Assembly (NCBI GenBank): GCA_964372495.1
Contig: CAYJQU010000002.1
Coordinates: 25,040-89,039 of the forward strand
Direction of reading: 5' to 3'
Source: an uncultured Gammaproteobacteria bacterium
Lineage (GTDB): Bacteria > Patescibacteriota > Microgenomatia > JAUYPR01
Length of the DNA stretch: 64,000 nucleotides
Both the position numbers and the translations under genes were made by a program. The notes beneath the pieces are model-generated. The model worked only from the letters and a program-made list of their open reading frames with translations. It did not search any database and had not been told where the DNA came from. This document shows, one piece after another, positions 1 to 64,000 of this stretch; the first letter of the stretch is position 1, and each line of letters begins with the position of its first letter.

Positions 1-93
1 AAGCCCGCAGACAATCTCCCTCTTTAAGTACTCATTAAACTTTATATAACTGACTTGACCACTGAACCGTTCTTATTTGTACAATAGGGGATT

Positions 94-1038
94 ATGAGCT
101 CATTTGAGGTTCTCACTATCGTAGGCACGCTTATTTTTCTCGAGGGGATACTCTCGCTTGATAACGCGGCTATTTTGGGAGCGATTGCGAGTAAACTCCC
201 AGCAGACCAAGCAGTTCCGTGGCCACGAGGATTACGAGCTATCGGGTCAAAACTGAATCGACTCCTTGGAAATCAGCGGCAGGCAGCCCTCAAAGTTGGC
301 CTTTTTGGCGCGTACGCTGGTCGACTGCTTATGCTCTTCCTTGCCAGCTGGATTGTTCATAATCCATGGCTCAAATTAGCAGGAGGAGGATACCTACTGA
401 AGCTGGGACTTGAGGGAATCTCGATTGCTCCAAAGGAGAAACAAAAAGAGCAACAGATCCATGCACCCGAGAGTTTTTGGAGTGCGGTTGCAGTTATTGA
501 ACTGGTGGACCTTGCGTTTTCACTGGACAATGTGCTGGCTGCGGTGGCTATCTCCGAAGCATTTTGGGTTATAGCCCTTGGGGTGGGTTTGGGCATCATC
601 GCGATGCGATTTGCGGCCAGCATCTTTGCCTACCTTATCAAGATTGAGCCCCACTTGGTGCGGGCAGCGTATCTCCTTATCTTTGTCATTGCAATCGAGC
701 TCATCTTAGAACAACTGGCGCAGCTACATGTGGAACACTGGCAGAGGTTAGTTATCTCACTTGCAATCATCGGGTTTACGTTTCTGTATCGCCGTCTGCC
801 TCCGTACTTGCAGTTGCAAAGGACGTTTCGACTCATCGGCACTGCGGGGTATTACCTTGATGAAGGTATTAATTATCTCTTTGTCCCAGTAAAGCTTAGT
901 CTTCGCTTTGCGTTTGTCGAGGTACTCAGACCCACCGGCCTGCGCCTTGCCCATGTCTACAGTCGCATAGAAAAAATCGTAATCGCGTCAGTCGCCTACA
1001 TTGCCATACGGCTCCGGCGCATCCGCGGCTCTGCCTAG
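94..1038 (+). CDS. TerC-family integral membrane protein
   Basis: Hydrophobic throughout, with repeated LSLDN/FSLDN motifs typical of the TerC/Alx family. Confidence 0.55.
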   Translation: MSSFEVLTIVGTLIFLEGILSLDNAAILGAIASKLPADQAVPWPRGLRAIGSKLNRLLGNQRQAALKVGLFGAYAGRLLMLFLASWIVHNPWLKLAGGGYLLKLGLEGISIAPKEKQKEQQIHAPESFWSAVAVIELVDLAFSLDNVLAAVAISEAFWVIALGVGLGIIAMRFAASIFAYLIKIEPHLVRAAYLLIFVIAIELILEQLAQLHVEHWQRLVISLAIIGFTFLYRRLPPYLQLQRTFRLIGTAGYYLDEGINYLFVPVKLSLRFAFVEVLRPTGLRLAHVYSRIEKIVIASVAYIAIRLRRIRGSA

Positions 1039-1087
1039 AGTTTTCGAGCATGGCCTTCAATCTTCCCAAAAGACAGGTGATTCTGGT

Positions 1088-2023
1088 ATGCTGTTTCCTA
1101 CGTTTATGGCGCCAGATTTCACCGGCGGCACCAGCTGGCTCAACTCAGAGCCGCTTACTATTACCCAGCTGCGAGGTAAAGTTGTCGTCGTAGATTTCTG
1201 GACCTACACCTGTATCAACTGCATTCGCACACTCCCCTATCTCACCAAATGGTACGAGAAGTACAAAGACAAGGGGCTAGTCATCATCGGTGTGCATACC
1301 CCTGAGTTTGAGTTTGAAAAAAGCACAAAAAACGTACAGGAAGCCATCAAAGATTTAGGTATTACCTATCCAGTGGTACAAGACAACGAGTATCTGATCT
1401 GGCAAGCGTATGACAATCACTACTGGCCGGCAAAATACTTTATTGACAAGGACGGCGTTATCCGAAACTCCCATTTTGGGGAGGGAGCCCACGAGGAATC
1501 CGAGAAGCTCGTCCAGCAGCTTCTTGTAGAAACAGGAGTAAAGGCACAGATGCCGATTACAAAACTCCAGGAGCCGAAAAACGGTGCACGCACGCCGGAA
1601 ACGTACCTTGGCTATCGGCGCATGGCAAATTTCGCATCTCCGGAAATTCTACGAAGCAACAGGCGCTCCTCCTACACCATACCGACAAATTTACTGGTGA
1701 GAAGCTTTGCACTGGGCGGCAGCTGGACTGTTGGCGAGGAGCGTTCAATTGCCGAAAAAGGTGCATCGTTGGCATTTCACTTTGAAGCAAAAGAGGTGTA
1801 TGTAGTTATGCGACCGCCTGAGGGGAAAGCGACAGTAAACGTGCTGCTGGACGGCAAGCCTGTAGATAAAGAGCATGCTGGTATAGACGTTCAGAACGGA
1901 CAGGTCGGTATTGATGAGGATCGGATGTATCGGTTCATCAAGCTCCCCCGCACCGAAAGCCATATCCTGACGCTCGAGTTTCCTGAAGGCAATGTTGAGG
2001 TCTACGCTTTTACGTTTGGGTAG
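1088..2023 (+). CDS. Thioredoxin-fold thiol-disulfide oxidoreductase (TlpA/ResA/DipZ-C-like redoxin)
   Basis: VVVDFWTYTCINCIRTLPYL carries a CxxC motif in a redoxin-like context. I placed the start at ATG 1088, after the AGGTGA ribosome-binding site at 1074-1079, rather than at the overlapping track start 1001. Confidence 0.7.
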   Translation: MLFPTFMAPDFTGGTSWLNSEPLTITQLRGKVVVVDFWTYTCINCIRTLPYLTKWYEKYKDKGLVIIGVHTPEFEFEKSTKNVQEAIKDLGITYPVVQDNEYLIWQAYDNHYWPAKYFIDKDGVIRNSHFGEGAHEESEKLVQQLLVETGVKAQMPITKLQEPKNGARTPETYLGYRRMANFASPEILRSNRRSSYTIPTNLLVRSFALGGSWTVGEERSIAEKGASLAFHFEAKEVYVVMRPPEGKATVNVLLDGKPVDKEHAGIDVQNGQVGIDEDRMYRFIKLPRTESHILTLEFPEGNVEVYAFTFG

Positions 2024-2904
2024 GTAGATCTGCTATACTGGTTACTGAAACAATCGAAAAGGTTCCTTGGAGGCTTCCCTACTCCAAAGATAGCTCTGTC
2101 GATACGGCCAGAGCGGGGCCACACAAGCCTCTGCCCTGTCCAGTCCAGCGCATACCCTTTTTCTGAACCGGCCAAAATAGCGCCCAAGAGCACATCTCGC
2201 ATTTGGGGTGTGTGTACCACGAAAGCACGGGCCTCTCCTGAAAGAAACTTCAGAATCGCATCCGGCCACGTCACGCAAGTTGCACTATCTGTCTCAAACA
2301 CTTCGTAGCCCTTTTGGGCAATACAATCAACGATCGATTTTGCGACTCGATTATTCTTAAATATACGCTCTCTTACCACCGGAGGAATCTTGATTATCTC
2401 CGACTGCTTCAGCCCATGACGATAGACGTTCTCTGCCTGGCAAGCATGCCCATGCTTGTCTAAAAAGTATGCTCTGTCACGCGCAGGAAAATACACGAGA
2501 GCGGAAACCATCTCCTCCTCCTCGACAAGTCCCACACAAATCGAGTACGAGTCTTTTCCGCTGGCATACTCCAATGTCCCGTCCACGGGATCTATTACCA
2601 GAGAACGGTTAGCTGTTTTATTTGGAAATAGCTTGACGAGGGAAGTGTCCTCTTCTGCATCGAGATAAATTGTTTCTGGATTGAAAAGGTCAAGGGCCGC
2701 AAGTAAAATGATTTCTTGCACCATCTCATCAACTATCGTCTTCGCCTTGCGTCCCAGTACTACATTCTCCGTGTCCCCCTCCATTACCTCTATCTCTTTC
2801 CCAACGTTCTCTACTTTTCCCTGCAGCTCCCGCGCCACCACCCCCGCCTGTCGTACTGCCCGGCTCATGCGCTGCAAAAATAAATGCCGCTGTCTCAATT
2901 CACT
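2002..2904 (-). CDS. Inositol monophosphatase / 3'(2'),5'-bisphosphate nucleotidase family protein
   Basis: DPVDGT metal-binding motif and overall IMPase-like architecture. The start is probably MSELRQ, 22 codons into the track ORF. Confidence 0.6.
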   Translation of the reverse strand, partial: SELRQRHLFLQRMSRAVRQAGVVARELQGKVENVGKEIEVMEGDTENVVLGRKAKTIVDEMVQEIILLAALDLFNPETIYLDAEEDTSLVKLFPNKTANRSLVIDPVDGTLEYASGKDSYSICVGLVEEEEMVSALVYFPARDRAYFLDKHGHACQAENVYRHGLKQSEIIKIPPVVRERIFKNNRVAKSIVDCIAQKGYEVFETDSATCVTWPDAILKFLSGEARAFVVHTPQMRDVLLGAILAGSEKGYALDWTGQRLVWPRSGRIDRAIFGVGKPPRNLFDCFSNQYSRSTYPNVKA

Positions 2905-3025
2905 CATTGTGTTTCTGGCCTGTCTTTTTTCATCGCCCGATTGTACCAAATAGCATAAACTAAACGTCAACTAGTCGACAAAACTCTGCTATAGCACATT
3001 TTCGTCGGTCGTCCACTCCCTTGGG

Positions 3026-3931
3026 TTGATATCGCAATATGGCAACAGGTGCTATGGCAAACAGAAGCATGCTATTATATGTCCTGACCACCTAAGAAAC
3101 ATGCCTATACAGCCAATTATATCCTCAGGCCAGATGAACAAATTTCAGGCTCAAATTTACGCTTTCTATAAAAACTATAAAAGAGATTTTCCGTGGCGAC
3201 ATACAAATGACCCCTATTATATTTTAATTTCTGAGGTAATGCTCCAGCAAACGCAAACCTACCGCGTACTCCCTAAGTATCTTGAGTTCCTGAAGAGATT
3301 TCCAACGGTAGAGGACCTTGCCAGCGCTCCGCTGGCTGATGTTCTCACTGTATGGAGCGGCCTGGGATACAATCGGCGTGCACGGTTCCTTCAGCAAGTA
3401 GCCAAGATCATTGTTGAGGCATACCAGGGAAACGTACCCTCTGATCCTAAGCAGCTTGATGCACTCCCAGGCATTGGACATACTACCGCATCCGCAGTAG
3501 CCGCTTTCTCATATAACCGCCCGGTGGTTTTTATTGAGACGAACATCAGACGAGTTTTTATTCATTTTTTCTTTCCAGAGGACAAGTTTGTCTCCGATAA
3601 AACGCTTCTGCCTCTTGTTGCCCAAACACTGGATAAGGACAACTCCAGGGAATGGTACTGGGCACTTATGGACTATGGAGCTCACCTGGCTTCGAAGGTC
3701 GGTAACCCAAATCGGCGAAGTGCGCATTACACGAAACAATCAGCATTTGAAGGCTCAGTACGAAAGGTACGAGGAGAGATACTAAGGCTATTACTTTACC
3801 ATCGTGAGATTAATCGCCGGGAGTTATTTTCGAATTTCTCCAATAACTCTCCGAAGGCAGAGCGCGCCCTGGATGGACTTGTACGCGACGGTCTTCTCAA
3901 AGTGGTCGACCAGACCATTCAGCTAGCCTAA
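3026..3931 (+). CDS. HhH-GPD DNA glycosylase, MutY-like N-terminal domain
   Basis: ISEVMLQQTQ and WSGLGYNRRARFL match the MutY helix-hairpin-helix/GPD signature. The Cys-x6-Cys-x2-Cys-x5-Cys iron-sulfur loop and the C-terminal MutT-like domain are not present. Confidence 0.7.
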   Translation: MISQYGNRCYGKQKHAIICPDHLRNMPIQPIISSGQMNKFQAQIYAFYKNYKRDFPWRHTNDPYYILISEVMLQQTQTYRVLPKYLEFLKRFPTVEDLASAPLADVLTVWSGLGYNRRARFLQQVAKIIVEAYQGNVPSDPKQLDALPGIGHTTASAVAAFSYNRPVVFIETNIRRVFIHFFFPEDKFVSDKTLLPLVAQTLDKDNSREWYWALMDYGAHLASKVGNPNRRSAHYTKQSAFEGSVRKVRGEILRLLLYHREINRRELFSNFSNNSPKAERALDGLVRDGLLKVVDQTIQLA

Positions 3932-4068
3932 AACACTTCCAGTCCACAAACGGCGCATTACAACCAGCACAATTTTCTTAAACACCTGATAACGGAAGCT
4001 TTCAACAATCAGACTTCCTGAAAATGAACCTGCGATAGCAATGAAAAATAATGATGTAAAATACAGTT

Positions 4069-4404
4069 ATGGGCGTTGTGATTGTTGATGAAAAAGTTGC
4101 CCCAGAAGATCTTGTTATAGCACAAGAAGAATACGGGGAATATGTCAAGATTGTCATTGACATCGAAACAGAAGCAATGGCTATTGGGGGAGAGTGGCAT
4201 GCTGACGCCGAGAAAGAATTGCTTGAAGCAGGAAGTAAACAAAGTAACATGTGGGGAGGCGGAATCGATCTTACCTCCAAACGCATTGAGACTATTGCCC
4301 TCATTAACATACGACCTCGGCTCGGCAATGATAGCCAAGAAATTATTGATCCTAAAATCCGCCAGCGTTTCGTTACAATTGCCCGGAAAAAGTTTTGCTT
4401 ATGA
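4069..4404 (+). CDS. Hypothetical small acidic protein (111 aa)
   Basis: Long ORF in AT-rich DNA (about 42 percent GC by eye) with many D/E residues. Its TGA stop overlaps the ATG of the next ORF (ATGA). Confidence 0.45.
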   Translation: MGVVIVDEKVAPEDLVIAQEEYGEYVKIVIDIETEAMAIGGEWHADAEKELLEAGSKQSNMWGGGIDLTSKRIETIALINIRPRLGNDSQEIIDPKIRQRFVTIARKKFCL

Positions 4405-4667
4405 ATGTCGACATAGCCAATCTATCTGTCGACTTACGGAGAATCTCTTATTGGATCTATCGAGGTCGAACCGAGCTTGCTGACAAATTTCTAAATCAAT
4501 GTAAAGTAAAATATCGCACTATTCCTACACATATCGGTAATTATACGAACGTCTGGGATGAAGTAGAACGGATCCAGAATGCACAAAAAAAACAGATTGA
4601 GGGTGCAGAGCGTGCACTCACCCTTAGTCGGGTTCTGGAAATCTATTCACGCAATCATGCATCTTAA
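4401..4667 (+). CDS. Hypothetical small basic protein (88 aa)
   Basis: ATG at 4401 overlaps the upstream stop (ATGA coupling). K/R-rich and AT-rich. No motif recognised. Confidence 0.45.
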   Translation: MNVDIANLSVDLRRISYWIYRGRTELADKFLNQCKVKYRTIPTHIGNYTNVWDEVERIQNAQKKQIEGAERALTLSRVLEIYSRNHAS

Positions 4668-4718
4668 ATCAGAACGCTCGCTGCTATAGCTGTGAGCGAG
4701 CGCAGCGAGTCGAATCAG

Positions 4719-4789
4719 CTGCCGGGCTAGGATTCGAACCTAAATTACCAGGTCCAGAGCCTGGTTGCCTACCATTAGCAGACCCGGCA
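4719..4789 (-). tRNA. tRNA-Gln (anticodon CUG)
   Basis: Manual cloverleaf fold on the minus strand. The acceptor stem UGCCGGG/CCCGGCA has the U1:A72 pair typical of bacterial tRNA-Gln. D-stem UGCU/GGCA, anticodon stem CCAGG/CCUGG with loop CUCUGGA, T-stem/loop UUAGG-UUCGAAU-CCUAG. CCA is not encoded. Confidence 0.8.
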
Positions 4790-5016
4790 CTATAAGTTTA
4801 GAGATAACACCGAAAACTGATAAGCTTCTGGAAATATTGTACCTCATTTTTCTTCCGCAGTCTAATCGCCGTCTTCCTTACTTCCGAATGTAATCCAAGT
4901 AGCACAAGCGCATCGTTTACATCAGTAAGCAATTTGCGAATCCTATTTATAAATCATCAACAAGTAAAACAACTCCTGCTAAACCCTTTTTTCATAAAAC
5001 TGCCCCATTATGTATA

Positions 5017-6234
5017 ATGAGCGATATGGAAAGAATGCCGGGCCCTAGTGCTGACTGGGTGAGAAAAAGAAAGGGTGATAGAGTAAAAGTAGAAGTTGTT
5101 CAGGTCGACCCAAATACTGGAGTTACTACAATCTGGGCAAAACACTTGAAGTATTTTAGAGAATCAAGAATTGACCAACTTCCTCACAGTGGCTTATATC
5201 GCTGTATCTCCCGTTCTGCAAAGCCAGGAACAATTCCTGAACAACCCAGTTATGCAATCGAGGCGCATCACTCTGGAATCCATAAACATATAGCTTTGGA
5301 AAGAGCAGCTGATGGTTTAGGCTTAGGTTTAAAATTGCATATAATTGATGAATCAGAACCTAACCATTTTTTTGTAAACTATCAAGTCGACCATCTCAGA
5401 AGTATCGGGATACATCACAATTCGATGGATTTGGATGCAATTTACCAATCTTTAAAAGCTCGTCCCCTAGGTGCTAATCTTCTAGAGCTGGGAGAATTTT
5501 ATCGCAATACTGGTGCTGTTGCAACCTTTAACCCTTCTATGGGAGTAGTTGGCCCAGAGCTAGATGGGGACCAAAGGCTATATCTTGATTGGGCTCAATC
5601 TGAAACCAGATGGAAGAGAGACAAAATTATGAAAAATTGGACTGATGAGGAAAGAGCTAGAGTTATAATTGAAGTTGGTACAATCGTAAAAGGCGCTGTG
5701 ACGCAACATTTGGGACAAGATTTTCAACAACCTGATTTGGAGACATTAACTTCTGGTTTGATGGATGCTGTGTTAGTAGATTTACCTTTTGATTTTGATA
5801 CAAAAGAGGGAACTCTAGATAGATTAGCTGTTATTGCTGATTTAGTAGTTAGAAATACCGCCATGCTTGTTACAGCTAACAGACAAAAGTATGCGTATTT
5901 GAGTGATTTTACTGCGAACTTATATTTCTCACCACCAAATCGCGAAGAAATTGGTATAGAGATTGAAGATTTTGAATATGAGCCGATCCACAGAGACAGT
6001 TTAAGATTTGGAGAACGGTATAGGTATGAAGATTATGATTATTTAGTTACCAGAGATAATTCAGGCAGAGTAACTACTAGAATTGTCCGCATATTAGGAA
6101 AAACAACACCGTTACAAGTAACTGTCCGCGAGGAAATTGATTTGGAGGCATTAACCAAACTCTTAACGACTCCTGAAAGTATTGGGTGGGAGAAAGCATT
6201 AAGGGTTGCTGATATAGAACTTCAAAAAGGTTAA
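5017..6234 (+). CDS. Hypothetical protein (405 aa), AT-rich orphan gene
   Basis: 1.2-kb uninterrupted ORF in roughly 38-42 percent GC DNA, flanked by roughly 58 percent GC DNA. A TATAAT box at 5002-5007 precedes it. The start could be ATG 5017 or ATG 5035, the latter after GGAAAG. It has a His-rich segment HHSGIHKH and no recognisable domain. Confidence 0.6.
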   Translation: MSDMERMPGPSADWVRKRKGDRVKVEVVQVDPNTGVTTIWAKHLKYFRESRIDQLPHSGLYRCISRSAKPGTIPEQPSYAIEAHHSGIHKHIALERAADGLGLGLKLHIIDESEPNHFFVNYQVDHLRSIGIHHNSMDLDAIYQSLKARPLGANLLELGEFYRNTGAVATFNPSMGVVGPELDGDQRLYLDWAQSETRWKRDKIMKNWTDEERARVIIEVGTIVKGAVTQHLGQDFQQPDLETLTSGLMDAVLVDLPFDFDTKEGTLDRLAVIADLVVRNTAMLVTANRQKYAYLSDFTANLYFSPPNREEIGIEIEDFEYEPIHRDSLRFGERYRYEDYDYLVTRDNSGRVTTRIVRILGKTTPLQVTVREEIDLEALTKLLTTPESIGWEKALRVADIELQKG

Positions 6235-6269
6235 TCTAACAACACTATTCATTTAAGTCGGCTTCGTAG

Positions 6270-7691
6270 CTACCGATCGCCAACAGTATCAATAGCAGAC
6301 TGTAGGTGAGAAAGAACAGTATCTCTCCCCAACACGAGCATCGTGTCAAAAAGCGGAGGAGTTGCCGTTCTACCAGTAACTGCCACCCGTAGAAGCATAA
6401 ACAGCTCCCCATGCTTGAGGTGGTATCGGTCTGCTAGTGCCCGCATAGCCTGCTCAAGCGCATCATGCTCCCATTGGCACTCCTTTAACGTAGAAACTGC
6501 ATCCTGAAGTACTTGCTTAACATCAGCCACACCTTCTAACTTGAGTAGCCTCCGCTCCACCACAACATCCTCAAAGAAAAAGTCTGCAAGGATCTTGAAG
6601 TCAGCAAGCGTAATCATCCTATCGCGCACGAGCGGCAGCACGTTCTCCACCAGTCCTGCTTCCCATTCTGGGGGTACAAACGGTTTGAGTGCTTCTAGCA
6701 CCCGTGATGCGGGGAGTGTACGAATGTAGTGTCCATTAAACCAATCCAGCTTGTTGCGATCGAAAAATGCCGGACTCTTCTGCACACGCTCCAGGCTGAA
6801 CGACTGTGAAAGCTCGTCCAACGTAAACACTTCCCGGTTATCCGCCGGGGCCGAGTCAGATTCGGCTGGGGCCCACCCCAAAAGTGCCAGAAAATTAACC
6901 AAGGCTTCCGGCAAATACCCCTGCTCTCGATACGTAAGTACCGACTCCGCGCCGTGGCGTTTTGAAAGCTTTGACCGATCGGCTCCAACAATAATCGGCA
7001 GGTGGGCAAACTGCGGCGGGCTCCATCCAAGGAACTGATATACCAAAAGATGTTTTGGGGTCGATGAGAGCCATTCCTCTGCACGAATCACGTGGGTTAC
7101 CCCCATGTCATGATCGTCTACCACCACCGCCAGATGGTACGTTGGGAAGCCATCAGATTTTATAAGCACTTGGTCATCAAGTAACGCGTTTTGAAACGTT
7201 ACTTTCCCCCGAACGATATCCTCAAGCACCGTAACCCCTTGCTGTGGCACCTTCATGCGAACCACGTACGGTCTAGATGCCTGCAGGGCCTTGGCTACCT
7301 CGTCCTTACTGAGGGCCAAACACGTCTGATCATAGCGCGGCGGTTCCCTCCGCTCTTCTTGCTCCTTTCGCATCTGCGCCAGCCGCTCAGGAGTGCAGAA
7401 GCAATGATATGCATTGCCGCTCTCCAGAAGGATCTCTGCCGCTTTCTTATACACATCCAGGCGCTGCGACTGATACACCGGCCCCTCGTCCCACGAAAGC
7501 CCCAACCACTGCATGCTTTCCATAATCCTGTCAACCGACCCTTCTATATATCGCTTTCGGTCTGTATCTTCTATGCGTAGGATAAATATACCTCTCTGTT
7601 TCTTTGCAAAGAGGTAATTGAACAAGGCGGTTCGAATATTGCCAACATGCGGATCTCCGGTTGGCGATGGAGGATAGCGAACGCGCACCAT
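6270..7691 (-). CDS. gltX: Glutamyl-tRNA synthetase
   Basis: Class I HIGH motif (PHVGN) and KMSKS-type KLSKRHG, with GluRS-like length and sequence. Confidence 0.9.
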   Translation of the reverse strand: MVRVRYPPSPTGDPHVGNIRTALFNYLFAKKQRGIFILRIEDTDRKRYIEGSVDRIMESMQWLGLSWDEGPVYQSQRLDVYKKAAEILLESGNAYHCFCTPERLAQMRKEQEERREPPRYDQTCLALSKDEVAKALQASRPYVVRMKVPQQGVTVLEDIVRGKVTFQNALLDDQVLIKSDGFPTYHLAVVVDDHDMGVTHVIRAEEWLSSTPKHLLVYQFLGWSPPQFAHLPIIVGADRSKLSKRHGAESVLTYREQGYLPEALVNFLALLGWAPAESDSAPADNREVFTLDELSQSFSLERVQKSPAFFDRNKLDWFNGHYIRTLPASRVLEALKPFVPPEWEAGLVENVLPLVRDRMITLADFKILADFFFEDVVVERRLLKLEGVADVKQVLQDAVSTLKECQWEHDALEQAMRALADRYHLKHGELFMLLRVAVTGRTATPPLFDTMLVLGRDTVLSHLQSAIDTVGDR

Positions 7692-8820
7692 GGGGAGATT
7701 GTATCAAATACGCTATACTGTATGTGTGGCTACCCTGACAGAGACTGCCTATTACGCGCGCAAACTCCTACGTCTTGCCGCGTATACTGCACTGGTGCTC
7801 ATCATTGCAAAACTCGGATTTGATTTAGCGTATGCGGAGTATCGCCGACGCAACCCACTCCCACTACCCCAACCGCAGGTAGCTTTTGGACGCCTCCCCC
7901 GCCCCGCGTTACCGGACACCAAACTGTTCTCCGGGCCGGTGCGCTATATTCTTGATACCATCGACGGTACGTTCCCCGAAAGTTCACCTTCCGCCCGAGT
8001 CTTCTTGACTCCAGCACCACCTGTAAGCTTTCTAACCCCCAGCCGCGTCATGGATCAGGCAAAGCAGTGGGGTTTTACGGGTGAACCAGCAAACGTGCAG
8101 GCAACTATCTATCGCTTTGTCGATGAAGAGAAAGGTAGAACCATCACCATTGACGGGCTAACCGGCAACTTTATCTATCGGTACACGTACGAGGTCGATC
8201 CGAACGTATTTACTCAAGCAAACGTCCCCTTAGGAGACAGCGCACTACGGGAAGCAATGAATGTGTTGTCGCAATACCACGTGCTCGGGGACCAAAACAC
8301 ACCTCTTTTACGAAGTGATCTTGCCCAAGGTGATACCGTAGTCACCCACTACCGCTACGAAAATAACGCACTCATACATACGCCTGCTCCCTCACAAGCT
8401 CATGCGATCCGCGTGGAGTTCTCGCGCGAACCACTTGATGGGATCCCGGTGTTGCCCGCTGACCCAGACAGTCCTCCGGTATCTATCTTGTTTTCAGGAG
8501 CAGGCGACGACCGCCGGATTCTTGAGCTTCGCTACCAATACACACCGATTGGGCTGGAAACCGCGTCCACATATCCTATCAGAAGCTCACGCGAGGTGTG
8601 GAACGAACTCCAGGCAGGCAAAGCCACCTTGGTGCGGATACCGCAAAAAGAAGTGCGCGAACTTCCCATTCGATCTATTCTTCTCGCCTACGTGCTGCCA
8701 CAAAAAAGGCAAGATTATCTTCAGCCTGTCTGGGTTTTTGAAGGAGAGCAATTCCTCGCATATGTGCCAGCCGTGACTGAGGAATGGTTCGGTCAGGAAG
8801 AAACAGCTTCCCAAGAGTAA
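7690..8820 (+). CDS. Hypothetical membrane-anchored protein
   Basis: N-terminal hydrophobic helix followed by a roughly 330-aa unannotatable domain. The true start is probably downstream of the track start, which abuts the gltX start. Confidence 0.4.
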   Translation: MGRLYQIRYTVCVATLTETAYYARKLLRLAAYTALVLIIAKLGFDLAYAEYRRRNPLPLPQPQVAFGRLPRPALPDTKLFSGPVRYILDTIDGTFPESSPSARVFLTPAPPVSFLTPSRVMDQAKQWGFTGEPANVQATIYRFVDEEKGRTITIDGLTGNFIYRYTYEVDPNVFTQANVPLGDSALREAMNVLSQYHVLGDQNTPLLRSDLAQGDTVVTHYRYENNALIHTPAPSQAHAIRVEFSREPLDGIPVLPADPDSPPVSILFSGAGDDRRILELRYQYTPIGLETASTYPIRSSREVWNELQAGKATLVRIPQKEVRELPIRSILLAYVLPQKRQDYLQPVWVFEGEQFLAYVPAVTEEWFGQEETASQE

Positions 8821-9716
8821 CTCGATAGCGTCCACTCAAGAAGCTTGCGCGATTCGCCAAAACGATCAGCACTGCCAAGTACGACGCTTACTACGATATT
8901 TCCTTTATGGTCAAAGGCAGCCACTAAACACTCGCCGGCGCCCTCTGTCCATCCAGTTTTGACGCCAATCACACCAGGTACACTCCCCAAAAGGAGATTC
9001 TTATTGGTCAGGGTATGCCAACGCGTTTTCTCGATGTTGCTTACTACTACCTCTTTCGTAGCCACTATCCGTGCAAAGTCCGGGTGCCTCAGCGCCTGGC
9101 CGGCCAGTCGTGCCAGATCCTCGGCTGTTGTGTAATGATCCGGATGGTCAATCCCGGACGGGTTTACAAAGTGAGTATTCTGTAGATGCAACTCCGCTGC
9201 CTTCTGGTTCATGCGTTCCACAAACTGCTGAGGTGTTTCTGAACAGTTTTCAGTAAGCGCAAGCGCCGCGTCGTTGCCTGAATTAAGAAGCAGTCCAAAC
9301 AGAAGTGACTCAACCGTGATCCGCTCTCCGGAGTACAATCCCATCTGGGTACTCGTATCATCAGCATCCAGCGTCCTTACTTGCACAATCTTATCAAGCG
9401 GACACTGTTCAAGTGCTATGAGCGCTGTCATTATTTTGGTTGTTGAGGCAGGTTTTACCCGCATTTGGGCCTCATGGGCAAATAGTACGACAGCCGAGGT
9501 GACATCCACTACCGCCGCCGACCGTGCGGTAAGAGGAGGCGGTGCACTCGCTGTTGCTATCCGAGGATAGGGAACCGGGGTGGGAATCGCTATTGGCAGC
9601 TCCCGTACCAGTGTCTGATCGGTGCGCAGCGCCAACACGGAGGCTCGCTCTGTCGACCCACGGCTAAGCAGCAGCAATCCAGCAAACGCCCCCAGAGCCA
9701 GTATCCTACTTCTCAT
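8793..9716 (-). CDS. Serine-type D-Ala-D-Ala carboxypeptidase (low-molecular-weight PBP, DacA-like)
   Basis: Signal peptide plus SxxK (ASTTK), SxN (SGND) and KTG (KTGWT) motifs. Confidence 0.85.
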   Translation of the reverse strand: MRSRILALGAFAGLLLLSRGSTERASVLALRTDQTLVRELPIAIPTPVPYPRIATASAPPPLTARSAAVVDVTSAVVLFAHEAQMRVKPASTTKIMTALIALEQCPLDKIVQVRTLDADDTSTQMGLYSGERITVESLLFGLLLNSGNDAALALTENCSETPQQFVERMNQKAAELHLQNTHFVNPSGIDHPDHYTTAEDLARLAGQALRHPDFARIVATKEVVVSNIEKTRWHTLTNKNLLLGSVPGVIGVKTGWTEGAGECLVAAFDHKGNIVVSVVLGSADRFGESRKLLEWTLSSYSWEAVSS

Positions 9717-11067
9717 CTAAGCGAATGTCGACACGCTCCATATCACGGGGAAATAGCGATGCTTCTCGGATATTTTTTAATTTGAGTATTTGCATGGTGA
9801 GGCGCTCGAGTCCAAAGGAAAACCCTCCCTCTGGAGGCATCCCGTACCGAAACGCCTGTAGATACAGCTCAAATGACTTCGGATTCATGCCACGCGACTC
9901 TATAGCAGCCACTAGTTGCGCGTAATCGGTGACCCGGAGGCTGCCGCTTGCCCACTCCAGTCCTCTACAGAGAAGGTCGCAGCTTAACGAGTACTCCGGC
10001 TGCTCTGGATCGGGATGGGTGTAGAATGGCTTTTTGGCAGTAGGAAAGTGCGTAACGGTGACAAAATCAGATCCATGCTCCCGCAGACTCCACGCGCATA
10101 AATCTCGCTCGTCCTCTGGAGTTAAATCTGGCTCTTTTCGATTGTCCCGCCTGGTTTTTTGGTACAGAAGTTCCTGTGCTTGCCTGAGAGTCAGGCGTGG
10201 AATTTTCTTACCAACCACAGGAGCTGTTACCCCAAACTGGACCAGGATTTCTTTACACGCTGTATTCACTCCCTCTACCAAGTCGATTGCTGTTTGCTCA
10301 AGCTCGTCGAGCAAGTTTTCAAAATGTTCGATAAACCCAATCTCTATATCCAGTTGGGTAACCTCAGAAAGATGTCGGGTGGTCACTGAAGGCTCAGCGC
10401 GGTACGCGTGCGCAATCGTGAACACCCGCTCAAACACTCCCACCATGATCTGTTTGTATAGCTGCGGACTTTGGGCAAGATATGCTTCTTTCCCATAATA
10501 GGAAAGCTCGAAGACTTCTGCGCCTCCCTCAGTCGCGGACGCGACGATGGTAGGTACCACAATTTCCGTACAGTCTCTGCGCAACGCTGACTCTCGGAAG
10601 CTGGTAAGCAGTGCCGCTTGCAGCGCAAAAATAGGACGGACACTTGAGTGTCGCAAGCTGAGGGTGCGATAATCAAGTAGTGTAGGGAGGGTTACTTCAA
10701 GACTCTTGCCTCCGGTGTCGAAGGGTAGACTTTCTGCTTTGGCAATGAGCCGTAGCTCTTCGGCTTGCAGCTCCACCGTTCCCGTAGCTAGTTTCGGGTT
10801 TACCAATTTCTCGGGGCGCTCCTTGACCGTTCCCGCCACGAGCACAACGTCTTCGGGCCGCAGACTCCCAGCCTGCTCTCCACTCAGTACAACCTGGAGA
10901 ACCCCGGTGCGGTCACGAAGATCTACAAACACAATCTTCCCGTGGTCCCGTCGTACTTGTACCCAGCCGTATACTGCAACTTTTTTGCCCACACGCGCAA
11001 GCGTCTCCCGAGCATACATGCGTTTCACAAAGGTCATTGTACCAAAACACCCCGTATTGACAAGCAA
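9706..11067 (-). CDS. aspS: Aspartyl-tRNA synthetase, archaeal/eukaryotic-type (AspRS2; could be non-discriminating)
   Basis: Class II aaRS with an N-terminal OB fold (GWV..RDHGKIVF), a QSPQLYKQ motif and a GGFSFGLERL motif 3. Its roughly 450-aa length fits the archaeal-type AspRS/AsnRS. Confidence 0.8.
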   Translation of the reverse strand: MLVNTGCFGTMTFVKRMYARETLARVGKKVAVYGWVQVRRDHGKIVFVDLRDRTGVLQVVLSGEQAGSLRPEDVVLVAGTVKERPEKLVNPKLATGTVELQAEELRLIAKAESLPFDTGGKSLEVTLPTLLDYRTLSLRHSSVRPIFALQAALLTSFRESALRRDCTEIVVPTIVASATEGGAEVFELSYYGKEAYLAQSPQLYKQIMVGVFERVFTIAHAYRAEPSVTTRHLSEVTQLDIEIGFIEHFENLLDELEQTAIDLVEGVNTACKEILVQFGVTAPVVGKKIPRLTLRQAQELLYQKTRRDNRKEPDLTPEDERDLCAWSLREHGSDFVTVTHFPTAKKPFYTHPDPEQPEYSLSCDLLCRGLEWASGSLRVTDYAQLVAAIESRGMNPKSFELYLQAFRYGMPPEGGFSFGLERLTMQILKLKNIREASLFPRDMERVDIRLDEK

Positions 11068-11217
11068 GCGCTCCTTATGCTAAAGTCCCCCTCATTATGT
11101 TGCGTACCGACGCACAGTATGCCTTCCAGTTTATTAAGCTCCACGTGAGTGGGGCTCTTTTGGGAGGCAGAAAGCGCACGCACATATAAGTAAGCAAAAG
11201 AATACGGTATAAAAACA

Positions 11218-11247
11218 GGAGCCTCTCAAGAGAAGAGAGGCTTTTTT
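11218..11247 (+). terminator. GC-rich hairpin GCCUCUC/GAGAGGC followed by U6, with an A5 tract on the 5' side (bidirectional terminator-like)
   Basis: 7-8 bp perfect stem with a 7-nt loop and TTTTTT at 11242-11247. GTATAAAAA lies 5-10 nt upstream and AAAGGAGAG plus ATG 11275 lie downstream. Confidence 0.5.
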
Positions 11248-11274
11248 AGTGCATGAAAGGAGAGTGAGAACAGG

Positions 11275-11511
11275 ATGGAAAGAGAAAGATATGGGTTAGC
11301 CCAGATGCGTTCGCTGGACCCAGTTGAGTGGCAACAGGCATGTGCGACCATGCGTGAGAAAGCAGCTAGGCAGCGCACATTGAATAGGGTTAGTTCGCCA
11401 GAAGATGCTGCAGCTCCCCGGCCGGCGACTACTCCATCGTCTGGAAACGAAGCAGTAAACCTTGGCGGCAAAGACCCTTACCGCCCGATTGGGAGGGTGC
11501 GTGTCTGGTAA
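11275..11511 (+). CDS. Hypothetical small protein (78 aa)
   Basis: AAAGGAGAG ribosome-binding site 10-18 nt upstream of the ATG. It lies downstream of a promoter-like TATAAA and the hairpin. No homology recognised. Confidence 0.35.
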   Translation: MERERYGLAQMRSLDPVEWQQACATMREKAARQRTLNRVSSPEDAAAPRPATTPSSGNEAVNLGGKDPYRPIGRVRVW

Positions 11512-11716
11512 AGTACCATCATGGAGTATCACTCCAGTACGCTACCATGGGCTCTTGACAGAACACTGCTGGAGTGATATATTCCCGTTCATTCAAATGA
11601 ATACGTGGCATTTCATTACCATTCTTCCGCTTATGGTGCTCCGAGCAATCGGAGCTACTTTGGGAGGGAACAGGTAAGAAAATAGTCGTATAAAAGTAAA
11701 AGGATAAGAAGTAAGA

Positions 11717-11746
11717 AACCTCCCAAAGAAACGGGAGGTTTTTGTT
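11717..11746 (+). terminator. GC-rich hairpin (AACCUCCC/GGGAGGUU) plus U-tract, paralogous to the element at 11218
   Basis: 8-bp stem, 8-nt loop, then TTTTTGTT. GTATAAAAG is upstream and GAAAGGAAG plus ATG 11761 are downstream. Confidence 0.5.
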
Positions 11747-11760
11747 GGTGAAAGGAAGTA

Positions 11761-12087
11761 ATGATGCAGTACGAAAGACGGCCCAGTAAAAAACCAACTG
11801 CGTTCGAGCGGTATATAACATTTGTGCTCTTTACATGTCATACCATAAACGACGTATCCTCTACCGAGACGCGTCGTGCAATGCTCCATCATGAAGCGGC
11901 AGACGAATATCGGAGGGCTTATAACGTTGGTCTTCCGAAGGCTTACCAAATGGTCAGGGCAGATCTTGATAAAGTTTTAAGATGTGACCAATCGAACGGT
12001 TTTGCACCAATAGCAATGCCATCAGAAAAATGGCGAGGTCAGAATAGAAACAACTATTGCACCCACGATATAAGTGGGGTACGCTAA
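11761..12087 (+). CDS. Hypothetical small protein (108 aa)
   Basis: Ribosome-binding site GAAAGGAAG 5-13 nt upstream. It is the second copy of the promoter-hairpin-smallORF arrangement. Confidence 0.35.
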   Translation: MMQYERRPSKKPTAFERYITFVLFTCHTINDVSSTETRRAMLHHEAADEYRRAYNVGLPKAYQMVRADLDKVLRCDQSNGFAPIAMPSEKWRGQNRNNYCTHDISGVR

Positions 12088-12302
12088 AAAGCATGGCAGC
12101 ATCTCCGGACCGACCATCGTCAATAACTTATTTTAGGAGAGGCGGGGCAGAGTCACCCGCTCGTTTGCGCGGGCACTTTAACAGCCTTGCGGTACATGCG
12201 GCGCGTCAGAAGGACACATATACAAGAATCCCTCTGACTCGACGTCGCGAGATTTCCGCTTCTCGCCTTGACAACCACAGAGGTACTCCTCATGATAGAA
12301 GT

Positions 12303-12938
12303 GTGAGCGACCTGTTTGACGAAGAGACCCCTATTACAAAATCACCGGTGCAGCGTACTCGTCGCAGAGGGTTCCTGGGAACGGCGGTAAAGATCGCGGG
12401 GGGTGCCGGTGTCGCTCTGGCTGGAGGTGTGACAATAGCAAGAAATATCGAACCAGCAATGGCCAAATGGTACGAGGTTACGGGAGATCCACGTTTTTTC
12501 CAAGCCAAAGCGCGAGAACTGTTCTCCTCGCCTCCTCCCAATGCACCACTTCTTTCCGACATTTCAATAGCCACAGTATTCCCTGCAGAAAACATCTATA
12601 AACAACAGTACATTAAGGGTGCAACCCTGCGTGCCGCTCCCATTATCTCAGGAAATGCTATTGGAGAAACACAAGCAATTCCCCGAGGGACAAGGCTGCC
12701 GGAAGGTTACATCATTGAAGATGGGTTTGATGAAGTTATAGGGGATAACCGATGGTTCGTTTTTCCTCTCGCGCAGCTCCTTAAAGAAAACCCTACCATC
12801 AAGATAGATCGATCAAAAATTCCCGCAGGTACCGAATTTACATTTATCCATCTAGCAAATACAAGCGTGTGGGGAACAGAAAAGATAACTCACATTACGC
12901 CGATTCGTTGGCGACACTTACCCTCCGCACGTCCCTGA
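12303..12938 (+). CDS. Putative Tat-exported protein (start uncertain)
   Basis: Twin-arginine motif TRRRGFLG followed by a hydrophobic h-region AVKIAGGAGVALAGG. The track ORF starts at 12057 but has no in-frame ATG. GTG at 12303 or 12348 would place the Tat signal at the N-terminus. Confidence 0.4.
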   Translation: MSDLFDEETPITKSPVQRTRRRGFLGTAVKIAGGAGVALAGGVTIARNIEPAMAKWYEVTGDPRFFQAKARELFSSPPPNAPLLSDISIATVFPAENIYKQQYIKGATLRAAPIISGNAIGETQAIPRGTRLPEGYIIEDGFDEVIGDNRWFVFPLAQLLKENPTIKIDRSKIPAGTEFTFIHLANTSVWGTEKITHITPIRWRHLPSARP

Positions 12939-14526
12939 TTTTTAACTGCACGCGTGTATTACCATTCCAGACATCTTGTAACACGCTGTAGGCAATATCC
13001 AGCAAATCTCCTGGAGCAAGTATGGAAGCAAGCTCCCCGTGCCCAAACCCAATTGCGTCAACAGACACGCGATCAGATGGGGCAGACACCGTTAGTTTGA
13101 GGTGTTTATTGCCATTGCCTACGGCACGCACACGCTCAACCTGTAGTCCCGAAGACATGAATACCGGCTCGGGATTGCCTATCCCAAACGGTTCCAATAC
13201 TCGCATTCGCTCATACAACTCCCGCCCAACAAGCCCCACCGGAATCAAGGCATCTATCAAAAGGGTACGCGTCAGAAGTTCTGGGGCCAGTTTTTCTTGA
13301 GCTATGCTCATAAGGCACTCGCGCAGCGCCGGGATATTGCCCGTTTCGATGGTAAAACCTGCCGCCATGGGGTGACCTCCTACATCAACAAGCAAATCTT
13401 TTGCCGATCGAAGGGCTTCAACAATATTGAATCCTGCCACTGAGCGAGCTGATCCTTTGCTGATAGCTGCCCCTTGGCTAATCACCACTGCCGGACGATA
13501 ATGCTGCTCGACAAGCCTTCCTGCAATAAGGCCAATAATCCCCTGTTGCCATGACGGACTTGCCATGACAATTACCCTGTCAGTATCGACATTGACTCGT
13601 TTTATCTGTTCAAGCGCATGTTGCACCCCTTCTGTGGTAAGTTGCTGGCGCCGCGCGTTGGCAGTACACAGAACCTGGGCAAGCTGACGCGCCCGTGCAC
13701 CATTGGTGGTGCACAAAAGCCGCAGCGCGTCAAGGGCATGGTCCAGCCGTCCCAACGCGTTTATGCGCGGCACTAGGAGGTGCCCGACCTCATACGTGGA
13801 AAGCTGCCCAACGCTGAGACCGCTCGCCGCAATAAGCTCCTGGAGTCCGAATGACGACGTCGCGTTGAGTACTGAAAGTCCCAGTCGAGCCAAGATACGA
13901 TTTTCTCGCGTAAGCGGAACAAGATCCGCGATTGTAGCGGTGGCCACAAGATCAAGATACTTCTGCGGATATCGATGCTTAGTCAGTACTTGTGCCAGCT
14001 TCCACGCCACTGCTGCCCCGCATACGTTCGTATCATGCACAATCGCGAAAGCGTCCGGTAATTCCGGTGGCGCTACGTGATGGTCTGTAATGATAACATC
14101 AACAGATTTCTCTCGCGCATGTTCTACTGCCTCTATGCTTGTGATACCACAATCAACCGTGATAATAAGTTGTGTGCCGTCCCCGATTAATCGATCAACC
14201 GCTTCTTTCTTTAACCCATACCCTTCTTTCTCTCGATGCGGGATATAGGGCAGCACCTTGGCACCAATACCCCGGAGGGTCTGCCACAACAGCGCAACTC
14301 CGCAAATACCGTCCGCGTCATAATCAGAGTAAATCGCTATCTGCTCGTCGCGTTCAATCGCGCGCTGAATGCGCTTTGCGGCTTTCTGTATACCGGGTAG
14401 ATCAAAACGAAGGATTGAAATTGAAGCTTTTGTATCAATACCCCGCTTGGCAAGGAGCAGTGCTAATAAACTCTCCTGATCTTTCGCTTCATCCCCATCT
14501 GTCAGTGACCATACGTACCGTCGCAT
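12895..14526 (-). CDS. recJ: Single-stranded-DNA-specific exonuclease RecJ
   Basis: DHH-family motifs DYDADGI, VDCGITS and IITDHH, and a DHHA1-like C-terminal half. Confidence 0.9.
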   Translation of the reverse strand: MRRYVWSLTDGDEAKDQESLLALLLAKRGIDTKASISILRFDLPGIQKAAKRIQRAIERDEQIAIYSDYDADGICGVALLWQTLRGIGAKVLPYIPHREKEGYGLKKEAVDRLIGDGTQLIITVDCGITSIEAVEHAREKSVDVIITDHHVAPPELPDAFAIVHDTNVCGAAVAWKLAQVLTKHRYPQKYLDLVATATIADLVPLTRENRILARLGLSVLNATSSFGLQELIAASGLSVGQLSTYEVGHLLVPRINALGRLDHALDALRLLCTTNGARARQLAQVLCTANARRQQLTTEGVQHALEQIKRVNVDTDRVIVMASPSWQQGIIGLIAGRLVEQHYRPAVVISQGAAISKGSARSVAGFNIVEALRSAKDLLVDVGGHPMAAGFTIETGNIPALRECLMSIAQEKLAPELLTRTLLIDALIPVGLVGRELYERMRVLEPFGIGNPEPVFMSSGLQVERVRAVGNGNKHLKLTVSAPSDRVSVDAIGFGHGELASILAPGDLLDIAYSVLQDVWNGNTRVQLKIRDVRRVSVANESA

Positions 14527-14560
14527 CGCGAACTTCTATTGTACAAGGTATACTTTACCT

Positions 14561-15913
14561 ATGGCAAACAACGCGCTTCCGCTTCCAGCGTCCATCCGCA
14601 ACGTTTTTACTACTCTTGCCGACAACGGGCACCGAGGATTCGTGGTGGGCGGGGCGGTGAGGGATCTTTTGACTCAGAAGGAGCCGCACGACTGGGACTT
14701 CGCAACCGACGCGAGACCTGACCACATTCTAGGTATCTTCCCCGGCAGTTTCCTCAATAACCAATACGGGACTGTTGGGGTGCCACTTCCTCAGCCAATC
14801 GGTAATGCAGAAATAACCACATTCCGGAAGGAAGGAAAGTATCAGGACTTTCGACACCCGAGCACGGTCGAATGGGGCCGCACCATCGAGGAAGATCTTG
14901 CGCGCCGAGATTTTACCATAAACGCGATGGCTGTCGGCCAAGACGGGCAGGTCGTTGACCCATACCATGGACGGGAAGACCTGGAGGCTGGCTTGATTCG
15001 AACGGTGGGAGATCCGCATACACGCTTTTCCGAGGACGCACTGCGGCTACTGCGGGCGGTGCGGCTGTCCGTTGAACTTGGCTTCACTATCGAACCAGCC
15101 ACCCTCCTTGCCGTACAAGAAAATGTTCACCTGATACAACACGTCTCGGGAGAGCGCATCCGCGATGAGCTCCTCAAGATGCTTGCTGCCCCAACCGAAG
15201 CGTCTGCCAACAGCTTCTTCTTGCTCCGGGAAGTTGGACTTCTTGCACATATACTACCAGAATTGGAGCACGCGTTTGCGCAACCGCAGGCGCGGCACCA
15301 TACACATGACGTTGGCACGCATCTCGTGCTCTCTTTAAAACACTGCCCCTCACCGGACCCCATCGTCCGACTTGCAACGCTCCTACATGATATTGGCAAG
15401 CCGGCAGTCGCTCGTAAGGAGGATAACTTGATTACGTTTTTCAACCATGAGGTGGTCGGAGTGCCCATCGCCCGTCGCATCCTAGATCGTTTGCATGTTA
15501 CCCGCAAAGATCGAGATCGCATTCTCAATCTTATCCGGTGGCACCAGTTCACAGTGGATGAGCACATTACCGATGCTGCGGTTCGGCGTTTCATTCAGCG
15601 GGTGGGTGTGGAAAACGTCAACGATATGCTTGACCTGCGCATTGGGGACCGATTGGGAGGTGGGTGCCGGGAAGCGGAAAGCTGGAGACTTAGACTGTTC
15701 AAAAAGCGTATTTGGGAGGTTCAGCATCCACCTCCGACAGCGGCAGATCTGGCAATCGACGGCCACGACGTGATGCGCGAGTTCAACCTGCAACCCGGAC
15801 CACAGGTTGGGAAAATCCTCAATACGCTGTTCGAAGAAACAGTAGACGACCCGAGTAAGAATAACCGAGAATACTTACTGCAGCGCCTGAAGGAGTTGAA
15901 AAAACACGAGTGA
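14561..15913 (+). CDS. cca: CCA-adding tRNA nucleotidyltransferase with HD domain
   Basis: GGAVRD..DWD polymerase-beta head motif plus an HD domain (HTHDVGTH...LLHDIGK). Confidence 0.85.
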   Translation: MANNALPLPASIRNVFTTLADNGHRGFVVGGAVRDLLTQKEPHDWDFATDARPDHILGIFPGSFLNNQYGTVGVPLPQPIGNAEITTFRKEGKYQDFRHPSTVEWGRTIEEDLARRDFTINAMAVGQDGQVVDPYHGREDLEAGLIRTVGDPHTRFSEDALRLLRAVRLSVELGFTIEPATLLAVQENVHLIQHVSGERIRDELLKMLAAPTEASANSFFLLREVGLLAHILPELEHAFAQPQARHHTHDVGTHLVLSLKHCPSPDPIVRLATLLHDIGKPAVARKEDNLITFFNHEVVGVPIARRILDRLHVTRKDRDRILNLIRWHQFTVDEHITDAAVRRFIQRVGVENVNDMLDLRIGDRLGGGCREAESWRLRLFKKRIWEVQHPPPTAADLAIDGHDVMREFNLQPGPQVGKILNTLFEETVDDPSKNNREYLLQRLKELKKHE

Positions 15914-15935
15914 ATCAAAGGAACAGTCACGAAAA

Positions 15936-16436
15936 CTAACTAGTGGAAGATGCCGCTTGGAAACGAGCCATCAACCGCAAGCCGCCATCGAATATCTCTT
16001 GTATCGGCCGGGAGATAGTTTCACTGACGCGGACAAATCTACCGGGGGCTATTCGAGCATCGACACGCCATCGTCTCATAAACGTTCCCTCAAGAACAGC
16101 TGCGGGGTCTCCTGCAGAAACCCCTTTCCCTGTACTGTTCACTCTAGCCACCAATATACACTCGATCAGACTAGCAATAGCCAGCTCCACCTCGAGCTCC
16201 CGAACTTTCTTGTCATACGGAACAACTTCATTGTACATGCCCGCACGTTTCATCCCATTGCTTTGCTTCCTACAGTCATTCAAGAGCTCCCTGATTTCTA
16301 CTATGACTGCAGCAAGGCCTCCTAGAGTCGCGTCAGGAAATTTAGGACTGGGATACTCCGACACAACCGCTGGTCTCGCCCGAACTTCTCTCACGAGCGC
16401 TGACGGATCAGGAAATTTTCGTTCATACCGCGCCAT
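15936..16436 (-). CDS. Hypothetical protein (166 aa)
   Basis: ORF with a palindromic element about 80-110 nt upstream of its start. No motif recognised. Confidence 0.4.
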   Translation of the reverse strand: MARYERKFPDPSALVREVRARPAVVSEYPSPKFPDATLGGLAAVIVEIRELLNDCRKQSNGMKRAGMYNEVVPYDKKVRELEVELAIASLIECILVARVNSTGKGVSAGDPAAVLEGTFMRRWRVDARIAPGRFVRVSETISRPIQEIFDGGLRLMARFQAASSTS

Positions 16437-16516
16437 AGGTATTAGACAAAGATTATATCAGAAATCTGACGGCACACTATTAAAATGTCGACCCTCCGCT
16501 TGCTACTGTCCAACAT

Positions 16517-16544
16517 TTGTTCAATATACTGATATATTGAACAA
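16517..16544. repeat. 28-bp perfect palindrome TTGTTCAATATA-CTGA-TATATTGAACAA (copy 1 of 2 in the window)
   Basis: Its 26-bp core is identical to the copy at 26846-26875. It ends 4 nt before the secF stop codon, a position typical of REP-like elements. Confidence 0.7.
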
Positions 16545-16547
16545 TCA

Positions 16548-17438
16548 TCATGCAGTGCGTGTTGCGCGCTCGTGCCATACGACCAATAGCGGTGCCGCGT
16601 TGAAGATGCTCGAGTAGGTACCAGAAGTAATGCCTATCAGAAGTGCAGCTATAAACCAGCGGATGGACGCACCACCGAACAGAAGCAGTGCCAAAAGGAC
16701 TAGCAGTACCGTCAGTGAGGTCATCAACGACCGGCCGAACGTCTGCACAATGGAGTCGTTTACCACCTGGGCAAACGGTAAGGTAATGTGCCGTCTTATG
16801 TTCTCCCGAATACGATCAAACACCACAATCGTATCGTGCACCGAAAACCCGATGACCGTAAGGAGGGCGGTAACAAACAACGCATCTACCTCTGCATGAA
16901 AGTAATACCCGAGTATAGCCATCACCCCCACCAGCACTAACACATCGTGACAAAGGGCCACAATCGCACATACGGCAAAACGGATGGAAGAGGCAGGTTT
17001 GGGTACACTGCGAAACGCCCACGCGATATACAACATAATTGCAAGCGAGGCAAACAGAAACGCAAGCAGTGCATTTTTCTGCAGCTCCTTACCAATGGTG
17101 GGTCCCACTGTTTCAAATCGCAGCTGCTTCACAGCACCATAGCGACTGCTCAAATCAGCAGCCACCTCGTTCCTCTTGGCTTGATCAATCACTTTCGTGC
17201 GCACGAGTACTTCCTGCTTACTGACTCGCTGAATACTGCTGACGTCTACCCTACGCTGCCGAAAGATCTCTTCTATACCCCCTGTATCGGCCGGCTGCTC
17301 AAACTGCAGCTCAAGCAAGCTCCCTCCGGTAAAGTCCATCCCGAGCCGCACGCCGTACACGATAAGAAAAAACAATCCGGGCAAGATGACGACGCCAGAG
17401 AATACAAAGTACCAATACTTAAAACGCAGCAGGTTCAT
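16548..17438 (-). CDS. secF: Protein translocase subunit SecF
   Basis: About 6 transmembrane segments and SecF-like sequence (GMDFTGG..., C-terminal RND-like bundle). Confidence 0.9.
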   Translation of the reverse strand: MNLLRFKYWYFVFSGVVILPGLFFLIVYGVRLGMDFTGGSLLELQFEQPADTGGIEEIFRQRRVDVSSIQRVSKQEVLVRTKVIDQAKRNEVAADLSSRYGAVKQLRFETVGPTIGKELQKNALLAFLFASLAIMLYIAWAFRSVPKPASSIRFAVCAIVALCHDVLVLVGVMAILGYYFHAEVDALFVTALLTVIGFSVHDTIVVFDRIRENIRRHITLPFAQVVNDSIVQTFGRSLMTSLTVLLVLLALLLFGGASIRWFIAALLIGITSGTYSSIFNAAPLLVVWHERATRTA

Positions 17439-17770
17439 GACTTTCTCTGCTCAAGGGCTTGACGAATCTGTTCGAGCAACTGTTCTTGGTAGACACGAGT
17501 GGCAGCAGAAGCTTGCGTTTTAAAGTCAGGAATATGCTTCTCAAACCACTCGAGTGCGCCATCCGAACTCTCCTGGCTCATGAGTATATCAGCCATGCGC
17601 TGCTGATCCTCAACTGAGAGCTTTTCCAAAATCCATTCCAGCAAATGATCCTGCAGCAGGATCGACAATTTCAAAAGCACGAGCTCGGTTTCCTGGGGCG
17701 AGAGACCAAGGTTTGCCACGTGATCCGCAAGGTTCTCAGAGTCAATGATGTGGTCTTTCAGCGATTTCAT
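17435..17770 (-). CDS. Hypothetical small acidic protein (111 aa)
   Basis: ORF with 4-nt stop/start overlaps to both neighbours, lying inside the secD-secF operon. Confidence 0.45.
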   Translation of the reverse strand: MKSLKDHIIDSENLADHVANLGLSPQETELVLLKLSILLQDHLLEWILEKLSVEDQQRMADILMSQESSDGALEWFEKHIPDFKTQASAATRVYQEQLLEQIRQALEQRKS

Positions 17771-18831
17771 GCGTTGCCTGCAACATGGACATCGCTAATA
17801 CCAAGATCAACCGGGCCTGGCGGAAGCCTGTTTTCCTGATCATCAACAAATAACACAATCACACCCCGTTTTTGCGCCCCATCTTCCAGTTTCATATAAT
17901 CCATCAGCTCCGGAGAACCTCCAAACTTCTTACCTGTCCAGTCCGCCGGTCCTGCATCGCCAATCACTGCGATGACAGCTCTTTTTGTCGTAGGATCAAT
18001 GACAATTACTTTACGCCACTTAAACCAGGTATACAACTCATTGGTGCGCTCTTGCCATCCGGGGGCAAGAAAGGTCTGTGCAGCAATATACCACTTTTCC
18101 CGCTGAAGTGCCTGAGGGGTAAGCGCTGCTTTACTCGTGGCAAAATATCCCCAGGCAGAAAGCCCTGGCGCAATCCCCCTGCCAAGCACACGCACTTGGT
18201 TTCCTATTCCCGATGCGTGCTCGGCCAATGAGTCCCCAGGATATCTGTATAAATGCTGTTCTGCCCCAATAAGACCATAGGTCACGTTCAACCGATTCTC
18301 CTCAAGCTCAGCAGCAACTGGCACCGACACTATTTTTGAGAGCAGTTGTTCGAGCGTGGCCTCCTCACCTGGCGTCAGTGCATGGGTAAGGGTAGGCAAT
18401 ATCTGAGCCAGTGCTGCCTTTGCCTCATCTGGGCTTGCCTGGGCAAGCGTGGGGATAGGCACCACCGTCCTCCTCGGATCATACCCAATAGTGGAACGGA
18501 GCAGTGGGGGGCCGCGGATAGGCGGTGCTTGGCCGGTCACGGTGACTGGAGCAACGATTGCAAGCGTACCTATGAGTGCGGTTGCAATCACTTTACGATT
18601 GAGCGCAGCGCGAATATCACCAAACGTCCAGCCCTTTTGCGCAAGATAGGCAAAAAATTCTCGATACCTGCGCCGCAGCTTCCGCTCCTGCTTTTCAATG
18701 AGCTTATCAAGGTGCGAAAGGATGTCCTGGGCGCCTTCGCTGAGGACCCGCTCGCTTCGGCGAAACAAGCGCCGACTGACCCGTTTCCATCTTTTGATTC
18801 GTCGTAGTACTTCCGGCAGACTCTCATCCAT
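17767..18831 (-). CDS. 3D/DPBB-domain protein (MltA/YuiC/RlpA-like putative cell-wall-binding or lytic protein)
   Basis: C-terminal KVIVIDPTTKRAVIAVIGDAGPADWTGKKFGGSPELMDYM resembles the 3D (three-Asp) double-psi beta-barrel signature. N-terminal basic region plus a transmembrane segment. Confidence 0.5.
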   Translation of the reverse strand: MDESLPEVLRRIKRWKRVSRRLFRRSERVLSEGAQDILSHLDKLIEKQERKLRRRYREFFAYLAQKGWTFGDIRAALNRKVIATALIGTLAIVAPVTVTGQAPPIRGPPLLRSTIGYDPRRTVVPIPTLAQASPDEAKAALAQILPTLTHALTPGEEATLEQLLSKIVSVPVAAELEENRLNVTYGLIGAEQHLYRYPGDSLAEHASGIGNQVRVLGRGIAPGLSAWGYFATSKAALTPQALQREKWYIAAQTFLAPGWQERTNELYTWFKWRKVIVIDPTTKRAVIAVIGDAGPADWTGKKFGGSPELMDYMKLEDGAQKRGVIVLFVDDQENRLPPGPVDLGISDVHVAGNA

Positions 18832-20225
18832 TACAGCACCCGTAGAAATGCTTTCAGTAATGTCTTCGTCACTGTTAAAGCGGTAAACATCGATACGAGT
18901 ATTCCTATGGCAAGGGTTAAGGCAAATCCACGCACCAGGCCGCTCCCAAAGTTAAACAGGATAAAGGTAGTTATCAGGCTACTGACGTTTGAGTCGCGAA
19001 TCGAACTCCACGCCCGCTGAAAGCCAAACTCCAAGGCGCTCGCCTTTCCTTTTCCCCACCGAAGCTCCTCTTTCATCCGCTCAAAAACTAAAATGTTGGC
19101 GTCAACGGCCATGCCGATACTCAAGATAAAGCCCGCAACGCCGGCAAGGGTGAGTGTGACCGGCAAGAGCTTAAAGATCGCAAGCGTCGTGAGCGCGTAC
19201 AGAAGCAAAGCGATACTCGCTATCAGCCCCCACCTGCCATAATAGAGAATCATAAACACAAAGAGGGTACTAAGCCCGATTGCGCCAGCTACGACACTCT
19301 TTTGTACTGATTCGTTGCCGAGGGTAGCTCCCACCTGCCGCTGTTCCACTACTGAGATAGGAACCGGCAATGCTCCTGCGCGCAGCTGAATCGCAATCTC
19401 CCGCGCACGCTCGGCGCTAAAATTGCCGGTGATAACGGCCCGGCCTGAGGGGTCCCCGGCAAGTTCGGGCTGAATAACCGGAGCTGGGTTCATAAGCGGC
19501 TCGCTATCCAGAAACATCGCCAAAGGCTTATTAACATTGCGCTGTGTGATGTCCGCAAATTTCTTGGCGCCCTCAGGGGAAAACTCAAGCGCGATCACCC
19601 ATTTGCCACTACGCTGGTCAATCTGAGGCTCGGCACGTTTGAGATCTGCTCCTGAAAGCCCGGTAGATTTGGTGGTTTCCAGCGTCACCCACGTGTCACC
19701 GAATAATTCTGTAAATGCAGATGGGCTCGCCCCGTCGGGTTGAAGCAAGCTCGCTGCAGAGGTAGCTGTCTGAGCGGAGGTGCTTGACTCCCGAAACTCA
19801 AGCTGCGCGGTCTTGCCCACGAGCGCGATCGCCTCGTCCACATTCTCAACACCTGGCAGTTCAACGAGCACTCGGTACTCCTCGCCCACTTTCGAGGACT
19901 GGACGGCGGCCTCGGACACACCAAAGAAATTTACCCGCCGCTCAAGCACCGCCTTTGCCGACTCGAGTGCATTGTCTCGATCCTCTACCGGGATCTTCTG
20001 CATGTCTGTAGCAAGGGCGAGATGTACGCCGCCCTGCAGGTCCAGTCCCCTGCGCAGGGAAAGATCCCTATAGATTCGGTTGCCAGCAAACGTCAGGTCC
20101 ACGTTATAGCCGCCAATGCTGTCAATGCGCACCGGCCCGATCTGGTAATTGATAGGGATCTTTGGAAGATCAATACTAATCACCAGAACCGCGAGGACGA
20201 GAATGAGCCACAGCGATAAGCGCAT
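18831..20225 (-). CDS. secD: Protein translocase subunit SecD
   Basis: N-terminal transmembrane segment, a large periplasmic domain and a C-terminal 6-transmembrane bundle with SecD-like sequence. Confidence 0.9.
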   Translation of the reverse strand: MRLSLWLILVLAVLVISIDLPKIPINYQIGPVRIDSIGGYNVDLTFAGNRIYRDLSLRRGLDLQGGVHLALATDMQKIPVEDRDNALESAKAVLERRVNFFGVSEAAVQSSKVGEEYRVLVELPGVENVDEAIALVGKTAQLEFRESSTSAQTATSAASLLQPDGASPSAFTELFGDTWVTLETTKSTGLSGADLKRAEPQIDQRSGKWVIALEFSPEGAKKFADITQRNVNKPLAMFLDSEPLMNPAPVIQPELAGDPSGRAVITGNFSAERAREIAIQLRAGALPVPISVVEQRQVGATLGNESVQKSVVAGAIGLSTLFVFMILYYGRWGLIASIALLLYALTTLAIFKLLPVTLTLAGVAGFILSIGMAVDANILVFERMKEELRWGKGKASALEFGFQRAWSSIRDSNVSSLITTFILFNFGSGLVRGFALTLAIGILVSMFTALTVTKTLLKAFLRVL

Positions 20226-20253
20226 AGCGTACCCCTATTGTACATGCATAGGC

Positions 20254-21255
20254 TTACTTTGAGGAGGGTGGGGGAGCGAGGTAATCTTGTAAGGTTAGGG
20301 CACCGTGCGGCCTTTCAAGTTCTCGTAGAACTGCCCTGCCTATCTCACCTGAAAAGTACGCTTTATACAAAGGGAGACGGCCACGCACCGGGTCTGGCTT
20401 GAATCCCAGTTTTGCTGCGATCCTTGAAATCCAGCCTAATTCTGGCCCAGCAGGAGCACAAGGAAAATTAACCCGCCAGATGTCACGTTGGTCAGTTTGT
20501 CTGGTAAACTCCTCATTTTCTCGTCCTACATAATCCAGAATAAATTCCTTGCCAAGCGGCTTCTGGATAAGGCACTTCGCAACAAGTCTATCAAACGCTA
20601 CGCCGAGAGCAACCTCTGACTTTAATCTTTCGTTAGCCTCCATATAACACAGATGTACCCTAGTTCCTGCCACGACGATTATATCCGCTATATCCGCACG
20701 CGGAACGTCTATGAACCGTTTGGCTGCGAGCACTTTTCTATACTGACGCGCGGGCACTCCTACCTCAAGAGAAACAGACCAGCGGGCCGAGAGAAGTGCT
20801 TCGTAGCACTGGTCCATTTCCCACTGTAAGGCAGCGGGTAGGGAAGCAAGTTTCTGCGCACGCGGCCAATACGGGATACTCATTCCCAAAATCTCCTCCG
20901 CAAGTGTCGCCTCGGCAAGTGCACGGTGAGCCGCATCGCCTGTCGGAAACTGATAATTCTCTAGTACTCCATACAAAGCTTTTCCACTACGTGTAATCTG
21001 AAGTGTCATCCTGTTCTCGCAAGAAACTGTCCATTCTCCCGGTCGCACTGTCACTGCCGGCCAGACTACTGCATCAAAGACTGTCTTTGGAAGGAGAAAA
21101 ATCTCGTCGGGATGAAACATCGCCTCTTGGTTTATCTGCAATACGGGATAGCGTCTGCGTAGAAACTGTCCCAGCCCGTATGTTGCCTGAACAGTCAACT
21201 GCTTGGCCGTACTATCGTAGTGTGCAGCCTGTATTTCCGTTCGATCGGTAAGCAT
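20254..21255 (-). CDS. Hypothetical protein (333 aa)
   Basis: Long ORF on the same strand as secD. No motif recognised. Confidence 0.45.
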   Translation of the reverse strand: MLTDRTEIQAAHYDSTAKQLTVQATYGLGQFLRRRYPVLQINQEAMFHPDEIFLLPKTVFDAVVWPAVTVRPGEWTVSCENRMTLQITRSGKALYGVLENYQFPTGDAAHRALAEATLAEEILGMSIPYWPRAQKLASLPAALQWEMDQCYEALLSARWSVSLEVGVPARQYRKVLAAKRFIDVPRADIADIIVVAGTRVHLCYMEANERLKSEVALGVAFDRLVAKCLIQKPLGKEFILDYVGRENEEFTRQTDQRDIWRVNFPCAPAGPELGWISRIAAKLGFKPDPVRGRLPLYKAYFSGEIGRAVLRELERPHGALTLQDYLAPPPSSK

Positions 21256-21355
21256 ACGAATAGTGGTGAACTTTAGTATATTGGTCCTGCAAAGTCAAAT
21301 CGCGATTGCGCCACTCGTGCTTTTAATGCCATGATACAGAGAGGTCTTTTCACCC

Positions 21356-24300
21356 ATGAGACGGCACTACCATACACTCATCGTCGGTATTACCCTTCTC
21401 GGCTCTCTTCTGTGGCCTTCTTGCATTTTCGCGCAAGAGCCAACTTGGTCATCGCCGGTTAGTCTCACGGGAAATCCTACCAACAGAAAGGGCGAACCGT
21501 CCGTCGCAGTGGACCGGTACGGGACGGTCCATGCCGTCTACGTAGACAACTTCCGCGTGTACTATCAAAAACGGCCCGGCAGCACGTGGGCTGCGCCTAC
21601 CGACGTGACTAGCACCTCTGGTTTTCCTACAAGCACCGACTATTACTCACCGAAAATTGCCATCGGCATAAACAACATCCCGCACCTCCTCATCACGGGG
21701 GCCCCGCGCGGCCCCGGAACTGCCGGCATCTATCACACGTCGTACAAAGATGGATCATGGCAACCCGCAGTCCGAGTAAGCCGTTCGCATATGAATGGCT
21801 ATATGTACAGACAGCCGCTCGCGATCGGCGCGGACGGCACCGTGCATGCAATCTGGAAGGAAAATCTCGGGTGGGCAGGGGACCAGGTGTTTTATTCCAA
21901 GAAGGTGGGGAACGTATGGAGTGAGCCCGTACAGGTTACCGGCAACGAGGACGAGGCATTGCAGGCAGTGGCGCTCTTGGACGGCGATACCGTGCGCTTT
22001 GTGTTTGCCACTTACCCAACTAAGCTCATTCGCGAGCGGCGGCTGGTGGGGGCCACCTGGCAAAATCCCACCACCCTTTTCTCCAACGTCTCGGTCAATA
22101 ACGACTCTTTCACAGCAGCATTCGGCGTAAACGGCGGTATGACGATTGTCTGGGTGAAGGTAGAAGGGAGTACCCATACCCTTGAGGCTAGCAGCTTGAG
22201 TGGATCGGCGTGGTCTGCTCCCACTGCCATCTTTACCGAATCGCCACCGCGGTACGCGCGCGAGCCGATCGCAAAAGTAGACGACTACGGCCAAGCGCAC
22301 CTTAGTTTCTTTGTCGACCAGTGGCAGGATGATCAGACTGATCGTATCCTCTACATGCATCAAAGTGCGACGGGATGGACACAAGCAGTTGCGTTGTCTT
22401 CTGGAAATGACGCGGATGCCCCGTTTATTGTGGCCATGGATAAAGTATACGCAGTCTGGCGACAGCGCATATCCGGCTCTTTATACGATATCTACTTTAC
22501 CGCAAGTAGCGAGATTGCGGCGCGGACTCCGGTGGTGCTGGTTCCCGGGATTGCGGCTTCGTGGAATTGGGGAGTGATGTCCGACCTTAATCTTTCCGAT
22601 ACTAACTGGATGTGGTCACCCACGACTGATAAGGGTTGGGAGGGGCTTATCACCGCGCTTGAGGCGGCCGGGTATCAGAAAGATAAGCACTACTCGATCG
22701 CATTCTATGACTGGCGCAAAACGAATGACTGGTTGGACAATGACCCCGATGCAGCAAAGGCTGCCAAGGTGTACTTGAAGGCTGCCATAGACAAGGTCAA
22801 GGCTGCAAACCCAGGAGTTTCCAAAGTTCATGTGGTCGCGCACAGTATGGGGGGACTGGTGGTACGCAGTTACGTTGAGTCGGGAGAGTACCGGGGGGAT
22901 ATCGATCAAGCAATCTTCGTTGGGACCCCAAATCAAGGTGCAGCGTTTTCATATTACATGTGGGGTGGGGCAGAGGTACCACCGAGTTGGGATTTGGTAA
23001 GTAGAGCAGTAGTCAAGGTCTACATGTTGTATCTAAGACGGCTCAAAAATACAGACGATCTTAATATAGTCAGAGGCTTTACAAAATCTATAAAAAACTT
23101 GCTCCCAGTCAATTCAAACTACCTAGCCGTCAACGGAAATTCCCTACAGTGGGACTTACTGTCTGAGGTCAACACGTTCCTCAAAACTACCTCGCCCTCT
23201 GATAGCATAAGCTCTCGATTTGCTGCCAAAGGAGTGCGACTGTCGACCATTCACGGGACCGGTGTAAATACCGTCCACCAAATGTCGGTCGAGCCGTACC
23301 AAGCTAGTTTTGGTAGCCTGTGGAAAGACGGTAAGCCGACCGGGGACATCACCACGATCAACGGCGACGGGACAGTAACTGAGCTAAGCGCAAAGATTAC
23401 GGGGGTAGAAAGCTCGAGCTTGATCTCAAAGCATGCGCGCTTACCCAGCGACGCTGCCGAAATCATCATGCGCAAACTCGGCCGCGTGCATACGCTAGCC
23501 ACTATCGCACTCCCATCTTCAATCCTAACCGTATGGACCCATCCAGTCACCGACGTAACTGTGGAAGATCCGGACACTAATACGCCAGTGGGCACCAAGC
23601 TTGAGGAACGAGCAGATGGGGGATTCAAAGTAATAACGGTGCCAGAACCCAAGAAACCGAAGTACCGCGTGAAGCTAAAAGGGCAGGGGACCGGGAAGTT
23701 CAAAGTTGGGAGCGACCTGCACACAGAAACAAGCTCCACCCCAACGGAAAAAGAGGGCACTGCAAAGCAGGGTGTAACGATCTCTTACACTCTGGCAGTC
23801 GCCACCACCAGTGCGACTCCCCTCTTACTTTCTTCTGACGATACCAAAGCGCCGCAGACGACGCTTGCTAGCTCTGGCTCCACCGTAACCCTCACTGCCC
23901 AAGACGATAATGAGGGAACCGGCGTCGGATCCACTGAGTATAGTTTTGACAGCATCACGTGGTCTGCTTACACATCTCCCTTCACAATAAGCGGCACAAC
24001 GACTATTTACTACCGATCCACAGATCTTGTGGGAAATATGGAACCCACTAAATCTTCAAGTGTCACTGTGTCCTCTACAACCACAAGTTCCCAGAGTTCA
24101 ACCTCCACTTCCTCTACCTCGACGGCGCAAGTTCTCGGTGCGCAAGCGCAAAAACAAGCCGAGGCAGTAACCAACACGGTAAAGCACGTACCTGCTCAGG
24201 TTGGCAGAGCTTTAACCTCGGTTATAGACGACCTTTTAGGTAACGAGCCGCAGCGTGAGGAACCCACGGGCCAGCAACAGCCACCCAACCGTCCCGAAGT

Positions 24301-24445
24301 GAAAGCGGAAAGCACCATTAACTTCTTTGCTTTCATGCGTAATCCCGTTGTAATTGTCGCAGTCGTCACACTTACCTTGGCCGGGGGAGCGGTGGGAATT
24401 TCAGTGGCTTCAGGAAGCGGGTTCTTTGGAAAGTTTAAGTTATAA
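21356..24445 (+). CDS. Large cell-surface multidomain protein: signal peptide, BNR/Asp-box-like beta-propeller region, LipA-like alpha/beta-hydrolase (lipase/esterase), OmpL47-type Ig-like domain, Ser/Thr-rich stalk and C-terminal transmembrane anchor
   Basis: Signal peptide MRRHYHTLIVGITLLGSLLWPSCIFAQ. SYKDGSW-type Asp-box-like motifs. VVLVPGI...HVVAHSMGG nucleophile elbow (GXSXG), very like Bacillus LipA. The TVTLTA.DD..G.GV..TEYS.D...W..YT.PFT..GTTTIYYRSTDLVGN.EP motif of OmpL47-type Ig-like domains. SSTTTSSQSSTSTSSTST low-complexity stalk. C-terminal hydrophobic helix. Confidence 0.7.
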   Translation: MRRHYHTLIVGITLLGSLLWPSCIFAQEPTWSSPVSLTGNPTNRKGEPSVAVDRYGTVHAVYVDNFRVYYQKRPGSTWAAPTDVTSTSGFPTSTDYYSPKIAIGINNIPHLLITGAPRGPGTAGIYHTSYKDGSWQPAVRVSRSHMNGYMYRQPLAIGADGTVHAIWKENLGWAGDQVFYSKKVGNVWSEPVQVTGNEDEALQAVALLDGDTVRFVFATYPTKLIRERRLVGATWQNPTTLFSNVSVNNDSFTAAFGVNGGMTIVWVKVEGSTHTLEASSLSGSAWSAPTAIFTESPPRYAREPIAKVDDYGQAHLSFFVDQWQDDQTDRILYMHQSATGWTQAVALSSGNDADAPFIVAMDKVYAVWRQRISGSLYDIYFTASSEIAARTPVVLVPGIAASWNWGVMSDLNLSDTNWMWSPTTDKGWEGLITALEAAGYQKDKHYSIAFYDWRKTNDWLDNDPDAAKAAKVYLKAAIDKVKAANPGVSKVHVVAHSMGGLVVRSYVESGEYRGDIDQAIFVGTPNQGAAFSYYMWGGAEVPPSWDLVSRAVVKVYMLYLRRLKNTDDLNIVRGFTKSIKNLLPVNSNYLAVNGNSLQWDLLSEVNTFLKTTSPSDSISSRFAAKGVRLSTIHGTGVNTVHQMSVEPYQASFGSLWKDGKPTGDITTINGDGTVTELSAKITGVESSSLISKHARLPSDAAEIIMRKLGRVHTLATIALPSSILTVWTHPVTDVTVEDPDTNTPVGTKLEERADGGFKVITVPEPKKPKYRVKLKGQGTGKFKVGSDLHTETSSTPTEKEGTAKQGVTISYTLAVATTSATPLLLSSDDTKAPQTTLASSGSTVTLTAQDDNEGTGVGSTEYSFDSITWSAYTSPFTISGTTTIYYRSTDLVGNMEPTKSSSVTVSSTTTSSQSSTSTSSTSTAQVLGAQAQKQAEAVTNTVKHVPAQVGRALTSVIDDLLGNEPQREEPTGQQQPPNRPEVKAESTINFFAFMRNPVVIVAVVTLTLAGGAVGISVASGSGFFGKFKL

Positions 24446-24838
24446 CCGTACCAGCTTTACCCCTAGAAATGCAAACGACGCCCATACAAATATTTGAACG
24501 ACGTTTGTAAAAATAAACGCCTCTCTCGGCCATGTAATTAACTCATACCAGATACCATTCACAAACAGTACAGAAAGCAAGGGTGACAACATACCTCCAA
24601 TAAAAAAGCCCACCGTCCCCAACGTTAACGCAAGCTTTGGAAGTCTACTCAAACCCCACATGAGTGCCATACCGACACCAAGCAGTGTGCTGACACCCCT
24701 CACCCACCACTCATCACTCGGCTGTCGAGCGAAGTTGTAGATTGGCGTTATATACGGAAATACAAAATAGCCAGCTAACGCACCAATAAGCCCAAAAAGA
24801 ATGATCTTGGACAGGATGGGCTTCATCCCTCTTTCCAC
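24440..24838 (-). CDS. Small integral membrane protein (132 aa)
   Basis: About 4 predicted transmembrane helices. No motif recognised. Confidence 0.4.
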   Translation of the reverse strand: MERGMKPILSKIILFGLIGALAGYFVFPYITPIYNFARQPSDEWWVRGVSTLLGVGMALMWGLSRLPKLALTLGTVGFFIGGMLSPLLSVLFVNGIWYELITWPREAFIFTNVVQIFVWASFAFLGVKLVRL

Positions 24839-25383
24839 TTAATCGAGCAGCCGATGGAGGGTTCTTGCGGGGATGGGGGAGTGCCGCCGGTAACAAGCCG
24901 CTCAAGCGCGTCTTCTAAATTCCGCTCTGTGACACGCGTCGGGCTCTGCCAATTGTCGTTGACGCGCCCATGGTAAAACACCGTCCATTGATCATCCGTT
25001 TTTTTGAATAAATACGGGTCAGGTGTACATTCCGCCTGGAAGGCTTTAGCTACCTCTTGCGATTCATCACGCAGGTAGGGGAATGGTATCCCCCACTCTC
25101 TCTCCTTCTTTTTCATTTCCTCAAAGGAATCCTCTGGGTAGGTCGCCGCATCATTCGGGTTAATCGCGAGAAACCCGACCTCTCCCCCATATTTTTTATG
25201 GAGATTGATAATAAGCGGCCACGCGGCCTTTGCGTATGGACAGTGATTACAGGTGAAAACAACCAGGAGTCCCTTTTTATCAGAAAAGTCCGCCGGGGAA
25301 ACGGTGTTCCCTTCAGTATCAGGGAGGGCAAACTCCGGCATCTCCCACCCTGCCTGATGCAATTGTGAATACGTCAGCGCCAT
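24823..25383 (-). CDS. Thioredoxin-fold protein (CxxC; redoxin/peroxiredoxin-like)
   Basis: LLVVFTCNHCPYAKAAWP carries a CxxC motif in a thioredoxin-like context. Confidence 0.6.
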   Translation of the reverse strand: MALTYSQLHQAGWEMPEFALPDTEGNTVSPADFSDKKGLLVVFTCNHCPYAKAAWPLIINLHKKYGGEVGFLAINPNDAATYPEDSFEEMKKKEREWGIPFPYLRDESQEVAKAFQAECTPDPYLFKKTDDQWTVFYHGRVNDNWQSPTRVTERNLEDALERLVTGGTPPSPQEPSIGCSIKWKEG

Positions 25384-25451
25384 GTTGGTATACTATCACG
25401 GATACCACATCAGCTCAAGCTTGATGCCATCCGGATTCTCGAAAAGCCGTG

Positions 25452-27608
25452 TTAACTATCTGCTACAATCTTCCTAAAAAGATACAGGGCTGTCAATGCG
25501 CTTACCGCAAGCCCTAGCTTAAACGTCCATGGATCATAGATAAAAGTGACCGTGTGCTCCCCTTCTGGTACCTGCACGGCACGGAACGCGATATTGGCGG
25601 GGTAAATAGGCACTTCCCTGCCATCCACACTCGCTTTCCATCCGGGGTAGAAGGAATCAAGCAGCACCAACCACGCATCCTGAGTTGCATTCGCCCGTAC
25701 TTCTACCCGCTCCGGCCCTCTGACCAACACCTCGGCTTTCAGGGGCTTAACCTCTAATCCTGGTAGGGGTTTAACCCCTAATCCGCTGGATTCGAGGATC
25801 ACACCGCGAGTGTAGTCAAAGCCGGATTGCAGAAGCGCAAGGGCTGACGGCGCGTCGGGCACGAATTGGGCGTGAGGCACAAGGTACGCCCGCGGCAAAG
25901 CTGTGCTCCACGGCCGCACACCACCAGGATACTCCTGGTCCAGGATTGCTCGTGTTGCGGTCAAATCGAGAAACGCGCGTGCTCGGTCAGGTTCTTGCAG
26001 CAACAAAAAATAATCCTGGCGATTCTCAAGGTAGGCGGAGGCAAACAGTTCATAGCGGCGTGGTCGCAGCACCTCATATCCCCGCGGATCGGCAAGTCCG
26101 TATAACATGCCGATGTTCGGGGGAAAGTAGCCGTCACGGGAAATGACTCTGCCGTCGCCTTGCAATGCCTGCAACCTAACAATTTCCGCAGTCACCGAGT
26201 ATACGTACTCCGGCTGGATACTGGGGTAGTGCTTGGAAATCCACACGCTCCCGTCAGCAATGACCAGAAGGCACAATCCCGCTCCCACCATCCATCCCCA
26301 CCTTGCAAGGGGACGCTTTGCAAACGCAAGAGCCGCACATCCTGCGATCATAAACACCAAGAAATAGTGCACGCGATGATTGTTGGCCATACGCATGATC
26401 GGAAGGAAGTTCACTAGATGGAGCACTGGCGCCTCAAACGCCACTCCTACGCTCAGAAGCCCAAGTGCGAGCAGTATCTTGGCTCGTACGTCCGTAAGTA
26501 ACCATCTCAGCGACAGAAATAAGGTTATTGTCGCCACAATACTCACATAGCCAAGCTGCTCGTTGTAATTGGTAAACGGCAGCTCATAGTGTCCCAACGC
26601 TGGACTGCCAAACGCGTACGGAGAGGTGAGCGCTTTGAGGGTGGGCACGTACAGTCTGAGGTGCTCCCAGTTTCCTAACAACCCAAATGCGATACTGTCA
26701 CGCACTGGGGTCTGTCCCAAATAGCTTCTCCCTACCTCTGATGCACTGCTCTGCAAGATGTATTCTGCCATAGGAAATAACAGCGGCGCTACCAGCAGGG
26801 TACCGCACACTATGCCCCCAATGAGCGTCCGCAGACCACGCGACGCATGTTCAATATACTGATATATTGAACATGACTCACGAATGCTTAGTCGCACGTT
26901 CGTACCACTACACCACAAACGTAAAGTGCCATAGATCGTGCTAAACGCAATGATCTGAAACGATGTCTCTATATGGCCGGGAAGCCAGACCAGCGCCACC
27001 GCGCCGGAAAGCACAAGTAAGGAATACACCCCTCCAGTAATCACCCGCTCTATCGCCCATAGCACAAGGGGGAGCCACAACAGCACCGCAGTCACTGGCC
27101 AGATCGCCCAGGCAACCACAAACTGTGCGGTCAGTACCACAAAACCGCCTAACAGAGCCGCCCAAAAGTGATTGGTCAAACGCCTCAACCACAGGAAGGT
27201 AAAAAATCCACACAGCGTCAGTCGCACTATTACCAAAAATAACGGTACGTGCTCAACGGGAAGGGGCAGTATCGCAGCGAGCACTATCGTGGGATCCAAA
27301 AACCCCGACTGCCCATTGGCTACATAGGGCATCCCGCCCCATGTATAGGGATTCCACAGCGCGAGTTCTCCCGAACGCCAACGCTCCAGGTTATACGCAA
27401 GGTAGGGATAAATTAGCGCTGAAACGTCGCCCAGTAAAAAATTGCGAGAATCTGGCAAGTCCGCCGGGCGGTGCAACGTCCATGGGTAGACATCATAGAA
27501 ATGTACTGCCGGAACGAGTGCCAATCCCTTACTGAGTGGTTGCCAGAAGTAGAAACACGCAACCAATGCATACGCGCCGAGCGCCGCAAGGGCCGGAACT
27601 GCTTTCAC
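25452..27608 (-). CDS. Large polytopic membrane protein, YfhO/ArnT-like (putative membrane glycosyltransferase family)
   Basis: 718-aa ORF with at least 12 hydrophobic helices and a C-terminal soluble domain. It contains an in-frame 30-bp palindromic repeat that encodes SCSIYQYIEH in a hydrophilic loop. Confidence 0.55.
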   Translation of the reverse strand: MKAVPALAALGAYALVACFYFWQPLSKGLALVPAVHFYDVYPWTLHRPADLPDSRNFLLGDVSALIYPYLAYNLERWRSGELALWNPYTWGGMPYVANGQSGFLDPTIVLAAILPLPVEHVPLFLVIVRLTLCGFFTFLWLRRLTNHFWAALLGGFVVLTAQFVVAWAIWPVTAVLLWLPLVLWAIERVITGGVYSLLVLSGAVALVWLPGHIETSFQIIAFSTIYGTLRLWCSGTNVRLSIRESCSIYQYIEHASRGLRTLIGGIVCGTLLVAPLLFPMAEYILQSSASEVGRSYLGQTPVRDSIAFGLLGNWEHLRLYVPTLKALTSPYAFGSPALGHYELPFTNYNEQLGYVSIVATITLFLSLRWLLTDVRAKILLALGLLSVGVAFEAPVLHLVNFLPIMRMANNHRVHYFLVFMIAGCAALAFAKRPLARWGWMVGAGLCLLVIADGSVWISKHYPSIQPEYVYSVTAEIVRLQALQGDGRVISRDGYFPPNIGMLYGLADPRGYEVLRPRRYELFASAYLENRQDYFLLLQEPDRARAFLDLTATRAILDQEYPGGVRPWSTALPRAYLVPHAQFVPDAPSALALLQSGFDYTRGVILESSGLGVKPLPGLEVKPLKAEVLVRGPERVEVRANATQDAWLVLLDSFYPGWKASVDGREVPIYPANIAFRAVQVPEGEHTVTFIYDPWTFKLGLAVSALTALYLFRKIVADS
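26846..26875. repeat. 30-bp perfect palindrome CATGTTCAATATA-CTGA-TATATTGAACATG (copy 2 of 2)
   Basis: Shares its 26-bp core with 16517-16544. The outermost arm positions differ from copy 1 but change on both arms, so the palindrome is preserved. It lies in-frame inside the YfhO-like CDS. Confidence 0.7.
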
Positions 27609-28187
27609 CTAGGCTTCGAGCATCGCGTCCTCATCACCCAAAAGCACAACCCGCGGTTTCGCAAGGATTTCTAAGATAAATGGGTCTTTGCGCCGCTTGC
27701 GGAAGAGAAATTCCTCCTCGCTCATCACCGTATAATTAATCTCGGTCCCCCGCCGCGCCTCCTCCTCGCGCACCAGTGCCGCAAGCTCCGGCAGTACTAT
27801 GTTTCCTACCGCCAACAGGTTCACATCATTCGGCCCTAACGGTTTCCCCTGCACGAAGCCGGCAGCAAGCATGGCGTACTTGATCTTGCCGAGTTTACCG
27901 CGGTGCTTGATGATATTGCCGCCCAGGTGTTGAATTTTTGCTGTCATGCGCATGAGCTCAGGATAGAGTACGTAGCTGCGTTGGAGTTCGTAGTACCGTC
28001 GGTTGGCACGCCACTCACTCCGCAGCAGTCCTGTCTTCTCAAGACGCGCAAGCTCCCTGCGCACCGCATTAATCTCCTCCTCCACCTGACGCACGATCTC
28101 GCGCACATGGTATATTTGGCCAGGATTCCCGAAGAACAGCTGGAACATCTTGACGCGAACTTTAGAAACGATAAGATCTGCAAGCAT
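27609..28187 (-). CDS. Putative winged-helix transcriptional regulator
   Basis: N-terminal wHTH-like segment (IYHVREIVRQVEEEINAVRRELARLEKTGLL). Its stop abuts the start of the YfhO-like gene. Confidence 0.45.
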   Translation of the reverse strand: MLADLIVSKVRVKMFQLFFGNPGQIYHVREIVRQVEEEINAVRRELARLEKTGLLRSEWRANRRYYELQRSYVLYPELMRMTAKIQHLGGNIIKHRGKLGKIKYAMLAAGFVQGKPLGPNDVNLLAVGNIVLPELAALVREEEARRGTEINYTVMSEEEFLFRKRRKDPFILEILAKPRVVLLGDEDAMLEA

Positions 28188-28226
28188 CTGCTACTCCTTT
28201 GTATATAATTTTGGAGGGCAGCAAGT

Positions 28227-29423
28227 TTATTTAATAACGAGCGATATATTCCCCTTAGGCAGAGTATGGATCCATATTGGTCCACGGGTTAACTCAATTT
28301 CTTTGCCAGTTTTATCTTTGTAGCGGGTGCGGTCTTCTCGGCTTGCCTTGTGCCATTTGCCGTCAATCACTTTCCCGTCACGTAATATCTTAACCACCCC
28401 CTCGCCGGTGGTACTATACAGCAGATGTACATTCCCAGGATAGCCATCGTTGGCTCGAGATTCCTCCATGTATTGGATAATGACCGTACTTGCGACAAGC
28501 GGCTCTCCGGAGGTTGCATCCAGGTGTGACTTGCCGCCATTGACGCGATCATACCGATTCGTTTGCGGATTGTACTTCCACGTAACCTCAAACTGTTCAT
28601 CTTCCCAATAATTGAAGGTTGCTGAATTGGAGGCGGGCCGCTCCGACTGTGATGGGTCGTCTTTGAACTTCCATGGAGCAAACGCGCCGTCCCATTTTTT
28701 GCCCTTCTTGTCTACCTCCGTCAAACCTCGCTTTTTGGCAACATCCCACAGCTTCTGCAGATCTGCATACATCGTATGCTCGGTTGCCACACCGCGCGAA
28801 TAATCTCGCCAGAAAGTAGGAAATCCTATACTAAATTGATTCAAATCATTGTACCCTTCCCACCCATACTCTTTAATCTGGCCGATCGCATCAGCAGGAC
28901 CTGGCATATTGGCGCCGCCCACGTGCGCATACAGAGGACTGGCGCCATACTCAGAAACCCACTTCAAAAAGTACTCCCGCGCAGAGCGAACTGGCCCGAC
29001 AGTTAATGATTCATCGGGAACACAGTAGTACACAGCAAGAAACCGTGTGATTCCCCCCTCGGCAACTGCCTCGTACACTACATCTGCAAGCCCCAGCGCC
29101 ACTTGCGGCCGCGCTTCGATATGGTTTTCAATCATGACTCCCAACGGCCGGCGCTTCTCCCACGCTTCCCGCACTTTCTTGGGGTGTTTTGCGCCGTTTA
29201 AAGGACAAGTTTCTGTCTTTGCACCCGCAACATCGATTTTTTTGCCTATTGGGACGCCGCCGATACTCTCTGCTAGCGGTGAGGTGAAGCGGGCAGTTTT
29301 GCCCTGCCCAGCAGAGAACACAACGTAGGAAATACCGGTGGAAAGGCTATAGAGCGCAAGGACAGTCAGCAGAAGCACCGTCAGCCGTTTCGTGGGTGAA
29401 AGGTTTTCAAGCATCTGTGTCAA
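28227..29423 (-). CDS. DUF3048 (YerB-like) secreted/lipoprotein-type protein
   Basis: N-terminal transmembrane segment or signal peptide. IENHIEARPQVALGLADVVYEAVAEGGITRF matches the DUF3048 core as I remember it. Confidence 0.55.
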   Translation of the reverse strand: MTQMLENLSPTKRLTVLLLTVLALYSLSTGISYVVFSAGQGKTARFTSPLAESIGGVPIGKKIDVAGAKTETCPLNGAKHPKKVREAWEKRRPLGVMIENHIEARPQVALGLADVVYEAVAEGGITRFLAVYYCVPDESLTVGPVRSAREYFLKWVSEYGASPLYAHVGGANMPGPADAIGQIKEYGWEGYNDLNQFSIGFPTFWRDYSRGVATEHTMYADLQKLWDVAKKRGLTEVDKKGKKWDGAFAPWKFKDDPSQSERPASNSATFNYWEDEQFEVTWKYNPQTNRYDRVNGGKSHLDATSGEPLVASTVIIQYMEESRANDGYPGNVHLLYSTTGEGVVKILRDGKVIDGKWHKASREDRTRYKDKTGKEIELTRGPIWIHTLPKGNISLVIK

Positions 29424-29943
29424 TTGCGTAGGCTACAGCCACATCAGACGTGGCTACCGCTTTTTCTTCCTCCTCTGATAGTGCGTGCTGTAGTCCTTTG
29501 CCATTACGCACTGCTTTTGCATAAACTCGTGTACCTGCTCGACTATGCAAACTGCTTACGACTAACCCGTTCTTATTCGCATCCAAGAACGCGGCTACAA
29601 AGCTTTGATCACCACCCGTTTCTTCAAACGGATTAAATCGCACAAACCCGATATGTTGTATATGCACCCGTCCCTCGTACCGCAGCTTCTCAAGCGCAGT
29701 TTCCGCCTTGGACAGGTTCTCTGCCAGGGCCTCCTGTCGTCGGAGCACTCGCTCTAGGATATCCTGCAGGTGTTCTCCCTTACTTCCAACAACAAGCCGC
29801 CGGTAGTGACCTACCGTTCGCACCAGACACCACGTCAGTACGACCGCCCAGACCACCAGTGCCCCCAGTGCAATAAGAAACAACGCGCTGCCTGAGGTCC
29901 CCAGTAAGCTTGGAAACATTTTTCCCTCGATGCAGATTAGCAA
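29407..29943 (-). CDS. DUF4446 family protein
   Basis: N-terminal transmembrane segment and a coiled region. GFVRFNPFEETGGDQSFVAAFLD is DUF4446-like. Confidence 0.55.
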   Translation of the reverse strand: MLICIEGKMFPSLLGTSGSALFLIALGALVVWAVVLTWCLVRTVGHYRRLVVGSKGEHLQDILERVLRRQEALAENLSKAETALEKLRYEGRVHIQHIGFVRFNPFEETGGDQSFVAAFLDANKNGLVVSSLHSRAGTRVYAKAVRNGKGLQHALSEEEEKAVATSDVAVAYAIDTDA

Positions 29944-29984
29944 AGCAGCTGGCGCATGTCAATGGATTTTGCTACAGTACCCGT

Positions 29985-30239
29985 ATGCCCAGACGTACGC
30001 GCGAGCAAAAAGTACGAGCTGCCAAACGGCAGGTAGTAACCAGATCAGCTCCTGCGGTGACTCCGCCGAGCGAGCCAAAGGAGTATCATTTCCAGACTCC
30101 CCCAACATCTCCTATTGTGACCCCAGCCGATCTGAGTGCAATACGGAAGGACCTGGTAAAAATTGCTATCCTGACGCTGCTGGCGACAGCAGCTCAAGGC
30201 GGGCTTTACCTATTCGGCCTACCGGCGTTTGCGCGATAG
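29985..30239 (+). CDS. Hypothetical small protein with C-terminal transmembrane helix (84 aa)
   Basis: Basic, Pro-rich N-terminal half and a hydrophobic C-terminus. It occupies the gap between divergent genes. Confidence 0.3.
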   Translation: MPRRTREQKVRAAKRQVVTRSAPAVTPPSEPKEYHFQTPPTSPIVTPADLSAIRKDLVKIAILTLLATAAQGGLYLFGLPAFAR

Positions 30240-30360
30240 CCCTGCCACCCATCCGGTGACAAAGCCGCCGATATGCGCAAACCATGCTATGCCGCCGGAG
30301 GCAGTAGCCTCCAGGGTACGGAAAAATACTGCCCGGATGTGAATCTTTCAGCGGAATCAT

Positions 30361-31890
30361 TTAGTGTTCCTGTGCCTGGCGATACTGGAGAGCCTCGGAA
30401 AGATGCGTAAGTTCGAGCTCTCCGCTCCCGGCCAAATCTGCAATCGTCCTGGCCACTTTCAGGACGCGGTGGTATGCGCGGGCAGACAGGCGCATTTTTG
30501 CAATCGCCAAGCGCATCATGGCAAGCGACTCTTTGTCCAGTTGCGCAAACTTGGCTAGCTCCTTGCTACCCATCTCCGCATTACACGTAAGTGAGGTGCC
30601 AACAAACCGCTTCGTTTGGGTGTCTCGTGCCTTTTGCACCCGGCGGCGAATCTCCCGTGATGACTCGGCGTTAGCATCTCTTGCCGTCAACTTTTCTTCC
30701 TGTACCGCGGGCACTTGTACGTGCATGTCTATCCGATCCAAGATAGGACCTGAGAGCCTTTTTTGATACCGTAAAATATGGTGCGGCGTGCACACACACG
30801 TTTTGGTCGTATCCCCCAGGTACCCGCAGGGGCATGGATTGGCAGCTGCTATGAGGGTAAATTTACTAGGGAACTGATAGGTGCCTGAAGCCCGGGACAC
30901 CGTGACCGATCCATCTTCCAGTGGCTGGCGGAGCGCTTCAAGTACGTTGCGATGGAATTCTGGAAATTCATCCAAAAACAACACGCCGCGATGTGCCAGA
31001 CTAATCTCTCCTGGCTTTGGGTAGTTACCACCGCCAATCAGGCCCACATAACTCGTGGTGTGATGCGGCGAGCGAAACGGTCGCACGCGCAGCACTGGCT
31101 GGCCATAGGGAAGTAAGCCAGAGATGCTGTAGATGCGAGTAACCTCAAACATCTCCTCATGGGTCAGCGCTGGCAATATAGAGGGAAACGCACGTGCAAG
31201 CATCGTTTTTCCCGCTCCCGGAGGCCCCTGGAGGATGAGGTTGTGACCGCCGGCCGCAGAGATCTCCAGCGCCCGCTTTGCATGCTCCTGCCCACGCACG
31301 TCGGCAAAATCCAGCTCTGCCTCTTCGTTTTCGTCCAACGCGTCCAGCGAAAGGGGAGGATGGGCAGTGATAGGGGAGGCTCCGGTGAGGTGATGAAAAA
31401 CCGACAAGAGATGTTCCACTGGATACACCTCTACACCAGCAACGAGAGCCGCTTCTTTCGCATTGGCCGCTGGCACGAACACGCGAGCAAATGTGTGCTC
31501 CTTTGCCATCAACACCAACGGGAGCGTACCGGGGACAGGACGGACGCTTCCATCAAGAGACAGCTCGCCGAATACAACCGCATCGCTTACATCTGCTTGC
31601 ACCTGGCCACTTGCAAGCAGTACCCCAAGCGCAATGGGCAAATCATACGCCGGCCCCTCCTTGGGGAGATCGGCAGGGGCAAGATTAACCGTTATCCGTT
31701 TGGATGGAAAATCGGCACCTGCATTTTTGACCGCGGCGCGCACTCGGTCCCGTGACTCCTCGACCGCCTTGTCTGGCAGCCCCACAATAGCAAAGGCAGG
31801 CAAGGACTGTGCCACGACGTCCACCTCCACCGTTATTGGCACACAGGAAAGTCCTACCGTTGCACCAGAATTAATCTTTGCGAGCACCAG
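30361..31890 (-). CDS. comM: Mg-chelatase-like AAA+ ATPase YifB/ComM
   Basis: [13 protein letters not shown]-terminus, Walker A GPPGAGKT, a ChlI-like core and a C-terminal Lon-protease-like fold. The track ORF starts at a TTG inside the zwf 3' end, so the true start is probably the V/L a few codons later. Confidence 0.85.
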
Positions 31891-33406
31891 TTCCCCCCGT
31901 ATGCACGTCGCACACTCGCAGGGCAAACGTCAGCCACGCCCGCTCATCTTGGGTGATCAGCTTCTCAAACTGCCGCGGGCCCCAGGTGCCAGCTTTATAA
32001 ACAGAGAGTCCTCGCCCCTTTTGCCCGCTTCGCCGCGAGGCGAGTTTCTCCCAATAGCTCAACAGCGGGTCCACGAAGCGCCAGGATGCCTCTACCTCGT
32101 CGATATGCGTAAATAGGGTCTGATCTCCATGCATTGCATTTAAAAGGAGCGTATCATACGCCTCATGCAGGGATTCCTCGCTACGCATCTGTGTATAACA
32201 ATAACTCATCTCTGTCTGCTGAAGATCCCTTCCATGTCCCAATCTTTTGACGTTTAACCGTACCGACACCCCTTCATCAGGCTGGATACGCATGGTTAAA
32301 ATGTTACTTTCTTGAACAGAACCCGCCCCAAACAAGTGTTGGGCTGCGGGGTTAAATTGGATGTTGATCTCGGTTACGCGGGCAGGGAACCGTTTCCCGG
32401 TCCGTAGATAAAACGGCACCGTGCGCCAGCGGGGGAGTCCCAGGGACACTTTAAGCGCGACTGCTGTCTCGGTAGTAGAAGAAGGGGACACGTGTGGTTC
32501 GTGGCGGTAGTCTGCGTACTGTCCCCGCACTACATGGCGTAAATCAATAGGGGAGAGGGCCGCCAGCACTTCTGCTCGACGACGCCGTACCGCTTGCGCA
32601 GTAAAGCTATCTGGCACATCCATCGCAACATGCGCCAGAAGCTGCAGCAAATGGTTTTGTAGCATGTCTCGCGTCGCCCCGGCTTTTTCGTAGTACTCGC
32701 CCCGATCTTCCACCCCCAAGACTTCAGCTACTGTTATCTGCACATGGTCGATAAACTCACTGTTCCAAGTTGGCTCAAAGAGGCCGTTGGCAAACCGAAA
32801 TGCAAGTATATTCTGTACTGTTTCCTTTCCAAGGTAATGGTCGATGCGGTAAATCTGCTCCTCGCGAAAGATACTTGAGAGCTTGGCGTTCAGCTCCAAA
32901 GCGCTACGCAAATCGTGTCCAAACGGCTTCTCCACAATAACGCGGGTCCAGGACCGTGGGTCAGCACACATCGTCGAAAGCAAGCTCCTCTGAAAGTTCT
33001 CAAAAATAGCCGCATAATACCGCGGAGCGATAGCTAAGTAAAACAGTTTCGGGCGACAGCGGTGGCTCTCCTTATCAATTGTATGCAAGACGTTTGCCAA
33101 CCGCTTGTAATCACCTGTATCCGTAAACTCAAGCGGCACATAGCGCATGCCTTGGGTAAGCTTTTTCCACGCATGCTCTTCATATGAGTTGCCAGTGGCT
33201 TTGACAATAGCCTCGCATGCAAGGTCGCGGAACGCCTCGTCCGAAAGCGGCCGGCGCGCCGCACCAACCAGGGTAAAGTGCTTCGGCAAATACTCCTCGC
33301 AGGCCAGGTGATACAGTGCAGGAAATAATTTCCGCTGTGTTAGATCGCCAGTCGCTCCAAACACAACCATCGTGATCGGTTCAACCGGCGTTGCGTCTAT
33401 AGCCAT
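31871..33406 (-). CDS. zwf: Glucose-6-phosphate 1-dehydrogenase
   Basis: [18 protein letters not shown]-binding N-terminus and the RIDHYLGKE active-site motif. Confidence 0.9.
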
Positions 33407-33515
33407 AGGGAACTGTGATCGCTTCTAAATTCCATACAAGGGCATCATACTAAAAGTAACCTCGTGGCTCAAACACTAAAAATACTAAACCGTGAGGTGT
33501 TAGAATTTAAGTACA

Positions 33516-34208
33516 ATGAGAGCTGCGATAGTAACAATTAAAGCGAGGCTACTGGGTTTGTTGCCCATGCTCCGTTTCGCTCTTATTGTTGCCTTTTTAG
33601 TATTAGTTCTGGTAGGGGAGTTGGTGGCAGCTGGGTATTTCTTGGTGCGCCAGTCTAGCTACTCCCCTGCCCCTACCGTTATTCCCCTACCTGCGCCGGT
33701 AGCGACTGCGCCGAGCCCAACCCCAACGCGAGCGCCAACTTCCTCACCTACCCCACCACCTCGGCAATTAGCTCCCGCTTCGCCTGCCGCCCGCCAAGCA
33801 CCAAAACCCCCTCCCCCAAAGACCTACAACTACACAAGCGACGATCTGTGGAAAGCGCTCGCTGACTACCGGTCAGCTCACCGGCGGTACCAGTTTAATA
33901 AAGATGACCGGCTGTGTGCAGTTGCACAGGATCGACTCCAGCAACTACTCAAGCTCGGAACACTGGATGCTCACAAAGGATTTAAGGAACGCTTTAGCAA
34001 CGACGAGGCTTTTCTCCAGGTTGGGTTTGCCAAGGTTGGCGAAAATTTGGCATCCGGATTTGAAACCGCGGTGAAAGTGATCGAATGGGGGTGGGATACC
34101 TCTACCGAAGGTCATCGTGAGGCGCAGCTTTCTGATGAGTATACCCACGCGTGCATCGCCACCTCGCAAGGCATCTCGGTCTTAACCCTCGGCGCCCAGC
34201 CGTTGTAG
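33516..34208 (+). CDS. Membrane-anchored protein with Pro-rich linker and possible CAP/SCP (YkwD-like) domain
   Basis: N-terminal transmembrane segment, PSPTPT-type linker and a C-terminal roughly 120-aa domain (LWKALADYRSAHRRYQF...YTHACIA) loosely resembling CAP domains. Confidence 0.4.
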   Translation: MRAAIVTIKARLLGLLPMLRFALIVAFLVLVLVGELVAAGYFLVRQSSYSPAPTVIPLPAPVATAPSPTPTRAPTSSPTPPPRQLAPASPAARQAPKPPPPKTYNYTSDDLWKALADYRSAHRRYQFNKDDRLCAVAQDRLQQLLKLGTLDAHKGFKERFSNDEAFLQVGFAKVGENLASGFETAVKVIEWGWDTSTEGHREAQLSDEYTHACIATSQGISVLTLGAQPL

Positions 34209-34274
34209 GGCAGTTAAAAAACAATTGCAAAACCGCCTATTTTCTGGTAGAATAAATACTGCCTGGGAGGGACA

Positions 34275-34600
34275 CGACACCGCTCCCCGTCGCTCCGACG
34301 GACGTCGGAGTTATGGTAGGAGAGGAAAGTCCAGACAGCAGAAGGCAGGGTGGTCCGATGTAACATCGGACAGCCGCAAGGTCTAGTTAGAGCAACAGTG
34401 ACGATTCGGGTGGCGCCGAGTGAAACGACCAAGCTTTTGGGGTCTTTGATTTGCTCCAAACGCATAAGGGTTTACCCTGAGCGAGCGAAGCGAGTCGAAG
34501 GGCAATCCTCCCCGCTGCAATCCTTGACCCGAACCGCCTGACGATGCCTTCCGAATGGTTCGAAAAAGGAGCATCCCGATGTATGTCGGGGCGGGTGTGA
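34275..34600 (+). ncRNA. rnpB: RNase P RNA (bacterial type A, reduced)
   Basis: GAGGAAAGUCCAGAC...AGAAGGCAGGGUGGUCCGAUGUAACAUCGGAC matches the universally conserved GGAAAGUCCGGGC...AGGGCAGGGUGCCAGGUAACGCCUGG block (P4 5' strand and the P5.1/P6 UAAC hairpin). GAGCAACAG is also present. A P3 hairpin CUCCGACGGACGUCGGAG is present. Candidate P1 pairing CCGCUCCCCG with CGGGGCGGG defines the ends. Confidence 0.75.
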
Positions 34601-34775
34601 CGATACACCATACCTGAGAGAGATGGTGTCTAACCATGTAAAACCGAGTCTGAATCGGTCCGTGGTGAAACAGAATCTGGCTTATGACCTCCCAGGCCCA
34701 GCACCGTTCAGTGCTGGGCAGGCACAAACCTTTACACAATTTGCTTCAATTCATTACAATAGAACAACACTACCT

Positions 34776-35792
34776 ATGACGAGCAAAGCGCCAGTTATCT
34801 CCATTGTAATTGCAGCACACAATGAGGAAGCGCTTCTGCCTATGTGCCTACAGTCCATCGCGGCCCAAGATTTTCCCTACCCATACGAGATCATCGTGGT
34901 AGACAATGCATCTTCCGACCGCACGGCCGAGATTGCAAAGTGCTATGGCGCAAGGGTCATTATTGAACCGCACCTTGGGCTCGCCCGCGCTTGCCGAACT
35001 GGATTCGCCTACGCCCGCGCCCCGATCATCGCTCGCACCGATGCAGACACCATTGTACCCACGCAATGGCTGCGCACGATCTCTACGTATTTTGCCCAGC
35101 ACCCGGAAGTGGTCGGCATCAGTGGCCCCACCTTCCCCCTGGAGTGCTCTCGCACTGCGAGTTTGTTCTTTTATCCAGCCAATGTGCTCTGGATGTATAT
35201 CGAGAAATTGCTTGGGAACGGCTTCTTCTTTGCCAATATGGCAGTGCGCAGAAACGCCTATTGCAAATCCGGAGGATTCGACCCAAGCTGCAAATTCGGT
35301 GAGGACGCAGGTATTGGGAAACGAGTCAGTAGCGTTGGTAAGGTAACTATGGTGCTGAGTATGTATATTTACGTCTCGATGCGACGGGTGAAAGCAATGG
35401 GGCTGTTTGCATACCTGACTACGTACGCAATCGCCAATTACATTCTTACCTGGATGTTGCGCAAAGACCCTATTGCCACCGAGCCGGTGCGCGTGGCACC
35501 GCGGTTTGCTACCGTGCCAAAACACCCCTACCTATACTTATGCACCCTCCCGGTGTCTCTCCTTGTGCTCTCAGGCACTGCCGGATTTCTCCAAACAACT
35601 CGAGGGGGGAGTATGGCACGAGAGGTTATTGCAGATACCAAAGGAGTCGTAACGCGCCAACAGGCAAACTTACGGCGCGGGGTTACTTTTATTAAAAACG
35701 TCAAGCAAAACAGTCTGCGCTACTACCAACACTGGAACCGCAAGGAGAGCTCCTACTACCCCAGCCAGTTTCCCCCCTACCATCAAAGCTAA
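34776..35792 (+). CDS. Family 2 glycosyltransferase
   Basis: ISIVIAAHNEE...IIVVDNASSDRT...DAD GT-A motifs. The start is moved to MTSKAPV because the track ORF's N-terminal 51 codons overlap rnpB. Confidence 0.75.
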   Translation: MTSKAPVISIVIAAHNEEALLPMCLQSIAAQDFPYPYEIIVVDNASSDRTAEIAKCYGARVIIEPHLGLARACRTGFAYARAPIIARTDADTIVPTQWLRTISTYFAQHPEVVGISGPTFPLECSRTASLFFYPANVLWMYIEKLLGNGFFFANMAVRRNAYCKSGGFDPSCKFGEDAGIGKRVSSVGKVTMVLSMYIYVSMRRVKAMGLFAYLTTYAIANYILTWMLRKDPIATEPVRVAPRFATVPKHPYLYLCTLPVSLLVLSGTAGFLQTTRGGSMAREVIADTKGVVTRQQANLRRGVTFIKNVKQNSLRYYQHWNRKESSYYPSQFPPYHQS

Positions 35793-36662
35793 GAGGGTAA
35801 CGAGCGGATGGAGTCCGACTGCGCGCTCCATCACTTTGGGTACGACAATGGTATTTTCCAACTGCTGTACCAAGAAATAGAGCGCACCAGTCGCTAGTGC
35901 AAGCACCGGAGACGTTGACAGCGCGATAAGGATGGCCGGAATCGCCGCGATGATAGGCCCAATAACCGGCAAGATCTCAAGGAGTCCCGCAAGAATCGCC
36001 AAGGGGAGCGCAAACTCCACCTTGAGCAACCACAGCCCGATATAACTTAACAGACCAATAAGGGTCATTAGGGTAAGCTCGCCTCGCACCCATGCACCAA
36101 GGCGGTCTTCAATTCTAAGAATCACGTTGTAGACTCGTTCATGGTTATCCCCTGCAATCAGTCGAGCCAGATGGTACTCGAGCCGGTGGCGCTCAAGCAA
36201 AAGATAGAACGTAAATACCGCAAGCGTTATGAGTCCTACCAGGTTACTAAATAGTCCGACCGACACCCGCACGATATTGCTGGACAGCGGCGCTATGTAC
36301 TCTTGCAGGAACGATGGGTCGATTGTCTGTGAACCAAACCCTAGTATCTGAGAAGCCTCGCTCACATACTCCGGAAGGCGGCCTAACAGCTTCACGCTCT
36401 GATCAATAAGCGGCGGTATGAGAAGCATCCCGATACCAGCAAGCACGCCAAGCACCAGGAAGTACACCAGGAGTATTGCAACGCCGCGCGGCACTCGAAG
36501 CCTCGTTATCCGTTCAACCAAGGGATGGGTCGCAGAAACGATGATCACCGCGACAAAGAGCGCGATGAGAATATCGATAACCTGATACACAAACCAGAGT
36601 AGTAGCCCAAACCCTGCAAGTAAAATAAGGGAACGGGTAGTAAATTCAATCCTGCGCTCCAC
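35670..36662 (-). CDS. AI-2E family transporter (PerM/YhhT, UPF0118)
   Basis: 8 transmembrane segments and a C-terminal NTIVVPKVMERAVGLHPLVTLLALMVG block typical of AI-2E. Confidence 0.8.
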   Translation of the reverse strand: MERRIEFTTRSLILLAGFGLLLWFVYQVIDILIALFVAVIIVSATHPLVERITRLRVPRGVAILLVYFLVLGVLAGIGMLLIPPLIDQSVKLLGRLPEYVSEASQILGFGSQTIDPSFLQEYIAPLSSNIVRVSVGLFSNLVGLITLAVFTFYLLLERHRLEYHLARLIAGDNHERVYNVILRIEDRLGAWVRGELTLMTLIGLLSYIGLWLLKVEFALPLAILAGLLEILPVIGPIIAAIPAILIALSTSPVLALATGALYFLVQQLENTIVVPKVMERAVGLHPLVTLLALMVGGKLAGVVGALLAVPVLVVAQTVLLDVFNKSNPAP

Positions 36663-36705
36663 TGTCTAAATACTCCTTGTTGATGCAGTAAGTGTACCAG
36701 ATATA

Positions 36706-37137
36706 TCAGAAGAAGTCATGTGTGCTCTCGTCCGGACTGCCAAATACGAAGCGGCTACCAGTCGGCCGTGCGTCGGGCAGGATTTTTTTAGGACGCCCAA
36801 CTCGCCTTCTCCGGCGATGATCAAGCAGTGGATACGCCATGCGGACGGCGCGCCACAGCGCACCATTTCCCTCTCGCAAACGCCTAATGGTACGCATAAC
36901 CGTATCAGTGCCCACCCCTGCCAAATCTGCAATCTCCCGCATGGGTTTTTCTTTTGCAACCAAACATGCCACATACCAGCGCCGTTTCATCATGCGGAAC
37001 TCTGAGTGGGTAAGTAAATCCTGTAATAGGTCCTGGAATCCTTTTGCATTCACCGCGGTCTTCGATAATACATCGAACAAGAGCTGTGTATCTCTACGAT
37101 ACGCAGTATGAAGCTCTTCTGTATCTGGCTTTGTCAT
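36706..37137 (-). CDS. TrpR-like YerC/YecD-family DNA-binding protein
   Basis: EFRMMKRRWYVACLV..MREIADLAGVGTDTVMR matches the YerC/YecD helix-turn-helix. The start is moved to ATG 37137 because the upstream codons are encoded by a 15-bp inverted repeat. Confidence 0.55.
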   Translation of the reverse strand: MTKPDTEELHTAYRRDTQLLFDVLSKTAVNAKGFQDLLQDLLTHSEFRMMKRRWYVACLVAKEKPMREIADLAGVGTDTVMRTIRRLREGNGALWRAVRMAYPLLDHRRRRRVGRPKKILPDARPTGSRFVFGSPDESTHDFF

Positions 37138-37138
37138 T

Positions 37139-37175
37139 ATGTATGGATACATAGTGTACTTATGTATCCATACAT
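37139..37175. promoter_or_regulatory. Inverted repeat ATGTATGGATACATA-N7-TATGTATCCATACAT (15-bp perfect arms) directly upstream of the yerC-like start
   Basis: Seen directly. It sits 2 nt upstream of the ATG, where an operator or translational hairpin would sit. Confidence 0.45.
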
Positions 37176-37217
37176 GTTGTACCACACTATACGTACACGT
37201 GACAACAAGGGAAGTAC

Positions 37218-37491
37218 CTAGCGCACAAGTTTCTTAAATGATTTTCCTGCGATGAACCCCGGCGTTTTTCTGCTCCCAATTTGAATGGGTGCGCCAGTCT
37301 GGGGGTTGCGGCCGCGCCGGGCAGCGCGCTGGCGAATGGTAAATGTTCCAAAGCCCGACAGTACCACCTTCTCCCCCCGCGCTACCGACACGCGGACCAT
37401 ATCGAGCATAGTATCCACCGCTTCACGGGTGGCGCGCTTGGTCAAATGCGCCTTTTTGGCAAGTTGTTCGATGAGCTGGTTTTTGGTCATC
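37218..37491 (-). CDS. hup: DNA-binding protein HU
   Basis: MTKNQLIEQLA...GFGTF..R.R.ARRGRNPQTG matches the HU/IHF signature. Confidence 0.85.
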
Positions 37492-37512
37492 ATTCCCTCC
37501 TTGTATGTATGG

Positions 37513-39027
37513 TCACGAGGCCTTCGCCTCGGTTCGAAACTCCCGAATACCAATCACTTTGATAGCACCGGGGTATTTCAGCTCTTTCTCTATTTTTTCT
37601 GCAATCTTTTCCACTAACACGGTCATCGTTGCATCATCGGTTTCTTTCGGCTTGAAAAGCACTCGCACTTCTCTTCCCGCCTTAATGGCAAATGCTTTTT
37701 CTACCTCCTTAAACGAGGTGGCGATAGACTCGAGATCAGATAAGCGTTTGATGTACTCCTCAACTGGCTCATGACGCGCACCGGGCCGTGACCCAGATAT
37801 CGCGTCAGCAATATACACGAGCCGGGACTCAAGCGTGCTAAAGGGCACGTCTTCGTGATGCTCAGCAACACAGGCAACGACCGACTGGGGAAACTTGTGG
37901 CGCTTCAGGAGTGCCACGCCCTTCTCTACGTGGGTACCTTCATCATCTGTGAGAATCTTTCCAATATCATGCAGCAAACAGCCGAGCCGCACTACGTTAA
38001 CATCCGCACCCGCCTCTTGAGCCAGCGCCACACCGATCTTTGTTTCTTCAAGCGTGTGCACAATCATATTTTGGCCGTAGGAAAAGCGATATTTAAATCT
38101 GCCTAAGAGATCCACAATCTCACCCGGCAGGTTATAGACGCCAAGGCCGTGACAGAGTCGCTCTCCTTCTTCATGCATAATTTTTTCCACTTCTGATTTG
38201 GTTTTGGCTACTAACTCTTCTATGCGCGTCGGCTGGATGCGACCGTCTACTATCAGTTTCTCAAGCGATCGCTTGGCTATCTCTCGCCGCACCGAGTCAA
38301 AAGAAGACAAACGGATCTCGCCTGGAGTATCATCAATGTCCACATCAACGCCGGTAGCCATTTCAAACGCCCGAATGTTGCGGCCCTCACGACCAATAAT
38401 GCGGCCCTTGATCTCATCGTCGGCAAGCCTTACGGTCGTTGTTGTATATTCGGGCACATAGTCGGTCGCGCCATGGTACATCGCCTCAATCAAGATCTCT
38501 CGCGCGCGCCTGTCGGCAGTCGCTTTTGCCTCTTCTTCTGCCTGTCGGATCCTCTTGGCCATCTCATCGTTCAGCCGCTGCTCAACCGCCTCCAAAATGA
38601 CGGTCCGAGCCTCCTCCCGAGTCAATGAGGCAGCACCTTCTAGCTTTGTCACATACGTCGTTTTAAGTGTCTCAAGCTCGCTGCGTTTCCCTCCTACTTC
38701 TTCCTGCTCTCGTACCAAAGCCTGCTCTTTTGCCGCCAGCACGGCTAGCTTTTGATCGATGGTTTCTTCTTTCTGCTGGAGTCGCTGCTCAAGCTGGAGT
38801 ACTTCCTGGCGCACTCGCCGAGCCTCTTCCTCCGCTTGATGTTTGATCTTAAGCGCTTCGTCCTTTGCCTCGAGAATAATCTCGCGTGCTTGGGTCGACC
38901 CAGGTCTTGCACCTTGTGGCCGTTGCTGCGAGTACGGAGAACGCTGAATGTGCGTCTCTTGAGGACGAGAAGTACCAGAACGACCGGTTATGACCCCGGA
39001 GATCCCGGCAAATAATTTCTTAAACAT
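37513..39027 (-). CDS. rny: Ribonuclease Y
   Basis: N-terminal membrane/coiled-coil region, KH domain (GRIIGREGRNIRAFE) and HD domain (LLHDIGK). Confidence 0.9.
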   Translation of the reverse strand: MFKKLFAGISGVITGRSGTSRPQETHIQRSPYSQQRPQGARPGSTQAREIILEAKDEALKIKHQAEEEARRVRQEVLQLEQRLQQKEETIDQKLAVLAAKEQALVREQEEVGGKRSELETLKTTYVTKLEGAASLTREEARTVILEAVEQRLNDEMAKRIRQAEEEAKATADRRAREILIEAMYHGATDYVPEYTTTTVRLADDEIKGRIIGREGRNIRAFEMATGVDVDIDDTPGEIRLSSFDSVRREIAKRSLEKLIVDGRIQPTRIEELVAKTKSEVEKIMHEEGERLCHGLGVYNLPGEIVDLLGRFKYRFSYGQNMIVHTLEETKIGVALAQEAGADVNVVRLGCLLHDIGKILTDDEGTHVEKGVALLKRHKFPQSVVACVAEHHEDVPFSTLESRLVYIADAISGSRPGARHEPVEEYIKRLSDLESIATSFKEVEKAFAIKAGREVRVLFKPKETDDATMTVLVEKIAEKIEKELKYPGAIKVIGIREFRTEAKAS

Positions 39028-39054
39028 AACATATAGCCTCCTGGCGGCATGAGG

Positions 39055-39528
39055 CTATTGTACTGTTTTACGCCTCGCTCTGTCAATCACAGTCCGAATA
39101 ACCTCCCAGGAGAAACCGCGGCGCGCCAGGTATGCGGCAGCGCGTTGCTGTTCCTGAGGGGTTTCCAGAGACGCATCTGGTCGTTTTTCAAGCGCGGCGC
39201 CGGCAAGTTCCAGCTGACGGGCAGCATCGTGTGGTAACTCACCCATAACCTCCTCAACAATATCCCGAGAGACCCCTTTTGCCAAAAGCTCTGCCCGGAG
39301 TAGTTTCGGCCCACGCGGCGCACGCCGCAATCTACTTGTTACAAGCCAGCGTGCGAAAGCACGATCGTCAATAAAGTGGCGCGTTGTAAGTGCTGCCAGC
39401 ACTTCTTCAATACGGTGCCCGGCCGTCTCTTTTCCCACACTTTTTTTGAGGTACTGTCGTACCTCTGCACGAGAGCGTGGACGGATCGCAAGCCACCGGA
39501 GCACTTTTTCAAATAACACTTGCTTCAA
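39055..39528 (-). CDS. recX: RecA regulator RecX
   Basis: Position immediately downstream of recA and RecX-like three-helix repeats. Confidence 0.7.
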   Translation of the reverse strand: MKQVLFEKVLRWLAIRPRSRAEVRQYLKKSVGKETAGHRIEEVLAALTTRHFIDDRAFARWLVTSRLRRAPRGPKLLRAELLAKGVSRDIVEEVMGELPHDAARQLELAGAALEKRPDASLETPQEQQRAAAYLARRGFSWEVIRTVIDRARRKTVQ

Positions 39529-39529
39529 T

Positions 39530-40600
39530 TTAGGCTTCAGGGAGTTCTGGTTCGGCCGCCGCCTCGGGCACTTCTCCTACCACCAAGTCATCGATGCCTT
39601 GTCTGGAGCGCGATCTAATTTCTTCCTCAATCTTTTTGGCAAGTTTTACATCGGTAATAAGCGTGTCTTTGGCCGCCTCACGCCCCTGCCCAAGCATCGT
39701 CTCTCCATACCGAAAGAAAGCGCCGGATTTGGTAAGCACCGCAAGCTCAAGTCCCAAGTCCAAAAGCCCCCCTGCATGCGAGATTCCTCGTGAATCCATA
39801 TCGAACTCGGCCATGCGAAATGGCGGGGCTACTTTATTCTTCACTACACGCGCCCGATGACGACTGCCGATCACCTGGTCCCCGGGTCCTCCTTTAATAT
39901 TTTCGATCTTGCGAATATCCAGCCGAATGCTACTGTAAAACTTCAGTGCCAACCCGCCGGTGGTTGTCTCGGGATTCCCAAACATCACACCTATCTTTTG
40001 ACGCAGTTGGTTGGTAAAGATACACACGGTCTTGGTTTGCGCAATTGCACCGGTCAACTTCCGCAGTGCCTGGGACATCAGTCTTGCCTGCACTCCTATA
40101 ATGGAGTCGCCCATCTCACCTTCTATCTCGGCGCGCGGCACAAGCGCTGCCACTGAGTCGATCGCGATTACGTCGATGCCTCCTGAGCGAATAAGGGTGT
40201 CGGCAATCTCGAGTGCCTGCTCGCCGGTATCAGGTTGTGAGATGAGCAGTTCATCAAGATTGACGCCAATTGCTTGTGCCCGCACCGGGTCCAGCGCGTG
40301 CTCGGCATCAATAAAGGCAGCAACGCCCCCACGCTTCTGCGCTTCAGCAATAATATGGAGGACGACGGTCGTTTTTCCTGAAGCTTCTGGTCCAAAGACC
40401 TCAGTGACCCGACCTCGCGGCACGCCGCCAACACCCAGCGCAAGATCAAGCGCGATCGAACCGGTAGGAATCACATCAATCGCCAAACGGTCAGCGTGCT
40501 CGCCCAATTTCATGATTGCGCCTTTGCCGTACTGCTTCTCGATCTGCTGCATAGCGGCCTGTACCGCTTGGAGTTTGGCTGCGTTATTATTGTTTGCCAT
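39530..40600 (-). CDS. recA: Recombinase RecA
   Basis: GPEASGKTT Walker A and a canonical RecA core. Confidence 0.95.
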
Positions 40601-40707
40601 GTCCCTCTCCTTTTACCACAAAGGTACTTGCATGTCAGTAGATTTGGATTATATTTGGAAACCATAGTCAGTATACTGCAACTATGCTAAAATGTCACTA
40701 TACGTCG

Positions 40708-40781
40708 CGGGAAGTAGCTCAGATAGGCAGAGCACTCGCATGGGGTGCGAGAGGTCGCTGGGGCGGAACCAGTCTTCCCGA
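40708..40781 (+). tRNA. tRNA-like gene, anticodon GGG (Pro), with non-canonical T-loop GGCGGAA
   Basis: Manual fold gives an acceptor CGGGAAG/CUUCCCG, D-stem GCUC/GAGC with G18G19, anticodon stem CUCGC/GCGAG with loop AUGGGGU, and T-stem GCUGG/CCAGU. The T-loop lacks the T54-Psi55-C56/A58 consensus. Confidence 0.45.
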
Positions 40782-40889
40782 CTTGGAGGTCGCTGCATAC
40801 TACTCACTACTGCTGAAAGGCCAGGCCTTTAAATGGTCACCAACTCTTGATTTACAAAAAGTGCTTGAGACAGTAGAATAACCGGTTAT

Positions 40890-41327
40890 ATGTCAGCAGG
40901 TACGATATGGGGTAGTCTCGGTGGGTCTCCTGAGAGAAGTGTCCCCGGGGCCAGGACAAGTCACACCTCGTTTCCTCGGCTGGAACCAGATATCAACTGG
41001 CATTTAGACAGAAGAGACCTCTACCGCCGAAATCTAGTGACCTGTATTTTACGCGACGCTTGGGGTTTGAGGTGCGCTCTAGCTGAATCCAACCCCACGG
41101 CCGCTACCTTTCATATAGACGGCCTCATAGTCTATGAAAAACTGGCGCGGGAAGCACTGGTGAGCTATGACTTACTTAACCTTGTGTACGTTGACCCACG
41201 GCTTGTAAAACAATTAATGCGGCTGCGCCGCGCACAGCTTACAAAACTTGCGAAGCAAAGAGGTATTCCCGTGGAGGTTCCTATAAGCAAGCAGATCCTG
41301 CAATTCTGGAAACAGGAGCGACAGTAA
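40890..41327 (+). CDS. Hypothetical protein (145 aa)
   Basis: ORF only. No motif recognised. Confidence 0.3.
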   Translation: MSAGTIWGSLGGSPERSVPGARTSHTSFPRLEPDINWHLDRRDLYRRNLVTCILRDAWGLRCALAESNPTAATFHIDGLIVYEKLAREALVSYDLLNLVYVDPRLVKQLMRLRRAQLTKLAKQRGIPVEVPISKQILQFWKQERQ

Positions 41328-41348
41328 ATCCTGCTATTTCTACCGAAA

Positions 41349-41756
41349 CTAGCGTTTTGGTGATTGTTTCTTCTTGCGCGCTTTTCCAGCAAGTCCGTAT
41401 TTGCGCCGCTCTTTGGCGCGGGGATCGCGGGTGAGAAGTCCTGCCTTGCGCAGTTTGACTCGATAATCGTCGCCGATTGCGGCAATCGCGCGCGAAAGGC
41501 CGTGTATCACCGCAGCGAGCTGGCCAGCCTTCCCTGAACCCTCCACTTTGACTGTCGCAGAAAGGGTACCGAGTGTTCCGGTAACCTCAAAGGGTTTGCG
41601 ATATGCCACCTGGGCCACTGGCCCAGTAAAATACTGTGAGATCGGCTTCTGGTTTACGGTAAGCGCGCCTTCACCGTTAAACACACGCGCGCGCGCCACC
41701 GCTGTCTTGCGCCTCCCCACCGCCCGGAATAGTGTTATCTCCTTTTGCACTGCCAT
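41349..41756 (-). CDS. rpsI: 30S ribosomal protein S9
   Basis: GRRKTAVARARV...C-terminal KR S9 signature. Confidence 0.9.
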   Translation of the reverse strand: MAVQKEITLFRAVGRRKTAVARARVFNGEGALTVNQKPISQYFTGPVAQVAYRKPFEVTGTLGTLSATVKVEGSGKAGQLAAVIHGLSRAIAAIGDDYRVKLRKAGLLTRDPRAKERRKYGLAGKARKKKQSPKR

Positions 41757-41757
41757 A

Positions 41758-42219
41758 CTATACGTTCTCCGCATCCCCATCAGGTGCTACTTTTGCCAAC
41801 GGTTTTACATTCGTGTGCGGATGCTCTGTTCCTTTGTACACATGCAGTTTCTTTATCAATCGCTCCCCAAGGCGATTATGGGGAAGCATGCCCCGCACTG
41901 CATGATACACCACTCTCTCGGGCTTCTCCGCTAACAGCTTTGCATAGGGTATTTCAGCAAGTCCACCCGGGTACCCCGAGTGACGATAATACTTCTTCTG
42001 TATCATCTTTTTACCGGTTACTCGTACCTTGGCGGCATTGAGCACCACTACAAAGTCCCCAGAGTCAAGGTACGGAACAAACGTTGGCTTGTGCTTACCT
42101 AACAGGAGGGTGGCAATACGCGTTGATAACCGACCGAGTACCTGGCCTTCCGCGTCAATCACATGCCATTGTTTTGGCAGTTCATGCATCTTTGGTTGCT
42201 TATCCGCTTGTTTTTTCAT
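41758..42219 (-). CDS. rplM: 50S ribosomal protein L13
   Basis: [29 protein letters not shown]13 signature. Confidence 0.9.
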
Positions 42220-42739
42220 CTTCCTTCGCTTTTGCTTTTACTCTATGCGTTCTTGTTTTTCGCACCGGCTTAGTCCCTGTTTCAGCTTTCTCCTCTTTCG
42301 GCTCACCACTCTTACGTTCTGCCTTTTGTTTGCCCTTCCGAAGCGCAGCGGAGGGAGAACTTTTAACTTCTTCCGGGTATACGTCCTTATCCACCATTTC
42401 CATAAGCACTATCGGAGCGCGGTCACCCCGACGCGTGCCGAGGCGATAGCTTCGCGAAAAGCCGCTGACGCGATCTTGATACCGCGGGACCATCACTTCA
42501 AATAGCTTGCGAACGGCTTGACCACCGGGAAGCCACGCAGCGGTCTTGCGTCGAGTCGCGAGATTCGAATCCTTTGCATCACGAATAACTCGGTCCACCA
42601 GTCCCCGCACCGCTTTGGCCCGTGCCTGCGTTGTTTCTATGCGCTCGTGTACAATAAGCGCACCAACCAAGTTGCGAAACAACGCGTTTCGCTCGTTTAC
42701 TCGTCGGTTCAACTTCTTCCCAGAAACCCCATGTCTCAC
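42200..42739 (-). CDS. rplQ: 50S ribosomal protein L17 (with Lys/Glu-rich C-terminal extension)
   Basis: [12 protein letters not shown]...LFRNLV L17 N-terminus. Confidence 0.9.
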
Positions 42740-43662
42740 TACAACTGCTCCTTAAACGCTGCTCCCTTTACATGCAGCTCTTTTTCAATAAGCTCAACCG
42801 ACTTGCCACCCAAGTTGCGCACCTGCATTAACTCTTTCCGGGTAAGAGCTGCCAGCATTCCTATCGTCTCCAAGCCGTGTGCTTTCAAGCTATTAATTAC
42901 GCGCACCGGCAAATCAAGTTCATCAATCGGACGATCAAGATTCCCTGATTCGGTCGCTGGTTGCCGAGTTTCTCCTGGAGTCACCGCCGCTTGCTCGCCC
43001 AATAGCACCTGAAAGTGCTCCACCAGAATGGTCGCTGCTTGCTTGAGGGCCGCAAGCGGTTCGATCGTCCCGTCGGTATAAATCTCAAGCGTGAGTTTAT
43101 CAAAGTTGGTAATTCTCCCCACCCGAGTCGTATCTATCGCATAGTGAACCCTGATGACTGGATTGAACAGCGCGTCAATCGGGATTACTCCGACTTCGCT
43201 TTCCTGTCGCTCTTCTGCAGGAGAATAACCTGTTCCTGCCGCCGCAGTCATCTCAACCTCCAGCTTTCCCCCCTTGTCGAGCGTAGCCAACGGTAGATCC
43301 TTGTTGATAACTGCCGCCTCTGTTGACGTTTTTATATCGCCGGCGGTTACGTTACCAGGACCCCGAGCAGAGAGAGAAAGCTTTGCCGTCTCTTTCCCTG
43401 TAAGCTGCAATCGCACTTTTTTCAGACTCAGAACAAACTCTACGATATCCTCGGTCATTCCTTCAAGCGTCGTGTACTGGTGGGTCACTCCTGCAATTTT
43501 GACACTGGTAATTGCTGCTCCAGGTAGACTTGCAAGCAGCACACGCCGCAGGCTATTCCCCAACGTATGACCGTAGCCCTGCTCAAGCGGCTCAATCACA
43601 AAACGACCGTAGTCGCTGCCTCCCTTTTGAGTAACGATATGCACACGAGAAAGATCAATCAT
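42739..43662 (-). CDS. rpoA: DNA-directed RNA polymerase subunit alpha
   Basis: [22 protein letters not shown] N-terminal-domain signature and a C-terminal-domain HhH. Confidence 0.9.
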   Translation of the reverse strand: [307 protein letters not shown]

Positions 43663-43687
43663 AAAATATCTTTTCCTTTCTATACAT

Positions 43688-44296
43688 TCACCGAGAATAA
43701 TACTCGACGATGAGTTGCTCCTGTATTGCACTTTCCATTTCCTCACGCTTGGGCAAGTGCGTTAACCTGCCAACGAGCGCCTTACGCTCCAGAAAATCAG
43801 CAAGTGACTGCGGCGTTCGCTCATCCAGCGCCTCTTTAACCGCCGGCACCTTGGCAAGATCTGGATCCAATTGTACTGTCTGGCTCACCTTTACCGAGTA
43901 AGAGGGAATGGTAACTCGTTTGCCGTCCACCAACACATGCCCGTGAGACACCAGTTGTCTCGCCATAGGCCGGGACTTGGCAAATCCCAGTCGATACACG
44001 ACGTTATCAAGACGAGTCTCCAGCATTTGCAAAAGCGCAACGCCTGTTTCGCCCCGCTTGCGCATGGCCATATCCATATAGCGGCGAAACTGACGTTCCA
44101 GCACCCCATACATCCGCTTTACCTTTTGCTTCTCACGCAGTTGTCGGCCAAAACTGGAAGGTTTCCGCCGAGTACCCCGCGGTCCATGCTGTCCTGGCAC
44201 TGATTGGCGCTTGATCTGGGGACAATCTGCGCGGCCGCACAGCGGCATCCCTTCGCGCCGACACAACCTATGTTTCGGTCCAGTATAGCGTGCCAC
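43688..44296 (-). CDS. rpsD: 30S ribosomal protein S4
   Basis: MARYTGPKHRLCRREG S4 N-terminus. Confidence 0.9.
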   Translation of the reverse strand: MARYTGPKHRLCRREGMPLCGRADCPQIKRQSVPGQHGPRGTRRKPSSFGRQLREKQKVKRMYGVLERQFRRYMDMAMRKRGETGVALLQMLETRLDNVVYRLGFAKSRPMARQLVSHGHVLVDGKRVTIPSYSVKVSQTVQLDPDLAKVPAVKEALDERTPQSLADFLERKALVGRLTHLPKREEMESAIQEQLIVEYYSR

Positions 44297-44688
44297 TACA
44301 CTCGTCTCCGTTTCCGGGGGCGGGTCCCGTTGTGTGGAATCGGGGTAACGTCAGCAATCATATTGATAGTAATCCCTGCTGACTTGAGTGCCCGTATAGC
44401 ACTGTCCCTGCCAGCCCCAGGACCCTTAATATAGATCTCAACTTCCTTCAAACCCTGAGCGACTGCTTTGCGGGCTACTTGCTCAACGGTCGTGGTGGCT
44501 GCAAAGGGAGTTGATTTTCGCGCGCCCTTAAATCCGGACGTCCCAGCGCTCCCCCAACACAGCGTATTGCCTTTCATATCCGTAATCGTGACGAGCGTGT
44601 TGTTAAACGACGCGGTAACGTACACCTTCCCGCTCACCACGGGAGCTTTTGGTGCCTTCTTTGCTTTTTTCTGAGTAGCTGTTGCCAT
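44296..44688 (-). CDS. rpsK: 30S ribosomal protein S11
   Basis: S11 core [19 protein letters not shown]. Confidence 0.9.
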
Positions 44689-44692
44689 AGCG

Positions 44693-45199
44693 TTACTTCT
44701 TTGCCGGCATCGTAGTCGGCTTTGCGGTGGCGGGCGAGGCTGACGGCGAAGCGGGCTCGCCTCGCCGAGCAGGCGAAGCGGGCACTTGCCGGCCAGGCTG
44801 TACCTTTGCGGCTCCTCCCATTCGGGCTACTATTTCCTTCCGCACGGTGCCGATCGTCACTCGCTTACCACGTTTCGTGCGGGCATTACTGCGCGTGCGT
44901 TGACCGCGGGATGGCAAATTGCGCCGATGCCGAAGCCCCCGATAGGTGCCAATTTCTTCCAGTCGCTTTATATTCTGCAGTACAAACCGACGCAGGTCTC
45001 CTTCAACCGGTACTGTCTCAACCGCTTTTTGCAATCTGGTAATTTGGTCTTCAACAAGATCCTTTACGCGTGTTGCCGGCTCTACCTTGGCAACTGAAAG
45101 CAGTTTCTGCACGTTTGAACGCCCCACCCCATATAAATAGGTCAGAGCTATATCGATTCGTTTCTGTTGTGGCAGCTCAACTCCTGCAATTCGTGCCAT
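44693..45199 (-). CDS. rpsM: 30S ribosomal protein S13 (with Arg/Pro-rich C-terminal extension)
   Basis: [26 protein letters not shown] matches S13. Confidence 0.9.
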
Positions 45200-45257
45200 A
45201 GCTCGTTACACTCGCTACAAGTCCATTTACGACAACCTGTGCTTGTTTCCTCCTTAG

Positions 45258-45371
45258 TTACCCCTGCCGTTGCTTATGGCGCACATTCTCACAAATCACC
45301 CGTACAACCCCGTGACGGCGCACGATTTTACACTTTATACACCTTTTTTTGACACTTGCTTGTACTTTCAT
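45258..45371 (-). CDS. rpmJ: 50S ribosomal protein L36
   Basis: Not in the ORF track because it is under 60 aa. Manual translation gives [37 protein letters not shown], a Zn-ribbon L36. Confidence 0.85.
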
Positions 45372-45395
45372 GATTGACTACACGCACAAGGAGCG

Positions 45396-45623
45396 CTACC
45401 GAGATCTATAGGTAATCCTTCCTTTCGTAATATCATATCGCGGGTCCATCGCAGCCCTCACCTTATCACCGGGGAGTATACGAATATAGTGCAAACGCAT
45501 CTTCCCAGAGACATGGCAGAGAATAATACGCCCAATCAGCTCCTCAACCGGTGCCTCGGTAATTTCCACTCGAAAGAGCGTATTGGGTAATGCTTCGATA
45601 ACTTTCCCTTCTACTTCAATCAT
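45396..45623 (-). CDS. infA: Translation initiation factor IF-1
   Basis: S1-like OB fold with IF-1 sequence ([15 protein letters not shown]...ILPGDKV). Confidence 0.9.
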
Positions 45624-45689
45624 GTGCTCTAAAAGTGCGCAAAAGAAGGCTCGAGTGTACCTCGAGCCACAAGCTCTCTTCGTAACACC

Positions 45690-46481
45690 CTAAGCTTCTG
45701 GTACAAGTGTATCAGAAACACTCCCGAGTGTCAAAATCTGGGGGCCGTTTTTGGTAATGGCAACGCTATGCTCAAACAGACCCGCCATACTGCCGTCAGC
45801 CGTAACCACGGTCCAATTATCATACAGAATGCGAACTGTGGGGCTTCCCATCGTATAAATAACCTCAATAGCAATCGTCATGCCTTCTGCAAGTAGAGGA
45901 CCGCTCTCGGGTTTTCCCAATCCTGGCACCGAAGGGTCTTCATGCAATTTTCTGCCCACTCCATGCCCAATAAACTCCCGCACGACGGCGTACCCCGCTT
46001 CTTGAACAACGACCTGGATCGCATGACTGATATCGCCTATGGTGTTTCCAATGGTCGCCTGCTTGATGGCATTCTGTAGAGCGCGCTCGCCCACGGACAA
46101 AAACCGTACACGTTCGGTATCCTGCTTTCCGGACCCTTCTTCAGAAACCAGGATGGTCCATGCAGCATCAGTATGGAACCCTTCATGGTACACGCCGATA
46201 TCAATCCCGAGTAGATCATCACGCTGCAACACGTAAGGCCCAGGAATACCATGCACTACTTGCTCATTGACGGTTGTGCAAATAGTATGGTGGTAGCGAG
46301 GCACCATCGGGAAGGAGGGCTTCGCGCCAGCGTTGCGGATAAGGTGCCCGGCGAGAGTATCAAGGTCTGCGGTCGTAATCCCCGGTCGCGCCTTCCTGAG
46401 CACGTGTTGCAATACGGACCCTGTTATACGACCGCCCTGCCGCATCTTGGCTATTTCGGCAGCTGTCTTAATATCAATCAT
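45690..46481 (-). CDS. map: Methionine aminopeptidase type I
   Basis: MetAP metal-ligand context (HGIP, DIGV.HEGFHTD, EVIYT..). Confidence 0.9.
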   Translation of the reverse strand: MIDIKTAAEIAKMRQGGRITGSVLQHVLRKARPGITTADLDTLAGHLIRNAGAKPSFPMVPRYHHTICTTVNEQVVHGIPGPYVLQRDDLLGIDIGVYHEGFHTDAAWTILVSEEGSGKQDTERVRFLSVGERALQNAIKQATIGNTIGDISHAIQVVVQEAGYAVVREFIGHGVGRKLHEDPSVPGLGKPESGPLLAEGMTIAIEVIYTMGSPTVRILYDNWTVVTADGSMAGLFEHSVAITKNGPQILTLGSVSDTLVPEA

Positions 46482-47076
46482 GGGAAACGGGAATCCCGAG
46501 TCGGTTGAGAAGAATATCAATATGGCGGCGGAGCGTAGTAAGATCGTTGCTGCTATTCTCAATCAGATAATTGGCCATGGCGATCGGCCCTCCTTTGTTG
46601 AGCCTTTCAAGCTCAGCGACATCACGCAGAAAACACTCTTCCAACATCAGAGGCCGAACTGGCCGTTTACTTAAACGCTCATACCGAACGCGGCGCTCAG
46701 CAAATACATGGATAAGGGTGAGATTGGGGTACGCATTTTGCAAAAATAAATACTCCTCCCACGAATAGAGTCCGTCGATCGCCACCGTGCCGCGCAAAGA
46801 AAGGTGCGTATCAACCTTTGGCTTTGCCTTCTCCGCATAGACTGCCATCCCATATTCGCGCCGAAGCCGCTCGCGCACGATTCGTTCGTTTTCCGGAGTC
46901 AACGGCAGCCCTAAGGTAGCAATCTCCTCATCAGTCAAATCCCCAAAGCGCACCGAGGGAATACCTTTTTGTCTTATATACGCTACCGTTTCTGATTTAC
47001 CCGCACCAGGCATACCAACGATTGCAAGAACTCTCTTTTCTGCTGGATATTCCTTACTCTCTTTGGATGTGGTCAT
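46474..47076 (-). CDS. P-loop nucleotide kinase-like protein (dephospho-CoA kinase/UPF0200-like)
   Basis: Walker A IVGMPGAGKSE. About 200 aa. It sits immediately after adk. Confidence 0.5.
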   Translation of the reverse strand: MTTSKESKEYPAEKRVLAIVGMPGAGKSETVAYIRQKGIPSVRFGDLTDEEIATLGLPLTPENERIVRERLRREYGMAVYAEKAKPKVDTHLSLRGTVAIDGLYSWEEYLFLQNAYPNLTLIHVFAERRVRYERLSKRPVRPLMLEECFLRDVAELERLNKGGPIAMANYLIENSSNDLTTLRRHIDILLNRLGIPVSHD

Positions 47077-47647
47077 GGGTAGCCTCCTCCTCAACCTTTT
47101 TGAGAATGTCTTGCTGAATATCTGCAACGCTGCGTTCTCCATCAATTTTCACTACAGGTATACCTTTTGACTGGTAGTAGTACAGCAACGGATTCGTACG
47201 ATCTTTGTAGAGTTCGAGCCGCCTCTTGATTGCCTCAGGTGTTTCATCCGCGCGCTTTTCCGTATTGGCCCGGTTAATCAGTCTTCGATACAACTCCTCA
47301 TCGCTTACCCGCAGCTCGATAACCAAGTCTACGCCATCATTCAACCCGAGCTCCTCGTTGAGGCTGACCGCTTGTTCTATGGTGCGCGGATAGCCATCGA
47401 GTACCAGTCCTTGGTACGGCCGTTTGCTCTTTAGCCAGCGCTGCAGAATTTCTGTCATCATATCGTCCGGAACCAAGTTTCCTGACATCCAGAACGAGGC
47501 AGCTGTAAGCCCTCCCGGGATCTTGGCTTTATACATCTCGCGCAGGATAGTACCAGTGGACACATACAGCCACCCACGCGCTGTGGCTAGAAGCTTGGCC
47601 TGGGTACTTTTTCCCGAACCTTGCGGTCCGAACATCAACATAATCAT
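47054..47647 (-). CDS. adk: Adenylate kinase (short form, no zinc lid)
   Basis: [11 protein letters not shown]-loop, NMP-binding TGTILRE and LID region RxDD. Confidence 0.9.
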
Positions 47648-48933
47648 CGCTTCAAAAATCCTTCATAGCTCCGCATGATGAGCATCGCCTCAAGCTGCTT
47701 AGTCGTCTCCAGCACCACGGATACGACAATAAGTACTCCGGTGCCGCCGACCAGAATATCGCTGATGCCGGTAACGAGCTGAGCGATAGCCGGTAGTATT
47801 GCAATACTCGCTAGAAACAGTGCTCCGGCAAGCGTGATTTTGGTCAAAATGGTATTCAAGTACGCCGCGGTCGCCTGCCCTGGACGGATCCCTGGGATGA
47901 ATCCGCCGTACTTTTTGATCTCATCGGCAATCTTCACCGGATTAAAGGTCACCGCGGTGTAAAAATACGTAAAGCCGACTACCAACAGAAAGTACAGCAC
48001 GTTATACGTAACGCCGTTGGGATTAAAGAGCTGATCTATCACACGAGCCGCATTGGCCAGCACCGGCTGCGGCGCAGCCTTAAAATACTGCGCCAGCATC
48101 GATGGCAGCAATATCAAAGAAACCGCAAAAATAATCGGGATAACGCCTGCCTGATTTAGGCGCAGCGGCAAGTGTGTTGCCTGGCCTCCTACTACACGAT
48201 TACCGCGAACCCGCTTTGCATAATGAATAGGAATACGCCGCTGTGCCTCGCTCATCACTACGATTGCAGCTACCACCACGACCGTAAGGAAGAGTAGAAT
48301 AAACACTCCGGTAAGCTGCTCCTGACTAAAAGCATACAGCTTGCCCGCAGCAACGACAGGCAAACGCCCCACAATGCCGGCAAAGATCAACAGTGAAATC
48401 CCGTTCCCAATACCGTGCTCGGTGATCAGCTCTCCCATCCACATGAGTAACATCGTCCCGCCGGTCATGGTGGCAAGTATGGCAACGAGTGCTATCGGGT
48501 GAGTACTACTGATAATCTGCTGGTTGCGCAGCAGCACATACATTCCGATTGCCTGGAGTACCGCAAGGGGTACCGTAAGGACGCGGGTGTATTGATTGAT
48601 TTTCTGGCGGCCAAATTCCCCTTCTTTGGACAGTGCTTCGAGCTTGGGGAACACCATAGTCAGCAGTTGCATAATAATCGAGGCGTTGATATACGGATTG
48701 AGTCCCAAACTGATAATGGAAAAATTGATGAGTGTGCCACCTGAGAAGATATCCAACAGTCCAAGAAGCTGATTTTGCGCAAAAAGCTCCTGCAGCGCGA
48801 ACCGATTTATGCCCGTGACCGGAATGTGCGTCAGCAAACGAAAGAGGATGAGCATCCCTGCAGTAATAACGAGTTTCCTTCTCAACTCAGGGATACTCCA
48901 GGCCTGTCGAAAGGTAGCCAGGATTGCGTTCAT
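47644..48933 (-). CDS. secY: Preprotein translocase SecY
   Basis: 10 transmembrane segments, SecY sequence and its position in the spc operon. Confidence 0.9.
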
Positions 48934-49379
48934 CGCCTCGTCAGTACCGCGCCTCCTGCTTGCTCAAGTTTCTGTTGAGCGCTCCTGGTCACTGGTACAG
49001 ACACTGTATAGACGGCAGCGACATTTCCCACGCCGGAGAGCTTTACCCCACTGCGACGCATAGTGGTCACATCGACTATACCATGCACCACCAGACTGTC
49101 CATTGTAACCTCTCCCGCCGGATGCTTGGCTAATCGATCCAATGAGATAAGGAGAGGTTTTTGGCTAACTGCTCGATTGCCTATACCGCGAAGATACGGA
49201 AGGCGCTTGAGCAGTCGGTTGCGACGCCCGCCGCCTCCTGCAAAGTAGGATGGAACGTTTTCGTGGGCCTTTTGACCCTTCGTACCACGCCCCGCTGTTT
49301 TTCCCTTGCCTGAAGCTATGCCACGACCCAGACGTTTGGCTTTCCGTTCGACTATTTTTGGAAGACGAGAAAGATTCAT
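48930..49379 (-). CDS. rplO: 50S ribosomal protein L15
   Basis: L15 Gly/Arg-rich N-terminus [21 protein letters not shown]. Confidence 0.9.
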
Positions 49380-49831
49380 CGTGAACGCTCCCGTAAGAGT
49401 GCGAGTGCTTCCATCGTAGCATGTACATTAGAGGCTTTATTGGTCGTGCCGAGGCGCTTGCTCACGATATCCTTGATCCCCGCAGCCTCAACCACCGCGC
49501 GCACCGCACCACCTGATATAACGCCAGTCCCTGTGGGTGCTGGCTTAAGGAGCACCTTGGCCGCGCCACGTTTCACCATCACTTCATGAGGAATGGTTGT
49601 CTTATACAATGGTACCGAAAGCAAATGCTTTTTTGCATACGCCACGGCCTTGCGCACCGCGCTCTGAACATCTGGCGCGTTGCCCTTGCCTACTCCTACT
49701 TTACCTTTTTGGTCTCCCACTACCGCTAACACCGAAAACCTCATTCGGTTGCCTCCCTTGGTCTTTTTGGAAACGCGCTTCACGGTAACGATAGTTTCTA
49801 CAAAAGTCGTAGGTTCTATTGTATTCATCAA
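49376..49831 (-). CDS. rpsE: 30S ribosomal protein S5
   Basis: S5 double-stranded-RNA-binding and C-terminal domains. It abuts rplO directly, with no rpmD between them. Confidence 0.9.
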
Positions 49832-50175
49832 AACTGAAGTCCTCCCTCACGAGCGCCGAGGGCAAGTGAGGCTACGCGTCCATGAAATCGATAGCCGCCC
49901 CGATCAAATACGACCCGGGCGATACCAGCATCCCGTGCGCGCCTGGCCAGCAGCACCCCAGCTTCATGCGCCTTTTGGCTCTTGGAGCCAGTGGCCAGCT
50001 CTTTCGTAGTGACGGCGACGAGGGTTTTGCCCTGGGTGTCATCGATGACCTGCGCGTATACATGCTTTGCCGAGCGGAAGACTGACAGCCGTGGTCGGTC
50101 AGATACCCCCCGCACTGTTTTACGGACCCGCTTTTGTCGTCGTATTCGAGTCTGCCAAGTATTTTGTGTTTTCAT
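49828..50175 (-). CDS. rplR: 50S ribosomal protein L18
   Basis: L18 sequence [18 protein letters not shown]. Confidence 0.9.
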
Positions 50176-50177
50176 AG

Positions 50178-50729
50178 CTACTTTCCTTGCTCGCTTACTT
50201 TGCCCACCTTACCTGCCTTTCGGCGCACCCGTTCACCTACGTACCGAATTCCTTTTCCCTTATAGGGTTCAGGGGGCTTGACCGCACGAATATTTGCTGC
50301 CACCTGCCCGACGAGTGCTTTATCAATACCAGTTATTACTATCTTCCCATCACGTATGCTCAATGCGATGCCTGCCGGCGCCTTCACGGTTACCGGATGA
50401 GAGTACCCGACGGTCATGTGCAGATCCGTACCCTGCATGCTCGCCCGGTAGCCTACGCCGCTCATCTCCAGTTCTTTCTGCCACCCATGGATCACCCCGT
50501 GCACCATATTGGCAATGAGTGTGCGCGTGAGCCCGTGAATTGCTTTGCTTACCCTATTTTCCTCTTTCCGTTCGACCCTAATCACGCCATTTTCAGTATG
50601 TACGACGACCGTTCTATGGATCGGCTGCGAGAGTACTCCCTTGGGACCACGCACCGTTACCGTATCACCTTCCAGCGCGACCGTCACTTCCTCAGGTACT
50701 GTAATTGGTTGTCTACCAACTCTACTCAT
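50178..50729 (-). CDS. rplF: 50S ribosomal protein L6
   Basis: [17 protein letters not shown] matches the L6 N-terminus. Confidence 0.9.
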
Positions 50730-50731
50730 GC

Positions 50732-51112
50732 TTACCACACGTAGGCAACTACCTCGCCGCCTACACCCTCCTTTTTGCATTCGCGATCAGACAAGACTCC
50801 TTTTGGCGTCGTAAGGATAGCCCTACCCAAACCTCCCAAAACCTTCGGTAATGAGCGGCTACCCGTGTATACCCGCAGCCCTGGCTTCGAAACACGCTTG
50901 AGACCACGCACTGCAGGTACTTTCTCGCGGTAAGCAAGGGTTAGCGTGAGTGCACGCTCCTTCTTCTCGACCTTCTTGACATAGCCATGGCGAGAAAGAC
51001 AGCGCGCCACTTCCTCCTTCAACCGAGAGGCCGGCATGTGTACTTTCTCCCTACCTACTGCGTAGGCATTGGTTATACGAGCAAACATATCAGCGACTGG
51101 ATCAGTATTCAT
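50732..51112 (-). CDS. rpsH: 30S ribosomal protein S8
   Basis: DPVADMFARITNA matches the S8 N-terminus. Confidence 0.9.
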   Translation of the reverse strand: MNTDPVADMFARITNAYAVGREKVHMPASRLKEEVARCLSRHGYVKKVEKKERALTLTLAYREKVPAVRGLKRVSKPGLRVYTGSRSLPKVLGGLGRAILTTPKGVLSDRECKKEGVGGEVVAYVW

Positions 51113-51116
51113 CGTT

Positions 51117-51302
51117 TCACCAACTTGCTTTGTATACTCCTGGCAACTCGCCACGATGGGCAAGCTCCCGGAAACATAATCTGCATAATCCAAACTTACG
51201 CAAGTACCCCCTGGGTCTGCCGCAGAGCATGCACCGATTATGTGCCTGCACCCGATATTTAGGTTCCTTGGCTGCCTTTACCATGTTGGATTTCTTTGCC
51301 AT
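51117..51302 (-). CDS. rpsN: 30S ribosomal protein S14 type Z (zinc-binding)
   Basis: 61 aa with CxxC...CxxC. Confidence 0.9.
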
Positions 51303-51788
51303 TTACTGTGCTCCCTCTTTTCTAAACGGCATGCCTAACTCCTCAAGGAGAGTATGCGTCTCTTTGGCCGTCTTGGCCGTCGTTACCACGGTTATCCCTA
51401 ACCCTCGCAGCGCATCCACTTGCGCCAAATCAACCTCTGGGAAAATGGTGCACTCTCGGATGCCAAGATGTAAGTTGCCGCGTGCATCAAAGGCGGGGGC
51501 CACCCCGCGAAAGTCACGCACTCGTGGGAGAGCCACATGTATTAGCCTGCCAAGAAAATCCCGCATGCGTTTACCACGCAATGTCACCTTTACCCCAATC
51601 GCGTCACCCTCGCGCAGTTTAAAGCCGGCGATCGCTTTTCGTGCTCTGGTTACCATCGGCCTCTGACCAGTAATATGCTCAAGCTGCTCGCGGGCAACCT
51701 CCAGGGCTTTGGGATTGCTCGCTGCCTCACCGACTCCTGCGTTCACGACGACTTTAACGATCTTATTCACGCAATCACCTCTTTGCAC
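51303..51788 (-). CDS. rplE: 50S ribosomal protein L5 (N-terminally short)
   Basis: VNAGVGEA...L5 core. About 18 aa shorter at the N-terminus than typical. Confidence 0.85.
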
Positions 51789-52090
51789 TTATGACAGACG
51801 CGCACCTTTTTGTCTTTGAGGCTAAATCCCACGCGCGTTGGCTTCTTACATCTGACGCACACGATTGCAACATTCCCAAAAGGAAGTGGGCGCGGGAATT
51901 CGATAATACCTCCCTGTGTTTGCCCGCCTTGCTGCGAGGCAGACCCACGAGGCTTCGTGTGACGCTTATAGAGCCCCACACCCGAAACCAACACGCCGCG
52001 ACCAGGAAGGACGCGCTCGATGCGGCCAGTCTTACCCCTATCTTTACCAGCAGTCACGAGTATCTCATCACCTTTTTTAAATTTCACCAT
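51767..52090 (-). CDS. rplX: 50S ribosomal protein L24 (with CxxC-x14-CxxC near C-terminus)
   Basis: KOW motif [19 protein letters not shown]. Cysteines occur at CVRCKK...CHKCK. Confidence 0.9.
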
Positions 52091-52459
52091 TTACCATACC
52101 TCTGGGGCAAGCGAAATGATCTTATGAAATCCCCGCTCGCGAAGCTCACGTGCGATAGGTCCGAAAACGCGGGTGCCGCGCGGATTGCCGTCTTTGTCGA
52201 TAATAACCGCGGCATTGTCATCAAACCGAATATATGACCCATCAAGGCGACGACGCTCCTTGTGCGTGCGCACCAGCACCGCTTTGACGATCTCATGATC
52301 CTTCACTGCCGACTCAGGAGCTGCCCCCTTTACCACGGCGGTAACCACGTCGCCTACACTTCCAAAACGACGTCTACTGCCTCCCACGACTTGAATCACC
52401 AAGAGCCTTCGTGCTCCAGTGTTGTCAGCAACATTCAGGATGGTGCGATGTTGTACCAT
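52091..52459 (-). CDS. rplN: 50S ribosomal protein L14
   Basis: [17 protein letters not shown] matches L14. Confidence 0.9.
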
Positions 52460-52463
52460 AGTG

Positions 52464-52718
52464 CTACTCAGAAAGTATCTGTGTTACCACAAACGTTTTA
52501 CGCTTTGAAAATGGCCTGGATTGGGCAATGGCTACCCGCGCGCCCATTGTGGCTCCCAGCTCATCATGCGCGAGCACCTTCGAGTACCGACGCAGGCGCT
52601 TGTGGTACAGCGGATGCTCCCAAGTACGCGTAATGCGCACGGCGACAGTCTTCGGCGTCTTTGCAGATACTACCGTACCGGTCAGTTTGTTTGGCTTAGT
52701 TTTCAGACGTTTCTCCAT
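52464..52718 (-). CDS. rpsQ: 30S ribosomal protein S17
   Basis: [19 protein letters not shown] matches the S17 OB fold. Confidence 0.9.
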
Positions 52719-52914
52719 GTGTCTCCTTTGCAGTATGTAGCGTATACAGCCTGGCCAGGTCGCGCCTGAGCTGCCGTACTGCATGCACGTTTTTCAGTTT
52801 CCCCGCAGCTTTCTCAAGCTGAAGTGCACTGATCCTTTGGTGCATAGCTTTAATCTGGGCGGCAAGCTCGGTGGCCGACTTTTTACCCAGTTGCTGCCAT
52901 TCTGCTTTTTTCAT
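52696..52914 (-). CDS. rpmC: 50S ribosomal protein L29
   Basis: 72-aa helical protein whose sequence and position match L29. Confidence 0.85.
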
Positions 52915-53327
52915 ACCGTCTCAACCTTACTTACAAAGCTCGTTGCGACCGGCAACTTATGTCCTGCCAAACGCATCGCCTCACGAGCGGTTTCTTTTGT
53001 AACTGCTCCCATTTCAAACAAAATGGTTCCCTTTCGCACGACCGCGACATATCCTGCCACCTCGCCTTTCCCGCTCCCCATACTTGTCTCGGCAGGTTTC
53101 TTGGTAATAGGCTTATCGGGAAAAACACGAATCCAGATACGTCCACCTCGCTGCGTATAGTGAGTCATAGCACGCCTGGCAGCTTCGATTTGACGCGAGG
53201 TAACCCACCCAGAAGAAAGTGCACGCAGACCAAAACGGCCAAACGCCAGCTTAATAGTGCGCGTGGCTACACCCCCGATAACACCGCGAAACTGTTTTCT
53301 ATGCTTGGTGCGTGTCGGTTGTAGCAT
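52911..53327 (-). CDS. rplP: 50S ribosomal protein L16
   Basis: [15 protein letters not shown] matches L16. Confidence 0.9.
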
Positions 53328-53962
53328 TAGCTCACACTCCTACAAACCCATACTTTTATTCCGATGACCCCCGATTTGGTGCAAACATCCACTTTGGCAA
53401 AATCAATATCGCTGCGCAGGGTATGTAGCGGTATGGTACCTTCCTGTCTTTTTTCAACCCGTGCAATCTCCGCACCACCGATTCTGCCAGCAAGTATGAT
53501 TCGTGCCCCTTTCGCCCCTGATCTCATCGCGCGATCAATCACTTGATTCATCACCCGACGGCTTGGCATTCGCTTGAGCAACTGATCGGATGCGAACTGA
53601 GCAAGCAGATACGCGGATAGGTCTGCTTTTTCAACTTGCTGTACTTTCAAATTGACCATCTTTGGATCCTTGAGGTTGAGTGTCTCTATGATAAACTTCT
53701 TCAGTTCCTCAAGTCCGGTCCCGCCGCGACCAATCACTAACCCTGCTCGAGCTACCCACACGGTTACGTCAATCCGTTTGATCGAGCGCTCAATATCGAC
53801 TCGCGTGATGCTGGCAGGTTTCAGCTTTGCAAACAGACTGCGGCGTAATCGAATGTCCTCAAGGAGGACCTTTTTATATTCTTTATCGCTTGCAAACCAT
53901 CGCGATGTCCAGTCATAGAGGATACCTAGTCGCAACCCTGTCGGGTGTACCTTCTGCCCCAT
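53327..53962 (-). CDS. rpsC: 30S ribosomal protein S3
   Basis: [13 protein letters not shown] and KH domain match S3. Confidence 0.9.
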
Positions 53963-54294
53963 CAGTCTACCTCCAGCACCACGCGAATGTGGCTCGTGCG
54001 CTTGACAACCGGATGAGCAGTCCCACGACTCACTGGCCGAAATCGTTTAAGTCGCATGCCGTCGTTGATAATAATATTTTTGATACGCACAGGGCCCGTA
54101 CGTCCAAATGTATTGCGCGCATCCGCAAGCGCGGTCTTTATCGTTTTGTATATCGGTTCAGCTGCCGCCTTGGGTAACGCAGCAAGCACATGGAGCGCTT
54201 CTTCGGGATCACCAATCCGCTTCACCTGCATGGCAACCAGCCGTACTTTACGGGCCGGCATCGGTACAAAGTTTCGCTGTGAAACAATTTCCAT
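53962..54294 (-). CDS. rplV: 50S ribosomal protein L22
   Basis: L22 sequence ARKVRLVAMQVKR. Confidence 0.9.
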   Translation of the reverse strand: MEIVSQRNFVPMPARKVRLVAMQVKRIGDPEEALHVLAALPKAAAEPIYKTIKTALADARNTFGRTGPVRIKNIIINDGMRLKRFRPVSRGTAHPVVKRTSHIRVVLEVD

Positions 54295-54578
54295 TAGGTC
54301 AACCTCGTCGCTTTCTCGGTAATCTTGCCGTGACCGTGAAACGTACGAGTTGGCGCAAACTCACCGAGTCGGTGCCCAACCATGGTTTCAGTGACAAACA
54401 CACTGATAAAATGCTTTCCGTTGTGTACCAAAAACGTAGCACCCACAAACTCAGGAGGGATTTGACAATTACGCGCCCAGGTTTTTATTGGTTCACGCTT
54501 ACCTTCTTCTTTTTGCTTTAGCATCTTACCCATCAGCTTCTGATCAACGTACGGTCCTTTTTTCATGCTCCGACTCAC
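54294..54578 (-). CDS. rpsS: 30S ribosomal protein S19
   Basis: [12 protein letters not shown] matches S19. Confidence 0.9.
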
Positions 54579-55336
54579 CGTGACTTCCTCCGTGCTACTA
54601 TGAATCGATCCGAGTACTTGCGCTTTGCACGTGTTTTCTTCCCCAGTGTTTTCTTACCCCATGGCGACTTCGGACTCGGCATACCAATACCGGAGCGACC
54701 CTCGCCGCCCCCATGTGGATGATCACGCGGAGACATGGCAACGCCACGCACCGAAGGACGTATCCCCATAAGACGCTTCCGGCCTGCTTTCCCGATTACT
54801 CGGTGCTGCCAATCCGCATTACCTAACTGGCCAATACTTGCAAATGAAGCGTCTGGGATCCGGCGCACCTCTCCCGATGGCAGTTTTACGTTTGCAAAAC
54901 CGCCCTCCTTGGAAAGGACGACAGCGGCGGTGCCAGCAGAACGGATAAGTTGCCCACCCTTTCCAGGTATGAGCTCGATGTTGTGAATAAGCGTGCCCAC
55001 CGGTACCTTTTTCAACGGCAGCGCGTTTCCTGGCACCACATCTACCTGCTCGCCAGCTGTAACGGTGCTGCCAACGTCGATTCCTTGGGGGGCTAGAATA
55101 TAGCGTTTTTCACCATCAGGATAATGCAGGAGCGCAATGCGCACTGTCCGGTTTGGATCGTACTCGATGGCCACTATTTTTCCAGGCAAGTCGTGCTTGT
55201 CTCGCTTAAAGTCAATCACTCGGTAGTACCGCTTTTGGCGTCCCCCTTGATGTCGCACCGTAATGGACCCATGTGACCGGCCGCTCATCTTAGGCAAAAT
55301 TTCCATAAGACGCTGTTCTCTCCGGCGCGCTATCAT
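54575..55336 (-). CDS. rplB: 50S ribosomal protein L2
   Basis: L2 C-terminal [17 protein letters not shown] and RNA-binding core. Confidence 0.9.
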
Positions 55337-55644
55337 GAGGGTTTCTCCTTCGTCGCCTGGAGCGTAAATAGATCAATACTTTGTCCCTCTTTCACCGTTA
55401 CTATCGCCTTTTTCCAACTCGACAGACTTTGTAACATGCGTCTGCGTCCTATGCGGCGCCGCTTTCCGGGAACCGTAATAGTCCGTACGTTTATGGCATC
55501 TACCGAAAAAAGCTCTTTGACCGCTTGACGTATTGCGGGCTTGTCAGCCTGTACATCAACCGCAAAGGTGTAGCGATTTTTTGCAATCTCCTTCATGCTC
55601 TTCTCTGTTATGACCGGCCGTTTTAATATGCTACTGCCCTGCAT
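55333..55644 (-). CDS. rplW: 50S ribosomal protein L23
   Basis: [11 protein letters not shown] matches L23. Confidence 0.85.
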
Positions 55645-56314
55645 GGCCCACCTTCTCTGGCGTCCAAATCTGTTGTAGCTTTTCGACAGCCTCCTTCGTA
55701 AAAATAAGGTTGTCATAGCTGAGGACTTGGTAAGTGTTCAGCTGCGCCGGGAGTACTACGGCTGTTTCTGGTATATTGCGCATACCGCGTACAACGGTGT
55801 CACTTTTCTCTGGTAGTATCACTAGCTTAGTTAGTCCTTTCAGCGGAAGTGACTCGAGCGCTTTTGCAAAGAGCTTCGTTTTTGGCTCAAGCTCAGAAAG
55901 GCCAGTCATCACTACAATCGACTGATCCTGCCATTTACTGGTGAAGGCCGACAATAGTGCTGCCCGCCGCATTTTCTTCGGCAGTTTCCTGCTCAGATCT
56001 CGCACTACGGGACCAAACACAACGCCACCGCCAACCCGTTGAGGTGCACGTCGAGAACCGGCACGGGCGCGGCCGGTTCCTTTCTGGCGGTATAGCTTTA
56101 CCGTGCTCCCTGCCACCTCACCGCGCGTTTTCGTTTTGGCAGTGCCTTGATGGTGGTTGGCACGGTACACCTGGATAGCCTGCACCATAAGACTACGATG
56201 CACTGGATGCGCAAAGACAGATGCCGGAAGTTCCATAGTTTCTACAACCTTCCCTCCTATGTCGTACACATTTGCGGTAAGGCTTTTGCTGTTCTTATCT
56301 GGTGACGGTTTCAC
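55631..56314 (-). CDS. rplD: 50S ribosomal protein L4
   Basis: L4 core [12 protein letters not shown]. Confidence 0.9.
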
Positions 56315-57057
56315 TTTCCTAGCTCTCCATTTTTCTCGTCCTTCTGAGGTTTTTCTGAAGTTTCGACTTCCGCCGGAGCGGAGAGGGCTTCCTCTTCCGG
56401 TTTCTCCTCAGGCGGTGGTTGGTAGGCTTTCACTCTCCCCATGACCATCATGGTAACAAGGCTGCCGGTGTAGCCAGGAATGGGTCCCTTGACATACACC
56501 ACGTTACGTTCCCGATCTACGTCCATTACCTCCAAATTGACAACGCTTGCCTGCACGTTGCCCATGTGCCCTGCCATGTGCTTGCCTTTGTAGACTCGAC
56601 CAGGAGTGGTTGTTTGCCCAATAGAACCGGGAGCACGCAGTCGATCAGACTGCCCATGCGTCTTGGGGCCACCGGCAAACCCCCATCGTTTTACAACCCC
56701 GGCAAAGCCTTTGCCCTTGGAAATACCGGTCACTTTGACGAGTAATCCTTTATGAAAAACCTTCGACGCGGGAATGACAGTGCCGGGAGTTATTGTGTCT
56801 TCAGGAGAAATGGAGGCCTCGGAAATAAAGCGGGGAATCTGTGGAGCGATTTTCTTAAATTGGCCAACTATTGGTTTCTTCACATGCTTGCGGCGGCCTA
56901 TGCCCAGCTGCACCGCACTATAGCCATGCTGCTCCGGGGTACGGCGCCCGAGTACCAGGTTGGGCTCAACCACGACAGCCGTAACCGGTACCCGCCGACC
57001 GCGGTCATCATACCGGTGCGACATTTCTCCTTTTTGGCCCAATAACGTTGCTACCAT
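56311..57057 (-). CDS. rplC: 50S ribosomal protein L3 (with acidic C-terminal extension)
   Basis: MVATLLGQKGEMS matches the L3 N-terminus. The ATG is at 57057. Confidence 0.9.
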   Translation of the reverse strand: MVATLLGQKGEMSHRYDDRGRRVPVTAVVVEPNLVLGRRTPEQHGYSAVQLGIGRRKHVKKPIVGQFKKIAPQIPRFISEASISPEDTITPGTVIPASKVFHKGLLVKVTGISKGKGFAGVVKRWGFAGGPKTHGQSDRLRAPGSIGQTTTPGRVYKGKHMAGHMGNVQASVVNLEVMDVDRERNVVYVKGPIPGYTGSLVTMMVMGRVKAYQPPPEEKPEEEALSAPAEVETSEKPQKDEKNGELGK

Positions 57058-57472
57058 AGTTCCTAAACAACAAAAGAAGCAGGGCACCTTTACATCTTCC
57101 CCCGATGTCCCTCGGGGGTCTTCAGGTTGCCCTACTCTTGCTTTCAGATTCTCCTATGAAAAATCCGTAAGCTAGACTAAAAGAAGTATACCATGACTCC
57201 AGATACGATTTCAAGGGAGCTACTCGACGATCACTCCCGCTACTACAACGGTACTGACACCACGAGTACGCATGAAGCTATAGTCGCATACCAGAGATAG
57301 CTTGCCAACCACGATCAGGCAACTGAACTAGGTTCAATGTTTCAAAAGATTGAAGTTTGTTCACTCACCTAGGCTCAGGAGTATTTTTCTCGAATCCCTC
57401 CAGATCAAGACCGTCGATGAGGTCCCTGAGCACACCACCACATTGATCTTCCCGCTCCAATATATGCGTCTC

Positions 57473-57781
57473 TTACATCTTCAGTTCGACGTTAACTGAG
57501 GCGGGGAGTTCCAAGTGCATGAGGGAGTCTATGGTTTTCTGCGTTGGTTCTACAATATCAATGAAACGCTTATGAGTGCGGATCTCGAAGTGCTCACGGG
57601 CATCTTTATCCGTATGGGGTGAAGTAAGTACCGTAAATCGCTCAATTTTCGTTGGCAACGGCACCGGACCAACAACCTTTGCTCCGGTACGCAAGGCAGT
57701 CTCTAGAATGTCCCGACACGCCTGGTCAAGTACCCGGCTGTCAAAACTTTTTAATTTGACCCGAATTCTGCCCTTAGCCAT
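57473..57781 (-). CDS. rpsJ: 30S ribosomal protein S10
   Basis: [14 protein letters not shown] matches S10. Confidence 0.9.
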
Positions 57782-57805
57782 CTGTTAAAGAACGGGGGAG
57801 TGTCG

Positions 57806-58984
57806 TTAGGAAACAATAGTACTAACGACCCCTGCACCAACCGTATGACCGCCTTCCCGAACCGCAAACCGAAGCCCTTCATCTAGCGCCACCGGCGCGA
57901 TAAGCTTCACGGCCATCTCGGTGTTATCACCAGGCATAACCATCTCGGTACCCTCCGGCAGTGTTACCTCGCCTGTCACATCAGTGGTGCGAAGGTAAAA
58001 CTGTGGTCGATACCCAGAGAAGAAGGGGGTATGACGTCCGCCTTCCTCCTTGGCAAGTACATACACCTGTGCTTTAAACTCCGTGTGCGGCTTTATGGTA
58101 CCGGGTTTTGCAAGTACTTGGCCCCGCTCAACATCACCCTTTTCAACACCGCGCAGCAGTACTCCAACATTGTCACCTGCCTGACCCTGTTCCAGCTGCT
58201 TGCGGAACATTTCAACACCAGTGACCACTGTCGACTTGGTAGGTCGAATACCAACGATCTCTACCGTATCGTTGACCTTGACCACGCCGCGCTCGACACG
58301 GCCGGTAACCACAGTACCTCGTCCTTTGATTGAGAACACATCCTCAATCGCCATGATGAATGGCTTATCGAGGTCCCGCTGGGGCTCGGGGATATATTCA
58401 TCCACTTTAGTCATGAGTTCCTCGATCGCCTTGACAGCTTCCGCATCCCCCTCCAAAGCTTTCAATGCAGAACCGCGCACCACGGGGATATCATCACCTG
58501 GAAACTGGTACTTGGTGAGGAGCTCCCGAACTTCCATCTCAACGAGATCCAGGAGCTCTGGATCATCGACCATGTCCACTTTATTCATAAACACGACCAT
58601 AGCCGGTACCCCAACCTGCCGCGCCAGCAAGATATGCTCACGCGTCTGCGGCATGGGTCCATCGGGTGCAGACACAACCAAGATCGCCCCGTCCATCTGG
58701 GCTGCACCGGTAATCATGTTTTTGATGTAATCAGCGTGTCCTGGCGCGTCGATGTGTGCATAGTGACGCTTGGCTGTTTCATACTCAACGTGGGTAATGT
58801 TGATCGTGATCCCACGCGCCTTCTCTTCCGGAGCATTATCAATTTGGTCATACGCTTTAAACTCGGCCTGACCCTTTTGGGACAGCACTTTTGTGATCGC
58901 TGCCGTTAACGTAGTCTTGCCATGGTCGACGTGACCAATGGTTCCGATGTTAACGTGCGGTTTAGTTCGTTGAAATACTGCCAT
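57806..58984 (-). CDS. tuf: Elongation factor Tu
   Basis: [17 protein letters not shown] and NKVD G-motifs. Confidence 0.95.
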
Positions 58985-59012
58985 ATAAGTTAACTCCTTT
59001 CAAGTTATACTA

Positions 59013-61103
59013 TTATGTGCCTTTTGCTTTCGCAATAATAGCTTCTGCAATGTTTGCTGGCACCTCTTGGTAATGGGAAGGCTCCATATAGTAACCTGCC
59101 CTCCCTTGGGTCATACTCCTCAACTCTGTTGCATATCCAGGTAACTCCGCCAGCGGTCCTTCTGACATAATAACCACGGCATTCGCCCGCTTCTCGGTAC
59201 CCAAAATCTGGGCTCGCTTGCTTGATAAATTACCGATCACTTCACCCATAAACTCTTCAGGAGTCGTCACTTCAAGTTTCATGATCGGTTCCAAAAGTAC
59301 CGGTTCGGCGTGCCGCGTGGCCTGCTCAAGTGCCATAGACCCGGCGATTTTAAACGCAATCTCCGACGAATCCACCTCGTGATACGTACCATCATACACC
59401 ACAACTTTCATATCCACGAGTGGATACCCCGCTACAACCCCTGCCTCCATCCGCTCCCTGACACCTTTCTCTATGGCCGGGATAAACTCCCGCGGAATTG
59501 CTCCGCCGACCACTTCTGACACCCACTGGTAGCCTTCACCCCGGGCACGTGGCTCAACCCGGAGGAAACAATGCCCATACTGCCCCCGTCCGCCAGATTG
59601 ACGAATATATTTCCCCTCACCTATGGCTGCGTGCTTGATCGTTTCTTTGTACGCCACCTGCGGCTTCCCCACATTTGCACCAACGCGGAATTCGCTCCTT
59701 AAACGGTCAACGAGCACCTCAAGCTGTAGTTCTCCCATACCTGAAATAATGGTCTGTCCTGTCTCGTGGTCAATCTTTACCCGAAACGTGGGATCTTCCT
59801 CAGAAAGTCTACCAAGCGCATAGCCCATCTTCTCCTGGTCAGCTTTTGTCTTTGGCTCTATGGCAAGCGATATTACCGGATCAGAGAATGTAATACCTTC
59901 CAACACAATAGGTGCTTGTTCAGAAGCCAAGGTATCTCCGGTACCGGTCTTTTCCAATCCAATAACTGCCACGATCTCGCCTGCAAACGCCTCGGGTACT
60001 TCCTCGCGCTGATTGGCGTGCATAAGGACCACACGACCTACTCGCTCCTTCTCGCCCTTAGTTGCGTTGAGCACATATGACCCACTTTTTAAGGTACCAG
60101 AATAGATCCGCACATAGGTTAACTTTCCCACATGCGGATCCACTTGAATTTTAAACGCCAAGCCTGAAAATGGCGCCGACGGATCGGCTTTGCGTATTTC
60201 CTGGACCTGACTTTTTGGATTGTATCCAGAGACTTCAGGAATGTCAAGCGGGGACGGCAAAAAGTCTACGATAGCGTCCAGTAATGGCTGCACTGCCTTG
60301 TTGCGTAGACTTGAGCCAGCCAGCACTGGCACAATCTTATACTCAATCACCGCTCGCCGGAGTGCGACCTTCAGTTCGTCGACTGTAAGTTCCTGGCCAT
60401 TTAAGTACTTCTCAAGGATTGTATCATCGGTCTCAGCTATTTTTTCGACCAGCACGCGGCGAGCCTGCGTACACTGCTCACGTACATCCTCTGGAATTTC
60501 TTCCTTCCGGTATGTGGCACCGGTCTCATCTCCCTCCCAAATCAGCGCTGCCATGGTCAGCAGGTCCGCTACACCCCGGAAGGTCTGTTCCTTCCCTATG
60601 GGAATATTGTACGGTACTGCGTTGGCGCCCAGACGGTCTCGCACCGTTTGCACTGTGTGCTCAAAATCAGCGCCCAGCTTATCCATCTTATTGACAAAGC
60701 AGATGCGGGGAACCTTATACTTATCAGCTTGACGCCATACGGTTTCCGACTGGGACTGCACTCCCTCCTCTGCATCCAGCACAGTCACTCCACCATCCAA
60801 CACGCGCAGCGACCGCTCAACCTCTGCCGTAAAGTCCACATGACCCGGCGTGTCAATAAGGTTCAATCGAACATCTTTCCAGAAAGTTGTCGTCGCGGCA
60901 GACACGATCGTAATCCCCCGGGCCCGCTCTTGCTCCATCCAGTCAGTGACGGTCGTTCCTTCGTCGATATCGCCTAACTTATAGGTCCGGCCAGTGTAAA
61001 ACAGGATACGTTCAGTCGTAGTAGTTTTGCCCGCGTCAATATGCGCAATGATGCCAAAATTGCGAATCTTATCTAGAGGATATAAACGCGATGGAATCAC
61101 CAT
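59013..61103 (-). CDS. fusA: Elongation factor G
   Basis: AHIDAGKTT and DTPGHVDF G-domain and EF-G domains II-V. Confidence 0.95.
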
Positions 61104-61118
61104 AATCGTATTTTACGG

Positions 61119-61150
61119 CAAAGAAAAAAGCTTCCTCAATTGGAAGCTTT
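61119..61150 (-). terminator. Rho-independent terminator (AAAGCUUCC-AAUUGA-GGAAGCUUU then UUUUUCUUU), ending 16 nt upstream of the fusA AUG
   Basis: Read on the minus strand: a perfect 9-bp stem, a 6-nt loop and a U-tract. Confidence 0.6.
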
Positions 61151-61225
61151 CCGTGGGAATTCCACTTCTTTCTTCGCCTGATAGGTATTGTAACCTACGG
61201 GCTATCAGATGTCAAAAGCAATGGA

Positions 61226-62404
61226 CTAGGAGCATGCAAGTGAATCAGATACACACCGATCTGGGTCGGCAATATACACCCACCAATTGGGCACTTTCTT
61301 CCCATCAGTACCCATCAAGGTATTCCCAGCTCCAGGCATATTCTGCATCCACCATTGTAAATATCCATCTGTGGTACATTTCCATGCCGTGCAGTTAAGA
61401 TTTTCTTTTTGCCCTGATCTATCCGGCTTCCAGTTCCTGCAGTCGCTTTGAAAGTACGCCGTATTGATTCTGTCATATTCGGCGCTGGCATTTGGAGGGT
61501 TATGGGCATTCCCACATGACGTGCCCCTCCCCCATGACCTCTGATTTTGCGATTCATTTTCCCCCGACCAGCTCGACCACTCCGGTCGAAATCGTCTGAA
61601 AACTGCTTCCAAGTGATGGCTATACGACTCAAGTGCTTCGGCGAGGCCCCTGGTATAATTTAAGCCGTAGACTACTATTGTCTTATCGGGACAATACGGA
61701 AGCTGAGCACCATTTGTCGGTATTCCCCCGGAACCGGTAATCGCAGATTCCCACATACCGCCTGCGTACTCCCCTAGTCCATCTGCCCATAGAATGACAG
61801 CTTTTATATCTTTCTGTTTTGCCACATTACACAGATCGTACTTGCTAAATAATGCCCCGTAGTCGTATTTTCCTGATATTGTTGGCGGTGGGTTGTTCTC
61901 TGTTTTTATATCTTCGCTGCTTAGTGTGTACCGGAGGGATGCCTGAGCGTTCGCATTTGAGTAGCCGTGGTATCTACTAGCTTCATTCAGCGCAGGGAGT
62001 AAGGTGTTCTTCGTATATGCGGCCGGGTCACCTATTTCGGTGACGTACGTTGTGTTTGGATAATAGGCAAGCATCCACACTTTCACCTCGCGAGTTACTC
62101 CTGTGGGCGCAGGTGTTTGTTGGGGTGAAGGAATGGGACTGACCACAGAGGCTGGAGTAGAGCGTGGAATCGGGATTGGTGTTGGAGAGGGACGGACTGG
62201 TACATTTGTAGGAGAAGCACTTGGAATCGGAGTTGGACTCGGCACGGGAGTTGGATTAGATAGTGGCGACGCTGAGGGAGCGGGATTCGGCGAGGATGTT
62301 TGAGGTTGGGAATTTCTCTTGGTAAGAGAAAATGTTATCCCTGCTACTAGCGCAACTGCCAAGATAGCCACTAGGACCCAGAATTGCGAAATCCCACGCT
62401 GCAT
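61226..62404 (-). CDS. Hypothetical membrane-anchored, Cys-rich extracellular protein inserted in the str operon
   Basis: N-terminal transmembrane helix (FWVLVAILAVALVAGITF), a PSPTP-rich linker, a roughly 280-aa globular domain and at least 8 Cys in the C-terminal 90 aa. No recognised domain. Confidence 0.55.
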   Translation of the reverse strand: MQRGISQFWVLVAILAVALVAGITFSLTKRNSQPQTSSPNPAPSASPLSNPTPVPSPTPIPSASPTNVPVRPSPTPIPIPRSTPASVVSPIPSPQQTPAPTGVTREVKVWMLAYYPNTTYVTEIGDPAAYTKNTLLPALNEASRYHGYSNANAQASLRYTLSSEDIKTENNPPPTISGKYDYGALFSKYDLCNVAKQKDIKAVILWADGLGEYAGGMWESAITGSGGIPTNGAQLPYCPDKTIVVYGLNYTRGLAEALESYSHHLEAVFRRFRPEWSSWSGENESQNQRSWGRGTSCGNAHNPPNASAEYDRINTAYFQSDCRNWKPDRSGQKENLNCTAWKCTTDGYLQWWMQNMPGAGNTLMGTDGKKVPNWWVYIADPDRCVSDSLACS

Positions 62405-62485
62405 ATACCTATCCTCACGGAAGTGGCAAACCATGTCAATAGCTCTTATCCGCTTAAATGATTTAAATGAACAGAATTAGGAAAT

Positions 62486-62965
62486 TTACCACCTGAAGTG
62501 AGCAAATGCGCGGTTGGCTTCAGCCATTCGGTGAGTGTCGTCCTTTTTCTTGATCGCGGCGCCAGTGCTTGCCGCCGCATCAATAAACTCTTGCGCAAGT
62601 TTCTGGCCCATCGTCTTGTACTCCTTATTCGGTCGCGCGGCAGCAGCCTTTATGAGCCAGCGGATTGCGAGCGCCTCCCGGCGATCCCCCCGAACCTCCA
62701 TTGGCACCTGATACGAAGCACCGCCGACTCGCCGAGGCCGTACTTCCATCCGCGGGGACACATTACGGATCGCTGTTTCAAACACAGGCAGGGGGTTACT
62801 CTCCTGCTTTTGTTCTATGCGCTTGAGCGCATCATAAAAAACTTTTTGCGCCACGGTCTTTTTTCCATCATGCATGAGCCGGTTTATAAACCGCGTCACC
62901 AGCGGACTCTCGTAGACTGGATCGGGAGTTAATGCTCGCTTGACGACAGTACGGGATCGTGCCAT
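62486..62965 (-). CDS. rpsG: 30S ribosomal protein S7
   Basis: MARSRTVVKRALTPDPVY matches the S7 N-terminus. Confidence 0.9.
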   Translation of the reverse strand: MARSRTVVKRALTPDPVYESPLVTRFINRLMHDGKKTVAQKVFYDALKRIEQKQESNPLPVFETAIRNVSPRMEVRPRRVGGASYQVPMEVRGDRREALAIRWLIKAAAARPNKEYKTMGQKLAQEFIDAAASTGAAIKKKDDTHRMAEANRAFAHFRW

Positions 62966-62972
62966 AGGATAT

Positions 62973-63407
62973 TTAAGAAGCGCGAGCGGCTTGGGGGCCT
63001 GTACTGCGCTTGGTGCCATATAAACTTCTCCCCTGCCGGCGTCCTTTGACTCCAGAAGCATCGAGTTTCCCGCGCACAATGTGATACTTTACTCCTGGTA
63101 AATCCTTCACCCTGCCACCTCGAACCAACACAATACTGTGCTCGGCAAGCTCATGGCCGATACCTGGGATATACGCGGTGATCTCCTGCCTATTTGAAAG
63201 GCGTACGCGGGCAACTTTACGCAAGGCCGAGTTTGGTTTCCTCGGCGTCATTGTCTTTACTATCGTACACACGCCCCTTTTCTGCGGCGCAGGAGCCGTG
63301 CTGACTACACGAGCACGCGCATTAAACAGTTTGCGCAATGCGGTCGCCCGCACTTTCTTTGGTTTCGTGTCTCTTCCTTTTCGAATCAGTTGATTAATAG
63401 TTGGCAT
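62973..63407 (-). CDS. rpsL: 30S ribosomal protein S12
   Basis: [12 protein letters not shown]...PNSALRK matches S12. Confidence 0.9.
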
Positions 63408-63440
63408 ACGTACCTATTATACCACAAAAAAACCAAAACT

Positions 63441-64000
63441 TTACTCGGTCATAGCCGCACGCTCCGGAGTGACTGGTATGAGTCGACCAATAATGACGTT
63501 CTCCTTAAGACCGAGCAGCCTATCGACCTTCCCCAGCACCGCAGCTTCGGTGAGCACGTTCGTTGTCTCCTGGAACGAAGCGGCGGATAGGAACGATTGG
63601 GTATAGAGTGCAGCCCTCGTTACCCCCAGCACGGTCACTTCTGCGGTCGCAGGCTCGCCGCCGGCTGCCAGTATTTTGCCATTCTCTTCGTCAAATCGGA
63701 CACGATCGACGAGTTCCCCAGGAAGCAGGGCAGTATCGCCTGCGGTGGTGACACGCACTTTGTCGCACATCTTGCGCACGATAACCTCAAAGTGCTTGTC
63801 CGATATTGTCACGCCCTGGGATTCATACACCTCTTGTGCGCCGTCGACAATATAGCGCTGCGCGGCACGTAGACCTTGTATCCGGAGCAGTTCTTTAACA
63901 TCCAAGGGCCCCGCAGCAAGCGCAGTTCCCGGGCTTACCAAATCGCCGTTTGCCACAGTAAGCTCCAGGGTCGCCGGAATAATATACGTGCGCTCGGCCG
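63441..64000 (-). CDS. rpoC: DNA-directed RNA polymerase subunit beta' (C-terminal fragment; 5' part lies beyond the window)
   Basis: The ORF is open to the window edge. Its C-terminal beta' sequence is followed 33 nt later by rpsL. Confidence 0.8.
   Translation of the reverse strand, partial: AERTYIIPATLELTVANGDLVSPGTALAAGPLDVKELLRIQGLRAAQRYIVDGAQEVYESQGVTISDKHFEVIVRKMCDKVRVTTAGDTALLPGELVDRVRFDEENGKILAAGGEPATAEVTVLGVTRAALYTQSFLSAASFQETTNVLTEAAVLGKVDRLLGLKENVIIGRLIPVTPERAAMTE

Follow-up and report, generated by a model that had tools for sequence, protein, structure and literature searches.

The gene at 5026-6234 of the window, which is the whole 64-kb stretch of DNA analyzed here, is probably a recently acquired, intact foreign gene of a rare protein family. 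In composition, it deviates more than any other gene in the window. That it was acquired from a low-GC donor is well supported by the composition of the gene itself, the low GC content of the loci that carry its homologs, and its absence from relatives of the host. It appears to be a clean case of recent, unameliorated transfer from a low-GC donor pool into an uncultured groundwater bacterium of ~52% GC. Small foreign islets at variable junctions beside a tRNA gene are a known kind of feature; the protein family encoded in this one is undescribed.

The gene is real. A stop-free frame extends from 4903 to 6231, and the probability of such a frame by chance at the local base composition is ~7e-15. 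The 405-aa ORF proposed in the sequence-only reading is present, but homology and gene callers favor a protein of 402 aa (Table 1). The N-termini of the homologs align with the second ATG, at 5026, which corresponds to M4 of the longer version ("MERMP") in the family alignment (A1), and the gene callers also give 402 aa. The product is found in public collections as P0001/P0147.

Table 1. Coordinates of the foreign gene, its predicted parts and the adjoining features in the window.
Feature	Position	Strand	Remarks
Foreign-gene CDS	5026..6234	+	402 aa from ATG 5026; stop TAA 6232-6234
Longest ORF version of the foreign gene	5017..6234	+	405 aa; first ATG 5017
Low-GC islet	3932..6269		~2.3 kb; DUF5674 gene, 90-aa gene, tRNA-Gln, foreign gene; composition profile
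Two overlapping small genes on the tRNA 3' side	4069..4667	+	DUF5674 gene 4069-4404 (111 aa); 90-aa ORF 4395-4667
tRNA-Gln (anticodon CTG)	4718..4789	-	ARAGORN; Rfam tRNA 55.6 bits
-35-like hexamers	4989..4996	+	TTTTCA 4989-4994 (spacer 18) or TTCATA 4991-4996 (spacer 16)
Putative -10 box, TATAAT	5013..5018	+	Promoter scan; ends 7 nt before ATG 5026
Predicted N-terminal antiparallel beta-meander domain	5059..5418	+	Residues 15-134 (405-aa numbering); 10 strands
Predicted central helical bundle	5431..5904	+	Residues 139-296; AlphaFold2 secondary structure
Predicted C-terminal beta-meander and two short helices	5908..6228	+	Residues 298-371, YRYxxYxY; helices with GWEKA
gltX	6270..7691	-	Native gene, right boundary; Pfam tRNA-synt_1c on matching gene call

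The GC content of the ORF is 39.2%, in agreement with the ~40% stated earlier, against 52.4 ± 2.1% across the other 47 long ORFs of the window. The figure of ~58% given at the same time for the chromosome is too high. The whole window has a GC content of 51.8%, and no 2-kb bin exceeds 56.6%; the contrast with the ORF is still extreme. GC3 is 0.278 in the foreign ORF and 0.538 ± 0.044 in the 47 other ORFs, a difference of ~6 SD. In synonymous codon usage, the foreign ORF is the strongest outlier of the window, with a z value of 4.7. GC and codon usage, the two measures that the sequence-only reading had proposed to compare, both single out this ORF. When the 64 kb is scanned in 1.2-kb windows, the 40 with the lowest GC content all begin within 3-6 kb. 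By its codons, the foreign ORF is closer to the genes that flank its homologs on low-GC contigs than to the host; the margin is +164 bits, or +0.41 per codon. On the same scale, genes of the host come out at -0.2 to -0.4 bits per codon.

The low-GC DNA forms an islet whose right edge is sharp and coincides with the stop codon of gltX. The GC3 values of its genes are 0.384 for the DUF5674 gene, 0.352 for the 90-aa gene, and, as above, the lowest for the foreign gene. The foreign gene lies between tRNA-Gln and gltX, as had been read from the sequence. It is convergent with gltX, and 35 bp separate the two stop codons. Because tRNA-Gln is encoded on the minus strand, the foreign gene faces its 5' side. 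The neighbors in the window are housekeeping genes, for TerC, a redoxin, inositol monophosphatase, an HhH-GPD glycosylase, GltX, an S11 peptidase, and AspRS. A paralog of the foreign gene was searched for elsewhere in the window, and none was found.

At seven homolog loci, the GC content of the homolog is 33-40% and that of its flanks 28-38%, and the homolog is close to or above its own flanks. These values indicate that the family is at home in low-GC genomes and that the copy in the window has kept that signature. Thus, the homologs that were checked reside in low-GC DNA, whereas the copy in the window resides in a genome of ~52% GC. The best homolog is only 42% identical, which suggests that the donor is unsampled. 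Candidatus Daviesbacteria is the source of one family member, so that the donor pool may be Patescibacteria-like.

Three relatives of the host were defined by GltX (L092, L093, and L094, with GltX identities of 69, 62, and 55%). The gene order AspRS, S11 peptidase, a 361/376-aa gene, and gltX is kept in all three, and synteny starts at gltX. Beyond the 3' end of gltX, the content differs. Pterin_4a is observed in L092 and L093, the latter with a PemK toxin in addition, and LigD/Ku in L094. Neither a family member, in any frame, nor tRNA-Gln is present in these three relatives, which are distant and whose contigs end soon after gltX. The differing content implies that the 3' end of gltX is a variable junction and that the foreign gene is an accessory insertion. 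The comparison of presence and neighborhood in related genomes, another of the proposed checks, thus shows the gene to be absent at the gltX site of all three, and together with the codon usage and the low-GC homolog loci it bears out the earlier suggestion of a horizontally acquired accessory gene.

Over 11.5 kb, the window matches a second assembly (Logan, ERR3478686) at 99.84% identity, with 18 SNPs. The foreign gene and the same gltX junction are found in this assembly, too. Within the gene, the differences are two synonymous substitutions and K359R. The recurrence of the same gene and junction speaks against a chimeric assembly and against a pseudogene in decay. The most plausible course of events would be that a gene from a low-GC donor pool was inserted at the junction between tRNA-Gln and the gltX 3' end. 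The gene has retained its donor-type GC3 and codon usage, and it is intact in two near-identical strains.

Accessory genes of foreign composition are found at tRNA loci in tRNA-linked islets and islands. The foreign gene resembles such islands in its composition, its tRNA-adjacent position, and its absence from the (distant) relatives. However, tRNA-linked genomic islands lie 3' of the tRNA, while here the foreign gene is located 5' of it, in an islet of just ~2.3 kb. The only ORFs in 3932-6269 are the DUF5674, 90-aa, and 402-aa genes, and neither an integrase nor a transposase is among them. A search with 16-mers of tRNA-Gln, allowing ≤2 mismatches, revealed no repeat or partial copy elsewhere in the 64 kb, so that the 3' end of the tRNA does not recur as a direct repeat. 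Flanking repeats, including inverted ones, were not found around the islet. The sequence-only reading had likewise reported no integrase and no repeat of the tRNA end. The logic of a tRNA island fits poorly, given the position of the gene 5' of the tRNA and the lack of both an integrase and an att repeat.

The sequence-only reading had also assigned the gene its own TATAAT promoter, at 5002-5007. The box exists, but not at that position, which reads GCCCCA. The only TATAAT within 4701-5100 is at 5013-5018, where it overlaps the first ATG at 5017. The promoter scan, which scores consensus match only, gave 10 of 12 matches for the -35/-10 pair that includes this box. No Shine-Dalgarno-like motif was found upstream of the gene. 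Similar TGTAYAAT boxes are observed 5-11 nt before other gene starts in the window, and -10-like boxes 7-9 nt before several homologs. The short distance between the box and ATG 5026, together with the lack of a Shine-Dalgarno motif, suggests that the mRNA is probably leaderless or near-leaderless. Transcription would then be driven by a sigma-70-type promoter belonging to the gene itself, with the mRNA starting at or next to ATG 5026.

The protein had been called an orphan. This is true for word-indexed search only: the single protein retrieved only itself, and the profile of alignment A1 added only P0018. An exhaustive HMMER (phmmer) search of 1.84 billion representative proteins at E ≤ 1e-3, in line with the remote-homology search suggested earlier, found an unannotated family of 21 cluster representatives. 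Most are 360-416 aa long, and three are shorter (248-312 aa). The lowest E-values were 1.4e-94, 5.8e-89, 1.1e-61, and 6.3e-41, with coverage of residues ~4-404. The closest homologs show 40-42% identity, and the family ranges from 19 to 42%. Each 90% cluster contains only 1-3 members, mostly on short contigs. All homologs of known source are metagenomic, mostly from groundwater. One member, P0016, is MBI4035819.1 (HY383_02635), a hypothetical protein of Candidatus Daviesbacteria (Patescibacteria). It and the other unnamed clusters (P0002-P0022) share the length class and the motifs of the window protein, and none has a described function. A scan of JGI metagenomes found again only the contig of L004.

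The 18 full-length members align collinearly from end to end (A1). Motifs common to the family are ME(R)xP at the N-terminus, DPxTGVxTxW, RxDxxP, YRYxxYxY, and GWEKA at the C-terminus. The window gene is full-length, and its protein carries all of the family motifs, among them the N-terminal MExxP, DPxTGVxTxW, RxDxxP, and GWEKA. W391 and E392 are invariant, and M4, D31, T38, R51, and Y122 are conserved in ≥90% of the members. No His, Cys, or Ser is conserved in the family alignment. The His-rich HHSGIHKH segment pointed out earlier is present in the protein, but it is not conserved in the family, and its interpretation as a metal site was therefore rejected. All 19 aligned members are acidic, with pI values of 4.6-5.7. 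Their maximum 19-residue hydropathy is ≤1.6, and no transmembrane-type hydrophobic segment is seen in any of them. The earlier statement that the protein has no recognizable domain holds: Pfam, NCBIfam, PADLOC, and PHROGs gave nothing for the protein and nothing consistent for the 19 aligned members. The family is thus a very rare and unannotated one, of apparently soluble, acidic proteins of ~400 aa.

AlphaFold2 with a 19-sequence alignment predicted the structure with a pLDDT of 88.9 and a pTM of 0.72. With the single sequence, the pLDDT was 35.4, which indicates that the high-confidence fold is driven by the family alignment. The model suggests three parts: a beta-meander, a helical bundle, and a second beta-meander, of which the N-terminal tip and the GWEKA helix would be the conserved sites. 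The predicted N-terminal beta-meander carries the conserved DPxTGVxTxW and RxDxxP as well as the non-conserved HHSGIHKH. The family varies most in the region modeled as the helical bundle, where the mean column entropy is 2.55. The invariant W391 and E392 are included in the GWEKA of the C-terminal short helices.

Foldseek against PDB returned no match below E 0.06, with TM ≤0.2, and the fold search in BFVD (viral structures) returned nothing meaningful. PDB sequence profiles, used with the whole protein and with the N and C domains, returned only designed helical repeats or noise. The predicted architecture therefore appears to have no counterpart among the solved structures in PDB or the viral structures in BFVD. 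The closest known kinds are single-layer or meander beta-sheet proteins, namely the TCP (G-box) domain of CPAP/SAS-4, OspA, and MORN-repeat proteins. Outer-membrane barrels and MORN-type proteins came up in the structure comparison of the model. An internal duplication relating the two beta domains was considered and rejected, with an hhalign probability of 0.3%.

The absence of conserved His, Cys, or Ser and of transmembrane segments suggests that the protein binds a partner rather than catalyzing a reaction or damaging membranes. This is the most likely mode of action, at low confidence. At three of the seven homolog loci, the neighbors include toxin-antitoxin or SUKH genes. In one of them, a PIN gene is paired with a weakly Phd/YefM-like gene, and another has DUF433 and DUF5615 neighbors. 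In L089, a 406-aa unknown protein, a SUKH/SMI1_KNR4 gene, a 475-aa divergent paralog, and the family member form a tight cluster on the same strand. The 475-aa tandem paralog is similar to the family at E 2e-26. No toxin domain was found in the 406-aa protein. Housekeeping genes accompany homologs elsewhere: uvrA/uvrC, rpiB/rpe, TIM and LytR, and a helicase with tRNA-Ala. Conflict-type neighbors are thus a minority among the nine homolog loci. The patchy distribution, the fast divergence, the tandem paralog, and the toxin-antitoxin or SUKH neighbors would fit an accessory protein of conflict or immunity type, which is possible at low confidence.

It is unlikely that the gene is a horizontally acquired, stand-alone anti-phage defense or abortive-infection gene, the role for which the sequence-only reading had proposed it. 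As in the stand-alone defense and Abi genes of PADLOC, a single foreign gene with its own predicted promoter resides at a variable, tRNA-adjacent spot. The family is patchy and fast-evolving, three homolog loci have toxin-antitoxin modules or a SUKH immunity gene beside the homolog, and the PemK toxin of L093 occupies the equivalent variable site. However, the protein matches no model of PADLOC-DB 2.0 at E ≤ 1, and only 1 of the 19 family members shows a marginal match (PDC-S05, E 0.01). There is no feature of a nuclease, NTPase, TIR, Sir2, protease, or transmembrane effector, and no conserved His, Cys, or Ser. The structure searches gave no fold match to known defense proteins. The surroundings in the window do not resemble a defense island: the neighbors are housekeeping genes, and so are most homolog contexts. 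There is no positive evidence for a role in phage defense, and the toxin-antitoxin or SUKH genes at three of seven homolog loci are the only hints of one.

A bolder combination is about as unlikely. It would take the proteins as a new, non-enzymatic conflict or immunity family with an unseen three-part fold and an origin in Patescibacteria (CPR). The transfer would then have been very recent, with a groundwater bacterium of very different composition as the recipient, and it may have crossed the line that separates an episymbiont from its host or neighbor.

Orphan immunity genes spread horizontally, sometimes in arrays. The foreign gene could encode such an orphan immunity-type or neutralizing binding protein, whose target would be a polymorphic toxin or another antagonist of that sort. 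The family is acidic, soluble, and free of conserved catalytic-type residues, and it is rare and quickly diverging. In L089, two family members are clustered directly after the SUKH/SMI1_KNR4 gene and the 406-aa protein. Nevertheless, a length of 400 aa is on the large side for such a protein, no toxin gene adjoins the gene in the window or at most homolog loci, and the 406-aa protein lacks a toxin domain. The idea depends on that one locus, and it is quite unlikely.

The gene might instead derive, as remnant or as cargo, from a prophage, an integrative element, or a plasmid by which the tRNA locus was once used. Besides the adjacent tRNA-Gln and the second low-GC gene pair on its other side, a homolog locus is suggestive. 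In L090, a family member is located 109 nt downstream of tRNA-Ala, and a 37-nt copy of the 3' half of the tRNA, 84% identical, lies between them. This partial copy looks like an att relic. On the other hand, tblastn against 50,697 phage and 72,556 plasmid records gave no match at E ≤ 1, and no relative was found in IMG/VR with the protein or with alignment A2. PHROG matches are scattered, with one member each and E ≥ 0.016, and there is none for the window protein. No BFVD fold match was meaningful, the islet has no integrase, no fragment of the tRNA is found elsewhere in the window, and the gene lies 5' of tRNA-Gln. An origin of this sort is improbable.

An artefact, be it an open frame that arose by chance, a pseudogene, or a chimera assembled from two organisms, could be imagined since the genome was assembled from a metagenome and the stretch of low GC is short, but it is largely refuted and extremely improbable given the negligible chance of the open frame, the mostly full-length homologs and alignment-driven fold, the host-type DNA on both sides within one contig, the gltX junction reproduced in the second assembly, and strain differences that are synonymous or, in one case, conservative.

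A recently transferred, intact gene of a rare family is the preferred reading. So far, the gene is one of many hypothetical proteins of candidate phyla, with no mechanistic handle. If a function such as partner binding, immunity, defense, or a part in a symbiotic lifestyle were found for it, the annotation would apply to the whole family. It might also inform gene flow between ultra-small bacteria and their neighbors.

The two small genes on the 3' side of tRNA-Gln are likewise low in GC. The literature search found nothing on DUF5674 or on ERR3478686. Neither the DUF5674 gene nor the 90-aa ORF has a PADLOC or PHROG match below E 0.3, and the 111-aa product matches Pfam PF18924 (DUF5674) with an E-value of 1.8e-23. 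The codon usage of the two genes is between the host type and the donor type, and the pair may be a separate acquisition.

Genes beyond the 3' end of gltX differ between two contigs of host relatives defined by GltX, L093 and L094. The cargo comprises Pterin_4a, a PemK toxin, and a small upstream gene in the former and a LigD primase-polymerase, a ligase, and Ku in the latter. The junction past the gltX 3' end is therefore a site of recurrent gene turnover in the host lineage. Across tRNA-Gln from the foreign gene (the low-GC 402-aa gene next to gltX), low GC is also observed in a DUF5674 gene (111 aa) and a 90-aa ORF, with GC3 of 0.38 and 0.35. The two overlap by 10 nt, and no known family was found for the 90-aa ORF. 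The pair is arranged in the manner of a two-gene cassette, similar to a toxin-antitoxin pair. It may have been acquired separately from the foreign gene, at the same hot spot.

Coordinates of features in the window and in related loci
Feature	Coordinates	Strand or position
DUF5674 gene and overlapping 90-aa ORF	4069-4667	3' side of tRNA-Gln
L15 gene	48930-49379	-
S5 gene	49376-49831	-
TGTAYAAT or similar -10-like boxes	78-85; 5011-5018; 14538-14545 (-); 20237-20244 (-)	
Further -10-like boxes		upstream of 6270-7691 (-), 14561, 24823-25383 (-), 33516, 59013-61103 (-)
Pterin_4a, PemK toxin, small upstream gene	L093 4246-5245	beyond gltX 3' end
LigD primase-polymerase, ligase, Ku	L094 5032-8212	beyond gltX 3' end
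tRNA-Ala(CGC) region and family member	L090 3036-3167 and 3218-4399	

Another member of the protein family of the foreign gene, at locus L090, is located 109 nt downstream of tRNA-Ala(CGC). Between them lies a 37-nt copy of the tRNA 3' half (3131-3167, 84% identical), in which neither ARAGORN nor Rfam called a second tRNA. This copy looks like an att-type relic. With this locus, a tRNA gene therefore adjoins two of the nine family loci (the window, L001, and seven homolog loci). At another homolog locus, L089, the family member (400 aa) is in a closely packed cluster on one strand (148-4460), together with a 406-aa protein for which no known family was found, a SUKH/SMI1_KNR4 immunity-type protein, and a 475-aa divergent family paralog (E 2e-26). 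This cluster is followed by rpiB and rpe.

ORFs 12057-12938 and 61226-62434, without any Pfam match found, show unusual position-specific GC (GC2 ~0.52, GC3 0.42-0.46). Their codon-usage z of 2.1-2.3 places them next in outlier strength after 15936-16436; the foreign gene is a far stronger outlier than either.

The closest named GltX relatives, ~50% identical, are from Dehalococcoidia, Chloroflexota, and Patescibacteria. The S5 gene leads straight into the L15 gene (48930-49831, -), and no L30 gene was found between the two. Patescibacteria (CPR) typically lack L30, but this trait is not confined to them.

An SD-like motif precedes only 16 of 50 ORFs in the window. In several genes, start codons without a Shine-Dalgarno motif are preceded at 5-11 nt by TGTAYAAT or similar -10-like boxes. 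TGTAYAAT itself has 6 occurrences, where 2.4 would be expected. Leaderless mRNAs look common in the host genome, as far as these motifs indicate.

The start codons of the longest gltX ORF (7691, -) and the divergent 376-aa ORF (7690, +) overlap at 7688-7693, and one of the two is probably mis-set. GltX is shorter in public gene calls (414 aa) than in the longest ORF. Nevertheless, GltX relatives that are 465-475 aa long show alignments beginning at residue 1-3, and immediately upstream of the start at 7691 there is a GATACAAT box. In tblastn, the 376-aa protein is matched from 7726 onward.

Follow-up and report, generated by a model that had tools for sequence, protein, structure and literature searches.

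Two tandem leaders beside aspS in a CPR bacterium as candidate ribosome-dependent transcription attenuators

The attenuators of amino-acid operons (trp, his, leu, thr, ilv, pheA) combine a promoter-proximal short ORF that overlaps segment 1, the alternative pairings 1:2, 2:3 and 3:4, a leader stop codon near segment 2 and an intrinsic terminator directly 5' of the structural gene, and the two tandem modules analysed here share all of these traits. The likeness extends to the Rfam Phe_leader model (RF01859), which aligns over its full length to module 2, from AUG to U-tract, at 22.5 bits (E 0.58), far below the gathering threshold of 55 bits; the module 2 leader contains one Phe codon and that of module 1 two non-adjacent ones. 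On the other hand, our modules have no run of cognate codons and start without a Shine-Dalgarno (SD) sequence, they precede hypervariable orphans whereas the known ones precede biosynthetic enzymes, and their host is a CPR/Patescibacteria bacterium. As a member of the CPR, it presumably lacks amino-acid biosynthesis.

The uORF leaders of ermK, vmlR and bmrCD in Firmicutes respond to antibiotics or translation stress without amino-acid codon runs; these uORFs have an SD of their own, in many cases require particular stalling peptides, and precede resistance genes. They resemble the modules in that stalling is proposed to select the antiterminator, the translation state being sensed instead of a metabolite, but the peptides of the modules are mutually unrelated and the genes downstream are without recognisable function. 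PyrR-type and riboswitch attenuators use the same three-helix layout, and the arrangement of anti-antiterminator, antiterminator and terminator is thus common to the modules and to PyrR, T-box and terminator-type riboswitch leaders, from which the modules differ in having no conserved binding motif or aptamer core and a hairpin, P2, that is dispensable in the family. T-box, PyrR or riboswitch identity was rejected for lack of an Rfam match, and ribosomal-protein leaders gave none either: at gathering score the window (the whole 64-kb stretch of DNA that was analysed) returned only a single tRNA, eleven related loci returned tRNAs only, and at E <= 10 the leader region gave just two sub-threshold matches, with Phe_leader as the sole near-match. 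In the leaderless polycysteine short ORFs of mycobacteria, a stalled ribosome opens a structure hiding the downstream ribosome-binding site (Canestrari et al., bioRxiv 10.1101/834739). There, as proposed here, a leaderless short ORF at the operon 5' end serves as a ribosome-based sensor; those attenuators are translational and need Cys-codon tracts, whereas our modules have an intrinsic terminator as output, no such tract and SD sequences outside the hairpins. No Cys occurs in the leader peptides of the window, and a Cys-Cys pair is found only in two related leaders (L010 and L016). The searched literature describes no attenuator in CPR/Patescibacteria. Our best reading is that the mechanism is known in kind and that its CPR version with a leaderless leader ORF is a new variant.

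Anatomy of the two modules

Each module consists of a strong sigma70-type promoter, a leader ORF, the segments A and B, the P2 hairpin, an intrinsic terminator between leader ORF and downstream ORF, and an SD-led ORF (Table 1). The original prediction had described two paralogous modules, and all of its elements were found where it had placed them: the GGGAGG boxes (TGGGAGGCA, 11161-11169, and TGGGAGGGA, 11661-11669), the hairpins (AGCCTCTC/GAGAGGCT, 11220-11242, followed by T6, and AAACCTCCC/GGGAGGTTT, 11716-11741, followed by T5), the ribosome-binding sites (TGAAAGGA, 11254-11261 and 11749-11756) and the ORF starts. The modules nevertheless begin about 100 nt further upstream than it had set them, and each does have the upstream plus-strand gene that had been missed, a 30- or 26-codon ORF beside the promoter. 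It is only the leaders that resemble each other. Local alignment of the two promoter-to-ATG regions gave a z of 4.9, with none of 300 dinucleotide shuffles scoring as high, so that their likeness exceeds chance; the downstream ORFs are unlike each other as nucleotide sequences (z -0.7), and their proteins are at most marginally similar (E 0.04). A third copy of the leader was sought in the window and none was found. The CTTGACAAG and TGCTAAAGT portions of the module 1 promoter recur in one related locus (L028).

Table 1. Coordinates of the features of both modules in the window
Feature	Position	Strand	Remarks
Divergent aspS promoter, -35 TTGTCA	11063-11058		Back-to-back overlap with module 1 -35
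Module 1 promoter, TTGACA-18-TAAAGT	11057-11086	+	TG extension; promoter scan
Leader ORF 1, MLRTDAQYAFQFIKLHVSGALLGGRKRTHI and stop	11097-11189	+	30 codons; crosses A, P2 and B
Segment A1, GCCUUCCAG	11121-11129	+	5' strand of P1 (anti-antiterminator); A:B -15.5 kcal/mol, 0/200 shuffles
P2 hairpin 1, AGCUCCAC-GUGA-GUGGGGCU	11137-11156	+	GNRA loop; possible pause hairpin
Segment B1, UCUUUUGGGAGGC	11156-11168	+	GGGAGG box; pairs with A1 or with C1 and terminator loop
GTATAAAA, module 1	11207-11214	+	A-rich B-to-C linker, not promoter; absent from promoter scan list and related leaders
Terminator 1	11220-11247	+	C1 AGCCUCUC 11220-27, loop AAGAGAA, D1 GAGAGGCU 11235-42, U6
SD GAAAGGAG and ORF78	11255-11511	+	SD 11255-62; ATG 11275, stop end 11511; orphan protein
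Module 2 promoter, TTGACA-17-TATATT	11555-11583	+	11/12; TG extension; promoter scan
Leader ORF 2, MNTWHFITILPLMVLRAIGATLGGNR and stop	11597-11677	+	26 codons; ATG 13 nt 3' of -10, no SD
Segment A2, UUCUUCC	11622-11628	+	CUUCC core offset 1 nt relative to module 1
P2 hairpin 2, GCUCCGA-GCAA-UCGGAGC	11638-11655	+	GNRA loop
Segment B2, CUUUGGGAGGG	11658-11668	+	First 10 nt perfectly complementary to 11719-11728
GTATAAAA, module 2	11688-11695	+	Linker, not promoter; absent from promoter scan list
Terminator 2	11716-11743	+	C2 AAACCUCCC 11716-24, loop AAAGAAAC, D2 GGGAGGUUU 11733-41, U5
SD GAAAGGAAG and ORF108/107	11750-12087	+	SD 11750-58; ATG 11761 or 11764, stop end 12087; orphan

Promoters, ORFs, three mutually exclusive helices, covariation and conservation in other genomes are computed features of the locus. 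The four segments make up an A:B anti-antiterminator, a B:C antiterminator and a C:D terminator, D being a near copy of B. Segment B is the GGGAGG box, and its alternative partners are an upstream CUUCC tract (A) and the 5' arm of the terminator (C). In both modules B is the best partner of C, over 13 bp in module 1 (-22.1 kcal/mol versus -10.3 +/- 2.1 in shuffles) and 10 bp in module 2 (-19.0 versus -9.3 +/- 2.0), none of 500 shuffles being as strong in either case. The default fold of both leaders comprises P1 (A:B), P2 and the terminator (z about -4.3). When the 5' end of module 1 through A is blocked the minimum-energy fold becomes B:C, and B:C is likewise the predicted fold of module 2 RNA transcribed as far as C. 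A plain duplex test found A:B of module 2 no better than shuffles. Both hairpins are the top canonical terminators of the 64 kb in our own strict scan, and the SD sequences lie outside all helices.

P2 of module 2 differs from that of module 1 by two compensatory pair changes (A-U to G-C and C-G to A-U) and by its loop (GUGA/GCAA, of GNRA type in both), pairing being kept while the encoded residues differ (HVS to RAI), and the 1-nt offset of the CUUCC core places A in a different reading frame; these changes can be read as selection on the two copies at the RNA level. The composition of the leader peptides is close to that of AT-rich non-coding sequence, with D, E and all G-starting codons depleted, and the leader ORFs are therefore without protein-level signal. 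We looked in them for a run of codons for one amino acid and, in those of the window, for rare codons, and found neither. A conserved, RiPP-like 'LGG' peptide motif was discarded, since LGG is merely the in-frame codons of the B box in otherwise unrelated peptides. Sensing of Asp/Asn codons linked to aspS was rejected as well: D is depleted, and N, enriched 1.9-fold, often stands at position 2-3, which we attribute to A-rich codons after AUG.

The ATG of leader ORF 1 lies 10 nt 3' of the -10 and is of the leaderless type, without SD, a geometry also seen at recJ and at an ORF at 40890. Leaderless-type starts occur on recJ, aspS and further first genes; in this genome, initiation of a leaderless or near-leaderless kind seems to be frequent among first genes. 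We infer the transcription start and the translation of the leader ORFs solely from promoter spacing.

As for the downstream ORFs, ORF107, ORF78 and the Tat-signal protein gave self-matches only against 5.8 billion proteins, and no downstream protein had a match in Pfam, PHROGs, NCBIfam or PDB. HMMER matches of ORF107 were to repeat-rich proteins (the larger one with DUF5801), inflated by repeats and not credible. The coding scores of ORF78 and ORF107 are marginal, near the 5th percentile of real genes, and the AlphaFold model of ORF107 (pLDDT 41) is unusable. Conservation of the small ORFs had been regarded as a test of the original prediction; both ORFs are orphans, yet the leader is conserved in front of varied genes.

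Conservation beside aspS

A search for the leader in related genomes by covariance model, as had been suggested, recovered the same architecture divergent from aspS. The model built on the two window copies was run over 80 CPR aspS loci, and its two best matches (L006, E 1e-3; L021, E 2.5e-3) both fell at the syntenic aspS-divergent site. This site makes up about 1.7% of the searched sequence and holds 7 of the 41 matches with E <= 10. In a scan of all terminators, strong B:C pairing was nearly confined to it (exceptions: L078 and L074). The full leaders total 16, the relatives being Levybacteria-like genomes. Logan contigs of the locus were near-identical, hence uninformative, and the pattern GCTCCN8GGRGCTNNTTTGGGAGG retrieved four metagenome matches, chance coding sequences without terminator, and no viral ones.

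None of the 13 tabulated leaders has an SD for its start codon, which is found 7-13 nt downstream of the -10 except in L013 (20 nt). This 7-13 nt spacing predicts 5' UTRs of 0-6 nt; for module 2 and L013 the predicted 5' UTR is of some 6-13 nt, that is, not strictly leaderless. The promoter-adjacent ORF geometry is found in 12 of the 13, the null for each locus being 0.02-0.11 (log10 p summed over loci, -15). The ORFs have 14-32 codons and their peptides are mutually unrelated, and in nine leaders the stop falls at -2 to +6 nt relative to where B begins. B:C ranges from -14 to -24 kcal/mol across the 13, a strength that none of 200 shuffles reached for 9/13.

Covariation was computed on an ungapped, core-anchored alignment of the 16 leaders, plain MAFFT of the B-to-D regions being mis-registered. 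In this alignment, whose registration by pairing biases the pair counts upward, 70.8% of B:C cells are paired; shuffles reach 59.3 +/- 2.2 and slid controls no more than 52%. The covariation scores are 0.415 for B:C (shuffles, 0.226; slid controls, at most 0.199) and 0.209 for C:D (shuffles, 0.131). Of the 16 leaders folded as nascent RNA, 15 have the core of B paired to a pyrimidine tract that precedes it. Several members (L006, L020 and L024) lack P2 or have a different one, and loop and junction sequences are unconserved. Nearly every relative has an SD-led ORF 10-30 nt past the U-tract with no intervening promoter. The genes downstream of the leaders are hypervariable orphans; some of the SD-led ORFs of relatives encode conserved proteins, such as those of L007 and L030 (40% identical over about 440 aa).

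A proposed switch and its alternatives

These features support the suggestion of attenuation or a regulatory leader in the original prediction and make it specific, B being the segment that switches between A and C. We favour, at a probability of roughly 0.55, the reading that the modules are trp-like transcription attenuators that depend on the ribosome and use a leaderless leader ORF. Transcription would begin a few nucleotides 5' of the SD-less AUG, giving a leaderless or near-leaderless mRNA, and a ribosome would read the 26-30-codon leader ORF across A, P2 and B. When A is free of ribosomes, A:B would pair, the C:D terminator would form and transcription would stop some 150 nt from its start; when the ribosome finishes the ORF, it would sit on or just past B, or A:B would re-form, and termination would again follow. 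If instead the ribosome were slow or stalled over A while the polymerase makes C, B would be left free to pair with C, the terminator would not form and read-through into the SD-led ORF78 or ORF107 could occur. Such a dependence of read-through on the lag of the ribosome over A means that the switch would report the speed of leader translation. Since the leader ORFs have no codon run that would single out an amino acid, the signal is probably a general slowdown of translation, caused by the supply of charged tRNA or by inhibition of the ribosome, or a cue of a kind not recognised so far.

The trp-like assignment of the ON and OFF states, which we infer from the sequence, could also be inverted, translation of the leader permitting read-through by melting A:B or a terminator arm and thereby freeing B. 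Several variants (L018, L061, L041, L029, L042 and L047) suggest this inverted logic: they have a single terminator, and their leader stop lies within it (loop or 3' arm) or at its base, where a terminating ribosome would directly block the hairpin. In module 1, moreover, a ribosome at the stop no longer covers B: in both window leaders the stop is 6-17 nt past B and not at its 5' edge, so that a ribosome terminating in module 1 would mask B only marginally. In 9 of the 13 four-segment leaders, however, the stop lies directly at the 5' edge of B. A ribosome terminating there would keep B within its mRNA channel and thereby promote C:D, which is what happens in the trp leader, and after its passage the adjacent A and B should re-pair before B finds C. 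We thus regard the inverted logic as rather unlikely for these modules. With it, the downstream genes would be transcribed only with active, transcription-coupled translation.

It is improbable, in our judgement, that the short ORF is incidental and that a factor acting in trans, be it a protein, a small RNA or a metabolite, binds the A:B/P2 hairpin. GNRA loops and compensatory changes between the window copies would suit a P2 bound by protein or RNA, the three-helix layout is that of PyrR-type and riboswitch attenuators and the leader ORFs are without regulatory codons, but P2 and its surroundings vary across the family as described above, no Rfam cis-regulatory family matches, and the conserved features, a promoter-adjacent start and a stop at B, are ones that factor binding does not need. 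There is also little chance that promoter and terminator, both strong, delimit independent small genes whose RNA of about 150 nt or peptide of 26-30 aa acts in trans, with ORF78 and ORF107 being unrelated or no genes at all. Their orphan status and marginal coding scores would agree with this, and in Sinorhizobium attenuator-derived RNAs and leader peptides are reported to be able to act in trans (PMC6614838, PMC7298713). It would nonetheless leave the covarying B:C antiterminator unexplained; the SD-led ORF follows the U-tract without promoter in nearly all relatives, some with conserved proteins, and the leader peptides, besides being mutually unrelated, in most cases fall short of membrane-toxin length. 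Far less credible is a start of transcription from GTATAAAA, originally proposed as a promoter-like -10, with the hairpin at the transcript start stabilising the 5' end or being a bidirectional or minus-strand terminator put to a second use. The motif has only two copies in the window, one per module, and A-rich and T-rich runs flank both hairpins, which our scan rates as terminator-like on the minus strand as well. Nevertheless, GTATAAAA has no usable -35, is unlisted by the promoter scan and is missing from related leaders, and is therefore a linker. No minus-strand gene ends near either hairpin (the end of recJ is about 1.15 kb off), the stabiliser function is unsupported, and such a start would account neither for the promoter further upstream and the leader ORF nor for the pairing of B with A and with C.

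Returning to trp-like attenuation, it is tempting to speculate, more tentatively than for the mechanism itself, on an undescribed Microgenomates-wide family of leaderless-uORF attenuators whose genomic slot is fixed, back-to-back with the promoter of aspS, and through which the expression of hypervariable orphans would depend on the general speed of translation and not on how much of a single amino acid is supplied. If true, this would be, to our knowledge, the first family of cis-acting RNA switches to be defined in CPR bacteria, and leaderless initiation would be a routine, regulatable step in these organisms; it suggests that leaderless translation may be widespread in CPR and used as a sensor. 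CPR/Patescibacteria are mostly uncultured, with reduced genomes and a probably symbiotic lifestyle, and a conserved attenuator of well-defined structure would give them a concrete, testable regulatory element. The slot between aspS and, typically, recJ would be marked as a place of fast gene turnover and translation-linked switching, its rapidly evolving proteins being reasonable candidates for host-interaction or stress functions. An observation made on sequence and a synteny-guided covariance search would have sufficed to find a family missing from Rfam. The terminated leader RNA or peptide, presumably abundant, might additionally act in trans, a role that is compatible with attenuation.

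Paired leaders and their alternative helices

The elements of the original prediction (boxes, GTATAAAA, hairpins with T-runs, TGAAAGGA and ORFs) were all found where it had placed them. Its view of two paralogous modules holds for the leaders, whose promoter-to-ATG regions align with z 4.9 (0 of 300 shuffles as high), but not for the ORFs, where nucleotide similarity is absent (z -0.7) and protein similarity is marginal (E 0.04); the resemblance is thus real and confined to the leaders. Neither copy of GTATAAAA, formerly taken as a promoter element, was listed by the promoter scan, which placed far better promoters some 100 nt ahead of the GGGAGG boxes. No third leader copy was found in the window by a covariance search with R1, the model built from both leaders. 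A strict scan found few canonical intrinsic terminators (9 in 128 kb of strand, mostly weak or intragenic), and the two leader terminators were the best of those with a long T-run.

Coordinates of module elements and of candidate leaderless starts in the window
Feature	Position	Strand	Remark
GGGAGG-type boxes TGGGAGGCA / TGGGAGGGA	11161-69 / 11661-69	+	
GTATAAAA	11207-14 / 11688-95	+	sole two copies within window
Hairpin + T-run	11220-47 / 11716-43	+	
TGAAAGGA	11254-61 / 11749-56	+	
ATG-started ORFs, 78 aa (ORF78) and 108/107 aa (ORF107)	3' of TGAAAGGA elements	+	
Module 1 promoter TTGACA-18-TAAAGT	11057-86	+	TG extension; promoter scan
Module 2 promoter TTGACA-17-TATATT	11555-83	+	TG extension; promoter scan
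Leader ORF 1, 30 codons	11097-11189	+	ATG 10 nt past -10, no Shine-Dalgarno (SD)
Leader ORF 2, 26 codons	11597-11677	+	ATG 13 nt past -10, no SD
recJ	14526-14567	-	sigma70-like -10 close to start, no SD
aspS from GTG 11028	11026-11063	-	sigma70-like -10 close to start, no SD
ORF at 40890	40851-40892	+	sigma70-like -10 close to start, no SD
ORF at 5026	5017-5030	+	sigma70-like -10 close to start, no SD
ORF at 61103	61103-61140	-	sigma70-like -10 close to start, no SD
ORF at 21255	21255-21300	-	sigma70-like -10 close to start, no SD

Folded from their predicted starts, both leaders take the same shape (z about -4.3), in which a CUUCC tract (A) is predicted to pair with the GGGAGG box (B) around a GNRA-capped hairpin (P2), followed by the terminator made of its 5' and 3' arms (C:D). 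In both modules B is also the best partner available to the terminator 5' arm and loop, the B:C duplex reaching -22.1 kcal/mol in module 1 and -19.0 kcal/mol in module 2, where the match is a perfect 10-mer, against -10.3 +/- 2.1 and -9.3 +/- 2.0 for shuffled upstream sequence (0/500 in each case). D nearly repeats B, as A does C. Constraint folding behaves as expected of an attenuator and the layout is that of a classical four-segment attenuator, with A:B as anti-antiterminator and B:C as antiterminator: when the 5' end through A is blocked, B:C becomes the minimum-energy fold of module 1, and in module 2 the nascent RNA up to C already prefers it. Between the copies, P2 carries two compensatory changes that keep its pairing, and its loop remains of the GNRA type (GUGA in module 1, GCAA in module 2) even as the encoded residues change; the CUUCC core of A is offset by 1 nt, hence in a different reading frame; both features point to selection acting on the RNA and not on the peptide.

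Related leaders divergent from aspS

The window AspRS shows at most 60% identity to those of Levybacteria/Microgenomates MAGs, which places this DNA (GC 52%) in a divergent CPR/Patescibacteria lineage; two Logan metagenome datasets contain near-identical contigs. A covariance search of relatives, suggested in the original prediction, proved informative: among 80 aspS loci fetched from CPR genomes, the two best R1 matches (L006 and L021) sit directly upstream of aspS in divergent orientation, the position of module 1 in the window, and this site collected 7 of the 41 matches at E <= 10 though it represents about 1.7% of the sequence searched. Shared parts at the related sites are a -35 element (CTTGACAAG) that also serves the aspS promoter through its reverse complement, a start codon 7-13 nt past the -10, a short ORF, the A:B hairpin, the B:C complement, a CUCC/GGAG terminator with U6-9 and, 10-30 nt farther, an SD-led ORF. 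An unbiased scan of all terminators in all loci found strong B:C pairing almost confined to the aspS-divergent site.

In the 13 tabulated leaders, which include both window copies, the ORFs span 14-32 codons and encode unrelated peptides. Relative to the start of B, the first nucleotide of the stop codon falls at -2 to +6 nt in 9 of them and at +11 to +30 nt in L006, L021 and both window copies; the B:C energy was unreached by any of 200 shuffles in 9/13. The promoter-adjacent ORF geometry, present in 12/13, has a dinucleotide-shuffle null of 0.02-0.11 at each locus; the summed log10 p, -15, is optimistic, the loci being related, though their ORF sequences cannot be aligned. Sixteen leaders were aligned without gaps on the CUC/GAG core, an anchor picked by pairing, so absolute percentages lean high and the comparison that counts is with the slid and shuffled controls: B:C cells were paired in 70.8% (59.3 +/- 2.2 shuffled, <=52% slid), double-sided changes numbered 58 (33.7 shuffled) and the covariation score was 0.415 (0.226 shuffled, <=0.199 slid). 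The flank lengthening B:C past the terminator stem varies by locus (AUUGG/CCAAU, AUUUGG/CCAAAU, UUGAAC/GUUCAA, UAAUU/AAUUA, UUGGAA/UUCCAAA), whereas in the window copies it is the terminator loop that B:C extends into. Covariation in the terminator stem is seen at two positions, and in 15/16 nascent-transcript folds the partner of the B core is a pyrimidine tract lying upstream.

The back-to-back aspS and module 1 promoters (11036-11086) have overlapping -35 elements (TTGACA 11057-62, plus strand; TTGTCA 11063-58, minus strand), their common CTTGACAAG being kept in most related loci, and may compete for RNA polymerase. L006 also shows the aspS-leader-recJ synteny of the window. Many MAGs titled 'uncultured Gammaproteobacteria bacterium' (L006, L008-L012, L016, L018, L019, L021, L022 and L025) carry Levybacteria-like AspRS with 57-60% identity to that of the window, and these labels look wrong.

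The ribosome as candidate sensor

Conserved are a promoter-adjacent start codon, a reading frame that stays open through A and stops at B or shortly after it, and three mutually exclusive helices; neither P2 nor the sequences of loops and peptide are conserved. A ribosome as sensor fits this pattern better than a protein or ligand. Attenuation, as a general idea, is supported, while the other readings in the original prediction, such as a bidirectional terminator reused as a 5' stabiliser, were unsupported. We consider it somewhat better than an even bet (about 0.55), judging from sequence, that the modules function as leader-peptide transcription attenuators. By analogy with the trp leader, termination would follow both when no ribosome occupies the leader and when one has finished its ORF, and a ribosome delayed over A would allow read-through.

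Leaderless initiation is plausible in this genome, given that several of its first genes (see table) lack an SD and have, like the leader ORFs, a start codon only 6-14 nt past the -10, whereas GGAG-type SDs precede internal genes; mRNAs of the leaderless kind may be common here. As a source of ribosome delay, codon runs and rare codons were sought in the leader ORFs, and none was found. In the leader peptides of 21 loci, Asp and Glu are strongly depleted (0.15-fold), as is every codon family starting with G, and Phe and Asn (~2-fold), Cys (~3-fold) and Leu are enriched; L010 and L016 begin MNCC. This composition looks like that of AT-rich sequence in which a frame is just kept open and the codons following the AUG are A-rich. 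Variant leaders about 100-300 nt upstream of aspS on the divergent strand (L018, L023, L029, L041, L042, L046, L047, L050 and L061) have the stop codon in the loop, in the 3' arm or at the base of a single terminator; in some cases this terminator is a long-range A:D helix with a further hairpin inside it. Such a placement would give translation-dependent read-through, which hints at a second logic class and makes the ON/OFF logic the least secure step of the attenuation model.

The Rfam Phe leader is the only near-match, module 2 aligning with it end to end at a sub-threshold 22.5 vs 55 bits; the modules belong neither to that family nor to any other in Rfam, and the related loci match no Rfam family. 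Amino-acid attenuators carry regulatory codon runs, unlike the window modules. The nearest conceptual relatives are the mycobacterial leaderless polycysteine short-ORF attenuators, which act on translation and need Cys tracts (bioRxiv 10.1101/834739). The mechanism class is familiar; in the literature searched we found no attenuator in CPR, and no description of such attenuators in this phylum, with a leaderless sensor ORF, in a fixed back-to-back arrangement with aspS or ahead of hypervariable genes.

Downstream genes and neighbouring sequences

In the relatives, the genes after the leader encode 57-460 aa, are mostly unrelated to each other and gave no Pfam domain; conserved pairs are L007/L030 (40% identical over ~440 aa), L013/L024, L047/L050 and L029/L041. 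The L007 gene (4387-5769 of its locus, minus strand) and the L030 post-leader ORF form a family of about 440-460 aa, and many post-leader proteins have N-termini reading M..ER.[FY] or REF. The leader is thus a conserved control element ahead of rapidly changing genes. Homologues of ORF78, ORF107 and the Tat-signal protein that follows were sought and none was found; with codon usage at about the 5th percentile of real genes and the annotated frame the best of six for each, ORF78 and ORF107 are probably genuine genes that evolve fast.

A tandem double leader was seen in the window organism alone of the genomes sampled. Both its leaders share features absent elsewhere, namely a ~50-nt B-to-C linker with GTATAAAA, the GNRA-capped P2, a leader ORF reading through B and B:C reaching into the terminator loop, and therefore represent a local duplication.

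Farther downstream (12268-12938), a third plus-strand promoter, TTGACA-17-CATGAT (12268-96), lies 6 nt before GTG 12303, the start of an orphan protein whose signal is of the twin-arginine type (RRRGFLG...); gene callers put its start at 12165, but 12057-12302 scores non-coding. A perfect 11-nt inverted repeat, TATCACTCCAG (11527-11537) and CTGGAGTGATA (11569-11579), 31 nt apart, flanks the -35 of the module 2 promoter and overlaps the -10; an operator, or a hairpin formed in read-through transcripts from module 1, would be possible roles. The octamer TTGGGAGG has 10 copies in the window vs 2 expected, an extra one lying at 11489-11496, in the 3' end of ORF78 and 66 nt upstream of the module 2 promoter; others are at 15653, 15712 and 22636 (plus strand) and 12534, 50832 and 60533 (minus strand), those at 15653 and 15712 falling inside a coding gene, where 15653 is read as Leu-Gly-Gly.

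Follow-up and report, generated by a model that had tools for sequence, protein, structure and literature searches.

Repressors of the TrpR family such as YerC, which in Firmicutes is HisR, and TrpR bind palindromes of about 20 bp and are often autoregulated, as is reported for roughly half of hisR genes and also for trpR (PMC9413887). The TrpR consensus is TGTAcTnGTnnACnAgTACA (PMC9413887), and its TGTAC...GTACA ends are common to one of the sites described below (L019). In some bacteria of the candidate phyla radiation (CPR) a "trp repressor gene" heads an operon of tRNA-Trp and TrpRS (PMC5370408). Transcription regulation in the CPR is almost unexplored, and each organism has few regulators. 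We found no paper on the TrpR-like subfamily considered here or on the twin palindromes that accompany its gene. Two palindromes in a 64-kb stretch of DNA are, on the sequence evidence set out below and with a probability of about 0.6, extra operator copies of one such regulator, P0001: an ordinary element in an undescribed arrangement.

The window, meaning the whole 64,000-nucleotide stretch that was analysed, contains two perfect palindromes. Copy 1 (16517..16544; core 16518-16543) is 28 bp long, TTGTTCAATATA-CTGA-TATATTGAACAA, with perfect 12-bp arms, and copy 2 (26846..26875; core 26848-26873) is 30 bp long, CATGTTCAATATA-CTGA-TATATTGAACATG, with perfect 13-bp arms. Both contain the same 26-bp core, TGTTCAATATA-CTGA-TATATTGAACA, in which perfect 11-bp arms are separated by 4 nt; this spacer, CTGA, is asymmetric and reads the same way on the + strand in each copy. 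An initial annotation had described two perfect palindromes with a common 26-bp core, and its coordinates and sequences both hold. Its observation that the outermost bases differ jointly on both arms is likewise borne out, a T.A pair in one copy standing against an A.T plus a C.G pair in the other, with complementarity kept. The pair is far beyond chance: allowing three mismatches at most, the 11-N4-11 pattern has exactly two matches in the window and none in 100 dinucleotide-preserving shuffles. Neither isolated half-sites nor degenerate copies (up to four mismatches) were found in the 64-kb window. A combined Rfam and tRNA scan of the window returned a tRNA-Gln only, with no match at either palindrome.

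Copy 1 lies in the 111-nt spacer between the stop codon of secF (16548..17438, minus strand; Pfam SecD_SecF_C, E=3e-58, plus Sec_GG) and the ATG of ORF166 (15936..16436, minus strand), which encodes a hypothetical protein of 166 aa with no Pfam match and is an ORF call here and also a gene call in L015 and L016. The palindrome had been placed 4 nt past the secF stop codon (16548-16550), which is correct when counted from the 26-bp core; counted from the 28-bp palindrome the distance is 3 nt. Copy 1 had also been assigned an operator-like position about 80 nt from a divergent gene. The distance from copy 1 to the ORF166 ATG is 80 nt; however, this gene is co-directional with secF and downstream of it, not divergent, because both are on the same strand. 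ORF166 appears to have an extended -10 of its own, TGATATAAT, about 20 nt ahead of its ATG and about 60 nt beyond copy 1, as read from the sequence. Consensus scans detected neither a sigma-70-like promoter nor an intrinsic terminator overlapping copy 1. The palindrome is kept in a 99.57%-identical strain variant (L015) and also in L016. An exact-protein look-up with SecF retrieves strain-level variants only, and a strain divergence of 0.43% is too small to serve as a real test of constraint on copy 1.

Copy 2 is situated within a coding sequence, a circumstance on which the initial annotation was silent. Its host gene (25452..27608, minus strand) encodes a 718-aa YfhO-family membrane protein (Pfam YfhO, E=3e-16) and is intact, since homologs align on both sides of the palindrome. 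Copy 2 is in frame, 733 nt inside the gene, and codes for about CSIYQYIEH in an indel-rich variable loop of the protein. Its 30 bp are exactly 10 codons and, judging from the sequence, three of the six reading frames are open. Around 25 residues are missing at this loop in a 57%-identical ortholog (P0005, on the syntenic contig L017), and unrelated DNA occupies the equivalent position in a 46%-identical ortholog (P0006, L018). The orthologs are without the site, so copy 2 is a lineage-specific acquisition and not a conserved operator. Consensus scans again revealed no sigma-70-like promoter or intrinsic terminator overlapping the palindrome. Both window copies contain an extended -10-like motif, TGATATATT, on the + strand, antisense to secF and yfhO and unaccompanied by a -35.

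Where else does this palindrome occur? When GTDB representative genomes, one per species, were searched with the pattern TGTTCAATAT-N6-ATATTGAACA, nine loci matched, of which seven are stand-alone, unrelated occurrences that have other spacers and come from unrelated taxa. A metagenome scan added only L010 and L011, and a scan of viral sequences gave no match; the window itself is not among the matches in these public collections. At L008 (51% G+C) two exact copies of the 26-mer stand 431 bp apart, centre to centre, around an ORF of 146 aa, P0001. At this gene (L008 and L012) the upstream copy ends at the ATG and the downstream copy lies inside the last codons. The same layout is present in L001, L010 and L011 (about 35% G+C), with near-identical palindromes and a bracketed homolog that is 56% identical. 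In the species-representative MAG there are two copies only, both at the regulator gene.

The window and the 20-kb L012 sequence that carries P0001 can be related to each other. Window SecF and P0001 both occur in run ERR3478686 and in its sibling runs ERR4904390 and ERR4904391. Tetranucleotide frequencies of the window and L012 correlate at r=0.93, compared with 0.81-0.89 among thirds of the window and 0.68 for a family-level relative, and no marker genes are duplicated between the two. On the shared runs, the composition and the lack of duplicated genes, L012 and the window are therefore probably one organism or very close relatives. A tblastn search of the window with P0001 found no homolog beyond the translated palindrome itself. 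Together the two sequences (about 84 kb) contain four perfect copies, identical at 26/26 positions including the spacer, and no degenerate ones. In other lineages, some 110 kb of sequence surrounding the regulator gene is free of orphan copies; given this and the two-copy count of the representative MAG, the window's two copies are unusual. Because the four copies are identical and there are no weaker sites, they look more like the product of recent copying than like an evolved regulon. The outcome that, by the initial annotation, would have pointed to a conserved operator and away from a mobile repeat is borne out by half: copies are scarce and linked to a regulator, but the site is missing from yfhO orthologs.

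The L008 MAG is titled "uncultured Coxiellaceae bacterium", while the regulator family is otherwise named from Microgenomates and Parcubacteria groups and the gene content is CPR-like, of the small-genome type; the taxonomic label is probably wrong. Cumulative GC skew declines almost monotonically from position 1 to 64000 of the window, reaching -2.75, and the minus strand carries most of the genes. One-directional GC skew has been reported for the Microgenomates order UBA1400, e.g., Collierbacteria and Beckwithbacteria (PMC7143001), and the skew of the window agrees with the CPR affinity to which the regulator family points. Base composition also departs locally, with a G+C content of 0.41 at 4001-6000 against about 0.52 elsewhere. 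This low-G+C region holds the tRNA-Gln (4718-4789), several palindromes (4675-4709) and an ORF of 405 aa (5017-6234) without a Pfam match.

Taken alone, P0001 matches Pfam Trp_repressor with E=6e-5 and 23.4 bits, below the 27-bit gathering threshold. Most of its relatives have a precomputed PF01371 match and are named "YerC" or "Trp family transcriptional regulator" at source, and NCBIfam assigns yecD_yerC to 13 and TrpR to 10 of 30 family members. A profile built from these 30 members matches the solved YerC/HisR-like structures 3FRW, 3KOR and 3G1C (E 4e-9 to 2e-7). An AlphaFold model of P0001 has a pLDDT of about 90 over residues 11-100 and superposes best on 3KOR, 3FRW and 3G1C, followed by E. 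coli TrpR (target-normalised TM 0.6-0.8). By profile and model, the P0001 ORF is a member of the TrpR/YerC family with a predicted helix-turn-helix fold. The family comprises 1,484 clusters at 50% identity (E<=1e-10), and its named members come from Microgenomates, Levybacteria, Woesebacteria, Paceibacteria and Yonathbacteria. The P0001 frame runs through the downstream palindrome (L012 10402-10441) to end in the C-terminal tail ...GVQYTDILNTKK, and that of P0126 likewise passes through its palindrome (L023 1494-1536) into the tail ...SVKYINILNTGTKR. Besides copy 2 in yfhO, these tails are another instance in which the palindrome is translated.

The bracketing of the regulator gene is common to the family. 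In all nine independent, diverse loci the end of one palindrome falls at -12 to +8 nt relative to the ATG, and its twin is found close to the stop codon, at a centre-to-centre distance of 431-476 bp. The palindrome is TGTACGATATATTAATATATCGTACA in L019, ATCATACGATATATCGTATGAT in L021, ACCTTACGATATATCGTAAGGT in L022, of the ATGCATTAATGCAT type in L020 and L024, and CAGTATACTA-GTGTAT-TAGTATACTG in L025. Across the nine loci its sequence thus changes with the protein lineage as its position relative to the gene stays constant, and the twins of L024, like those of L025, are told apart by mirrored double substitutions. A bracket in 9/9 loci that covaries with the protein points to a cognate, autoregulatory operator. 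Promoter scans place a -10 inside the upstream palindrome, in L012 (9959-10001; TTGACA-16-TATACT, 11/12), L010 (TTGACA-17-TATAAT, 12/12) and L023 (TTGACA-16-TATATT, 11/12). This predicted arrangement is the one classically seen at promoters under autorepression. The distances between the twins, 431-476 bp, show no common helical phase.

The position of the downstream twin is also of interest for copy 1. In five of the nine lineages the twin starts -2 to +12 nt from the end of the regulator stop codon, and copy 1, just past the secF stop codon, takes up the same position. The orientation of the spacer on the sense strand is opposite in the two cases, at secF and at the regulator 3' end.

In L012, L019 and L023 the regulator gene belongs to a conserved tRNA-Thr/Tyr/Thr ... 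tRNA-Trp-secE-nusG cluster, with the downstream palindrome 40-70 nt before tRNA-Trp (L012 10405-10548; L019 10417-10554; L023 1494-1658). This adjacency suggests a possible tie of the regulator to tryptophan or tRNA-Trp. In L021, L022 and L025 the gene downstream of the regulator is not tRNA-Trp, and in the first two of these the regulator gene lies between those for 2-Hacid_dh and FBP aldolase. As a promoter of tRNA-Trp the downstream twin fits poorly: a TATAAT stands about 25 nt past the end of the palindrome, too far for the TTGAAC of the palindrome to act as its -35, and a weak 9/12 promoter match occurs in L023 only. No his or trp biosynthesis genes were seen next to the loci examined. 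Two of the loci have neighbours of another kind. Immediately behind the yerC-like gene of L019, a gene for a large serine recombinase (10494-12014) overlaps tRNA-Trp, and roughly 8 kb of hypothetical genes come after it; the region (10483-18700) resembles an element that integrated at tRNA-Trp. In L020 a tyrosine integrase and a giant protein with an LPD38 domain are encoded just upstream of the yerC-like gene.

The window has a TrpR-family gene of its own (36709..37137, minus strand; PF01371, E=2e-11), which hhalign relates to the yerC-like family with a probability of 95%, and which adjoins genes for HU, RNase Y, RecX and RecA. A 37-bp perfect inverted repeat (37139-37175), ATGTATGGATACATA-AGTACAC-TATGTATCCATACAT, consisting of two nested 14-bp palindromes, stops 1 nt ahead of its ATG and is without a downstream twin. 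Since a palindrome abuts the ATG of this gene too, the layout recurs in this genome. This gene, too distant from P0001 for the tblastn search to pick up, is associated with a different palindrome and is therefore not the cognate regulator of copies 1 and 2.

What could the window copies then be doing? On the reading that we favour, the palindrome would be the cognate DNA-binding site of P0001, a small (146 aa), probably dimeric regulator of the TrpR/YerC(HisR) family encoded outside the window. We infer this pairing from the co-localisation of protein and palindrome and from their covariation. Regulators of this family usually need a co-repressor to bind their operators specifically. At the P0001 gene the upstream copy is predicted to hold the -10 and ends at the ATG, leaving an mRNA that would be almost leaderless. 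Because the -10 lies inside this copy, a bound dimer would occlude RNA polymerase and bring about autorepression. The initial annotation had offered a dimer-binding operator as an alternative to a mobile repeat, and it is this alternative that gains ground, since on a contig that probably belongs to the same organism a TrpR-family gene has the same palindrome overlapping its promoter. Overlap with a promoter is found at the regulator's own gene only and at neither window copy. With no promoter at the window copies and copy 2 intragenic, a classical operator role is not evident there. The most economical mechanism at these sites is occupancy, in which the bound regulator might act as a roadblock or insulator past secF and before the ORF166 promoter, and inside yfhO. 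Alternatively, it might gate weak antisense transcription from TGATATATT against secF and yfhO. The orphan copies would most likely have arisen by duplication or insertion of operator sequence, and their copy-specific palindromic flanks possibly by hairpin-templated mutation, i.e., template switching at a quasi-palindrome. The role assigned to the window copies is the weakest part of this account.

The main rival to occupancy by the regulator, and an unlikely one in our estimate, holds that the window copies are neutral by-products, ectopic duplicates of the operator (made, e.g., as short templated insertions at breaks) that are tolerated and that the regulator may bind without consequence. 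That they match the regulator-gene copies perfectly, spacer included, agrees with this, as do the lack of a promoter at either, the lack of orphan copies in other lineages, and the placing of copy 2 in an indel-rich loop that is without it in orthologs and in which 30 bp can be accommodated as 10 codons with half of the reading frames open. Set against this is the state of both copies as intact perfect palindromes, copy 1 being unchanged at 0.43% strain divergence (too small a test), and the parallel between copy 1, 3 nt past a stop codon, and the downstream twin in 5/9 lineages hints at a function of position. That parallel can also be cited in favour of an RNA element. If transcribed, the palindrome gives an A+U-rich stem of 12-13 bp with a 4-nt loop, and folding of the 61-nt RNA contexts yields -19 to -24.5 kcal/mol, with z between -3.4 and -5.2; on the minus strand, the copy 1 hairpin can be extended outwards by pairs rich in G.U, an extension judged not significant. 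The hairpin, and not a protein site, might on that view serve as a 3' stabiliser or a terminator without a U-tract after secF and the regulator gene, a few nucleotides from the stop codon at copy 1 and, in several lineages, at the downstream twin, and copy-specific complementary flanks are the outcome to be expected of selection on a stem. This reading is nonetheless very improbable. The stem is AU-rich with no U-tract and the terminator scan is empty, the upstream copy at the regulator gene overlaps a -10 and would mostly go untranscribed, ribosomes would unwind the stem of copy 2 in its translated ORF, and the spacer is reversed in sense orientation between secF and the regulator 3' end. If the palindrome acted purely as an RNA hairpin, neither the copy that overlaps a promoter nor the one inside yfhO would be accounted for.

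The initial annotation had favoured a mobile family, REP-like or MITE-like, and this we now consider the least probable reading. A genome with REPs has tens to hundreds of them, imperfect in sequence and with a GTAG/CTAC head, and they often form inverted doublets on either side of a Y1 transposase gene. A palindromic repeat propagated by a transposase or by its own hairpin, with the regulator-gene copies as two more insertions, would account for identical copies at unrelated loci, among them a lineage-specific in-frame insertion into yfhO, and for flank palindromy that differs copy by copy. A few family members, moreover, weakly match HTH regions of IS630, IS21 and IS481 transposases (E 8e-4 to 1e-2). 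The claim of mobility is nevertheless contradicted by a very low copy number, four perfect copies in about 84 kb with none degenerate, and by the lack of both a direct target-site duplication and a REP-type GTAG head. Nor did a Pfam search of 48 of the 67 window ORFs of at least 90 aa find the Y1 transposase (RAYT) or TnpB that the initial annotation had proposed to look for, or any other transposase. The bracketed gene is single-copy and syntenic within lineages (L012/L019/L023; L021/L022), and since the palindrome covaries with the protein over deep divergence, vertical co-evolution and not mobility is indicated. Several other identities were discarded. A MITE, in which terminal inverted repeats enclose some 50-500 bp of internal sequence between direct target-site duplications, does not agree with a whole element of 26-30 bp whose flanks are inverted-complementary and not direct repeats, and an intrinsic (Rho-independent) terminator, with its G+C-rich stem and U-tract, does not agree with an A+T-rich stem that no T-run follows and that the scan passes over at both copies. 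A dif/lox-like recombination site (11-4-11 or 10-6-10, in direct orientation) has no adjacent recombinase in the window or L012, the recombinases of L019 and L020 belonging to elements integrated beside the regulator gene, and was also rejected because recombination between the twins would delete that gene. We know of no LexA/SOS-box, NrdR, Rex or CIRCE site with this half-site and spacing.

One property of the palindromes is left over. At the eight sites with a perfect-dyad core, symmetry runs on into copy-specific flanks, adding 19 complementary pairs: 1, 2, 2 and 1 in this organism, 4 and 2 in L021, and 6 and 1 in L022, where the longest perfect dyad, flanks included, reaches 38 bp. The chance that all eight sites gain at least one pair is 1.5e-5 and that of a total of at least 19 pairs 3.6e-7; sites with imperfect cores show no flank extension. 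The earlier proposal that it is symmetry that is kept, and not primary sequence, is thereby upheld, the complementarity past the core being statistically real across lineages. A perfect dyad that continues into copy-specific flanks is unexplained by a dimeric HTH protein alone. The symmetry of the core fits such a protein and the arbitrary symmetry of the flanks does not, which leaves selection for a hairpin or cruciform, or a mutational bias. Quasi-palindromes are known to be perfected and extended by intramolecular template switching, a mutational bias, and in our view template switching is a more likely source of the flank symmetry than selection for a hairpin or cruciform. A more far-reaching possibility, which we think improbable, is that protein and palindrome form a hairpin- or cruciform-dependent system that spreads by template switching or insertion and seeds regulator-gated roadblocks or antisense promoters (TGATATATT). 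Were this so, the palindrome that brackets the gene throughout a large CPR family (about 1,500 clusters at 50% identity) would have given rise, in this lineage, to further perfect copies, one of them an in-frame insertion into a membrane-protein gene, and the system might depend on tryptophan or tRNA-Trp status.

Under the preferred reading of the window palindromes as extra operator copies, a suspected mobile repeat becomes two orphan predicted binding sites, and copy 2 a rare case of a perfect putative operator carried in frame in a membrane-protein gene. The main value of the analysis lies in the family-wide twin-palindrome bracket and in a protein-DNA pairing open to test. A large family annotated merely as "YerC" or "Trp family regulator" is now tied to a precise predicted DNA site, so that the specificity of the regulator can be tested with one protein and one 30-bp duplex, giving a route to its targets. 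The copy-specific palindromic flanks further provide a clean natural data set for the self-extension of perfect palindromes.

Among described systems, REP/RAYT elements share with these sites a short palindrome right after a stop codon, as at copy 1, and the potential to form a hairpin. They differ in that here there are four perfect copies without a GTAG/CTAC head, one of them intragenic, and the bracketed gene encodes an HTH regulator. In the lac system the operator O1, at the promoter, is complemented by the auxiliary operator O2, which lies within lacZ, 401 bp further down, and the LacI tetramer loops the DNA between them. The bracketed regulator genes similarly pair a promoter operator with a second site 431-476 bp away, and copy 2 is intragenic like O2. 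However, one lac operator is strong and the other weak, while the two sites of each pair here are equally perfect, and the TrpR-like protein is predicted to be dimeric, unlike the tetrameric LacI.

The CPR trp repressor operon is alike by description, a TrpR-like gene being followed by tRNA-Trp in L012, L019 and L023, although no palindromes or operators are described in that account (PMC5370408). HisR and TrpR are small all-helical HTH regulators of the same fold that likewise have a dyad-symmetric site at their own promoter. P0001-type proteins are longer, at about 133-146 aa compared with about 100, and have MPHISKRKLD conserved at the N terminus and one more helix at the C terminus; their predicted operator core spans 22-26 bp rather than 18-20 bp. 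Also unlike HisR and TrpR, a second copy stands at the 3' end of the regulator gene in 9/9 loci, and the copies in the window lie away from promoters.

Follow-up and report, generated by a model that had tools for sequence, protein, structure and literature searches.

An exact copy of the predicted operator of a TrpR/YerC-like regulator lies in frame within a yfhO-like gene of a probable Patescibacteria genome

Results

A palindrome within the coding sequence of a YfhO-like membrane protein

The window, i.e., the whole 64-kb stretch of DNA that was analysed, probably from a Patescibacteria (CPR) bacterium, carries a tightly packed minus-strand gene cluster in the order DUF4446, DUF3048, a 192-aa ArsR-like wHTH protein, YfhO, an AhpC/TSA-like protein and a 132-aa membrane protein. 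A perfect palindrome of 30 bp, CATGTTCAATATA-CTGA-TATATTGAACATG, made of 13-bp complementary arms and a 4-nt spacer, is embedded in the fourth gene of the cluster, yfhO. The features relevant to this work are the following:

25452..27608, minus strand: yfhO, a single gene for a YfhO-family (GT-C type) membrane protein, 718 aa, GTG start
26846..26875, no strand assigned: palindrome, 13-bp arms and CTGA spacer, S245–A255 of the YfhO-like protein, 28/28 to the site on L015
26847..26918, minus strand: 24-codon segment L231–H254, LWCSGTNVRLSIRESCSIYQYIEH, missing in the closest ortholog, with the palindrome at its 3' end
16518..16543, no strand assigned: second copy, identical 26-mer in the same orientation, intergenic, within a 28-bp palindrome (16517–16544)
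16548..17438, minus strand: secF, with its stop codon directly beside the second copy
18831..20225: secD, between the two window copies
15936..16436, minus strand: 166-aa ORF, family not assigned, downstream of the second copy

The palindrome is translated on the minus strand, in frame, as SCSIYQYIEH(A), corresponding to codons S245–A255, so that both its coordinates and its translation confirm what a first-pass annotation of this DNA had described, namely a 30-bp palindrome read in frame as SCSIYQYIEH within an open 718-aa ORF. Its core (nt 26848–26873) is the 26-mer TGTTCAATATACTGATATATTGAACA. A chance origin was ruled out, as the 30-mer found 0 matches in shuffled sequence and the spacer-free 26-bp pattern 0, versus 2 in the window. 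An assembly artefact was likewise ruled out, since L003, assembled independently from a different sample (ERR3478686), contains the identical palindrome in a gene differing by 1 nt in 2157. No copy of the palindrome, nor any meaningful match to it, was found in viral, phage and plasmid collections, and an origin from such elements was therefore discarded. No Rfam family matched the palindrome region, and a literature search retrieved the palindrome sequence in no relevant context.

Exact copies of the 26-mer in the genome

The palindrome had also been labelled as a repeat, correctly, as the identical 26-mer occurs a second time in the window at nt 16518–16543, in the same orientation. Altogether the 26-mer was found four times, identical down to its asymmetric CTGA spacer, with two occurrences in the window and two flanking the gene of a protein, P0110, located on another contig (L007/L015); this count refers to an exact pattern with 20 specified bases in a single MAG that is possibly incomplete. 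An exact-pattern scan of a species-representative genome collection found no further copy on contigs of the MAG, and no degenerate copy or half-site (up to 5/22 arm mismatches) was found in the 84 kb formed by the window and L015. The sequence at nt 26847–26874 is identical at 28/28 positions to the copy at the P0110 promoter (L015, nt 9973–10000), and each of the four copies is complementary at position ±14. Similarity around the copies stops at 26–28 bp, with unrelated flanks and no target-site duplication found. Two copies out of four overlap a coding sequence, and in every one of them CTGA reads on the strand of negative GC skew.

The secF stop codon precedes the second window copy by 4 nt. 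The 166-aa ORF starts 80 nt beyond the copy on the same strand and is a possible regulated target. No promoter-like or terminator-like site was found in a scan of nt 16300–16800; an extended -10-like element, TGATATAAT, was recognized by eye about 61 nt beyond the copy, where the promoter scan found nothing. The ORF is not a paralog of the ORF of equal length (166 aa) placed between rplK and rplA on L015.

Two identical sites that share the asymmetric spacer, in direct orientation and 10.3 kb apart, might recall the targets of a dif/lox-type site-specific recombinase, able to excise the interval between them. The 28-bp palindrome can indeed be parsed as 11-6-11 (equally well as 13-4-13), and the complementarity at position ±14 in 4/4 copies fits such an arrangement. 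We regard this explanation as very improbable. The interval includes the essential genes secD and secF, which argues against its excision, and excision would truncate yfhO. Moreover, the GC skew does not switch within the window, and a single terminus site, rather than four copies, would be expected for dif/Xer.

Integrity of the YfhO-like protein and origin of the palindrome-bearing segment

The YfhO-like polytopic membrane protein proposed in the first-pass annotation was supported by both a PF09586 match (3e-16, 59 bits versus a cut-off of 28.5), a domain carried by all YfhO homologs, and a single predicted fold in AlphaFold (pLDDT 88.7, pTM 0.92). In this model the palindrome-encoded segment lies at the tip of a helical hairpin (H213–241/H248–272) protruding from two hydrophobic helices, in accordance with the hydrophilic loop originally suggested, and residues 239–242 in the tip are the only stretch of the protein with pLDDT below 50.

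The proposed comparison with orthologs, aimed at recognizing an insertion, gave a positive result. In the closest ortholog (57% identity) the palindrome loop is shorter by 24 residues, so that the segment has no counterpart there, and in a second ortholog (46% identity) the loop is approximately 15 residues shorter and without the palindrome. No operator-type palindrome was found at either of the orthologous yfhO loci (L001 and L002). The interval H212–P279 measures 66 aa versus a family median of 50. As judged from these alignments, an extramembrane loop of variable length has undergone a lineage-specific expansion, in frame, and it is this added segment that carries the palindrome; a tolerant loop together with an in-frame insertion would account for a site superimposed on an intact YfhO protein. 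A resemblance between IRESCSIY in the window loop and RRELRSMY in the L002 loop is weak, limited to the protein level and without support at the DNA level, and was not used.

The alternative put forward in the first-pass annotation, that the 718-aa ORF consists of two genes separated by an operator, finds some basis in the palindrome itself, which is of the operator type, being the same site found at the P0110 promoter (see below). Its supposed role as a gene separator was not borne out: the frame is continuous, the orthologs are single ORFs of 695–704 aa aligned over 97–98% of their length, AlphaFold returned one fold, and no promoter-like or terminator-like site was found at the palindrome in a scan of nt 26600–27100. 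As for an internal start, the ATG in the right arm of the palindrome belongs to another frame, and the next methionine codon of the ORF, M281, is not preceded by a Shine-Dalgarno-like sequence. As far as sequence analysis goes, the two-gene reading is thus already refuted, and we assign it practically no likelihood.

P0110 and the sites at its own gene

P0110 is a 146-aa TrpR/YerC-like protein, and no TrpR-like gene was found within the 64-kb window. The contig carrying its gene almost certainly belongs to the same genome as the window, judging from composition and co-occurrence: two samples, ERR3478686 and ERR4904391, both contain P0110 and window genes at 100% identity, and the tetranucleotide correlation of L015 with the window is 0.93, whereas one half of the window correlates with the other at 0.90. 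The same evidence speaks against a mobile sequence shared across phyla, as would be suggested by taking the 'Coxiellaceae' match L007 for an unrelated genome.

P0110 matches Pfam Trp_repressor (PF01371) with E = 6e-5, below the curated threshold, and NCBIfam TIGR02531 below the curated cut-off. The family profile of the regulator retrieved the PDB entries 3frw, 3kor and 3g1c at 9e-8 to 3e-6; the family, as gathered by profile search, numbers 757 proteins. The same three entries were the top PDB matches of the P0110 AlphaFold model (target-normalised TM-score 0.75–0.83), followed by E. coli TrpR, including operator complexes. P0110 is thus predicted to have a TrpR/YerC fold, to which a further C-terminal helix and a basic tail are added. 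YerC and the Trp repressor went unmentioned in the top-ranked papers retrieved for proteins of this kind in Patescibacteria or the Candidate Phyla Radiation.

Both sides of the P0110 gene carry the identical 26-bp site. The upstream one (L015, nt 9974–9999) overlaps a TTGACA-16-TATACT promoter (11/12 positions) and abuts the ATG; it covers the -10 box and the likely transcription start, a classical autorepression layout. The downstream one is found where the P0110 gene ends, with a tRNA-Trp gene following after 45 nt.

The layout at the regulator gene also bears on the possibility that the palindrome acts at the RNA level, folding into a hairpin on the secF and yfhO mRNAs that would influence their stability, the formation of 3' ends or the pausing of ribosomes. 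The 13-bp stem of the yfhO copy is included in a 90-nt region with a predicted fold of -31.8 kcal/mol (z = -3.3), that of the secF copy, 4 nt past the stop codon, reaches -24.6 kcal/mol (z = -2.0), and several copies in other lineages likewise follow stop codons closely. At the regulator gene, however, only half of the palindrome would be transcribed, as transcription should start inside it, and the arm mismatches of the downstream copy in L004 are not wobble-compatible. The stem is A+T-rich, no U-tract follows it and the scan revealed no intrinsic terminator at either window copy. Considering also the lack of an Rfam match, a function at the RNA level appears quite improbable.

Regulator genes and palindromes in other Patescibacteria lineages

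The palindrome-gene-palindrome layout around the regulator was found in 8 of the 9 Patescibacteria lineages examined, with lineage-specific palindromes; the exception is L012, with an upstream palindrome only. The flanked proteins (129–146 aa) have the TrpR fold and no other domain, catalytic domains included. The sites found are:

L004/L010/L013: near-identical site; protein 58% identical, GC 35% vs 51%
L023: regulator-flanking palindrome CAGTATACTAGTATA...
L022: regulator-flanking palindrome CATACGATATATCGTATG
L024: regulator-flanking palindrome ATCAT-N10-ATGAT
L025 and L026: regulator-flanking palindrome TGTATAATAAGTTAGTATATTATACA
L027: regulator-flanking palindrome TATCATATATCGATATATGATA

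A promoter-overlapping site abutting the ATG of the regulator recurs with the same layout in L004, L023, L025 and L027. Between L025 and L026 the site is identical at 26/26 positions with regulators only 45% identical, indicating that the whole site is under strong purifying selection. The predicted recognition helix differs between lineages having their own palindromes, yet L012, at 21% identity, retains almost the same half-site, and the relation is therefore not one-to-one. That the palindrome differs among regulator lineages while the layout around the gene is constant further disfavours recombinase targets, as does the absence of a linked recombinase at any locus, except for an unrelated integrase in L024.

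The regulator gene adjoins a tRNA-Thr/Tyr cluster and tRNA-Trp, a position kept in distant lineages, which points to vertical inheritance and not to mobility; a mobile palindrome-gene-palindrome cassette was accordingly disfavoured. Exact additional ('orphan') copies adjoin unrelated genes in different lineages. The one in L025 (nt 3678–3703) lies 27 nt after a stop codon, those of L008, L009 and L011 are located between co-directional genes, and the one in L024 (nt 20335–20356) lies in frame within recX.

Discussion

A perfect site of 26–28 bp in a coding loop can hardly arise by point mutation, and some copy-and-insert step is needed. In our opinion, the palindrome in yfhO is probably an orphan copy of the predicted P0110 operator, which has come to lie in a coding loop and possibly works as a transcriptional roadblock. 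The regulatory logic suggested for the gene of the regulator cannot simply be transferred to the window copies, as neither of them overlaps a promoter-like site, and a roadblock is proposed precisely because no promoter is present at the yfhO site. We infer that a dimer of P0110, or tandem dimers, would bind the site and, once bound, would block RNA polymerase within yfhO. Transcripts of full-length yfhO, as well as of the downstream genes for the AhpC-like and the 132-aa membrane proteins, would then be lowered whenever the regulator is in its DNA-binding state.

A different account of the same copies is a neutral or selfish dispersal, in which a tiny copy-and-paste 'mobile operator' or REP-like hairpin would have landed in a permissive loop without acquiring a regulatory role. 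This is unlikely, although it keeps a real chance. The copies are exact, with similarity confined to the 26–28-bp core, the orthologous yfhO loci are devoid of the site, and survival in frame is not surprising, given that 3 of the 6 reading frames through the palindrome, as read from the sequence, are open. The regulator gene has its own repeats on either side, much as RAYT genes have REPs, and the lack of a conserved regulon, with no site in L001 and L002 and orphans beside unrelated genes in the various lineages, would fit dispersal too. On the contrary, the genome yielded only four copies and the 84 kb searched contained no decayed ones, the gene between the repeats codes for a DNA-binding protein of TrpR fold that lacks a catalytic domain, and this gene is syntenic at tRNA genes across lineages. 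The 26/26 conservation of a site whose regulators are only 45% identical speaks for selection on the sequence rather than for the drift of a selfish repeat, and viral, phage and plasmid collections contained no copies.

The TrpR-like protein could also bind its sites for a role at the chromosome level, as replication or transcription barriers or as organising sites. The sites are long and exactly conserved down to the asymmetric spacer, one is on the promoter of the regulator and another at its 3' end, orphans are found at gene ends and within ORFs, and CTGA has a constant orientation relative to GC skew. We consider this improbable, since the skew is monotonic across the window with no sign of terminus or origin, the sites are very few, the orientation argument relies on four sites of which two are tied to the regulator gene, and the protein has the fold of a classical repressor responding to small molecules.

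Coming back to the orphan operator copy, the recX and yfhO cases may be part of a wider scheme, which we put forward as a speculation with a rather low probability: in Patescibacteria a TrpR-like protein and its strictly conserved long palindromes would constitute a system in which sites are copied to new places, even in frame (yfhO; recX in L024), to act as roadblocks at gene ends and inside genes. If so, the copied sites would serve small genomes as a device for protein-dependent termination or insulation, perhaps connected with the expression of tRNA-Trp. The recurrence of sites right after stop codons and beside tRNA-Trp makes transcription insulation in very compact genomes a testable idea.

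Whatever their function, a seemingly isolated palindrome is now linked to an uncharacterised, Patescibacteria-wide TrpR/YerC-like regulator. As the predicted operator can be read from the flanks of the regulator gene, regulons could be predicted in a group with almost no experimental genetics. An intact membrane enzyme can carry, in frame within one of its loops, an exact copy of a predicted operator, with recX as a second case, implying that a coding sequence and a regulatory site can be superimposed by insertion and not by gradual evolution.

Comparison with known systems

Repressor sites within coding sequences are already known, and in this respect the finding is not categorically new. The auxiliary operators lac O2 in lacZ and gal OI in galE are located inside coding sequences, and roadblock sites within ORFs have been described for CcpA (cre), PurR and CodY. 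As in those cases, a dyad-symmetric site in an ORF is here read as ordinary codons, and the regulator also has a promoter site. Unlike them, the yfhO site reproduces the promoter operator exactly (28/28) instead of being a weaker variant, and it resides within a lineage-specific in-frame insertion. Looping between the yfhO site and the primary operator is very unlikely, as they are on different contigs.

As for the regulator, the predicted fold of P0110 is the same as that of E. coli TrpR and of the YerC/YecD proteins (3frw, 3kor, 3g1c). E. coli TrpR, which acts on the trp, aroH and trpR operators, has an autoregulatory operator on its own promoter, as predicted here for P0110, and the ACTAG motif in the operators of some lineages is also at the core of the half-site of the trp operator in E. 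coli. P0110 differs from TrpR/YerC in scoring below the thresholds of PF01371 and TIGR02531 and in having the additional C-terminal helix and basic tail, and from TrpR in the length of its site (26 bp) and in the second copy at the 3' end of the gene.

Rickettsia palindromic elements, which the first-pass annotation had evoked, form a mobile family of approximately 100–150 bp present in tens of copies. The comparison stands in part: the palindrome is read in frame as part of a gene, is missing from the orthologs and occupies a tolerant surface loop of the encoded protein. It fails as regards the nature of the element, since only 26–28 bp with no flanking sequence are common to the copies, these are four in number, and the same sequence also flanks a regulator gene; an RPE-like mobile element was rejected on grounds of length and copy number. 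REP/RAYT systems are similar in having short palindromes mostly at gene ends and one gene flanked by two cognate copies, but here the flanked gene encodes a TrpR-fold protein and not an HUH/Y1 transposase, the copy number is very low (four, 2 of them overlapping a coding sequence) and the gene is syntenic across lineages.

Finally, in Tus-Ter, RTP-Ter and ParB-parS, long near-identical sites occur by the gene of the binding protein as well as inside unrelated coding sequences. The P0110 sites resemble those of Tus-TerB, RTP-Ter and ParB-parS in that they lie near or in the own gene, with one of them presumably autoregulatory, and in other, unrelated coding sequences; they differ from them in the fold of the protein, in being almost fully palindromic and in showing no visible relation to an origin or terminus.

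A palindrome in frame within the yfhO gene

At 26846-26875 the window carries the palindrome CATGTTCAATATA CTGA TATATTGAACATG, whose 13-bp arms are perfectly complementary and separated by a 4-nt spacer. Its host is the minus-strand ORF 25452-27608 (718 aa), in which it encodes, in frame, residues S245-A255, SCSIYQYIEH(A). Dinucleotide-preserving shuffles of the window gave 0 occurrences both of the 30-mer and of the spacer-free 26-bp pattern. The ORF belongs to the YfhO family (PF09586, 59 bits; cut-off 28.5), and the same domain was present in 104/104 homologs found for the protein. The first-pass annotation had reported an in-frame 30-bp palindrome in a YfhO-like ORF, and every detail of it was confirmed. 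The same gene, with a 1-nt difference, and the same palindrome recur in L003 (ERR3478686), assembled independently from another sample, which rules out an assembly artefact; the palindrome is a real, non-random feature.

Two genes separated by an operator had been proposed as an alternative. However, two close orthologs, P0002 (57% identity, 704 aa) and P0003 (46%, 695 aa), are each encoded by a single ORF within the same gene neighbourhood, and AlphaFold predicted for the window protein a single confident fold (pLDDT 88.7, pTM 0.92), with residues 239-242 as the only stretch having a pLDDT <50. Scanning at the palindrome retrieved no promoter-like or terminator-like site; the ATG in its right arm belongs to another frame, which ends at a stop, and the next in-frame Met, M281, has, as read from the sequence, no ribosome-binding sequence. 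On these grounds the two-gene idea was rejected, with practically no probability left to it.

The palindrome is absent from the P0002 and P0003 genes. Relative to the window protein, P0002 is devoid of 24 residues (L231-H254) and the loop of P0003 is ~15 residues shorter; the interval from the conserved H212 to the conserved P279 spans 66 (window protein), 41 (P0002) and 52 (P0003) residues, against a family median of 50 (37 members), and reaches 63-119 residues in a few distant members. In the AlphaFold model, the palindrome-encoded residues 245-254 sit at the tip of a helical hairpin (H213-241/H248-272). Since the orthologous loci L001 and L002 contain no operator-type palindrome of any known kind, the yfhO site is a lineage-specific acquisition, added in frame where the protein has a tolerant loop, with the gene kept intact. 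Point mutation cannot explain an exact 26-28-bp copy inside a coding loop.

Identical copies, almost certainly in one genome

The 26-mer TGTTCAATATACTGATATATTGAACA occurs twice in the window, with identical orientation and asymmetric spacer. Public collections were scanned with the pattern GTTCAATATA-N4-TATATTGAAC, and among the hits was a contig (L007/L015, GCA_947084935.1, labelled 'uncultured Coxiellaceae') where two exact copies, 431 bp apart, flank the gene of a 146-aa protein, P0110. This contig almost certainly belongs to the genome of the window, because P0110 and several window genes were found at 100% identity in the same two runs (ERR3478686 and ERR4904391), the tetranucleotide correlation of L015 with the window is 0.93 (0.90 between the window halves) and the ribosomal gene sets of the two stretches are complementary. 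Four identical sites are therefore known in this genome, a lower bound that depends on MAG completeness.

Identical sites and their ±14 positions
Window 16518-16543: intergenic, 4 nt past the secF stop codon (gene on the minus strand, 16548-17438) and 80 nt ahead of the start of a same-strand 166-aa ORF; 16517/16544
Window 26848-26873 (core of 26846-26875): inside yfhO; 26847/26874
L015, upstream of the P0110 gene: 9973/10000
L015, downstream copy: 10404/10431

The likeness among copies ends at the 26-28-bp core (28/28 matches between the yfhO and the P0110-promoter copies). No degenerate copy, allowing up to 5/22 arm mismatches, was detected in 84 kb of this genome, and the genome-collection scan, in which the window appears to be masked as its own copies did not come up, gave no further copy on contigs of this MAG. 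The 166-aa ORF after secF is of unknown family.

As a separate observation, position ±14 is complementary in 4/4 copies with differing bases (T/A, A/T, A/T, G/C; chance ~0.4%), which might point to selection favouring the formation of hairpins or cruciforms; the same was not seen in the L004 lineage.

The regulator and its flanking palindromes

P0110 matches the Pfam Trp_repressor family at E = 6e-5, under the gathering score, and a 36-sequence family profile retrieved from the PDB the YerC-like entries 3frw, 3kor and 3g1c (9e-8 to 3e-6). Its AlphaFold model (pLDDT >90 across residues 11-100) best matched the same three entries, at target-normalised TM-scores of 0.75-0.83; E. coli TrpR came next, with operator complexes among the matches. 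On these matches, P0110 is a TrpR/YerC-like protein with a predicted TrpR fold. The upstream palindrome overlaps a near-consensus promoter (TTGACA, 16 nt, TATACT; 11/12 positions) and abuts the start codon, the standard layout of autorepressed genes. A function as RNA hairpin, for which the fold is energetically possible, is very unlikely, as just half of the palindrome would be transcribed at this promoter.

With 518 clusters at 50% identity the family is large; 757 proteins matched at E up to 1e-8. Its named members are mostly Patescibacteria, e.g., Levybacteria and Saccharimonadales. The genes for S5 and L15 overlap in the window (48930-49831), and L30 is absent between them, a known hallmark of Patescibacteria/CPR. 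This and the taxonomic make-up of the TrpR-like family suggest that the label 'Coxiellaceae' of the MAG is probably wrong; several family members in public records bear similar gammaproteobacterial labels, which are probably wrong as well. No publication dealing with this regulator in Patescibacteria, or with this sequence, turned up in the literature library searched.

A palindrome at the promoter and its copy at or just past the stop codon were found in 8/9 lineages with both flanks of the regulator gene inspectable, the exception being L012, with the upstream palindrome only. The layout is thus conserved among lineages and the palindrome sequence is lineage-specific.

Palindromes at the regulator gene by lineage
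L004/L010/L013 (58% identity to P0110, GC 35%): upstream TGTTCAATATA-ATGA-TATATTGAACA, downstream TGTACAATATA-CTGA-TATATTGAACA
L022: CATACGATATATCGTATG, four copies
L023: CAGTATACTAGTATATTAGTATACTG
L024: ATCAT-N10-ATGAT
L025 and L026: TGTATAATAAGTTAGTATATTATACA
L027-L036: TATCATATATCGATATATGATA

The four L022 copies lie within 1.5 kb (808-1485), three upstream and one downstream of the TrpR-like gene, with arms extending to 14 and 19 bp. Judging from the 26-mers of L025 and L026, identical including the 8-nt spacer despite regulators only 45% identical, the whole site is under strong purifying selection, and identical copies within a genome therefore need not be recent. The palindrome sequence tends to vary with regulator lineage; this, together with the location of secD and secF between the window copies, makes a recombination site extremely unlikely.

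In L015, L004/L013, L025 and L026 the regulator gene comes after a tRNA-Thr/tRNA-Tyr cluster; on its other side, tRNA-Trp comes next in L015, L025 and L026. As it keeps its place beside tRNA genes, synteny argues for vertical inheritance over a mobile cassette.

Downstream putative operator and tRNA-Trp gene
L015: 10405-10430; 10475-10548
L025: 10395-10420; 10458-10529
L026: 10425-10450; 10530-10603

The gap between the two is about 40-80 nt in the three lineages. In L015 the downstream site falls within the final 12 codons of the regulator (…VQYTDILNTKK), and its L025 counterpart would overlap a tRNA-Trp promoter, TGTTATAAT, in the -35 region. A Trp-repressor-like protein beside tRNA-Trp may be more than coincidence.

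Orphan sites in other lineages

Operator-type palindromes away from the regulator gene were also found in other lineages.

L025 3678-3703: third exact 26-mer copy, 27 nt past the stop of a peptidase S9-like gene and 184 nt ahead of a GDSL-lipase gene on the same strand, with the regulator gene 6.3 kb away
CTAG-spacer lineage, three further contigs: between co-directional genes, one past murD, one past an mfd-like gene and one ahead of a small Cys-rich ORF
L024 20335-20356: perfect 22-bp palindrome TATCATATATCGATATATGATA, in frame inside recX (KYHISIYDS)

The recX palindrome has the sequence of the L027 operator core and also fits the ATCAT-N10-ATGAT pattern of L024 itself; judged by eye against typical RecX sequences, it brings no obvious change in protein length. 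Coding sequences of at least two lineages thus contain operator-type palindromes of this regulator family, and the yfhO case is not unique.

Such a distribution might reflect a mini-palindrome dispersed neutrally or selfishly, as the bare 26-bp unit and the lack of a conserved regulon would allow; we consider this unlikely given the very low copy number, the conservation of the site across lineages and the syntenic regulator gene. Sites that act as barriers or organisers at the level of the chromosome, as in Tus-Ter or ParB-parS, share the combination of a site at the protein's own gene with sites in ORFs, and 4/4 copies read CTGA on the negative-GC-skew strand, but nothing links the sites with origin or terminus; we consider this reading quite unlikely.

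Other features of the window and of L015

Window 2976-3007 and 4675-4698: two imperfect palindromes with common core CTGCTATAGC (2 matches vs 0.14 expected), one between divergent genes, the other ~20 nt from tRNA-Gln (4718-4789)
Window 4001-6000: local GC dip to 0.41 (~0.52 elsewhere), with the tRNA-Gln gene inside
Window 21356-24445, plus strand: 1029-aa protein with signal-like N-terminus and LCAT/PGAP1-like lipase domain, the only long plus-strand gene inside a minus-strand block (about 15.9-30 kb)
Window 61226-62434, minus strand: ORF of ~392-402 aa between rpsG (S7) and fusA (EF-G), no Pfam match
L015 15308-15808: 166-aa ORF between rplK and rplA, no Pfam match

The CTGCTATAGC-core palindromes may represent another operator family. 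The ORF at 61226-62434, also present in the independent contig L019, interrupts the str operon, which is usually uninterrupted. Comparison of the L015 166-aa ORF with that after secF revealed no relation.

Proposed function and comparison with known systems

The yfhO palindrome is best described as an orphan copy of the putative operator of a TrpR-like repressor, in frame in a lineage-specific loop expansion that leaves the gene intact. The TrpR-like protein would bind all four sites. Within yfhO, the DNA-bound regulator might act as a roadblock to elongating RNA polymerase in a long minus-strand gene cluster (DUF4446, DUF3048, wHTH, YfhO, AhpC-like, 132-aa membrane protein), reducing distal transcripts while bound; this is the most economical function, because the site has neither a promoter nor a nearby partner site. 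Other copies often lie 0-30 nt from stop codons, which fits an insulating or roadblock role and equally a distal upstream site for the next gene. We consider it probable that the palindrome is bound by the TrpR-like regulator and has a regulatory effect, for which such a roadblock is the simplest account; that a roadblock effect as such could be measured is considerably less certain. The regulator-operator system exposed in an understudied bacterial radiation is of more interest than the yfhO site itself.

Among known systems, Rickettsia palindromic elements, to which the first-pass annotation had likened the palindrome as one of two options, are similar in being in frame and absent from orthologs, but the likeness fails on element length and copy number, and the palindrome is not such an element. 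In REP/RAYT systems the flanked gene is a transposase; here it is not, which sets the present system apart. The closest protein relatives of P0110 are TrpR and the uncharacterised YerC/YecD proteins, and the closest functional analogues are operators within coding sequences, either auxiliary ones (lac O2, gal OI) or roadblock sites (cre, PurR, CodY).
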